NCBI GenBank assembly: GCA_003601725.1
Contig: PIYJ01000001.1
Coordinates: forward strand, 1 to 32,050
DNA: 32,050 nt
Direction of reading: 5' to 3'
From: Candidatus Bathyarchaeota archaeon
Lineage (GTDB): Archaea > Thermoproteota > Bathyarchaeia > Bathyarchaeales > DTEX01
The position numbers were made by a program, and so were the translations under genes. Under the pieces are notes generated by a model that saw nothing but the letters and a program-made list of their open reading frames with translations, had not been told where the DNA came from and searched no databases. The stretch's first letter is position 1, and the number at the start of each line of letters is the position of its first letter. Below, in pieces: positions 1-32,050 of this stretch.

Positions 1-819
1 GGATAATCCTTCATAAGCAATCGCAGAGCCGATCTGCACGGCTGAGGCTCCAGCCAACATCAATTCAACGGCGTCTCTCCAAGTTCGCACTCCACCGCAG
101 CCGATTATAGGCACATCAACGGCTTCATAGATCTCATAGACGCATCTCATAGCGATTGGTTTTATTGCGCCTCCTGAAAGCCCGCCTATTTTATTTGCAA
201 GTATCGGCCTGCAAGTCTCAACATCTATCGCCATGGCTCGAACAGTATTTATCGCTGTGATCGCATCTGCACCGGACGAGGCTGCCGCTACGGCTATCTC
301 CTTTATGTCTGCAACGTTGGGGGTTAACTTCGCAAATATAGGCCGGTCCACCGACTCTTTCACTTTCTCAACAACAAGACTGACCATTTCGGGGCTTCGC
401 CCAATCTCAGCTCCAGCTCCCTTAACATGCGGGCATGAAAGGTTCAGCTCAACAGCATCCGCGCCAGCTTCAACAGCCATCACCGCTACTTCCACGTACT
501 CTTCAGGGGAAAAACCATAAACGCTAACTATGAGGGGGATTTCCAAGCTACGCATCTCTCGGATCTCTTTAACGAACGCTCGTATTCCAGGATTTGGAAG
601 TCCGACCGCATTTAGTATTCCACATTCAACTTGGATGACCGTTGGATTCTTGTATCCTTCTCTGGGTGTGGGGCCGACGGATTTCGTGGTGACTGCTCCA
701 GCTCCTGCTTGAGCTATCTTCATCAAATAGTCAGCTGATGTTCCTAAAATTCCCGAAGCGAGAATGAGCGGGTTTCGAAGCCTTAAATCTGCTATTTCCG
801 TCTCTATTTGTCCCAGCAT
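1..819 (-). CDS. pyrD: Dihydroorotate dehydrogenase catalytic subunit (class 1), 5' part only; C-terminus lies off the left edge
   Basis: Absent from the ORF track because it runs off the window. The reverse complement of 1-819 is open from ATG (819-817). It reads MLGQIETEIADLRLRNPLILASGILGTS...ELNLSCPHVKGAG...AINTV...IGGLSGGAIKP...IIGCGGV, which are the class-1 DHOD signatures including the catalytic Cys loop. Confidence 0.85.
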   Translation of the reverse strand, partial: MLGQIETEIADLRLRNPLILASGILGTSADYLMKIAQAGAGAVTTKSVGPTPREGYKNPTVIQVECGILNAVGLPNPGIRAFVKEIREMRSLEIPLIVSVYGFSPEEYVEVAVMAVEAGADAVELNLSCPHVKGAGAEIGRSPEMVSLVVEKVKESVDRPIFAKLTPNVADIKEIAVAAASSGADAITAINTVRAMAIDVETCRPILANKIGGLSGGAIKPIAMRCVYEIYEAVDVPIIGCGGVRTWRDAVELMLAGASAVQIGSAIAYEGLS

Positions 820-1062
820 ATCTTTCACGAAGCCTTTTCACGCTCATTAATCGTTGCTTAAAAATGTATTCCTCTCTAAATATAGGCATACACGTTTTTG
901 ATAATAAAATATATGTATGTGCCCTCTTTTGTCCCGAGATAAGGATTGCATTTTTTAAATTTATTAAGCAAGGGCATTCTATGATGAAGAATAATTTTAT
1001 GCTATTCTCCGGATAAGAAGGAAAACGTTATTGGTGAAGCAGAGTATAATCTTTAATGCAGC

Positions 1063-2295
1063 ATGGTGAAAGGTTTGAAAGCATTCATCATTCCATCAGT
1101 CATCGGCGTTCTCGCATTCAGAGAAGACGGAGAATTAATTGGGAAGGCTCTCTTTCCGAAAGATCCAGGGGAAATAGCGAAAAGGCTTGAACGCGTAAAT
1201 CTGGGCGAGATTATCGAAGAAGTAAAATCCCTGATTGGGGAACTCAAAAGCGAGGGTTACGAAACCTTTGTGTTTGAAGATGCGGAGCTGGCGCAAAACG
1301 TTCGTGAAGAACTCAAAGTGAACTCAGAAGTAAAAGCCCAATCCAGCATCGCAGGGGATCTCCGCGAGAACCTAGGGGAATACGCTGTTAAATTGCAATT
1401 TTTAGAATCGCCCTCGGAGCTGCCCAAACTGGTTCATGAGGTTTCTATGGAATTATCTAGGATCTCCGTGAGGAAAGCCGCTGAGAGAAGGGATTCGCTG
1501 GTGGTTCAAGCCGTTGAGGCTTTAGATGATTTGGATAAGACGTTGAATCTATTTGCAGGTCGAATGCGAGAGTGGTATGGGCTTCATTTCCCTGAGCTAA
1601 ACCGTCTGATCAATAATCACGAAATATACGCGAAGCTAGTATACAACCTTGGGAAAAGAGAAAACTTCTCCGAGGAGAACCTTAGCAAGTATGACTTCCC
1701 CCGAAGAAAAGTCAGTCGAGTGGTGAAGGCGGCTCAAACTTCCATGGGAGCTGAACTGTATGACGGTGACATAGAGCAGATTCAAACGCTCTGCGCACAA
1801 TATCTGAATCTTTATGAGGCTAGGAAAAAAATCGAGAGATATCTTGAGGATATGATGGAGGAAGAAGCGCCTAACGTTTCAGCGTTGACGGGGCCAATAC
1901 TGGGAGCAAGATTAATCGCTTTGGCGGGCGGACTGGAGAATCTGGCAAAGATGCCTTCAAGCACGATACAGGTTTTAGGCGCGGAGAAGGCTCTTTTCCG
2001 GTCTTTGACGACTGGAGCTCGTCCGCCGAAGCACGGCGTTCTTTTTCAACATGCCCTCGTTCATGGAGCTAAAAGATCTTTGAGAGGAAAGATTTCTAGG
2101 GCGCTCGCTGGGAAAATAGCTATAGCTGCAAGAACAGATGTATTCAGCGGAGGTTACGTTGGAGATCAGTTGAAGAAGGCTCTTCTAGAAAAGGTAGAGG
2201 AGATCAAAAAGAAGGATTCTAAGCAAAAACCATCGAAGAAGAAAGGAGAAAAGGATAAGGCTCGCAGAAAGAGGAGGAGACGAAAATTAGTGTGA
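1063..2295 (+). CDS. nop5: Nop5 (Nop56/58) C/D box sRNP core protein
   Basis: 410-aa ORF with Nop-domain motifs (GLHFPEL, LGAEKALFR, PPKHGVLFQH) and a K/R-rich C-terminal tail. Its stop overlaps the start of the fibrillarin gene, the conserved archaeal pair. Confidence 0.95.
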   Translation: MVKGLKAFIIPSVIGVLAFREDGELIGKALFPKDPGEIAKRLERVNLGEIIEEVKSLIGELKSEGYETFVFEDAELAQNVREELKVNSEVKAQSSIAGDLRENLGEYAVKLQFLESPSELPKLVHEVSMELSRISVRKAAERRDSLVVQAVEALDDLDKTLNLFAGRMREWYGLHFPELNRLINNHEIYAKLVYNLGKRENFSEENLSKYDFPRRKVSRVVKAAQTSMGAELYDGDIEQIQTLCAQYLNLYEARKKIERYLEDMMEEEAPNVSALTGPILGARLIALAGGLENLAKMPSSTIQVLGAEKALFRSLTTGARPPKHGVLFQHALVHGAKRSLRGKISRALAGKIAIAARTDVFSGGYVGDQLKKALLEKVEEIKKKDSKQKPSKKKGEKDKARRKRRRRKLV

Positions 2296-2984
2296 AGATC
2301 ATGCCTCATCAAGAATTTCAAGGCGTCTACAGAGTGACTCTGGAAGATGGATCTGAAAGAATTGCGACAAGGAATCTTACGCCGGGAAGAAACGTTTATG
2401 GTGAGCGGCTAATACAGATTGAAGGAGAAGAGTTTAGAATCTGGGATCCCTTCCGAAGCAAGCTGGCGGCAGCCATATTGAAGGGAATGAAGCGCCTCCC
2501 GATCAAGAAGAAGAACAAGGTTCTATATCTTGGAGCTGCCTCTGGGACAACTGCAAGCCACGTGTCTGATCTGGTTGGTAAGGACGGCTATGTATATTGC
2601 ATTGAGTTTTCACCTAGGTCGATCCGCGATCTCATAGATAACGTTTGCAGATTCCGCGTGAACATGGCGCCGATAATGGCCGATGCAAGATTCCCAATGC
2701 GATATGCAGCTTTGGTGAGCAAGGTCGATGCCATATACTGCGATATCGCTCAGCCTGAGCAAGCCCGCATCTTATCTGACAATGCAAAAGTCTTCCTTAA
2801 AAAAGGAGGCTGGATTATGCTTGCGATCAAGGCGAGAAGCATAGATGTTACTAAGGAGCCGTCAGAAGTTTACCGAAGGGAGATTGATATTCTCAGAAAA
2901 GAAGGATTCAACATTGCTGAGGTTATCAATCTTGAACCTTACGAAAAGGACCATGCGATGATCACAGCGCAGTTTAAGGTATAG
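2292..2984 (+). CDS. flpA: Fibrillarin-like rRNA/tRNA 2'-O-methyltransferase
   Basis: 230-aa ORF with SAM-binding motif VLYLGAASGTTASHVSD and an overall fibrillarin pattern. The start is either GTG 2292 (overlapping the nop5 stop) or ATG 2301. Confidence 0.95.
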   Translation: MKIMPHQEFQGVYRVTLEDGSERIATRNLTPGRNVYGERLIQIEGEEFRIWDPFRSKLAAAILKGMKRLPIKKKNKVLYLGAASGTTASHVSDLVGKDGYVYCIEFSPRSIRDLIDNVCRFRVNMAPIMADARFPMRYAALVSKVDAIYCDIAQPEQARILSDNAKVFLKKGGWIMLAIKARSIDVTKEPSEVYRREIDILRKEGFNIAEVINLEPYEKDHAMITAQFKV

Positions 2985-3174
2985 TCTTCTATTTTTATGA
3001 TGATTTAGGAAAAATTTTGAATTGACGCATTAAATGTTATGTTGTTAGAAATTCTTTATGTCTTGAACGCATCAATAATTGTACCTTTCAATCTCCATTT
3101 GAAGGAAAGATGTAAAGTAAATGATATCTTTTAAATTTATTCTATTTGTATAAGCATACAATGGTGAAGAACAT

Positions 3175-3939
3175 ATGTCTGAATTAAAGATCGGAGCGCA
3201 GCTTATAATTTGGAGACGAAGAGTAGAATCGGATCTTCTAGGAGTCTTAGATGAAGTATCCTCGTTGGGGTATGAAGGAATCGAGTGTGGACCAGATGTA
3301 TTTAACGCGCTTTCTGACGCTAAGAAGGTTCTTACATCACGGGGGCTAAGCCTCGCCGGGCTACATATGGGCATCAGCTCTGTAGATAGGGAAAAAGTAG
3401 AAGGAGCAATATCTACGCTTGAAAATCTTGGGGGACGATACCTCATATTTAGCGGTGCAGGAGGAAGAGAGAATACTGATGAGAATTATTTGAAGAACTC
3501 GAAGAGACTTGAGGAGTATGGAAAACTTGCTGAGGAACATGAGATAACGGTCTGTTATCACAATCATTGGCAAGAGATTGTGAATGAGACTCGGGGAATC
3601 CGTCTAATACTTGAGAATACAGATCCAAATCATGTTTCGCTTTGCGTTGACACCTACTGGGTCAAATATGGCGGTGAAGATCCCTTGGAATTTATAGAAA
3701 AGTGTGGGAACCGCATAGTATATCTCCACTTAAAAGACGGATTAGCAGATGGAACGAGGAAGGATCCCCCAAAATTTCTCGAATTGGGACGCGGCGTCAT
3801 AGATTTTCCCGCCATACTTGAAGCCGCTCAATCGCTTAATATAGAGTGGGCTGTAGTTGAACAGGACAGAACGGATTTGACGCCGAAAGAAAGCATGGCT
3901 ATAAGCAGGAGATACTTGAAGGAAAACTTCGGAATGTAA
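3175..3939 (+). CDS. Sugar phosphate isomerase/epimerase (xylose-isomerase-like TIM barrel) family protein
   Basis: 254-aa ORF with the family pattern (YEGIE..., HNHW, YLHLKD, ELGRGVIDF, WAVVEQD). Substrate is unknown. Confidence 0.75.
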   Translation: MSELKIGAQLIIWRRRVESDLLGVLDEVSSLGYEGIECGPDVFNALSDAKKVLTSRGLSLAGLHMGISSVDREKVEGAISTLENLGGRYLIFSGAGGRENTDENYLKNSKRLEEYGKLAEEHEITVCYHNHWQEIVNETRGIRLILENTDPNHVSLCVDTYWVKYGGEDPLEFIEKCGNRIVYLHLKDGLADGTRKDPPKFLELGRGVIDFPAILEAAQSLNIEWAVVEQDRTDLTPKESMAISRRYLKENFGM

Positions 3940-3954
3940 AAAGGAAAACTTCTG

Positions 3955-3984
3955 GAAGATTTTTTATAATAATCTTCTTTTTTT
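3955..3984 (+). terminator. Hairpin plus T7 run downstream of the isomerase gene
   Basis: GAAGATT (3955-3961) pairs with AATCTTC (3971-3977) around a 9-nt loop, followed directly by TTTTTTT (3978-3984). Oligo-T is the archaeal termination signal. Confidence 0.4.
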
Positions 3985-4049
3985 ATACTGAACCGAGATT
4001 GTAACTTAATCAGTGCCCAAAATTCTAAAATCTAAAAGATTTGGGGTTG

Positions 4050-4688
4050 TCACTTCAAGAATTCTGCTTTTATTGTAATAATCTTCTGGAATACGTTTTT
4101 CCATAGATCCTTACTCATAACTGTTCTTAATGCTTCAGTGTATAATTTTATGAAAAGAGTCTCCCCATCCATCTCCGTCTCGGTCCCTTCATATTTCTTT
4201 CCAAGGATCGTCATTTGCTTAGCGATTTCCCTAGCTAGCTCGTACATCAAATCAAAATCAGCAGCGACATCGGTTTCTTCTTTCTGCGACCCATTGAATA
4301 GCTGCAGAGCGTCGAATGGTTGCCCCGCAATTTGAAATGCGCTGAAGACGCCGCGTAAGCGTTCAATGTGAAGATTGAGGAAGTCTTTTCTTAACTCTTT
4401 AGGTACTTTGTTATAATCTTCAATGAACAAGACAGCTTTAGGTTCATAATATTTCTCAAGTATGCCGTGTGAACCGGGCTTAGCCATCTTTGTCTTGATA
4501 AACTTGAATTTTCTCAGAGCAGCTATGTGATGCCCGATTGTTGATTTTGTGAGATGCATCTTCTCGGCTAACTGGGTTGCAGTTTGGGGCTTAAACGTTA
4601 GTTGACGGAGGATTTCTCTTCTCGTAGGATCGATTAGAAGCTTTATAGCTCTTGGGCTATGCACTACTTTAACAGCTTGACGAGTCAT
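4050..4688 (-). CDS. ArsR-family winged-helix transcriptional regulator with a ~130-aa C-terminal extension
   Basis: The HTH region is REILRQLTFKPQTATQLAEKMHLTKSTIGHHIAALRKFKFIK. I prefer the ATG at 4688 (MTRQAVKV...) because the longer ORF (start 4763) would leave only 32 bp for two divergent promoters. Confidence 0.7.
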   Translation of the reverse strand: MTRQAVKVVHSPRAIKLLIDPTRREILRQLTFKPQTATQLAEKMHLTKSTIGHHIAALRKFKFIKTKMAKPGSHGILEKYYEPKAVLFIEDYNKVPKELRKDFLNLHIERLRGVFSAFQIAGQPFDALQLFNGSQKEETDVAADFDLMYELAREIAKQMTILGKKYEGTETEMDGETLFIKLYTEALRTVMSKDLWKNVFQKIITIKAEFLK

Positions 4689-4795
4689 AACTTCATCACT
4701 TATCGTTGTAATATTATGGGGTTTACTGATAAAAAGTTTTATATACGTCTTATGCGTAATCATCTTATCGGTATGATACGACGTATTTAACTGAT

Positions 4796-5404
4796 ATGAT
4801 ACGTAATATTGTTGGAGAGTCGAAATTGCAATCCGATAATTGGCAGCCGTGGGATGATTACGGAATAAAATTTTATGAGAATACAGAGGAGGAGCTGACG
4901 AGACAATTAATCAAGAAAATTTTAGTTCCTGTTGATGGATCTCTAAATTCAGATCATGCCTTAGAATTCGCCATAGATCTAGCCAAAAAATACTCCGCAG
5001 AGGTCTATTTACTTTACACCATCTCATTAACCCTGATTTACTCCTTAACCTTAGGTTTATGGGAGCCCTTCTCCTCTCCCTTGCCTCCCTCATACAGAGT
5101 AGAACTGGAAGATGAAGGAGAGGAAATCTTAGCTTCAGCCTTGAACAAAGTTAAGAAGGCCGGCATAAAATCCGTCGCTTGGTTAGATTACGGACGGCCA
5201 GCTAGTAAAATAATTCAAACAGCGAAGGAGGAAAGAATAGACCTCATTGTGATGAAAGGCGAAAATCACAGCTTGATTACTAGACTCTTCTTCGGAAGCA
5301 TCAGCGACGAAGTTAGCCGTCACGCTCCATGCCCCGTCCTCATCGTGAAAAGCCGCCGAAGAAGGAACAAAACGAAAAAAGAAGGAACTTCGCATGAAAG
5401 TTAA
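4796..5404 (+). CDS. Universal stress protein (UspA family)
   Basis: KKILVPVDGS N-terminal motif and a C-terminal ATP-binding-type motif (GENHSLITRLFFGSISDEV....PVLIV). Confidence 0.85.
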   Translation: MIRNIVGESKLQSDNWQPWDDYGIKFYENTEEELTRQLIKKILVPVDGSLNSDHALEFAIDLAKKYSAEVYLLYTISLTLIYSLTLGLWEPFSSPLPPSYRVELEDEGEEILASALNKVKKAGIKSVAWLDYGRPASKIIQTAKEERIDLIVMKGENHSLITRLFFGSISDEVSRHAPCPVLIVKSRRRRNKTKKEGTSHES

Positions 5405-5546
5405 GATAAAAGACAAAATCGCATATTTAGGCCTCTTTCTCTTCGTGCTCTCAGTAATCACTGCGACTCTAAATGGAAAAACCGCAATAATCCTGCTGAT
5501 AGCTTCATTTGGAACTCTAATTTTAGGAGGAATACTCAAGAGATAA
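5394..5546 (+). CDS. Small (50 aa) predicted two-helix membrane protein, translationally coupled to the USP gene
   Basis: Below the ORF-track length cutoff. The ATG at 5394 overlaps the USP 3' end by 11 nt, with a GAAGGAA SD-like sequence upstream. The product is MKVKIKDKIAYLGLFLFVLSVITATLNGKTAIILLIASFGTLILGGILKR, two hydrophobic stretches with a basic N-terminus. Confidence 0.35.
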   Translation: MKVKIKDKIAYLGLFLFVLSVITATLNGKTAIILLIASFGTLILGGILKR

Positions 5547-5693
5547 TTCTGAAGAAAGGCCAAACTTTTTCATGCCGAAACTTCCAAAAAAATAAAAAAT
5601 GAAGGCACATTTAGGACAGCATCAAAGCAAAACGCTCATAGAGGAACAGAAGCGCTGCTTGAATAATCTCTCTTCCAACCTTAATTGGCTTGG

Positions 5694-6113
5694 CTAAGTT
5701 ATCTCAGTGCCCGTAATGCTCATCACAAGCCTTCCATGTTTTACTCCTTTGCAGCTCATAATCCTGTCTGCTAGTTCCCTTATTTCTTTAGGATACCCTT
5801 TCACGGCGAGAATCTCCATGCAGTTTCGTTCATCAATATGCATATGCATCGTTGAGATGATATTCTCTCGGCGTTCATGCTGAATCTCAAGAAGCTTTTC
5901 AACCAGTCCTCTTGATTCATGATCATAGAGAACAGTTAATGACCCCATCACTTCCCTATCTGATTTTTCCCACGCCCTGTCCACGATGAAATTCACAATC
6001 AAATCCCTAATCGCCTTGGAACGATTCTTATATGCCTTTTCTTTTATAGCCTGATCAAACTTCTCTAGAAGACTTGGACTTATCGAAATGCTGAATCTAA
6101 CCGTCTTAGCCAT
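5694..6113 (-). CDS. nikR: Nickel-responsive regulator NikR (ribbon-helix-helix plus ACT-like metal-binding domain)
   Basis: MAKTVRFSISISPSLLEKFD...NRSKAIRDLI is a CopG/RHH N-terminus, and the HxxH-containing C-domain (MHMHIDERNCMEILAVKG) follows. Start chosen at ATG 6113, preceded by GGAGGGGG; the longer ORF starts at 6137. Confidence 0.85.
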   Translation of the reverse strand: MAKTVRFSISISPSLLEKFDQAIKEKAYKNRSKAIRDLIVNFIVDRAWEKSDREVMGSLTVLYDHESRGLVEKLLEIQHERRENIISTMHMHIDERNCMEILAVKGYPKEIRELADRIMSCKGVKHGRLVMSITGTEIT

Positions 6114-6276
6114 AAATCCCCCTCCGCTTTTATTCATATTTTATTCGAAGATCGACAACACACATGATTGACTAAAGAGAGCTAACTAAATAAAAATAGA
6201 GACGTAACACTATTTAAACTATTTAAAGAAAAAATTCCCATGTAAAATAACCAAAAATATCGATCCGCAAGAAACT

Positions 6277-7572
6277 TCATTTAAGCCATGAAGGAAGCTC
6301 TTGCCCAATCAAGAGAGACTCAAAATCTTCTTTCCGCCTTATCAGCGCATACTCTCCGTCTTTGACTAAGACCTCCCCGCATCTAGGTCTCGAATTATAT
6401 TGCGAGCTCATCGAGAATCCATAAGCCCCCACGTTCAGAACAGCCAACAGATCGCCTTCACTTATCCTCGGAAGCCTTCTGTCTCTAGCTAGCAGATCAC
6501 CTGACTCACATATTGGCCCCGCCACATCGTAAACCTCTTCTTCCGCAGAGTCAAGCCTATTAGCAACGATTATCGGATGATAAGATCCATACATCGCCGG
6601 CCTAATCAAAGTGTTGAACCCAGCGTCTACACCTACGAATTTTTTGAAAGGTGTGATCTTCAAAGTATTTACACGCGTCAACAGAACACCAGCATCACAA
6701 ACAATGTAGCGACCAGGCTCAATGAAGAACCATGGCTCCCCCAGATCGTACTCACCGATCCGTCTGAGATAAAGACCTAGAACCTTCTCCGCGTAAAGAT
6801 CAAGATCCAAAGACTCCTCTTCAGGCCTGTAAGGAACGCCTAAGCCTCCCCCGAAATCAATGAAATCAAAGTCCACACCTACCTCTTCGTGAACGTGACG
6901 AGCTATCTCCAACATTTTTTCAGCAGCCAAGAGGAAAGGCTCAACCGTCAATATCCCTGAACCTATATGCATCTGTATGCCGAACTTCTTCACCCCAGCC
7001 TCTCTGGCGTATTTATATGCCTTGATGACATCGTCCTCCCAGATTCCAAACTTTGAATCCCTTCCAGCCGTGATGCAATGCTCGTGATGGCCCGCCCCAA
7101 TCTCAGGATTAACCCTCACAGAGATCATTTCAGGCAGATGGAAACTGAGAAGCCTTCTCAACTGCGAAAGAGAATCAATGTTTATTGTAACTCCGGAATC
7201 AACAAGGAACTTCAACTCGTCATCTCGGACGCTTGTTCCGGTGAATAATATTCTATCAGATGTGAAGCTTGCCCTTAATGCGAGAAACACTTCTCCCGGG
7301 CTGACAGTGTCGAGATATGCTCCTTCACTTTCAAGTATCTTCAATACAGAGAGGCTGGTATTCGCCTTAGCAGAGTAATAGATTCTAACCTTGTCATAGT
7401 GCTTCTTGAGGGCATCGTAAAGCCGACGATAATTCTCCCTGATTCTTCTCTCCGCTAAGACATATAACGGAGTGTCAAATTTTTCAGCTAGCTCAAGAGA
7501 GGAGACGCCGTCTATATAGAGCACACCGCCCCTATTTTCTAAATAACCATTCGAAAATATTTTTGAAGACAT
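6277..7572 (-). CDS. lysA: Diaminopimelate decarboxylase
   Basis: PLP fold-III decarboxylase motifs: YSAKAN (PLP lysine), GGGLGVPY, GPICESGD. ATG 7572 has a GGGAAGG SD; the longer ORF begins at TTG 7590. Confidence 0.9.
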   Translation of the reverse strand: MSSKIFSNGYLENRGGVLYIDGVSSLELAEKFDTPLYVLAERRIRENYRRLYDALKKHYDKVRIYYSAKANTSLSVLKILESEGAYLDTVSPGEVFLALRASFTSDRILFTGTSVRDDELKFLVDSGVTINIDSLSQLRRLLSFHLPEMISVRVNPEIGAGHHEHCITAGRDSKFGIWEDDVIKAYKYAREAGVKKFGIQMHIGSGILTVEPFLLAAEKMLEIARHVHEEVGVDFDFIDFGGGLGVPYRPEEESLDLDLYAEKVLGLYLRRIGEYDLGEPWFFIEPGRYIVCDAGVLLTRVNTLKITPFKKFVGVDAGFNTLIRPAMYGSYHPIIVANRLDSAEEEVYDVAGPICESGDLLARDRRLPRISEGDLLAVLNVGAYGFSMSSQYNSRPRCGEVLVKDGEYALIRRKEDFESLLIGQELPSWLK

Positions 7573-7606
7573 AAAATACCTTCCCGGCAATTTGAATAAA
7601 AAATGT

Positions 7607-8659
7607 CTAGAGAAGCCCCTTCTTAACCATAAGCTCAGCGCTCAGTATCCCTGCGCCCGCGGCGCCCCTTATGGTGTTATGTCCCAAGCAGAGATACTTA
7701 ACGGTCATTATGGGGTCTTCTCGGATACGTCCAACCACGACGCTCATGCCTTTCCCCGCATCTCTGTCGAAGCGGGGCTGAGGCCTGTCGATCTCCTCTT
7801 TCACGATGATCGGTCTCTCCGGAGCTGTCGGCAGCTTAAGCCTCTGCGGCTCTCCAACGAAGTTTCTGAAGGCTTCTTTAACCTCTTCAATTGTAGGTTT
7901 CTGCTCAAGCCCAACATATACCGCTTCTAGATGGCCATCCTTCACGTTAACACGGTGGCAGCTGGCACTTATCGTAATATTCGCTGGTTGAATCTCTTCA
8001 CCATAGAAGGTTCCGAGAATCTTTCTGGTCTCATTCTCCATCTTTTCCTCTTCGCCGGATATGTAAGGAACCACATTGTCGATTATGTCAAGAGAGGGAA
8101 CCCCGGGGTATCCAGCTCCGCTAAGCGCCTGCATCGTAGAGACAATCACGTTTTCCACACCGAACTTCATGAGAGCCTTCAAGGTGATGGCGAGCTGAAT
8201 TGTGCTGCAGTTTGGATCTGTGGAGATGAACCCGTTCCAGCCGCGGTTCTTCTTCTGAACTGAGATTAGCTGCAGGTGGTCGGGATTAACTTCGGGTATT
8301 ATGAGCGGTACGTCGCTTTTCATTCTATGTGCGCTTGCTTTGCTGACAACTGGATACTCAACAGCAAACTCCTCTTCAATTGGACCCGCTATACTTCCGG
8401 GTAAAGCTGAAAATACGAAGTCTACGTTGCCAGCCTGCTTGACTTCTTTTAGATTCGTATTCACAACTGTCATGTCCTCAACTGCTTCAGGCATCGGGGT
8501 TTCCATTCGCCATTTGCATGCTTCTTTATACTTCTTTCCAGCTGAGCGTTCAGAAGCGGCGAGAACAGAAATCTCGAACCATGGGTGTCCCTGAAGCAAT
8601 TCGATGAATCTCTGTCCTACGGTTCCTGTTGCTCCTAAAATTGCTACTTCACGTTTCAA
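7607..8659 (-). CDS. asd: Aspartate-semialdehyde dehydrogenase
   Basis: ILGATGTVGQ NAD(P) motif and active-site region DPNCSTIQL. TTG start with a GAGGGA SD; overlaps the lysC stop by 11 nt. Confidence 0.92.
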   Translation of the reverse strand: MKREVAILGATGTVGQRFIELLQGHPWFEISVLAASERSAGKKYKEACKWRMETPMPEAVEDMTVVNTNLKEVKQAGNVDFVFSALPGSIAGPIEEEFAVEYPVVSKASAHRMKSDVPLIIPEVNPDHLQLISVQKKNRGWNGFISTDPNCSTIQLAITLKALMKFGVENVIVSTMQALSGAGYPGVPSLDIIDNVVPYISGEEEKMENETRKILGTFYGEEIQPANITISASCHRVNVKDGHLEAVYVGLEQKPTIEEVKEAFRNFVGEPQRLKLPTAPERPIIVKEEIDRPQPRFDRDAGKGMSVVVGRIREDPIMTVKYLCLGHNTIRGAAGAGILSAELMVKKGLL

Positions 8660-9827
8660 GTGTATCCCTCACAGCTTTTATCGCATCCTCAATTTTTGTT
8701 TCATCAATAAAGATGTTTATAGTAGACTTACTAGTCGTGACCTCAATTATATTTATTTTTTCAGATGCCAATGCCTCGGATATCTTAGCGATCCAACCGG
8801 GAGAATCCACAAAGGCGGGATGAGTCAACTCTATCAAGCCGACATTGCTTCTACAGCTCAGAGCTTTGCACACACCTAAACTGTGCAGATCCTTCAATAG
8901 AGCATTCAGATTTTCAGATGATGTGAAAACTGTCAACGAGACTCTTCCCGTGCTTATACCGTATAATGGCCTATCTTTGAAAGAGGCGATGATCTTGCTT
9001 ATAACCTCAGGTTCAATATTACAGACGAGGCTAACAGCGGAGAGGCCTTTCCTCTCAGAGACCTCGAAAGAATCAGAGTTGAACACGCCCGTAATCTCCG
9101 TTCCACCTGAAAGACTTCTACTAGAGAAGCTTACAATCTTCAACTTTTGATTAGGTAACTTATACTTCAAAGCCTCTGCTTTTATGACCTTTGCACCTCC
9201 ATATGAGAGAGCGAACATCTCGTGAATGTCAAGTTTACTTAGCGGCTTCGCATCCGCTATTATCTTAGGATCCGCTGACATAACTCCTTCCGTCTCCTTG
9301 ACAAGCACAACCTCATCAGCATTCAGGCAATTCGCAAGCACCATCGCGGTTGTATCGCTTCCTCCTCTACCCAGAGTAGTCACTCTTCCCTTCTCGTCTC
9401 GTCCGAGAAAACCGCAAATCACAACGATCTTCTCCCCAAGCATAGGCTCCACAAACCGTTTGACGCGTTCACAAGTCTTCTTCATATCCGGGGAGGCATT
9501 CTTAAAGTCGGAAGTAGTTATAATCGGCCATTCCTTGCTGTTTGGCTCTATATATATGGCGTCTGCGCCTAGGGATCTTAAAGCGGAACAGAAGATGCGG
9601 GCGCTCATCCTTTCACCCATCGAGACGATCTCAGCATAATCTTGATCATCAACGCCGCCTATCTCCGAAACGACCTTGATCAGACTGTCAGTTGCCCCCT
9701 TCATCGCAGAGACAACGACGACGATCTCATCATAATTCGACTCCAGAACCTTTTTGGCGGCTTCTCTGATCTTAGGACCTGAAGCAAGATCAGCTCCACC
9801 GAACTTTATGACCGCTCTGGCTCCCAA
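8649..9827 (-). CDS. lysC: Aspartate kinase
   Basis: Amino-acid-kinase fold (IKFGGADL, GRGGSDTTA) with C-terminal ACT-like repeats. TTG start preceded by GGGGAGG. Confidence 0.9.
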   Translation of the reverse strand: MGARAVIKFGGADLASGPKIREAAKKVLESNYDEIVVVVSAMKGATDSLIKVVSEIGGVDDQDYAEIVSMGERMSARIFCSALRSLGADAIYIEPNSKEWPIITTSDFKNASPDMKKTCERVKRFVEPMLGEKIVVICGFLGRDEKGRVTTLGRGGSDTTAMVLANCLNADEVVLVKETEGVMSADPKIIADAKPLSKLDIHEMFALSYGGAKVIKAEALKYKLPNQKLKIVSFSSRSLSGGTEITGVFNSDSFEVSERKGLSAVSLVCNIEPEVISKIIASFKDRPLYGISTGRVSLTVFTSSENLNALLKDLHSLGVCKALSCRSNVGLIELTHPAFVDSPGWIAKISEALASEKINIIEVTTSKSTINIFIDETKIEDAIKAVRDTLET

Positions 9828-9860
9828 TCTCTCAGCTGCCTCCCCGCTTGAAACAGAATG

Positions 9861-10649
9861 TTAACTCAAGACATCATCCATACTGTAGACACCGGGTCTA
9901 GTCTGTTTGCTCACCCATTCAGCCGCATACAGAGCTCCCTGAGCAAATACGCTTCGTGAGAAAGCTACGTGTTCAATACGAATCATCTCATGAGCCCCAG
10001 CGATTATTACGTCATGAACACCGGGAACCCCACCTGCCCTCACGGAGAGAATCTCTAATTCCTCCGGCTTTCTTATGCTTACGCCTTCTCTTCCATGTAT
10101 GACTGAGCTATATCCACGGGCTTCTGAGATAAGCTCCCCCAGCTTCTTCGCAGTTCCGCTTGGAGCGTCCTTCTTGCCTGTGTGATGAACCTCAATTACG
10201 CTGAAATCGTAGTTAGGCGGTAAAAGCCTCAACGTCTTTATCATCTTAAATAGAATATTTACGCCGATGGCATAGTTGGGCGAGATCACGGCGGGAACCT
10301 TATCCATAATCGCATTTTTTACTATTTGCATCTGCTCATCTGTTAGTCCCGTTGTCCCCATGACGATTCGTTTTCCCAGATCTGCCACTACGGGAATGTT
10401 TGAGACTTCAGCTTCCGGCGTAGTGAAAGACAGATAAACATCCGCCTGGCTCACGGCTTCCTTGAGGTTGCTCGCATCATAAATCTTAGCATCAGAGCTG
10501 CAAATCCCAGCTTCACTCAGAGTCTTGCCTACATTTGGATTTCCCGACGCCTCTACTCCGCCGACTATCTCGAATCCTCTCGCCACGGCCTCTCGAAGCA
10601 GGGTGCTGCCCATTCTTCCAGCTGCGCCGGCAACGCAGATCCTAATCAT
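9861..10649 (-). CDS. dapB: 4-hydroxy-tetrahydrodipicolinate reductase
   Basis: VAGAAGRMG Rossmann motif and the DapB signature EVHHTGKKDAPSGTA. Confidence 0.92.
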   Translation of the reverse strand: MIRICVAGAAGRMGSTLLREAVARGFEIVGGVEASGNPNVGKTLSEAGICSSDAKIYDASNLKEAVSQADVYLSFTTPEAEVSNIPVVADLGKRIVMGTTGLTDEQMQIVKNAIMDKVPAVISPNYAIGVNILFKMIKTLRLLPPNYDFSVIEVHHTGKKDAPSGTAKKLGELISEARGYSSVIHGREGVSIRKPEELEILSVRAGGVPGVHDVIIAGAHEMIRIEHVAFSRSVFAQGALYAAEWVSKQTRPGVYSMDDVLS

Positions 10650-11679
10650 ATGTTAAGCCTCGCCAGCAGTCCTCATCGTAAAGTCTCTTACCTAGATCGA
10701 CGTCGAAGAAATTCTCGATGGGCTCAAGAATCTCCGGGGTCTTTTCATAGACTGTTCTCGCAGTGTTCAAGACTACTTGTAGACCTTTCTTTGTCATCTT
10801 CCCTAATGGCCGTCTACAGGGACCGGAAGGCATGCCCAGTATATTCATTAACGTCTTATAGGGCAGAGGATTCCTAGCCTTGCAGAGAGCAGGACCATAA
10901 GGCGTCTCCTCCTCAGTCTTCACCGTGACCATTGAGAATAGAGGCCTAAGCGCCTTGTAGAGCCTTTCAGACTCCTCAACATTTCCTTCTAAAGTAGCTT
11001 TGACGAATCTTTGGATCGGCCCGGGGGCAACGTTCGAAGCGACTGATATTACGCCGCTTGCCCTTATCTCGGGGTCTTTCATCATGGCATATGTTTTATC
11101 GTCGTCTCCAGAGAGTATGTCAAAGTCTTCTCCGCAAAGCCTTCTTGTCAATCTCATATTATCAAAGTTACCCGTCGCCTCTTTCACAGCTCTCACATTC
11201 TCAAACTCCGAGTGGAGAATCGCGAGGTCTTGCGGTAGAAGCTGCGTTCCACTTCTGCCAGGTATCACATAGGGGATTATCTGGACGTGGGGAAATTCTC
11301 GGGCGATAGGTTCAACATATTCCTTCCTTATCTCAAGCGAGCTCGGCCCATTATAATATGGATCTACAAGCAGGACGCATTTGACTCCGAAGTCAGAGAC
11401 TTCCCGTGTTGCTTCAAGCGACTCATGCGTATTGTTGCTTCCGGTTCCTCCTATTGTAAGAAACCTCTCTTTAGAGAACTCGTGAACCTTTCTAATTACT
11501 TCTATATGTTCCTCCCAATTTAATGTTGGGCTTTCACCTGTTGTTCCAACAGCTAGAACCCCGCTTACGCCTTGTTCCGATTGGAACTCTACAAGTTGTT
11601 CAAGGCCCTCATAATCGACCTCCAAATTTTTCTTCATCGGAGTAATCGTCGCCGTGTAGCATCCGCTAAATTTGTGCAA
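10642..11679 (-). CDS. dapA: 4-hydroxy-tetrahydrodipicolinate synthase (long form, 345 aa)
   Basis: TPM...VDYEGL, GTTGES and the Schiff-base lysine region AVKEATGN. TTG start preceded by GAGAGGTG; overlaps the dapB start by 8 nt. About 45 extra C-terminal residues compared with typical DapA. Confidence 0.88.
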   Translation of the reverse strand: MHKFSGCYTATITPMKKNLEVDYEGLEQLVEFQSEQGVSGVLAVGTTGESPTLNWEEHIEVIRKVHEFSKERFLTIGGTGSNNTHESLEATREVSDFGVKCVLLVDPYYNGPSSLEIRKEYVEPIAREFPHVQIIPYVIPGRSGTQLLPQDLAILHSEFENVRAVKEATGNFDNMRLTRRLCGEDFDILSGDDDKTYAMMKDPEIRASGVISVASNVAPGPIQRFVKATLEGNVEESERLYKALRPLFSMVTVKTEEETPYGPALCKARNPLPYKTLMNILGMPSGPCRRPLGKMTKKGLQVVLNTARTVYEKTPEILEPIENFFDVDLGKRLYDEDCWRGLTYD

Positions 11680-11736
11680 TTAAATACACCTCTCTACTTT
11701 GGTGAGGGGGAGGTTATTTATGTTTTTCGTTTCATT

Positions 11737-11753
11737 TTTACGAATTTCGTAAA
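11737..11753. promoter_or_regulatory. Perfect 8+1+8 palindrome TTTACGAATTTCGTAAA upstream of the lys operon (candidate operator)
   Basis: Read directly from the sequence. It lies 58-74 nt upstream of the dapA TTG and just upstream of a TATA-like CATAAATAA on the minus strand. A near copy sits at the Lrp gene promoter (17152-17168). Confidence 0.35.
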
Positions 11754-12275
11754 CTGAATGCGAACTTTCTAAATTTCATCCATCCGCTTAAATATGAAGA
11801 TAAAAAATCTGTTCAAGATAAATGTCAGACGCTCGAATTTCAGGTTCCAACCTTCCGTTCGCTAATGCTTAATAGATCCTCATCAAGTTTAAAATGATCA
11901 ATTCAAGAAGGCGATCTAGAAATGGCGAGAACTGCTAGGAAGGTTGAACTCGACGTTCAGATGATGGCTAACTTGATAAGACGCTTATATAAAGAGAAAC
12001 GTAAAGCAAACCGATATTAGATCTATAGAATCCCATTCAGATGAGAAGCTAGGATCATGGACGTAAATCCCTTGGCATTCCAAGATTTAATGTGATCCAA
12101 TCACGAATCATATCCGCAGTTTACTGCTTTACGTAATGAACTAGACGTGGAATTATTAATAATATTCTTAAAAACTCTATTCTCTTAATTAATATCTCAG
12201 AGCGACCGGAGAAGGGGAGTCTGACTAACGGGAATTGAGGGTTTAGAAAAAATATTCAATCCCAGACGTGTAGCG

Positions 12276-14909
12276 GTGATAGGAGCAAGCAATAAAGAAG
12301 GCTCCGTGGGTTATAAGCTTCTGAACAACCTGATAGGGGTAGGATTCAAAGGGTTCGTATATCCAGTTAACCCCTTCAGTCCAAGCGTGCAAGGCTTAAC
12401 GGCTTATCCCAGCGTAAAGAAGATTCCGTGGCATGTTGACCTTGCAATAATCGCGACGCCTGCGCATATAGTCCCCCAAGTCGTTGAGGAATGCGGGGAA
12501 GCCGGGGTCAAGGGAATCATAATCGTCTCATCAGGGTTCGGCGAAGCCGGCTTGAATGGGAAGGCACTTGAAGAGCAAGTCTTAAAGCTGAAGAACGAAT
12601 ATGATATGAGAATTATTGGTCCTAACTGCTTGGGCATAATGCATCCAAGCATCAAGCTGAACGCGACCTTCGCATATAAGATGGCTAAGCCCGGCAACAT
12701 AGCTTTCGTATCTCAAAGCGGGGCGCTCTGCGCCTCGGTTTTAGATTGGGCTTCTCAAGCAAACGTTGGGTTCAGCTATTTCGTCTCTGTTGGTTCCATG
12801 CTTGACGTGGACTTTGCTGATCTAATAGATTATTTTGGAGCTGATCCGGAAACCAGAAGCATAGTGCTCTTTATTGAATCCATAAGGAATGCTAGAAAAT
12901 TCATGAGTGCCGCTAGGAGATTCGCCGGCACCAAACCTATAATTGTGATAAAGGCGGGGAGAACTCTGGAAGGCATGAAGGCAGCCGCATCTCATACAGG
13001 AGCCATCATAGGCGAAGACGCCATCTACGATGCGGCTTTTAAAAGGGTCGGCATCATCCGCGTTGAAGGCATATCTGATCTTTTCAACTGCGCAGGGATC
13101 CTCGCCATGCAGCCGATCCCAAAGGGTCCGAGACTACTGATAATTACGAATGCGGGAGGCCCCGGCGTGATGGCAACCGACTTTCTTGTATCCAAAGGGG
13201 GGAAACTCGCGTTTTTGAGCGATGAGACTCGGAGACTGCTTGATGAAGTCTTACCTTCTTATTGGAGCAAGTCTAATCCCGTTGACGTTTGCGAGGATGC
13301 CACAGCAGAGAGGTTTAGGAGAGTCTTTGACATATGCTTTAATGAGAAAAATGCTGATGGGTTTCTCGTAATTTACACTCCTATAGGAGCCGCGAGTCCA
13401 TCTGAGACGGCGGAGATCTTGGTCGAGGCTTCAAAGGGAGTTGAGAGACCCATTCTTACATCTTGGCTGGGAGAGGAGGATGTCAGGGAGGCAAGAGGCA
13501 TTCTGCAGAGAAATGGGATTCCGACTTATTCGACGCCTGAAGAGGCCATATCGACATTCATGTATATGTATCAGTATGCGAGGAACCTTGAACTTCTATA
13601 TGAGACTCCGAGGGAACTGCCGGTAAGCATGTCGATTGACAAGCAGCGTCTAATGGGGTTGATAGAGAAAGCCTTCAATGAAGAGAGGGAGCTCTTGACT
13701 GAGCTTGAATCAAAAGAGTTTCTGAGGGCTTACGGCATCCCAACCGTTGAGACTTATTTGGCGAGGTCTCCGGAAGAAGCTGCTTCAATCGCTTCTCGCA
13801 TAGGGTATCCGGTTGTGATGAAGATCATCTCTCCTCAAGTGGCACATAAGACTGACGTAGACGGGGTGATCTTGAACATCAATTCGGAAAGCAACGTGAA
13901 GAGATGCTTCAAAGAGCTAATAGAACGGGTTAGACGGCGGGATTCTTCAATTCGAATCGACGGCGTATCCGTTCAGCCCATGGTCAAAAAGGACGGCTTT
14001 GAGCTAATAATAGGATCAAAAAAGGATTCCCTGTTTGGCTCAGTCATAATTTTTGGAGCTGGAGGAATAGGAGTAGAGCTTTTCAATGATATTTCTATTG
14101 GATTCCCACCTTTGAATCAGATTCTCGCCAAAAGGATGATGGAGCAGACCAAAATCTATAAGATCCTTCTCTCCGGATACCGAGGCAGACCGCCGGCTAA
14201 TACGGCTCTTCTCGAAGAGATTCTTGTCAGATTTTCCCAGATGATAATCGACTTTCCGCAGATAAAAGAGGTGGATATAAATCCCATCGTGGTTGACGAT
14301 AGAGAAGCTGTTGTTTTAGACGCAAGGATAATCATTGACAAAGAATGCCTTCTAGGCGAAATCAAACCCTATGAGCATTTGGCGATCAGACCCTATCCAA
14401 CGAAGTACGTGAAGAAAATTACGCTTAAAGATGGAGGACCCGTTTTGATTCGACCTATTAAGCCCGAGGATGAACCGTTAATCAATGATCTTTTCAACAC
14501 ATTTTCAGAAGAGACCATGAGATTCAGATTCTTCCGCTTAATAAAAGACATTTCCCATGAAATGTTAGCGAGCTACTGCAACATCGATTATTCTAGGGAG
14601 GTCTCTCTAGTCGCAGAGGAATCGGAGAATAACTCTAATAGAATCATCGGAATGGCCCGATTGGTCGTTGAGCCGGACGGCGAAAGAGGAGAGATCGCCA
14701 TCGTTGTTGGCGATCCATGGCAGAATCTCGGTTTAGGAACCCAGCTGCTTGACCATATTATCGATGTGGGGAAAGACCTAAATTTGAAGACGATATTCGG
14801 CGAGATTCTCGCTGAGAACACTAAAATGATTCACTTATGTTACAAGAGAGGATTCAAGATTGAACAAATCGACGAGGAGAGCTATCTGGCCTCCTTAGAT
14901 CTCGCTTAA
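12276..14909 (+). CDS. Pat-like fusion: NDP-forming acyl-CoA synthetase (CoA-binding, ligase and ATP-grasp domains) plus C-terminal GNAT acetyltransferase
   Basis: GPNCLG, SQSGAL and SHTGAIIG (phospho-His region), an ATP-grasp segment, and a C-terminal GNAT acetyl-CoA motif (PWQNLGLGTQLL). The conserved N-terminus appears to continue upstream of GTG 12276 (see findings). Confidence 0.85.
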   Translation: MIGASNKEGSVGYKLLNNLIGVGFKGFVYPVNPFSPSVQGLTAYPSVKKIPWHVDLAIIATPAHIVPQVVEECGEAGVKGIIIVSSGFGEAGLNGKALEEQVLKLKNEYDMRIIGPNCLGIMHPSIKLNATFAYKMAKPGNIAFVSQSGALCASVLDWASQANVGFSYFVSVGSMLDVDFADLIDYFGADPETRSIVLFIESIRNARKFMSAARRFAGTKPIIVIKAGRTLEGMKAAASHTGAIIGEDAIYDAAFKRVGIIRVEGISDLFNCAGILAMQPIPKGPRLLIITNAGGPGVMATDFLVSKGGKLAFLSDETRRLLDEVLPSYWSKSNPVDVCEDATAERFRRVFDICFNEKNADGFLVIYTPIGAASPSETAEILVEASKGVERPILTSWLGEEDVREARGILQRNGIPTYSTPEEAISTFMYMYQYARNLELLYETPRELPVSMSIDKQRLMGLIEKAFNEERELLTELESKEFLRAYGIPTVETYLARSPEEAASIASRIGYPVVMKIISPQVAHKTDVDGVILNINSESNVKRCFKELIERVRRRDSSIRIDGVSVQPMVKKDGFELIIGSKKDSLFGSVIIFGAGGIGVELFNDISIGFPPLNQILAKRMMEQTKIYKILLSGYRGRPPANTALLEEILVRFSQMIIDFPQIKEVDINPIVVDDREAVVLDARIIIDKECLLGEIKPYEHLAIRPYPTKYVKKITLKDGGPVLIRPIKPEDEPLINDLFNTFSEETMRFRFFRLIKDISHEMLASYCNIDYSREVSLVAEESENNSNRIIGMARLVVEPDGERGEIAIVVGDPWQNLGLGTQLLDHIIDVGKDLNLKTIFGEILAENTKMIHLCYKRGFKIEQIDEESYLASLDLA

Positions 14910-14984
14910 AAGAGAGAAGAAATTACTCATGAAAGATAAAAAAGGCTTGCTTCTGACGCCCCCGAGACCTCCGTAGGAAACGAT

Positions 14985-15245
14985 TCATTCTATAAATTTC
15001 TTAACAGTCTTTAAGGCTTGGAGGAATTCTCCACCCCGTTCAGTGATCCTATAATGCGGCCTATCACCCAGGTTTATGGTCTTTAGAAGACCGCGTGAGA
15101 TTAGGAACTCGACGATCTTTCTCGTCCGGTCAACTGGAAGTCCAGCGCCATAGGAGAGCCTCGTAATCGAGCAAGCCTTCTTTTTTCTAATAGTCTCTAA
15201 GACATCAAGATAAATATCGTACCGCGTTCTCTTCTGCAACATCAT
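14985..15245 (-). CDS. Small winged-helix DNA-binding protein (about 86 aa)
   Basis: MMLQKRTRYDIYLDVLETIRKKKACSITRLSYGAGLPVDRTRKIVEFLISRGLL...YRITERGGEFL fits the pattern of small archaeal wHTH proteins. Start chosen at ATG 15245, 13 nt after the upstream gene's stop; the longer ORF would overlap that gene. Confidence 0.7.
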   Translation of the reverse strand: MMLQKRTRYDIYLDVLETIRKKKACSITRLSYGAGLPVDRTRKIVEFLISRGLLKTINLGDRPHYRITERGGEFLQALKTVKKFIE

Positions 15246-15258
15246 CACGAATGAGATT

Positions 15259-16536
15259 TCAGATCGGTGGAGGGGGAAGCCTCTCAGTCTTCTCCGGCTC
15301 CCTAGCGAAGTGCACATCTTCTTCTTTTCGTAGCTCCTCCGTGTATTTAATCTCCCCCGCTATTCTGCAACCCCTCTCCAAGTATATATTTTTAGCATAT
15401 ACGTTTCTCGCTTTTGATCTTTCCTCCATCGTCACGAAGTCCGCGTAGATGTCCTCAGCTTCAGCCCTCTCTCCGAGAAGGACCTCCTCTGCGACGACTA
15501 CTCCCATGATTTTTCCTCTCCTGCCTATTCCAACCTTGGCTGCCTTAACTCCTTCAACAGTTTCAATTCGACCTCCAACTCGGACTGAATCTTCAGCTCT
15601 AACCGTTCGGGCCTTAACTGAGCCTCCTACTGATACAGAGTTGGCTTTGAGGGCTTCACCTACTTCGACTTTCCCTCCGACATTCAGCTTATCCGTCAAA
15701 GTAAGGTTTTTCCCTATCTTTAAGGTTCCACCGATATCGATGGATCCGCCTTCAGCATCTCCGCTAATACTCACTGTTCCGCCAACATCGATATCCAAAA
15801 ACTTCAGGTCGCCATTCACCCTCAGAGTTCCACCGACATCAATTGACCCAAGGGACAGTGTGCTGTTCGACTCAAATGTTCCCCCGACGATTATTCTTTC
15901 TTTTACTTCACCGCCAGCAACCCTCACCTTCCCCCCAACATGAAGTTTCTCAATCGAGACTTCAGATTCCGAGATGAATGTCCCACCGACCTTAACTCTT
16001 TCAACTTGGACTTCTCCTCCTCTGAATGCCCCTCCAACGCTTACCTCAGTCGCCTTTATTCTGCCCTCTATCTTAACGGTTCCACCTGCCTCAATCTGCT
16101 CTGCTTCGACATCGCCTTGAGCCTCGAATGAGCCTCCTACCTCTATTTTCCCTCCTTTTGTGTCGCCTTCAACCTTTATCTTCCCGCCTACTTCTATGCT
16201 CTCCACGGAGAGGTTCTTTCCCACAAGGACCGCTCGGTCAACCTCAATGTTTTTCGCCGATAGGTCTCCCCTAACCTCTAATCCTCCATCATGGATTCTG
16301 ATGGATCGTTCAACTGAGAGATCACCATCAACAGTTAAATCGCCCCGCCTTCCCCTAATCAAGCCGGCGGAGAGGCTGCACTTAAATGTGCAGTCACCTA
16401 CATACTGAACCGTCCCTCGAACCTCAACCTTCTCAGAATCCCCAGCTCTCACGCAAGCCCCATCTGAGAGGTAAAGATCCCCCTCAACTATGCCCAACAC
16501 CATGGTAGCCCCAGCTGGTACGGTAACTCTGTTCAA
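15259..16536 (-). CDS. Bactofilin-like (polymer-forming cytoskeletal family) beta-helix repeat protein, 425 aa
   Basis: The GG dipeptide in h-x-VGG-x units starts at residues 117, 134, 151, 168, 184, 201, 218, 235, 252, 269, 287, 304 and 321, a 16-18-residue period (mostly 17). C-terminal tail is ...KTERLPPPPI. TTG start at 16536 (alternative ATG 16503). Confidence 0.7.
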   Translation of the reverse strand: MNRVTVPAGATMVLGIVEGDLYLSDGACVRAGDSEKVEVRGTVQYVGDCTFKCSLSAGLIRGRRGDLTVDGDLSVERSIRIHDGGLEVRGDLSAKNIEVDRAVLVGKNLSVESIEVGGKIKVEGDTKGGKIEVGGSFEAQGDVEAEQIEAGGTVKIEGRIKATEVSVGGAFRGGEVQVERVKVGGTFISESEVSIEKLHVGGKVRVAGGEVKERIIVGGTFESNSTLSLGSIDVGGTLRVNGDLKFLDIDVGGTVSISGDAEGGSIDIGGTLKIGKNLTLTDKLNVGGKVEVGEALKANSVSVGGSVKARTVRAEDSVRVGGRIETVEGVKAAKVGIGRRGKIMGVVVAEEVLLGERAEAEDIYADFVTMEERSKARNVYAKNIYLERGCRIAGEIKYTEELRKEEDVHFAREPEKTERLPPPPI

Positions 16537-16570
16537 CTATTCTTCACCGCGCAAAGGTTTCCCGGATTCA

Positions 16571-16578
16571 TATATAAA
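16571..16578 (-). promoter_or_regulatory. TATA box (TTTATATA on minus strand) for the repeat-protein/wHTH operon
   Basis: CCTTTATATATG lies 35 nt upstream of TTG 16536, a geometry that would give a short 5' leader containing GGTGAAG. Confidence 0.4.
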
Positions 16579-16692
16579 GGTAGGGCACAAGATGAGAAGT
16601 CAAATTGTACTCACAAAAAGGCCGGATGAACTTAAAGAAGTAACCCTTCAGGTTTCCATATATTAACACCGCCTTATTCAAAAGACTCGCAT

Positions 16693-16890
16693 CTACATGA
16701 AAAAAGACATACAGAAATACAAAATAATAGAATCTTCCGAAGATATTACTTCATTTATGTAGAAAAATTTCCACGGCGTGAAAAGCGTTGGACCAGCTTC
16801 TTCCTCCCATGTTTCTTCAATGATCTTTCCGATTGAGAGTTCAAAGTTCTTTAAAATGCCGAGATCAGTTTTCAGCACCTTATTTTTCAT
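16693..16890 (-). CDS. Hypothetical small protein (65 aa)
   Basis: ATG preceded by a GGAG SD-like sequence (aaaGGAGttccttATG). No recognisable motif. It sits in an otherwise ORF-poor 660-bp gap. Confidence 0.3.
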   Translation of the reverse strand: MKNKVLKTDLGILKNFELSIGKIIEETWEEEAGPTLFTPWKFFYINEVISSEDSIILYFCMSFFM

Positions 16891-17151
16891 AAGGAACTCC
16901 TTTCTGGGGGCAATAAACGCACCGTTCCTTTGTGTATATCACATAAAAAGCGAACATTATCTATTTATCTTCTCTTTTTACTCTCTTAATATGAAAAATG
17001 GTTAAAAATTCACGTTTTTGATGGATAAATAATTAAATTTCCACTTCCATAAAGACTAGGTTTTTTCTTTTCAATTTAAGCATGTGAACGAATGACCTTT
17101 TTTTATGAAGACTTAATGACAAGTTTTGGGGATAATAATCTCGGAGCATCC

Positions 17152-17168
17152 TTTACGATTTTCGCAAA
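17152..17168. promoter_or_regulatory. Imperfect palindrome TTTACGATTTTCGCAAA abutting the TATA-like box of the Lrp gene (candidate autoregulatory operator)
   Basis: 15/17 identical to the dapA-promoter palindrome. It is followed 2 nt later by GTTATATC (17171-17178), which lies 23 nt before ATG 17201, consistent with a leaderless or very short leader. Confidence 0.35.
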
Positions 17169-17200
17169 AAGTTATATCTTTCCAGCACTTGGATATTATC

Positions 17201-17593
17201 ATGGATAATATCGATCTTGAAATTTTAAAAATCTTAAAAAGCCATGCCAGAGCGAAATATGTAAACATCGCGAAAAAGATCGGATTAACAGAAGGCGCGG
17301 TTAGAAGAAGAATAAAAAAGCTCCAAAAAGACGGCATAATAAGAAGATTCACAATTGAGACAACAGCGGAATTCGAAGGAGTAGTCCTAGTTGAGACAGA
17401 ACCTACAATGACGAATAATGTAGCGAAAAGAATGAAGAAGATCGCCACGCGAATTTTCGAGGTATCCGGCGACTATGACATCGCCGCCTTCATCCAAGCT
17501 TATACTATTGATGATCTGAATAAGAAGATTGACGCTATAAGGAAACTGCCTGGAGTTTTGAATACAAACACTCTAATTAAACTCAAGGATTAG
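17201..17593 (+). CDS. Lrp/AsnC-family transcriptional regulator
   Basis: MDNIDLEILKILKSHARAKYVNIAKKIGLTEGAVRRRIKKLQKDGII is the HTH, followed by a RAM-type C-domain. Start chosen at ATG 17201 rather than 17126. Confidence 0.9.
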   Translation: MDNIDLEILKILKSHARAKYVNIAKKIGLTEGAVRRRIKKLQKDGIIRRFTIETTAEFEGVVLVETEPTMTNNVAKRMKKIATRIFEVSGDYDIAAFIQAYTIDDLNKKIDAIRKLPGVLNTNTLIKLKD

Positions 17594-18473
17594 CTGCATC
17601 TCCACTGCTGTTACGAATGGTCTTCAGAGCTCTATACATGGCTTCATAGGAATCGGCAAGCCTCTCATGCTCAGATAACGCTGAGTATGCTTCATTAAAG
17701 AATTTGCTGAATTCCTTTTCCTCTCCCTCACGGACATATTGCATCAGCCTATAAGCCTCTGAAAGAAACTTTTCTAGATATTGAATCGTGTATGGATTGC
17801 TCATCTGAATTGATGCGCATAATTTAGGATTCTCCGTCATTATGCTTTCGCTTAATAGTAGCTGCATCGTAAATGTTGTTCCGCCGAGATTCTTAAGTTC
17901 CTCAACGTTTTCCTTGGCAAGCATCGAAGCCAAGACTATATTTATAAAATGAGTTAGAGAAAGCGTCAAAGCCATAGCATGATCGTGCCTTTCAAGATCC
18001 ACAAGAATTATTTCTAAGTTAGGGAACAACTGTTTGGCAAAATCGATCTCAGACGCCGCATCGTGAATTGGCACCAGAGCTATTCTTTCTCCAGATGGGT
18101 CTTCTACTCCGGGACCGAAGAGCGGATGAACAGAGAGGACGCGTCTTCCCATAAGAGCGATCTTTTTCATGATCGGCATTACTGGTGACTTAACTGAAGA
18201 TATCTCCATAACAGCCGCGGATGGATTCAAATCGTCAAGTATTTCTTTTATGACCTTAGGCACGGCGGTAATAGGCGTGCAGACTGCTATTAGATCAGCT
18301 GATCCAGCGGCCTCGGAATTGTTATGGGACAATCTTATTCCCAATGACCTTGCAAAGCGTCTTGCATTTACCTCATCAATATCGGAAATTGTAACGTCAT
18401 GTCTCTGCTGAACAAAGTATCTCGTAAACCATCTTCCCATCTTGCCTGCTCCGCCTATAATTGCCACTTTCAT
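17583..18473 (-). CDS. tyrA: Prephenate dehydrogenase
   Basis: MKVAIIGGAGKMG Rossmann motif, SVHPLFGP and HD..MALTLSLTHF motifs. Its 3' end overlaps the convergent Lrp gene by 11 nt. Confidence 0.85.
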   Translation of the reverse strand: MKVAIIGGAGKMGRWFTRYFVQQRHDVTISDIDEVNARRFARSLGIRLSHNNSEAAGSADLIAVCTPITAVPKVIKEILDDLNPSAAVMEISSVKSPVMPIMKKIALMGRRVLSVHPLFGPGVEDPSGERIALVPIHDAASEIDFAKQLFPNLEIILVDLERHDHAMALTLSLTHFINIVLASMLAKENVEELKNLGGTTFTMQLLLSESIMTENPKLCASIQMSNPYTIQYLEKFLSEAYRLMQYVREGEEKEFSKFFNEAYSALSEHERLADSYEAMYRALKTIRNSSGDAANP

Positions 18474-18476
18474 GTT

Positions 18477-18794
18477 TCAATCCTCCATCTTTGAAAGGTT
18501 CCCTCGAAATCTAGATTTCATTACTTCTTCTTGCACACGTTTAGACTCATCGATCAAAAGATCGAAAAGATCGATGCAAAAATCGTTGTGCATACTATTT
18601 TTTTGGCAAAAATCAAGAACTCGCTGTTTAAGACTTCTCTCGACCTTTGAGTCTTCTATTGGAAGATTCATCCTCAACTTAACTGCCGCTATCTTTCTGG
18701 CCAACTCGATTCTTTTTTTGCATAAATCCAGTATCTCAAAAGTGACCGTGGCAATCTCGTTTCGTAGTTTTTCAAGATCCGACTTTTCGGTCAA
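18477..18794 (-). CDS. Chorismate mutase (AroQ type)
   Basis: LEKLRNEI...ILDLCKKRIELARKIAAVK...PIEDSKVERSL matches the AroQ helical pattern. TTG start preceded by GGAGGAG. It ends 3 nt before the tyrA start. Confidence 0.8.
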   Translation of the reverse strand: MTEKSDLEKLRNEIATVTFEILDLCKKRIELARKIAAVKLRMNLPIEDSKVERSLKQRVLDFCQKNSMHNDFCIDLFDLLIDESKRVQEEVMKSRFRGNLSKMED

Positions 18795-18868
18795 AACGGC
18801 TCCTCCAGAAAAATTAGGACGCTTTCACGAAAGAACATTTAATCGCTCTAAACATATAAGGGTAAGCT

Positions 18869-19534
18869 CTATCCGCTTCTCTTTATGATTCTGAGAATCT
18901 CCTTTATGTTTTTAATCTTTGAGACCTCTGACTTCCATATGTGTGAATTGCCGTCTTGCCTAAATAAGACGAATTTTAATCCAGATCTCTTCGCGCATTC
19001 CGCATCGGACCAATGATCACCAATAAAGAGTGCTTCTTCAGCGGATACATTCAAAAGCTTCAGCAATTCAATCGCATGCGAAGGGTCAGGCTTTGGATTT
19101 TTAATATCATCCCTAGCGAGAACAACATCAAAGTATTTCCGAAGATCGAATCTTCTCAGAATCTTCTCAGCGTATTTTCGGCAGCTCCTCGTCATAAGTC
19201 CAAGTTTCAGCCCCTGATCTTTCAAGGCTTTAAGGGTTTCCGGCACCCCTGGAATTAGGGATGCCTCGTCGGAAGATTCAAGCTCAACCTCATTCATCAA
19301 ATTGGATACTTCATCAAGTGCTTTCTTAATGTATTTCTCTGAGAATCCTTTGCTTTTTAGGTCCTTTACAGCTTTATGTGTTATTTCAAAATTCATCATC
19401 TCTTCGTTTAAAAGATCGGGTGTCACGCCTATTCTTTCAAGATACTTAATGATCCGCGACTTCATCTTCTTGAATGGAATTGCGGAGTTAATCAGGGTGC
19501 CGTCGAGATCGAAGATGACTGCTTTCAGAGCCAA
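18869..19534 (-). CDS. HAD-superfamily hydrolase (phosphatase, subfamily IA-like)
   Basis: Motif I is VIFDLDGTL and motif IV is FIGDHWSD. TTG start preceded by GGTGAGAG. Confidence 0.85.
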   Translation of the reverse strand: MALKAVIFDLDGTLINSAIPFKKMKSRIIKYLERIGVTPDLLNEEMMNFEITHKAVKDLKSKGFSEKYIKKALDEVSNLMNEVELESSDEASLIPGVPETLKALKDQGLKLGLMTRSCRKYAEKILRRFDLRKYFDVVLARDDIKNPKPDPSHAIELLKLLNVSAEEALFIGDHWSDAECAKRSGLKFVLFRQDGNSHIWKSEVSKIKNIKEILRIIKRSG

Positions 19535-19603
19535 TCAGTCTCTCACCATCGCTGTTAAGGATAATCCGAAAAATAAAAAGGTGGATTCGTTATGTTTTAC
19601 CCA

Positions 19604-19623
19604 TTCGATATCGAATTTCGAAA
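19604..19623. promoter_or_regulatory. Adjacent perfect palindromes TTCGATATCGAA and TTTCGAAA upstream of the HAD gene
   Basis: Read directly from the sequence. It contains CGAATTTCG, the same 9-mer core as the dapA palindrome. It is followed by CAAAAAGTTATAT (19626-19638), identical to 17165-17177 at the Lrp promoter. Confidence 0.35.
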
Positions 19624-19632
19624 GTCAAAAAG

Positions 19633-20865
19633 TTATATTCCGTAATATTTGTTAATTTCTTCTTCGTAGCTTGCAATTTTTCCCGATTCTACGTCATCAA
19701 CCTTGACTGCTTTTTTCATCAAAGAGGATTCGATTAACGCGAAGGATGCAGCTAAATCTCGTAGTCCTTCTCGACCGCTGGTCTCCATCTCCCGTTTCTC
19801 TCGGATGGCTCTCAAAAACTCTAATGTCTCAAGAGCCATGGGGTCTCTTATCCCATAAGGGAAGAATTTTTCTTTGATTTCGCTGCTTGCCTTTTTCTCG
19901 AAAAGTTCTTTGATATCGAGTTTTTCTCCATTGTCCAGTATCAGCATATCCGCCTTAATGCATCCTTTGGTTCCGTAAATCGTCCGGGGGATGAATATTT
20001 CCTCTCCATGCCCCGCCCAAGAGAAGAACCATTGTCCTATGACGCTTGTTCTAAATTTGAAGAGTCCTAGAAAGGTATCATCAACATTAGGCTTTACAGA
20101 CTCAACTATGTTTCCCTCATCATCTTTACGGAACCTTTCCTTCTCAAGCGTTTCAACGATGCTTGAAACTTCATCGATTTCGCCGCAGAGATATCGCAAT
20201 GTATGGAACAGATGAACCCCCATGTCTATCGTTGCCCCTCCCCCCGCAAAGAGCTTCTTATGCCGCCACGCCGTTTCAGCAACAATCTTATCAGGAGACC
20301 AATAGCCGCCCATGAAGCCTCCCAGAACAGCTTGCACCTTTCCGATGTATCCCTGATCGATCACCCATTTAGTCATCCGGGTGCCAGAAGAGTATCTGGC
20401 ATTCTCCGCGACGCCTATTATCACTCCGGAGTTCTCCGCCTCTTGAACCATCTTGCGAGCGGCCTTCACTGTTAAAGCCATCGGCTTCTCAACCAAGACG
20501 TGCTTTCCCGACTCGATACATGCAAGGGCGATTTCATGATGGGAAAAGACAGATGTGTAAATCTCCACGGCGTCTATATCTGATTTTTTCAGCATCTCCT
20601 TGTAATCTGCATAGACTTCTACTTCAGTGTCCTTTTGAAAGTCGTAAACGTAGATGTGCGGCTTAGCTAAGGGATCTCCCGGGGGACCGACTGGTTTTCT
20701 CGGCGGCACTCCGTCCTCTCGGCTTCTAAATCTTTTTGCGTCTTCAATCTTCCTTGCGCATAATGCTTTAATTCTTACATCCACATTTTTTTCTAAAAGT
20801 TCCCTATAGCCATGCAGATGCGCTGGCATTATACGGCCGCAACCGACTAAGCCTACCTTCAACAT
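19633..20865 (-). CDS. Gfo/Idh/MocA-family NAD(P)-dependent oxidoreductase
   Basis: N-terminal Rossmann motif MLKVGLVGCGRI and the family EKP motif (HVLVEKPMA). Confidence 0.85.
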   Translation of the reverse strand: MLKVGLVGCGRIMPAHLHGYRELLEKNVDVRIKALCARKIEDAKRFRSREDGVPPRKPVGPPGDPLAKPHIYVYDFQKDTEVEVYADYKEMLKKSDIDAVEIYTSVFSHHEIALACIESGKHVLVEKPMALTVKAARKMVQEAENSGVIIGVAENARYSSGTRMTKWVIDQGYIGKVQAVLGGFMGGYWSPDKIVAETAWRHKKLFAGGGATIDMGVHLFHTLRYLCGEIDEVSSIVETLEKERFRKDDEGNIVESVKPNVDDTFLGLFKFRTSVIGQWFFSWAGHGEEIFIPRTIYGTKGCIKADMLILDNGEKLDIKELFEKKASSEIKEKFFPYGIRDPMALETLEFLRAIREKREMETSGREGLRDLAASFALIESSLMKKAVKVDDVESGKIASYEEEINKYYGI

Positions 20866-21112
20866 TTTATCTTCATCCTTTTGGATTGTTTAAGAAAAGA
20901 GGCCGTCTAAACTTTTAAACTGTTTTAGAATTACTTCATCCCTTGTCTTATATATCTTTTATCCAGCATTTTTGAAAGCCACAAACTTTAATCATAAAAG
21001 AAAGAACGTTAAAGATTTAACAGATCAATAGAATATGGCGATGCTTTAGTAGCAAAAATTCTGGTCGTAATTAAAAAGGAAATTACTTATAAAAGAAAAG
21101 TTAAATGTTGAA

Positions 21113-22222
21113 ATGTTTCGTTATCAGGGAATGATTATGTCAAAACTGCAAATAATATTAGAACACATAAAAAAGGAATTCAAAAAAGGAAATCTAAATC
21201 TAGGAAAAATTCTTAGAAGCGACTTTGGCATAGATATTTCAGCCTCATATCTGAATTTGAATTTGAGAAATCCGATACTTATTGCACCTGGCCCGCTCTC
21301 GCAGACCATTTCGCAAATAAAGAGGGCTGCAAAGTCCGGTTACGGCGGCATGGTTCTTAAATCCGTTGTCGGAGAAGATAAAGACGGCAATGCCTCAATG
21401 AAGGCTTTGAGGAAAAGATCAACATTCGCAAGATGGGTTTATGATGATGAGGGAAACCCGATTTTTCACTGGAATGGAGGACTTGACCTGAGAAGCCTTG
21501 AAGATTATTTATCCTTTGCAAGGAAAGCATTTAAGATTGGAAAGAAAGAGAATTTTCCGCTCATCGAATCTTTTCTTTGTCACTTGCCTAAAGACGTCAA
21601 TGAAGAATGGAGAATTGAGGAATGGGAATACACAACTAAAAAGCTGGTTGAAGCCGCCCACGTGTTATACGGTGACTCTCCAGTCATTCTAGAGATTGAT
21701 TTCTGCCCCTTTCTCAAAAGGGAGAAACTAGCAGTAGAAAAAGCGGCAGTTTTGAGATGGTATAGAGAGATACCGAGGCTCATAAAGGAAGTCTCTTCAA
21801 ATGTACATATTGTTCCTAAACTGCTTAACCTAGATTTCGGCTTGGACTTCCAGATAGAAATGGCTAAAGCAGCGAAAGAGGGAAACGCGGATGGAGTAGT
21901 TATAGCCAACAGATTCTTCAGAAGATATGTTTCCAAAGATACAGGTGAAGCATACTTCACCGCGCATGGAGGAAGAGAGCTACGAGTTCTGAATCAAAAA
22001 CAAATACAAGAAGTAAGAAAAATCTTAGACATACCAATAAGTGCAACTGGAGGAACATATTCAGGCAGACACGTAGCTGAGTACCTTAAGATAGGCGCGC
22101 AAAACGTTCAAGTTTTAACTTACGTAATGAAAAAAGGATTTGAAAGAGCCTTTGAAGATCTCATGTTTAACACAAAAGACGGATTCGTGACTTTAATTCT
22201 CAAAGAAAAAATTAATAATTAA
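21113..22222 (+). CDS. Divergent DHOD/DPD-family TIM-barrel flavoprotein-like protein
   Basis: Retains the order of DHOD landmarks in altered form: LRNPILIAPGP, GYGGMVLKSVV, EIDFCPF, VPKL, ADGVVIANR, ISATGGTYSG, GAQNVQV. The start is ambiguous (ATG 21113, 21131 or 21137). Confidence 0.55.
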   Translation: MFRYQGMIMSKLQIILEHIKKEFKKGNLNLGKILRSDFGIDISASYLNLNLRNPILIAPGPLSQTISQIKRAAKSGYGGMVLKSVVGEDKDGNASMKALRKRSTFARWVYDDEGNPIFHWNGGLDLRSLEDYLSFARKAFKIGKKENFPLIESFLCHLPKDVNEEWRIEEWEYTTKKLVEAAHVLYGDSPVILEIDFCPFLKREKLAVEKAAVLRWYREIPRLIKEVSSNVHIVPKLLNLDFGLDFQIEMAKAAKEGNADGVVIANRFFRRYVSKDTGEAYFTAHGGRELRVLNQKQIQEVRKILDIPISATGGTYSGRHVAEYLKIGAQNVQVLTYVMKKGFERAFEDLMFNTKDGFVTLILKEKINN

Positions 22223-22251
22223 TAGATCCAGCCGTTTTCTGTTCGAATAAA

Positions 22252-23334
22252 TTACGAGGACATCGAACGCGCCCAAATTCTACAGGTTCCTTCGCTGCTT
22301 ACCATACATGCTCCGACAGGTTTTCTCGGAGTACAAGCCTTCATGAATAATGGGCATTCTGTCGGTTTAATTTTACCGATGATGACAAGGTGACATCTGC
22401 AGCCGGGTCTTAAGTCAACTCCTCCTTCTATTTTCAAGTCGTATTTAAGATGAGCATCGAAGATTGAGTATTTCTCTTTGAGGATAAATTTAGAAGATTC
22501 AATTGATCCTAGCCCCCTCCACCGCCCATCAACCACATCGAAAACTCTATGCATAACCCTCTGAGCCTTCACGTTTCCCTCCCATCGAACAGCACGCGTA
22601 TATTCGTTTTCAAGCCTGGCCTTGCCTTCTGAAATCTGTTTCAGAATCATATAAACAGCGAAGAGAACATCAAGAGGCTCAAATCCAGCCACCACCGTGG
22701 GCATGTGATATTCGCTGGGAAAAATCTCATAAGGCTTAAGCCCAATTATGGTGCTCACATGACCCGGCGCTATGAATCCATTCAAGTTCAGCTCCTCCAT
22801 CTCGACGAGAAGCTTCATAGCTGGAGGTATGAGGCGATGGGAGATTAGGAAGCTCAGATTCTTAGGGGGATTCATTAAGACCTCAACCGCGGTTGATGGC
22901 GCCGTAGTCTCAAATCCAACAGCAAAGAATACGTAGTCCTTTTCGGGTTCCTTCTTAGCTAGTCTCACCGCGTCGCTGACGCTGTAGACCACTTTTACGT
23001 CTGCACCTTCAGCCTTCGCGTCGAGAAGAGACCGGGTGGATCCGGGTACACGGAAAACGTCCCCAAAGCAGGTGATAGTAACTCCATTCAACGTGAGCTC
23101 TATAGCTTCATCGATCTCAGATGCTGGAACGATGCATACGGGGCATCCTGGACCTGCAATGACCTCAACGTTCTCTGGGAGTAGCTCACGCAGTCCATAA
23201 TGTGTAATCGTCCATTCATGTGTTCCGCAGACGTGGCAGATCTTTATTGTTTCTTTTTTCTGAGCGAGCCGAGCTATTTTACTTCTTAAGCGTTCAGCAA
23301 GTTTCGGGTCTCTAAATCTCAGATCTGCCGTCAT
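22252..23334 (-). CDS. hypD: [NiFe]-hydrogenase maturation protein HypD
   Basis: CHVCGTHEW, GPGCPVC and GFETT motifs, plus a C-terminal Cys cluster. Confidence 0.95.
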   Translation of the reverse strand: MTADLRFRDPKLAERLRSKIARLAQKKETIKICHVCGTHEWTITHYGLRELLPENVEVIAGPGCPVCIVPASEIDEAIELTLNGVTITCFGDVFRVPGSTRSLLDAKAEGADVKVVYSVSDAVRLAKKEPEKDYVFFAVGFETTAPSTAVEVLMNPPKNLSFLISHRLIPPAMKLLVEMEELNLNGFIAPGHVSTIIGLKPYEIFPSEYHMPTVVAGFEPLDVLFAVYMILKQISEGKARLENEYTRAVRWEGNVKAQRVMHRVFDVVDGRWRGLGSIESSKFILKEKYSIFDAHLKYDLKIEGGVDLRPGCRCHLVIIGKIKPTECPLFMKACTPRKPVGACMVSSEGTCRIWARSMSS

Positions 23335-23365
23335 ATCCGTCAGCTACCATAAAATTTCAAGTGAG

Positions 23366-23590
23366 TCATGGGAGTTCTTCTTCAAGAATCTTGTTCCAGA
23401 GGCGTAGTGTCTCCTTTGCCTCCTTTTCATCTATGACTTGAATTGCGTAACCCGCGTGAACCAGAACGTAATCTCCAACTTTAACATCAACAAGCATAAT
23501 GTTGACTTCTCGGGAAACACCTCTGCCGAAATCCACCTCGGCGATTCCATCCTTCACTCTTAGGACTTTTGCAGGGATTGCTAGGCACAT
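23366..23590 (-). CDS. hypC: [NiFe]-hydrogenase maturation chaperone HypC
   Basis: MCLAIPAKV... HypC needs Cys at position 2, so the ATG at 23590 is preferred over the ORF-track start at 23599. Confidence 0.9.
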   Translation of the reverse strand: MCLAIPAKVLRVKDGIAEVDFGRGVSREVNIMLVDVKVGDYVLVHAGYAIQVIDEKEAKETLRLWNKILEEELP

Positions 23591-23643
23591 AGTTATCAAC
23601 TTTGGGATATTACAGTCCCTTCTTTCGGATAAATTTATTGTGG

Positions 23644-25938
23644 TTATCGATAATGGAACCCCGCTACAACTGCCTGACCGAATGATAAGCCTCCATCGCC
23701 GGGTGGGACAGCTTCGTGCACAAAGAATTTTAAGCCAGAAGACTCAACGAATTTTCGGATCTCTGAGGTCATAATTTCATTATACGCGACTCCTCCGGAG
23801 AATCCAACGGCTTTAACATCTTTTTCCTTAGCTTTCTCCACGGCAAGCATGGCTAAGCCCTTCGCTAAGTAAACATGCGCGGAGAATGCTAGGTTCTCCT
23901 TTGAAACTTTATCTTTATTCTTGAAGATCTCTACGATTAGATGCGTAGTATCTAGGATGTCTCCTCTTAATATCGGATTCAATTTCAATGCGTCTTTGCC
24001 TCGAATGGCTAATGATTCAAGCTTCATCGCGGGCTCCCCCTCATAGGTCCGCTCATAGCATACATCCAGAATCGCGGCAACGGCGTCTAAAATTCTTCCG
24101 CAGCTCGATGTCTCAACAACGTTTCTGCCAGTTTCAAGCTGCTTAAGAATCACCTCGATCTCCATTTCGCCATGCGTAAGATTCTTTTTATGCTGCATTA
24201 ACCATTCCATTACATCTACCTTTTCATATAATATGCCTGCTGCAACTCTTAGCGGAAAACGCGTGGCTAAGTCTCCTCCGACTAGAGGTTGTTCTTGAAG
24301 ATGCCCTAATCTTTTGAATCTATGTGATTCCCGTGTGCAAAACAAAATTTCGCCGCCCCATGCTTCTCCGTTGAGACCGTAGCCGTAACCATCGCAGCAT
24401 ATACCGATCATCTCATCGATGTCATGTTCAGCCATTAGGCTTGCTATATGCGCATAGTGATGTTGCACTTGAATCATTTGATATCCGTTCTCATCTGCGA
24501 TTCGCTTGGCGAGATTAGTAGTCGTAAATTTTGGATGAAGATCACATGCGACTGCTTCAATTTTGCTGTTTGTGAGGCGTATTAGATGCTGGCTTGCTTC
24601 TTCTAAGAAATCTCGAGTCTCTATATTTTCTACATCGCCAATATGTTGAGATATGAAAGCTTTATCTCGTAGAAGAACGCATGCTGTATTGTTCAATTCT
24701 CCGCCTAAGCCTAAAACGCATCTTTTACTATTTCTCTTCAGGATTACAGGGGCAGGCGCATAACCTCGGGAACGTCTTATGAAGACTTGCTTCTCGCCGT
24801 GAACTCGAATGACAGAATCATCGCATCTGTGGGCTATTTGCCTGTTATGGAAAAGGAAGTAATCTACAATTCCATCTAATCTTTTCAATGCTTCATCATC
24901 CTCCTTTATTATCGGTTGATTCGGAGGATTCGCACTTGTCATAACGAAAGCTGGATCTTCAACTTCGTCGAAAAGCATATAATGCAAGCCTGTGTAAGGC
25001 AGCATAACTCCGACGTTATGAAGCCCCGGAGCGATCAAATCAGATAAATAATATTCATCTTTTTTCCTCAAGAGAACAATCGGCCTAGTATAAGAAAAGA
25101 GAAGCGCCTTCTCCGTTGGATTTATTTCTGCAAATGTTTCTATCGCCTCGATGCTTGGAGCCATTATTGCGAAGGGTTTCTGTTTTCGATGTTTTGCTTT
25201 TCTAAGCCTAATAAGAGGCTTCTCGATTAACGTTGAAGCAGCAACATGGAATCCTCCATAGCCTTTAATCGTAACTATGAATCCTTCTGAGAGAAGTCTT
25301 CCCGCTTCTCTGACTGGGTCTTTATGTTCAACGAGTTCGCCATCTCGATCGGTAAGGTAGACTTTAGGTCCACATTTTGGACATGCAACGGTTTGAGCAT
25401 GAAATCGTCTGTTCAGTGGATCAGAATATTCATCGTGGCAGAAACTGCACATCGGGAAGTCACGCATAGTTGTGTTCTCTCGGTCGTAGGGAAGCTTCTC
25501 AATTATGGTATATCGAGGCCCGCAGTTAGTGCATGTTATGAAGAAGTAGTCATATCTTGGGTCTTTCGGGTCTCTGAGTTCTTTTAGGCATTCCTCGCAT
25601 ATGGATATATCCGGCGGGATGACGGAGCCTGAAAGTTCAGATTTATAGGAGCTTTTGTAAATTTCAAATCTGTCATAGCAAGGCTCTCCTTTCAGCTGCT
25701 CTGTGATTACTTCATATATTCGGGCTAATGGCGGTTTCTTTGCTCTAAGATCATTCATGAACCTTTTGATGTCGTCTTCCCGTCCCTCTATGAGGATTTC
25801 TACGCCGGCGTCTCCTCGATTTCGAACATATCCAGCTAACTGGTTTTTAACGGCAATTCGGTAAATGAACGGACGGAAGCCTACTCCTTGAACTATACCT
25901 CTTACCCTTATTTTCAGACGCAAATCTGCACCTTCCAT
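23644..25938 (-). CDS. hypF: Carbamoyltransferase HypF
   Basis: Acylphosphatase-like N-terminus (VRGIVQGVGFRPF), two CxxC...CxxC zinc-finger pairs, and YrdC-like plus Kae1-like domains. ATG 25938 is preferred; TTG 25944 is possible. Confidence 0.95.
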   Translation of the reverse strand: MEGADLRLKIRVRGIVQGVGFRPFIYRIAVKNQLAGYVRNRGDAGVEILIEGREDDIKRFMNDLRAKKPPLARIYEVITEQLKGEPCYDRFEIYKSSYKSELSGSVIPPDISICEECLKELRDPKDPRYDYFFITCTNCGPRYTIIEKLPYDRENTTMRDFPMCSFCHDEYSDPLNRRFHAQTVACPKCGPKVYLTDRDGELVEHKDPVREAGRLLSEGFIVTIKGYGGFHVAASTLIEKPLIRLRKAKHRKQKPFAIMAPSIEAIETFAEINPTEKALLFSYTRPIVLLRKKDEYYLSDLIAPGLHNVGVMLPYTGLHYMLFDEVEDPAFVMTSANPPNQPIIKEDDEALKRLDGIVDYFLFHNRQIAHRCDDSVIRVHGEKQVFIRRSRGYAPAPVILKRNSKRCVLGLGGELNNTACVLLRDKAFISQHIGDVENIETRDFLEEASQHLIRLTNSKIEAVACDLHPKFTTTNLAKRIADENGYQMIQVQHHYAHIASLMAEHDIDEMIGICCDGYGYGLNGEAWGGEILFCTRESHRFKRLGHLQEQPLVGGDLATRFPLRVAAGILYEKVDVMEWLMQHKKNLTHGEMEIEVILKQLETGRNVVETSSCGRILDAVAAILDVCYERTYEGEPAMKLESLAIRGKDALKLNPILRGDILDTTHLIVEIFKNKDKVSKENLAFSAHVYLAKGLAMLAVEKAKEKDVKAVGFSGGVAYNEIMTSEIRKFVESSGLKFFVHEAVPPGDGGLSFGQAVVAGFHYR

Positions 25939-25948
25939 AGACAATAGG

Positions 25949-26491
25949 TCAGCAGGAGAAACGCTTTTCTCTAATCTTATTAGAAGCCTCGTCTTGAAAT
26001 GCTTCTTTCACAATCTTCATAAGCAGATCAGCGATTTTTCTTGATACCTCCTGAAGTTTAGGTGAAAGCCCTTCTTTAAACTCTATGCTTTCAGGTTGAA
26101 TTCCTAAAAGCTTTACATCAGCTCCGATATTTTGTTTGATGATCTCCGCTAAAAAGGATAGAGGAAGCGTATGAGTGGAAAGAGCGGTTCCAGCGATCTC
26201 TTCGATTGAGATCAATCTTGAGGCGCCAGCTTCCTCCTTGAGATGCGCTGCGTCTATCATCAGAACATGAGTAGGGTTAAATTCTTCTATTTTACTGAGA
26301 TAATTCTCCGGGACCATCCCGCATTCCAGAAGCAGCACATTCCCGGGAATCCTCCCTGAAAGATTTTGAATCACCTTCAATCCTACCGCGTCGTCTCCTC
26401 TTAGGGGATTGCCTATTCCAAGAATCACGAGTCTCCGGCATCCTCTCAACCAAGCGTAAAGCTGATCACACAATGCAATTTGAGAATCCAT
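25949..26491 (-). CDS. Hydrogenase maturation endopeptidase (HycI/HyaD/FrhD family)
   Basis: LVILGIGNPLRGDDAVG motif, about 180 aa, first gene of the hyp operon. Confidence 0.85.
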   Translation of the reverse strand: MDSQIALCDQLYAWLRGCRRLVILGIGNPLRGDDAVGLKVIQNLSGRIPGNVLLLECGMVPENYLSKIEEFNPTHVLMIDAAHLKEEAGASRLISIEEIAGTALSTHTLPLSFLAEIIKQNIGADVKLLGIQPESIEFKEGLSPKLQEVSRKIADLLMKIVKEAFQDEASNKIREKRFSC

Positions 26492-26641
26492 AATCTATTC
26501 ACGCTGGTTTCATGATTTATGTAAGCACCCATAGGCATTAATGGATGGTTAAGATACGGCAAAATATATTTCCTTGCAAAAAAGAGTGATCCTTGAATTG
26601 AATCCTTAGTCTGGCCGATTGATTGATCAATCTATGCATGA

Positions 26642-27607
26642 TTGGGGGAGCTGAATGGTCAAATTCGGATTGGACTGACAATATGGCCTTGGAGATATGA
26701 ATCTTTTGATGAGATTATCAGAATATCTTCTCTCGCAGAGAAGTTTGGGCTTGGCTCCTTATGGTTCTCTGATCACTTAATGTGTACAGTTCCAGGTCAA
26801 GGCTCCTTAGAGCCATTTTCATCCCTATCAGCCGTGGCTTCAAGAACTAAACGCATATCTCTTGGAACAAAGGTTATCTGCGCCTCCTTTAGACATCCAG
26901 GATTAGTAGCAAAGATAGGCGTAACCCTGGATGTAATCTCGCATGGACGTCTGATTTTAGGCATTGGGGCCGGCTGGTATAAGAGAGAATTCGATGCATA
27001 CGGCATACCTTACGATGGAAGAGTCAGCCGGATGCATGAGGTTGTTAAAATCGTCAAGAAGCTATGGACGGATACTCCTGTGGATTATGAGGGAAAATTC
27101 TTTAAGCTTAAAGGAGCTATATGTTCGCCGAAACCGCTTCAGAAGCCTCATCCACCCATATGGATCGCCGCTGAGAAGCCGCGAATGTTAAAGATAGCAG
27201 CGGAGATCGGAGATGGCTGGCTCACTGTTAATCCTAAAGTTAATGATTTCCGTCAAAAATTAAGCTTCATTCAAAATCACGCCGCCAAAATTGGAAGGGA
27301 TAAAGACAAGATCGAGGCGACCTGTTATATGTATGCCAGTCTCGCTAAGACTTCAGAAGAGGCTTGGAGAACCGCTGAAGTAGAAATTCTTCCAGAGAGG
27401 AGACGAGCATTGAACCCTGATCTTTCCTTGGAAGAACTAGGGGAAATCTGCCTGATCGGAGATTCAGATGAATGGATATCCCGCATTGAGAATTACGTTA
27501 AAGCTGGCGCTCACCACATAATTGTCAAGATTGTCCCTCTTGATAAGGAAAGGCTGAAGCTATACGCGGAGAAGGTGATTCCGTATTTTAAAGATCAACT
27601 TGTATGA
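26642..27607 (+). CDS. Luciferase-like (LLM class) flavin/F420-dependent oxidoreductase
   Basis: LLM family pattern (FSDHL, LGIGAGW, PKPLQKPHPPIW). Cofactor (F420 or FMN) cannot be decided by eye. TTG start with no obvious SD. Confidence 0.8.
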   Translation: MGELNGQIRIGLTIWPWRYESFDEIIRISSLAEKFGLGSLWFSDHLMCTVPGQGSLEPFSSLSAVASRTKRISLGTKVICASFRHPGLVAKIGVTLDVISHGRLILGIGAGWYKREFDAYGIPYDGRVSRMHEVVKIVKKLWTDTPVDYEGKFFKLKGAICSPKPLQKPHPPIWIAAEKPRMLKIAAEIGDGWLTVNPKVNDFRQKLSFIQNHAAKIGRDKDKIEATCYMYASLAKTSEEAWRTAEVEILPERRRALNPDLSLEELGEICLIGDSDEWISRIENYVKAGAHHIIVKIVPLDKERLKLYAEKVIPYFKDQLV

Positions 27608-27648
27608 ACCCGTGATATGGCCTTTTAGATGGATATCTACCTATAAGA

Positions 27649-27668
27649 TTCGCTGGTCAACCAGCGAA
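27649..27668. terminator. Perfect 8-bp stem / 4-nt loop hairpin between convergent genes
   Basis: TTCGCTGG (27649-27656), loop TCAA, CCAGCGAA (27661-27668). It lies between the stops of the LLM gene (27607) and the CBS gene (27724). Confidence 0.3.
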
Positions 27669-27723
27669 GTCAGCAAAAATTGGGAACTAGAGACCATATA
27701 AAAAAATAGGAAGGATATCTGCT

Positions 27724-28119
27724 TTAAATCAAGGAGTCCAAAAGGCGTCTCTCCGTAACTATACCGGCGAGTCTTCCATTTCTCGTTACCGCTAGACGTC
27801 GCACCTTCTTATCTCGCATGATTTTAAGGGCATCTGCCACAGTTTTTTTAGCATCGATTGTTAACAGAGGAGAAGACATGATCTCTGTAGCTCGAGTCTT
27901 ATCTGGATCCCTCCGCGGTCTTACTATCTTTTCAATTATGTCTCTCTCAGTGATTATTCCAGAAGGAATTCCCCCGCTGATTATAATGATAGCGCCTATA
28001 TTATTTGAGACCATTTTCTCTGTAACATAAGAGACAGAATCGGAAAATAAAGCTGTAACCGGTGGGCTTCTCATAACTGACTCAACTGAAGCATTTAAAT
28101 CCAAATTTTCCCCCTTCAA
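27724..28119 (-). CDS. CBS-domain pair protein
   Basis: Two CBS repeats (VMRSPPVT...GAIIII...GIITERDI and IMSSPLLTI...RRLAVT...GIVTERRLL). TTG start. It has its own TATA-like box (ATTATATATTA on the minus strand, within 28165-28181). Confidence 0.85.
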   Translation of the reverse strand: MKGENLDLNASVESVMRSPPVTALFSDSVSYVTEKMVSNNIGAIIIISGGIPSGIITERDIIEKIVRPRRDPDKTRATEIMSSPLLTIDAKKTVADALKIMRDKKVRRLAVTRNGRLAGIVTERRLLDSLI

Positions 28120-28255
28120 AAGGATAATTTATTCAATGTTCCTTTTATTTTTTAGCTTCTTACAGGATAATATATAATCTCGACATCTTAAATGCGTAAT
28201 TAAAGCTTCTTTTTCATCGGAACATTAAAAGAACGTCCATATTAAATAAAAGCGA

Positions 28256-30973
28256 CTAGAATGTCTGAGTTGGAAAACTCCTCTTTAAACTCTTCATCAA
28301 TTCCTCTTGAGAGGAGAATCCCAGTAAGGCCTCTACTGCTGCTTCTATGAATGTCTGAACGGGAATGATCACCATATCCTTTTCTGAGAGGAGCTTCTCT
28401 GTATCGAATCCTTTGAGTCTTTCATAGTTATATCTCGGCATGATGAGCTTTCGGGCGTATCTATCTGATAAAGCAGCTTCAATCTTCCCCATTCCCCTAT
28501 AATCAAGTCCCCCAACGGGCCAGACCTCTCCCCTCGCAGTGATTGCGCCGGTCATCACAACGGTCGGGTCGACCTCCACGTTCAGAAATGCTGAAAGCAT
28601 CGCAACTGCTATAGCTAGACCTGCCGATGGACCTGAAACAGGCGGCCTCGTAATTCCAGGCGTAAACATCTGTTTCTCCATTCCCTTAGCTGGGGTTACT
28701 ATTTCGATGTAAACATCGTAATCTTTAAACTTCCAATCTGATATGGAGTTTATGTGAATAAAAGCGTCTTGTGCGCTTGCAAGAATACTTTCTCCCGCCT
28801 CGCTGCCTATAACCTGGATCTTTCCTGATCCTCTCGGATTAACTATAACCTCGATGACTCCTACTAAACCTCCGAGTTCTCCTCGTTCCCCAAGTGCAAT
28901 TAAGCCGTAGCTCTTTCCAACTTCGGGTTTTTGAATCCTGACGGTCTGCTGAACCATTCTCTGCGCTTCTTCCACAGTTTCATCGAATGTTCTCTCTAAT
29001 GCTTTTTCAAAATGATATAGCCGAAGAGGATAGTTAGAGGGGTCGACCTTTTCCAATCTCTCTATGAGTTCAGGGTCTTCTCTGCCGATTCCAAGGTTCT
29101 CAAAGAGCCTTTCTAAGTCATCCTTGAACAGCCTCTCTATTTCTCTGGTCTTCTCTTCCCCATATTTAATTGCCTCTAAGAGTTTACGGCAAGCCTCAAG
29201 CTCCTTTGTTCTAAGCCGGTTCGCATCGTCAACAGCATCCGCGATTTTTCTTGGACTTAGAATCTTCTTTTCGAATACTCTAAGCACATCTTCCGGAGTT
29301 ATATCCTTATCCAAAGCATCCTTGTATCTTCGAAGATGAACCATCAGAATCTCTAGTTTTTCAATTCTGTTCTTCGGATAAGTAAAGTTGAAGTGACGGG
29401 TGAAACGTTCAAGTAGAGCCTCATCAAGTATCTCAAATCTGTTCGTTGCGCCTATGACAACCACATTCGTCAGAGGAGTAAAACCATCTATCTCCGTCAG
29501 CAGTTGTGAGACCACTCTATCAACAACAGGATCATGGGTCCCCCTTTTAGGCGCAATAGAGTCTATCTCATCGAAAAAGATTATGGCTGGAGCGTTTCTC
29601 CGAGCGTCCGCAAAGATGTCGCGTATCGTCTTCTCAGGGTCTCCGTATCTGCCTTGAAGTATAGAGGGGCCATTAATATTGTAAAACCAAACGTCATTCT
29701 CTCCGGCGATCGCTTTAGCCAGCAAAGTCTTCCCGGTTCCCGGCGGACCGTAGAATATGAAGCCTTTAGGGGGGAGATATCCAGCTTTAACAGCTAAGTC
29801 CGCGTCGATAGCTAAGGAGATCTCTTTGATTATCTCCTCTTTGATTCCATGTAGCCCTCCAACGTCGCTATATCTTTCTCTTGGGGCGATTCTATTTACA
29901 GATCTCCTAGCCGCCTCTGTCTTCTCTTGATAGGTATATGTTTTCAGTCTTCGAGCTGCTGCTCTGAAGTCGTCTAATGTGATCGTTTTTCCGACTTCTA
30001 CTTTTGTAAATCGTCGTTTCCTAATTTTATGAATTAAACTTTCTTGCAGAGGCCTATATCTCTCATTCATAATTATGTTAAAGGCGCTTACAACGTCTGC
30101 TGGCGTTAGACGAGTGTTTCCCACGGCGCGTACAGCATCTTCAAGGGTCTCTACAATATCTGTTGGTTTAAGATTTATTTTATACTTCTTGCATTGCCTC
30201 CTAGCTATTTCTAGAAGCATGTTTCTATTTGTGCTTGCATCCAGATCGATCGTGCCGACTATTCCTCTTCTCCGCAGCGTCTCAGTGATCGTCTCATATT
30301 CATTAGTCGATATCAACAGGATACACCGGTAATTCTTCTTCTGCAGCTCATCAATCTTTTCTAGAAAGACGGTTTGAACCCTCTTCTCTTCCATTCCAAC
30401 CTCGGAGGTAGATGAGAATCTACTTCCGAAAGCTTGAAACTCGTCAATTAAAATTATGCTGGGCCTTTGGAAGGCTTCTTGAAAGAAGCTGCCTAGCTGC
30501 TGAGCGCTTCTTCCATACCACATGGTATAAACGTTCTCTGGTTTTAAAGAAGCGTAACTTACAATCATTCCGTATTTTAATCCTTCCTCAAAGACTTCTC
30601 TTTGGCAAATCTCAGCGAAGAATGTTTTCCCGCTGCCGGAGCTTCCTTTTAGAATGAAGATTTTGGATGGGGGAACAGGACAAGCCTTACGAACTTCTGG
30701 ATCGCGAAATATGTGATAATGAGCGCTTACCAAGACTTTATTCAGTTCTTTCTCTCTGCCGACAAGATCCTTTCTGCTTACGTTGGGAAAATCAGCTCTT
30801 TTTCGTATTTTCTTAGCTCTTTTTTCAGCTTCTTTTTTTCTTTTCTCAGGAGGCTTTTGAAGGAATCTCCATAATCTGTACTGCCAAGAAAAGAGGTAAA
30901 GTAAAGGTGAAAAGAGCTTTCTAAGTCTTGGTTTATTGTACCACCATTGATCTGAGAATTCATCTTCGTCCAT
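28256..30973 (-). CDS. Fusion protein: divergent P-loop ATPase (D1), classical AAA ATPase (D2) and C-terminal Lon (S16) protease domain, about 905 aa
   Basis: D1: LVGREKEL, Walker A GSSGSGKT (30623-30646), Walker B IILIDEF. D2: YSDVGGL, GPPGTGKTLLAKA (Walker A at 29726-29749), IIFFDEIDSIAPKR, VIGATNR. Lon domain: VSGPSAGLAIAVAM (Ser codon 28625-28627), VVMTGAITARGEVWPVGGL, GKIEAA. Start set at ATG 30973, 2 nt after the upstream stop with GGGGG upstream; the ORF-track start at 31069 would overlap the neighbouring gene by 94 nt. Confidence 0.85.
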   Translation of the reverse strand: MDEDEFSDQWWYNKPRLRKLFSPLLYLFSWQYRLWRFLQKPPEKRKKEAEKRAKKIRKRADFPNVSRKDLVGREKELNKVLVSAHYHIFRDPEVRKACPVPPSKIFILKGSSGSGKTFFAEICQREVFEEGLKYGMIVSYASLKPENVYTMWYGRSAQQLGSFFQEAFQRPSIILIDEFQAFGSRFSSTSEVGMEEKRVQTVFLEKIDELQKKNYRCILLISTNEYETITETLRRRGIVGTIDLDASTNRNMLLEIARRQCKKYKINLKPTDIVETLEDAVRAVGNTRLTPADVVSAFNIIMNERYRPLQESLIHKIRKRRFTKVEVGKTITLDDFRAAARRLKTYTYQEKTEAARRSVNRIAPRERYSDVGGLHGIKEEIIKEISLAIDADLAVKAGYLPPKGFIFYGPPGTGKTLLAKAIAGENDVWFYNINGPSILQGRYGDPEKTIRDIFADARRNAPAIIFFDEIDSIAPKRGTHDPVVDRVVSQLLTEIDGFTPLTNVVVIGATNRFEILDEALLERFTRHFNFTYPKNRIEKLEILMVHLRRYKDALDKDITPEDVLRVFEKKILSPRKIADAVDDANRLRTKELEACRKLLEAIKYGEEKTREIERLFKDDLERLFENLGIGREDPELIERLEKVDPSNYPLRLYHFEKALERTFDETVEEAQRMVQQTVRIQKPEVGKSYGLIALGERGELGGLVGVIEVIVNPRGSGKIQVIGSEAGESILASAQDAFIHINSISDWKFKDYDVYIEIVTPAKGMEKQMFTPGITRPPVSGPSAGLAIAVAMLSAFLNVEVDPTVVMTGAITARGEVWPVGGLDYRGMGKIEAALSDRYARKLIMPRYNYERLKGFDTEKLLSEKDMVIIPVQTFIEAAVEALLGFSSQEELMKSLKRSFPTQTF

Positions 30974-30975
30974 TT

Positions 30976-31734
30976 TTAACCCCCTTCTGAAAGAGTGAAT
31001 GTAGTGAAACGATATATTTGGTAAGCGAAATAAACGCTTATCAGCATCATTACTCCTACCATTATCCATCTAGTATATGAAACGATCTCCTTTTTACTCT
31101 TGAAGTAGGTATCAAGAAAAACAAAACTGTTGACATAAGCGATCAGAATCCATGCTGCTAAAAGTAAAGCCATGTTTACTGGCGTTGGAAGCGTAATATA
31201 AGGAAAATAAGAGAAGGATCTGGCAAGGCTATGACTTTCTAAGGGGATAATTATCGTCCAATTTCCCGAATGCCGCGTAAAAGACGCCCGCTCCACGAAA
31301 GACCCTCGAGTAATTATTCCTTGCCCCCAATATTCCTCATAGAATTTCAGGTTTCTGGTAAAGACGCCCAATGTATACTTCCAAGATTCATTACTAGCAA
31401 AGCTAATCGTCAAGTTATAAATCCCGGGTCCATTAAGTTGAACTCCAACAACAGAAACTTCTCCAAGAAAGAGATCCACATACCTTGTTGAGATGGATAG
31501 ATCAAACAAACCGCCACGATTTAAGGGTTGGCATCGGGCTGATAAATTCTCTATTCGAGGGCTGAGAAAGACCACGAATACGTCTCTTTCAAGAACATCT
31601 ATCTTTCCAAGAGGACGATCTATGTTTAAGTAATTACCTTTAGAAGCACATACCGCTATGGGAAAAACCTGGGATATAAAGATAGATAATATTGTAAAAA
31701 GAAGAAGGTTTCTGGAAGATAAGGGATTAGGCAT
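30976..31734 (-). CDS. Predicted membrane protein: N-terminal signal/anchor, about 150-aa extracytoplasmic domain, two C-terminal TM helices
   Basis: Hydrophobic N-terminus NLLLFTILSIFISQVFPIAV. Four N-x-S/T sequons in the middle domain (NLS, NLT, NES, NWT). C-terminal hydrophobic stretches VNMALLLAAWILIAYVNSFVFL and WIMVGVMMLISVYFAYQIY. No recognisable family. Confidence 0.6.
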   Translation of the reverse strand: MPNPLSSRNLLLFTILSIFISQVFPIAVCASKGNYLNIDRPLGKIDVLERDVFVVFLSPRIENLSARCQPLNRGGLFDLSISTRYVDLFLGEVSVVGVQLNGPGIYNLTISFASNESWKYTLGVFTRNLKFYEEYWGQGIITRGSFVERASFTRHSGNWTIIIPLESHSLARSFSYFPYITLPTPVNMALLLAAWILIAYVNSFVFLDTYFKSKKEIVSYTRWIMVGVMMLISVYFAYQIYRFTTFTLSEGG

Positions 31735-32050
31735 TTTAATTCATCAAATCATTTTATCCAATATCATTAAATTATAATGCAAAAACTTTTCAATAAAGAT
31801 TTCTAAGAATCTCCCCTTTCTTCTATTAAACATCCAATAATCCCGCATCTTAACTACCTAGGGCCGTTATATTTCTAGCCTATTCGCTTTATTCTTCCCC
31901 ACTTCATTTCTTTTTTAAAAACGAAGGCGTCTAAGAAGCTTTTGATCTTAATGAAATTTCTTATCTCTTTGTAACCAACTACGAAAAGGGGGGAAAAGAT
32001 AATTAGCCTCAAATCCTCATTATCCATCTGAAGTGCTAATAGGCTGTACG

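What the first reader, a model, noticed from the sequence alone, without database searches (positions are those of the whole stretch)
28256..31734. Two-gene module: membrane protein translationally coupled to an ATPase-ATPase-Lon protease fusion
Seen in sequence. The 3' gene fuses three modules. (i) An N-terminal aromatic/hydrophobic helix-like stretch (WWYNKPRLRKLFSPLLYLFSWQYRLWRFL) and a poly-basic linker. (ii) A divergent P-loop ATPase with an LVGREKEL lead-in, which I associate with Orc1/Cdc6- and 'archaeal ATPase'-type NTPases; it has Walker A GSSGSGKT and Walker B ILIDEF. (iii) A textbook classical-AAA module of the Cdc48/FtsH/PAN type: YSDVGGL, GPPGTGKT, FFDEID, GATNR and an RYG pore-loop-like element. 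A Lon S16 proteolytic domain with the Ser (GPSAG) and Lys (GKIEAA) dyad positions closes the protein. Established knowledge: canonical LonA and LonB use a single Lon-type (HCLR-clade) AAA+ module, and archaeal LonB is anchored by TM helices inserted in that module. This protein has no TM insertion. Instead the gene immediately upstream encodes a membrane protein with sequons, ending 2 nt before the protease ATG. Inference: this could be an uncharacterised membrane-associated unfoldase-protease in which the partner supplies the anchor or an extracytoplasmic sensing domain. A role in regulated proteolysis, signalling or defence cannot be excluded. It is the most system-like unexplained unit in the window.
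Basis: partly seen in the sequence, partly recalled or inferred. Interest (0 to 1): 0.7.

Follow-up and report, generated by a model that had tools for sequence, protein, structure and literature searches.

The report
Cdc48-like double-AAA Lon protease with membrane partner
This is a real, strongly conserved but uncharacterised archaeal gene pair: a small membrane glycoprotein and an ATP-driven protease that joins a Cdc48/p97-like double motor to a Lon protease domain, a combination that no paper I could find describes.

Summary
On the minus strand, a 252-aa membrane protein (30976-31734) ends 2 nt before the ATG (30973) of a 905-aa protein (28256-30973). That protein has a conserved aromatic N-terminal segment, two classical AAA modules, a helical linker and a Lon (S16) domain with Ser783 and Lys830 invariant.

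One correction: D1 is not an Orc1/Cdc6- or 'archaeal ATPase'-type NTPase. It is a divergent classical AAA module, collinear with Cdc48/VAT D1 (pore loop MWYG, Walker B DE, RRRG arginines).

The family (about 900 aa, 55-93% identical) was found in 63 species-level genomes of Bathyarchaeia, Brockarchaeota, Marsarchaeota and related Thermoproteota, annotated only as 'AAA family ATPase'. The partner lies directly upstream in 62 of 62 testable loci, and no other neighbour is shared by more than 16. Distant relatives (26-40% identity, same architecture) have unrelated upstream genes. Four of five examined still encode a two-helix membrane hairpin at or near the C-terminus, three with a signal peptide and ectodomain.

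Best reading: a hexameric double-ring unfoldase-protease held at the membrane by its interfacial N-terminal helix and the partner's hairpin and loop. It would be functionally analogous to FtsH and LonB. The membrane link and the substrates are inferred. It is a new variant of a known kind.

The parts
30976..31734 (-). Partner gene, 252 aa. It has a signal/TM helix (res 1-31), a beta-sandwich ectodomain with 4 sequons (res ~35-170), TM1 (183-207), a basic cytoplasmic loop DTYFKSKKEIVSYTR (208-222), TM2 (223-245) and a short tail.
   Evidence: ORF. No Pfam, NCBIfam or PADLOC hit. Hydropathy and sequons. AF2 model pLDDT 77.5, ectodomain about 90. No significant PDB fold match. Homologues found only next to the AAA-Lon gene.
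31069..31113 (-). Cytoplasmic loop of the partner (res 208-222), its most conserved segment. Candidate contact site for the protease.
   Evidence: Across 40 partner sequences the commonest-residue frequency is 0.67 here, against 0.44 in the ectodomain and 0.31 in the signal region. D208, Y210, K214, S219 and R222 are at least 82% conserved. The contact itself is inferred.
30971..30990 (-). Gene junction: SD-like GAAGGGGG inside the partner's last codons, stop TAA (30976-30978), 2 nt, then ATG (30971-30973) of the protease gene.
   Evidence: The same tight junction occurs in related Bathyarchaeia loci.
28256..30973 (-). AAA-AAA-Lon protease gene, 905 aa plus stop.
30794..30973 (-). N-terminal region (res 1-60): an acidic tip (MDEDEF), an invariant aromatic motif (W10 W11 R18 F21 P23 L25 S29 W30 R33 L38) and a basic helix. 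Predicted interfacial membrane-binding or partner-binding element.
   Evidence: Invariant columns. Residues 20-38 give the most favourable Wimley-White interfacial window of the whole protein (-9.4 kcal/mol), yet Kyte-Doolittle hydropathy of 0.58 is too low for a TM helix. AF2 predicts helices 15-28, 30-38 and 42-57. A similar aromatic-basic motif is seen in 7 of the 12 distant relatives whose sequences were read; P0148, P0152 and P0155 have other N-termini.
29984..30793 (-). D1, a divergent classical AAA module (res 61-330): Walker A GSSGSGKT, pore loop M151-W-Y-G154, Walker B D177-E178, sensor-1 region STN, arginines R235-R236.
   Evidence: Hits VAT (5g4g) at E = 1.5e-23 with the motifs aligned. 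The CDC48 model TIGR01243 spans 48-647. The motif residues are invariant in 13 sequences. Coordinates.
29294..29890 (-). D2, a canonical classical AAA module (res 362-560): Walker A GPPGTGKT, pore loop R442-Y443-G444, Walker B D468-E469, N511-R512. The second region of homology reads ALLE522-R523-F, so one of the two usual arginines is an invariant Glu.
   Evidence: PF00004 at 3.9e-59. VAT and p97 D2 at about 1e-47. Invariant columns. Coordinates.
28934..29293 (-). D2 lid plus helical linker (res 561-680), with the invariant SPR(K/R) motif and N585-R586.
   Evidence: All-helical in the AF2 model. It is conserved together with the Lon domain in distant relatives: query 1-340 is matched at their C-termini.
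28283..28933 (-). Lon (S16) proteolytic domain (res 681-897). Catalytic Ser783 lies in PVSGPSAG (codon 28625-28627) and Lys830 in GMGKIEAA (codon 28484-28486).
   Evidence: Lon_C PF05362 at 3.8e-15. Best PDB hits are 8dvh, 3k1j and 1z0b at about 1e-11, with Ser and Lys aligned to the catalytic residues. Both residues are invariant in the family.

Best explanation
The pair encodes a two-component, membrane-associated, ATP-dependent protease.

The 905-aa subunit most likely forms a hexamer, as its Cdc48/VAT and Lon relatives do. That would stack a D1 ring, a D2 ring and a Lon-type Ser-Lys proteolytic chamber. Substrates would be engaged by the aromatic pore loops of D1 (MWYG) and D2 (RYG), unfolded by ATP hydrolysis, and threaded from the N-terminal face into the Lon chamber for degradation.

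The protein has no transmembrane segment. Its conserved Trp/Tyr/Arg-rich N-terminal helix would lie at the membrane interface and dock onto the two-helix hairpin and basic cytoplasmic loop of the co-expressed 252-aa glycoprotein. The D1 entry pore would then face the membrane. This is the same geometry as FtsH (membrane - AAA - protease) and archaeal LonB.

The likely job is extraction and degradation of membrane or membrane-proximal proteins as a core housekeeping or quality-control function. The fast-evolving ectodomain of the partner may add a regulatory or sensing input.

What is shown: domain identities, intact catalytic and motor motifs, translational coupling, and strict gene linkage.
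What is inferred: hexamer formation, the direction of threading, physical binding to the partner, and the substrate class.
For: Domains and motifs:
- Pfam AAA (two stretches) plus Lon_C.
- The CDC48 model covers residues 48-647 collinearly.
- Foldseek of the AF2 model hits p97/CDC48 over about 650 columns at E about 1e-26.
- D1 aligns with VAT as a classical AAA at 1.5e-23.
- The Lon Ser and Lys align to the catalytic residues.
- All Walker, pore-loop, arginine and Ser/Lys positions are invariant in 13 sequences spanning 55-81% identity.

Coupling: stop, 2 nt, then ATG, with an SD-like G-run.

Linkage:
- The partner lies directly upstream in 62 of 62 testable species-level loci: 48 ORFs on the same strand and 16 head-to-head.
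- The next real neighbour family is shared by 16 loci or fewer.
- Flanking genes differ between lineages.

Distant relatives:
- Relatives at 26-40% identity keep the AAA-AAA-linker-Lon order. Seven of the 12 whose sequences were read also keep a similar aromatic N-terminal motif.
- In four of five loci examined, the upstream gene is unrelated in sequence yet ends in a two-TM hairpin. One is only an 85-aa hairpin. Three also have a signal/TM segment and a sequon-rich ectodomain.

Partner topology:
- The loop between the TM helices is the partner's most conserved part and is basic, consistent with a cytoplasmic location. The sequons lie in the ectodomain.
- The N-terminal window 20-38 of the protease is the most interface-seeking segment of that protein but is not TM-grade.

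Context: core housekeeping genes surround the pair in the window.
Against: - There is no direct evidence of a physical complex.
- The AF2 monomer is only moderate (pLDDT 76, pTM 0.41), and the relative domain placement is not reliable.
- D2 has an invariant Glu where classical AAA proteins have the first of two arginines (ALLERF), so its hydrolysis mechanism may be atypical.
- The partner ectodomain gave no fold match, so its role is open.
- In one distant relative (L075) no clear hairpin partner was found.
- Whether these genomes also carry a canonical LonB could not be tested here.
Confidence: 0.55

Rival explanations
1. Signal-transducing protease. The partner would be mainly a sensor or regulated substrate rather than a passive anchor. 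Changes sensed by its glycosylated ectodomain would gate the protease, or would expose the partner itself to degradation, as an envelope-stress switch.
For: - The ectodomain is a well-folded beta-sandwich (pLDDT about 90).
- It evolves much faster than the protease: partners are 42-68% identical where the proteases are 75-93%.
- It varies in size and fold among distant relatives, from 85 to 441 aa, as receptor domains often do.
- One locus (L027) has two tandem partner copies.
Against: - The partner has no cytoplasmic output domain, only a loop of about 15 residues.
- No transcription factor or other effector is conserved nearby.
- One distant relative keeps only the hairpin with no ectodomain (L076), so the ectodomain is dispensable for the core association.
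Confidence: 0.2
2. Soluble cytosolic quality-control protease. The gene linkage would reflect only co-expression, or a shared process, without physical contact. The N-terminal aromatic segment would be a substrate- or adaptor-binding element standing in for the missing Cdc48 N domain.
For: - There is no TM helix in the protease.
- Cdc48/VAT relatives are soluble.
- The N-terminal segment contains invariant arginines and is predicted as short helices packed near D1.
Against: - Adjacency holds in 62 of 62 loci through changes of orientation and of all other neighbours.
- A hairpin membrane gene recurs next to relatives that share no partner sequence similarity.
- The partner's cytoplasmic loop is its best-conserved part.
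- The junction is translationally coupled.
Confidence: 0.17
3. Anti-virus or conflict system: an AAA ATPase plus protease effector, comparable to IetAS or the Lon-type proteases of CRISPR-associated signalling.
For: PADLOC IetA and TRIP13 models hit D2, but this is generic classical-AAA similarity.
Against: - The sequence is very strongly conserved (mean column identity 71% across class- or phylum-level lineages).
- Each of the 63 hits is a distinct locus in a different MAG or isolate.
- The gene sits among core housekeeping genes.
- No defence genes are conserved nearby.
- The partner has no PADLOC hit.
Confidence: 0.03
4. The Lon domain is a non-catalytic scaffold and the protein acts only as an unfoldase or segregase.
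For: - Some distant relatives have degenerate sites. P0174 lacks the GPSAG serine context, and P0152 and P0161 have degenerate D1 Walker B motifs.
- The Ser-Lys spacing is 4 residues longer than in classified Lons (PMC9569914).
Against: In the window's family Ser783, Lys830 and the surrounding GPSAG and GKIEAA motifs are invariant and align to catalytic residues of solved Lon structures.
Confidence: 0.05

Closest known systems
Archaeal LonB (membrane-bound Lon, MEROPS S16.005; e.g. Thermococcus onnurineus 3k1j, Archaeoglobus fulgidus 1z0b)
   Same: - A C-terminal Lon S16 domain with a Ser-Lys dyad, fused in cis to its ATPase.
- Among the best sequence matches of the P domain (E about 1e-11).
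- Acts at the archaeal membrane (established for LonB, inferred here).
   Different: - LonB has one Lon-type (HCLR-clade) AAA+ module with two TM helices inserted between Walker A and B. Here there are two classical-clade AAA modules, no TM helix, and a separate membrane protein.
- The catalytic motif is GPSAG (Pro before Ser, 'A-type'), not the LonB (E/D)GDSA motif (criterion from PMC9569914).
- The Ser-Lys spacing is 46 intervening residues instead of 42.
Cdc48 / VAT / p97 (type II classical AAA unfoldases that feed the 20S proteasome in archaea)
   Same: - A collinear D1-D2 tandem.
- Best sequence and fold matches.
- Aromatic pore loops in both rings, as in VAT.
   Different: - No Cdc48 N domain: no PF02359 or PF02933 hit, and the TIGR01243 score of 235 is below the 802 cutoff.
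- The protease is fused in cis (Lon) rather than docked in trans (20S).
- The genomes also carry a separate canonical CDC48 (P0347).
- The D2 arginine region is ALLERF.
FtsH (bacterial and organellar membrane AAA protease)
   Same: - A classical-clade AAA fused N-terminally to a protease in one chain, in the order membrane - AAA - protease.
- Membrane-protein quality control. FtsH is stated to be absent from Archaea (PMC4864567).
- The FtsH model hits D2 at 9.5e-51.
   Different: FtsH has one AAA ring, an M41 zinc metalloprotease and its own two TM helices. Here there are two rings, a serine-lysine Lon domain, and an anchor supplied (by inference) by a second gene.
LonBA (Bacillus subtilis 'LonB', PDB 8dvh)
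   Same: - An A-type catalytic motif.
- The membrane element lies outside the AAA module, at the N-terminal side.
- Top PDB sequence hit of the P domain (3.3e-11).
   Different: LonBA has a single Lon-type AAA+ module and its own N-terminal TM segment, and has so far been found only in Firmicutes (PMC9569914).

Membership tests
Lon proteases (MEROPS S16) | Lon_C proteolytic domain fold | tested here: met
   PF05362 at 56.4 bits against a cutoff of 21.1. Hits solved Lon P domains at about 1e-11.
Lon proteases (MEROPS S16) | Catalytic Ser-Lys dyad present and alignable | tested here: met
   S783 and K830 align to the catalytic residues of 8dvh, 3k1j and 1z0b and are invariant. The spacing is 4 residues longer than the 42 given for classified Lons (PMC9569914).
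Lon proteases (LonA/LonB/LonC/LonBA 'true Lons') | A single Lon-type (HCLR-clade) AAA+ module directly preceding the P domain | tested here: not met
   Both ATPase modules match classical AAA PF00004, Cdc48, PAN and FtsH. The LonB and Lon models match only residues 659-897.
LonB | Transmembrane insertion between Walker A and B of the AAA+ module | tested here: not met
   No TM-grade hydrophobic window in residues 1-778.
LonB | Asp before the catalytic Ser ((E/D)GDSA(S/T)) | tested here: not met
   The sequence is PVSGPSAG, with Pro before Ser, i.e. A-type (criterion from PMC9569914).
LonA | N-terminal LON substrate-binding domain (PF02190) | tested here: not met
   No PF02190 hit at E <= 1.
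CDC48/VAT/p97 (TIGR01243) | Tandem classical AAA D1-D2 | tested here: met
   TIGR01243 aligns residues 48-647 to model positions 158-714. Foldseek hits p97 at E about 1e-26 over about 650 columns.
CDC48/VAT/p97 (TIGR01243) | N-terminal double-psi barrel / beta-clam domain (PF02359, PF02933), and a family score above the cutoff | tested here: not met
   No such Pfam hits. The score is 235 bits against a cutoff of 802.65. Canonical CDC48 paralogues in the same phylum do have these domains.
FtsH | M41 zinc metalloprotease domain and N-terminal TM helices | tested here: not met
   Only the AAA part of the FtsH models matches, at 173 bits against a cutoff of 600. No TM helix.
AAA+ ring unfoldase-protease (functional class) | Hexameric ring with ATP-dependent substrate threading into a sequestered chamber | not testable with these tools
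   All motor and catalytic motifs are intact. The oligomeric state and the activity need experiment.

The most novel reading that the evidence does not exclude
This would be a previously unrecognised class of archaeal energy-dependent protease, a 'Cdc48-Lon' double-ring machine. It would work as an obligate two-gene unit with a hairpin membrane glycoprotein. The partner's extracytoplasmic domain would report the state of the cell envelope across the membrane to the cytoplasmic unfoldase-protease. That would give a trans-membrane regulated proteolysis system unrelated to site-2 proteases, FtsH-HflKC or LonB.
Probability: 0.25. Interest if true: 0.8.

Novelty: new variant of a known kind. Interest (0 to 1): 0.62.

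Why it matters
The recognised Lon subfamilies (LonA, LonB, LonC, LonBA) each pair the Lon protease domain with one Lon-type AAA+ module. Cdc48/VAT-type double-ring unfoldases are known to hand substrates to a separate protease, the 20S proteasome. This family joins the two worlds in one chain, which shows that the Lon chamber can be driven by a classical-clade type II motor.

It is strongly conserved (mean column identity 71%) and was found in 63 species-level genomes of Bathyarchaeia, Brockarchaeota and related Thermoproteota, which are known largely from metagenomes. More distant relatives occur in Nitrososphaerales. Databases call it only 'AAA family ATPase'.

If the membrane link is real, it is a further route to membrane-protein quality control in organisms that lack FtsH, and a compact system for studying how a two-ring motor feeds a fused protease. 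It also offers a test case for how a soluble AAA protease is recruited by a minimal two-helix membrane adaptor.

Tried and rejected
1. D1 as an Orc1/Cdc6, STAND or 'archaeal ATPase' module. Rejected. The Pfam hits of that kind (AAA_16, nSTAND3, NPHP3_N, Torsin) are weak and fall below or at their cutoffs. The VAT/Cdc48 alignment covers the whole module with all motifs in register.

2. Start codon at 31069 (937 aa). Rejected in favour of 30973.

3. Fold assignment for the partner ectodomain. Foldseek against the PDB gave nothing at E <= 1e-3. The top hits were chagasin-like inhibitors at E about 7e-3 with TM-scores of 0.2-0.36, which I treat as a generic beta-sandwich.

4. A deeper partner alignment for structure prediction (A4, 40 sequences including locus translations).

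5. Sequence homology between the partner and the upstream genes of distant relatives. None was found: an HMM of 71 partner ORF translations from the fetched loci gave E >= 0.04. Only the architecture is shared.

6. Defence-system reading. PADLOC hits are generic AAA similarity, and the genomic context is housekeeping.

7. Literature searches. Nine searches and five papers were read. One search was wasted, because 'LonD' matched 'London'. Nothing described this architecture. Older closed-access AAA+ classifications could not be searched.

8. Looking for a cultured host via the Nitrososphaerales relative. Only MAG or metagenome sequences were returned.

Full report
**1. What is in the sequence**

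Two ORFs lie head-to-tail on the minus strand: 30976-31734 (252 aa) and 28256-31069. The mechanical ORF of the second gene starts inside the first. The real start is almost certainly the ATG at 30973, giving 905 aa.
- Full-length homologues are 905 aa and align from MDEDEF.
- The junction reads ...GAA GGG GGT TAA AA ATG..., that is a G-rich Shine-Dalgarno-like run, the stop, two bases, then the start.
- In related Bathyarchaeia loci the partner's stop lies 12-24 nt before the conserved EFxxxWW motif.

**2. The large protein**

Pfam finds two stretches of classical AAA (PF00004, 3.9e-59) and a Lon_C domain (PF05362, 56.4 bits against a cutoff of 21.1; residues 681-878). The NCBIfam CDC48 model aligns residues 48-647 in one collinear stretch, but at 235 bits, far under its 802 cutoff. 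The LonB and Lon models match only residues 659-897.

Against solved structures, the whole protein hits VAT and p97 (3.8e-92). D1 alone (residues 1-331) hits VAT at 1.5e-23, with these pairs in register:

| Element | This protein (D1) | VAT |
|---|---|---|
| Pore loop | MWYG | KYYG / KWVG |
| Walker B | IDEF | IDEI |
| Sensor-1 region | STNE | ATNR |
| Arginine region | LRRRG | LRRPGR |

The AF2 model (pLDDT 76) matches p97/CDC48 over about 650 columns at E about 1e-26.

The Lon domain matches BsLonBA (8dvh), TonLonB (3k1j) and AfLonB (1z0b) at about 1e-11, with Ser783 (PVSGPSAG) and Lys830 (GMGKIEAA) on the catalytic residues. A four-residue insertion sits before the lysine. By the published criterion (Pro versus Asp before the serine; PMC9569914) the active site is 'A-type'.

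The protein has no Cdc48 N domain, no LON domain and no TM-grade segment.

In an alignment of 13 family members (55-81% identical to the window protein) the following are invariant:
- every Walker A/B, pore-loop and arginine position of both rings;
- the Ser and Lys;
- the N-terminal motif E5 F6 W10 W11 R18 F21 P23 L25 S29 W30 R33 L38.

One oddity: D2 reads ALLE522-R523-F where classical AAA proteins read LLRPGRF, so one of the two arginines is an invariant Glu. More distant relatives keep the canonical LRAGRFDR.

**3. The small protein**

It has no hit in Pfam, NCBIfam or PADLOC. Hydropathy and the AF2 model (pLDDT 77.5) give this layout:
- an N-terminal hydrophobic helix (signal peptide or anchor);
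- a confident beta-sandwich at residues 37-168 carrying four sequons;
- a disordered linker;
- two C-terminal TM helices (184-214 and 220-249), joined by the basic loop DTYFKSKKEIVSYTR.

The positive-inside rule and the sequons place the beta-sandwich outside the cell and the loop in the cytoplasm. That placement is an inference. The ectodomain has no significant structural neighbour in the PDB. Its 24 detectable homologues are all unnamed, and they diverge much faster than the protease.

**4. Comparative evidence**

*Distribution.* A scan of one genome per species with two family-specific peptide patterns found 63 loci. All are in Bathyarchaeia, Brockarchaeota, Marsarchaeota, 'Thermoproteati' and a few MAGs labelled Nitrososphaerota or Thaumarchaeota.

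*Linkage.* A partner HMM finds a homologue directly upstream in every locus that has upstream DNA, 62 of 62. L016 has only 164 nt upstream and cannot be tested. The partner is co-directional in Bathyarchaeia, Marsarchaeota and strain 3918-20, and head-to-head in the Brockarchaeota-type loci.

*Only the pair is conserved.* All-against-all clustering of the loci's ORFs gives the protease in 63 loci and the partner in 62. The next clusters are antisense shadow ORFs inside the protease gene. No real neighbour is shared by more than 16 loci.

*Conservation within the partner.* The cytoplasmic loop is the best-conserved region: commonest-residue frequency 0.67, against 0.44 in the ectodomain.

*A wider superfamily.* An exhaustive search with the C-terminal 346 residues found 16 representatives below 1e-30 and 37 below 1e-10. 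They include proteins of 860-1120 aa at 26-40% identity with the same AAA-AAA-linker-Lon order. Seven of the 12 sequences read also carry a similar aromatic N-terminal motif. A Nitrososphaerales group carries an extra C-terminal BSP domain.

*Upstream genes of distant relatives.* They share no sequence similarity with the partner, but a two-TM hairpin recurs:

| Locus | Upstream gene | Note |
|---|---|---|
| L072 | 441 aa | Signal/TM segment, ectodomain, C-terminal two-TM hairpin |
| L074 | 242 aa | Signal/TM segment, sequon-rich ectodomain, C-terminal hydrophobic stretch (res 165-234) read as a two-TM hairpin |
| L071 | 362 aa | Same architecture, with one C-terminal hydrophobic stretch (res 325-361) read as a hairpin; an HNH-like gene lies between it and the protease gene |
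| L076 | 85 aa | Consists of little more than a two-TM hairpin |
| L075 | unclear | No clear hairpin partner found |

The constant element is thus the membrane hairpin next to the protease gene.

**5. Mechanism**

The best-supported reading is a self-compartmentalised, hexameric, double-ring unfoldase feeding a fused Lon chamber. It would be recruited to the cytoplasmic face of the membrane in two ways:
- by its own N-terminal helix, where residues 20-38 form the most favourable Wimley-White interfacial window in the protein (-9.4 kcal/mol) yet are not hydrophobic enough to span the bilayer;
- by the partner's hairpin and loop.

The acidic tip of the protease (MDEDEF; consensus EExEFE) and the basic partner loop are charge-complementary. 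That is an observation, not a test.

With the N-terminus at the membrane, the D1 entry pore faces the bilayer and the protease is distal, as in FtsH. The housekeeping genomic context (Nop5, fibrillarin, lysine biosynthesis, Hyp maturation) and the very high conservation fit a core proteostasis role, and argue against a defence system.

Rival readings remain open: the partner as sensor or substrate, a soluble enzyme with mere co-expression, and an inactive Lon domain. They are weighed in the rival section.

**6. Comparison with known systems**

It works like FtsH or LonB (membrane-proximal AAA protease) and like Cdc48/VAT (type II classical motor). It fails defining tests of each family:
- no Lon-type AAA+ module, TM insertion or LON domain;
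- no Cdc48 N domain, and a sub-threshold family score;
- no M41 domain.

The Lon classification I could read recognises LonA, LonB, LonC and LonBA, each with a single ATPase domain built on a Lon-type AAA+ module (PMC9569914). A 2008 survey of Lon domain architectures lists no tandem-AAA form (PMC2605481). Nine literature searches found no description of the fusion, though one of them was uninformative. Older closed-access AAA+ classifications could not be checked. Database names are only 'AAA family ATPase', 'SpoVK/Ycf46/Vps4 family' or 'transitional endoplasmic reticulum ATPase'.

**7. Verdict**

I rate it a new variant of a known kind: an ATP-dependent AAA protease with an undescribed motor-protease combination and an obligate membrane-protein neighbour. 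Interest is 0.62. The architecture and linkage are solid. Membrane recruitment, substrates and any sensing role are inferred and need the experiments listed.

Noticed in passing
P0117 and P0172, both 1261 aa: P0117, a 1261-aa family member, carries intein and homing-endonuclease Pfam domains (PF14528, PF14890) in addition to AAA and Lon_C. This points to an intein inserted in the protease gene. P0172 has the same length, but its domains were not looked up, so an intein there is only presumed.
   Followed up: no
L071:3411-4004 (+): A 197-aa basic protein with an HNH-like CxxC...HH...CxxC-H motif sits between the hairpin membrane gene and the AAA-Lon gene of a distant relative. It overlaps the protease start by 4 nt and looks like a mobile endonuclease inserted into the pair.
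   Followed up: partly
P0161/P0299; L072:3001-6363: A Nitrososphaerales subgroup of the superfamily (1120 aa) has an extra C-terminal BSP domain (PF04450, 'peptidase of plants and bacteria') after the Lon domain. Its D1 Walker A and B motifs are degenerate (GPGWGKK, FIEQAQ).
   Followed up: partly
L027:3307-4098 and 4157-4978; L014:748-1503: One Bathyarchaeota genome has two tandem copies of the partner gene upstream of the protease. In another the partner is split into two ORFs, from a frameshift or a sequencing error.
   Followed up: no
window 29384-29455 (-), residues 507-530: The D2 second region of homology reads ALLE-R-F. An invariant Glu522 replaces one of the two canonical arginines. 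More distant relatives keep LRAGRFDR.
   Followed up: partly
window 12276-14909 (+): An 877-aa fusion of an ADP-forming acyl-CoA synthetase (CoA_binding, Succ_CoA_lig, ATP-grasp_5) with a C-terminal GNAT acetyltransferase, resembling Pat-type protein acetyltransferases.
   Followed up: no
window 15259-16536 (-): A 425-aa protein with a weak bactofilin domain match (9.7e-09, with no single stretch above threshold). This is unusual for an archaeon if real.
   Followed up: no
window 5694-6137 and 22252-26491 (-): Nickel and hydrogenase maturation genes: a NikR-like regulator, HypD, HypF and a HycI-type maturation protease. They point to a [NiFe]-hydrogenase in this Bathyarchaeia-like genome.
   Followed up: no
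window 28539-30874 (+): Nine plus-strand ORFs of 53-91 aa lie antisense within the protease gene. They recur in related loci only as shadows of the conserved coding frame and are not genes.
   Followed up: yes
P0167: One 897-aa family member is labelled 'Candidatus Nealsonbacteria bacterium', a bacterial CPR lineage. This is probably a binning error, but it could be a transfer.
   Followed up: no
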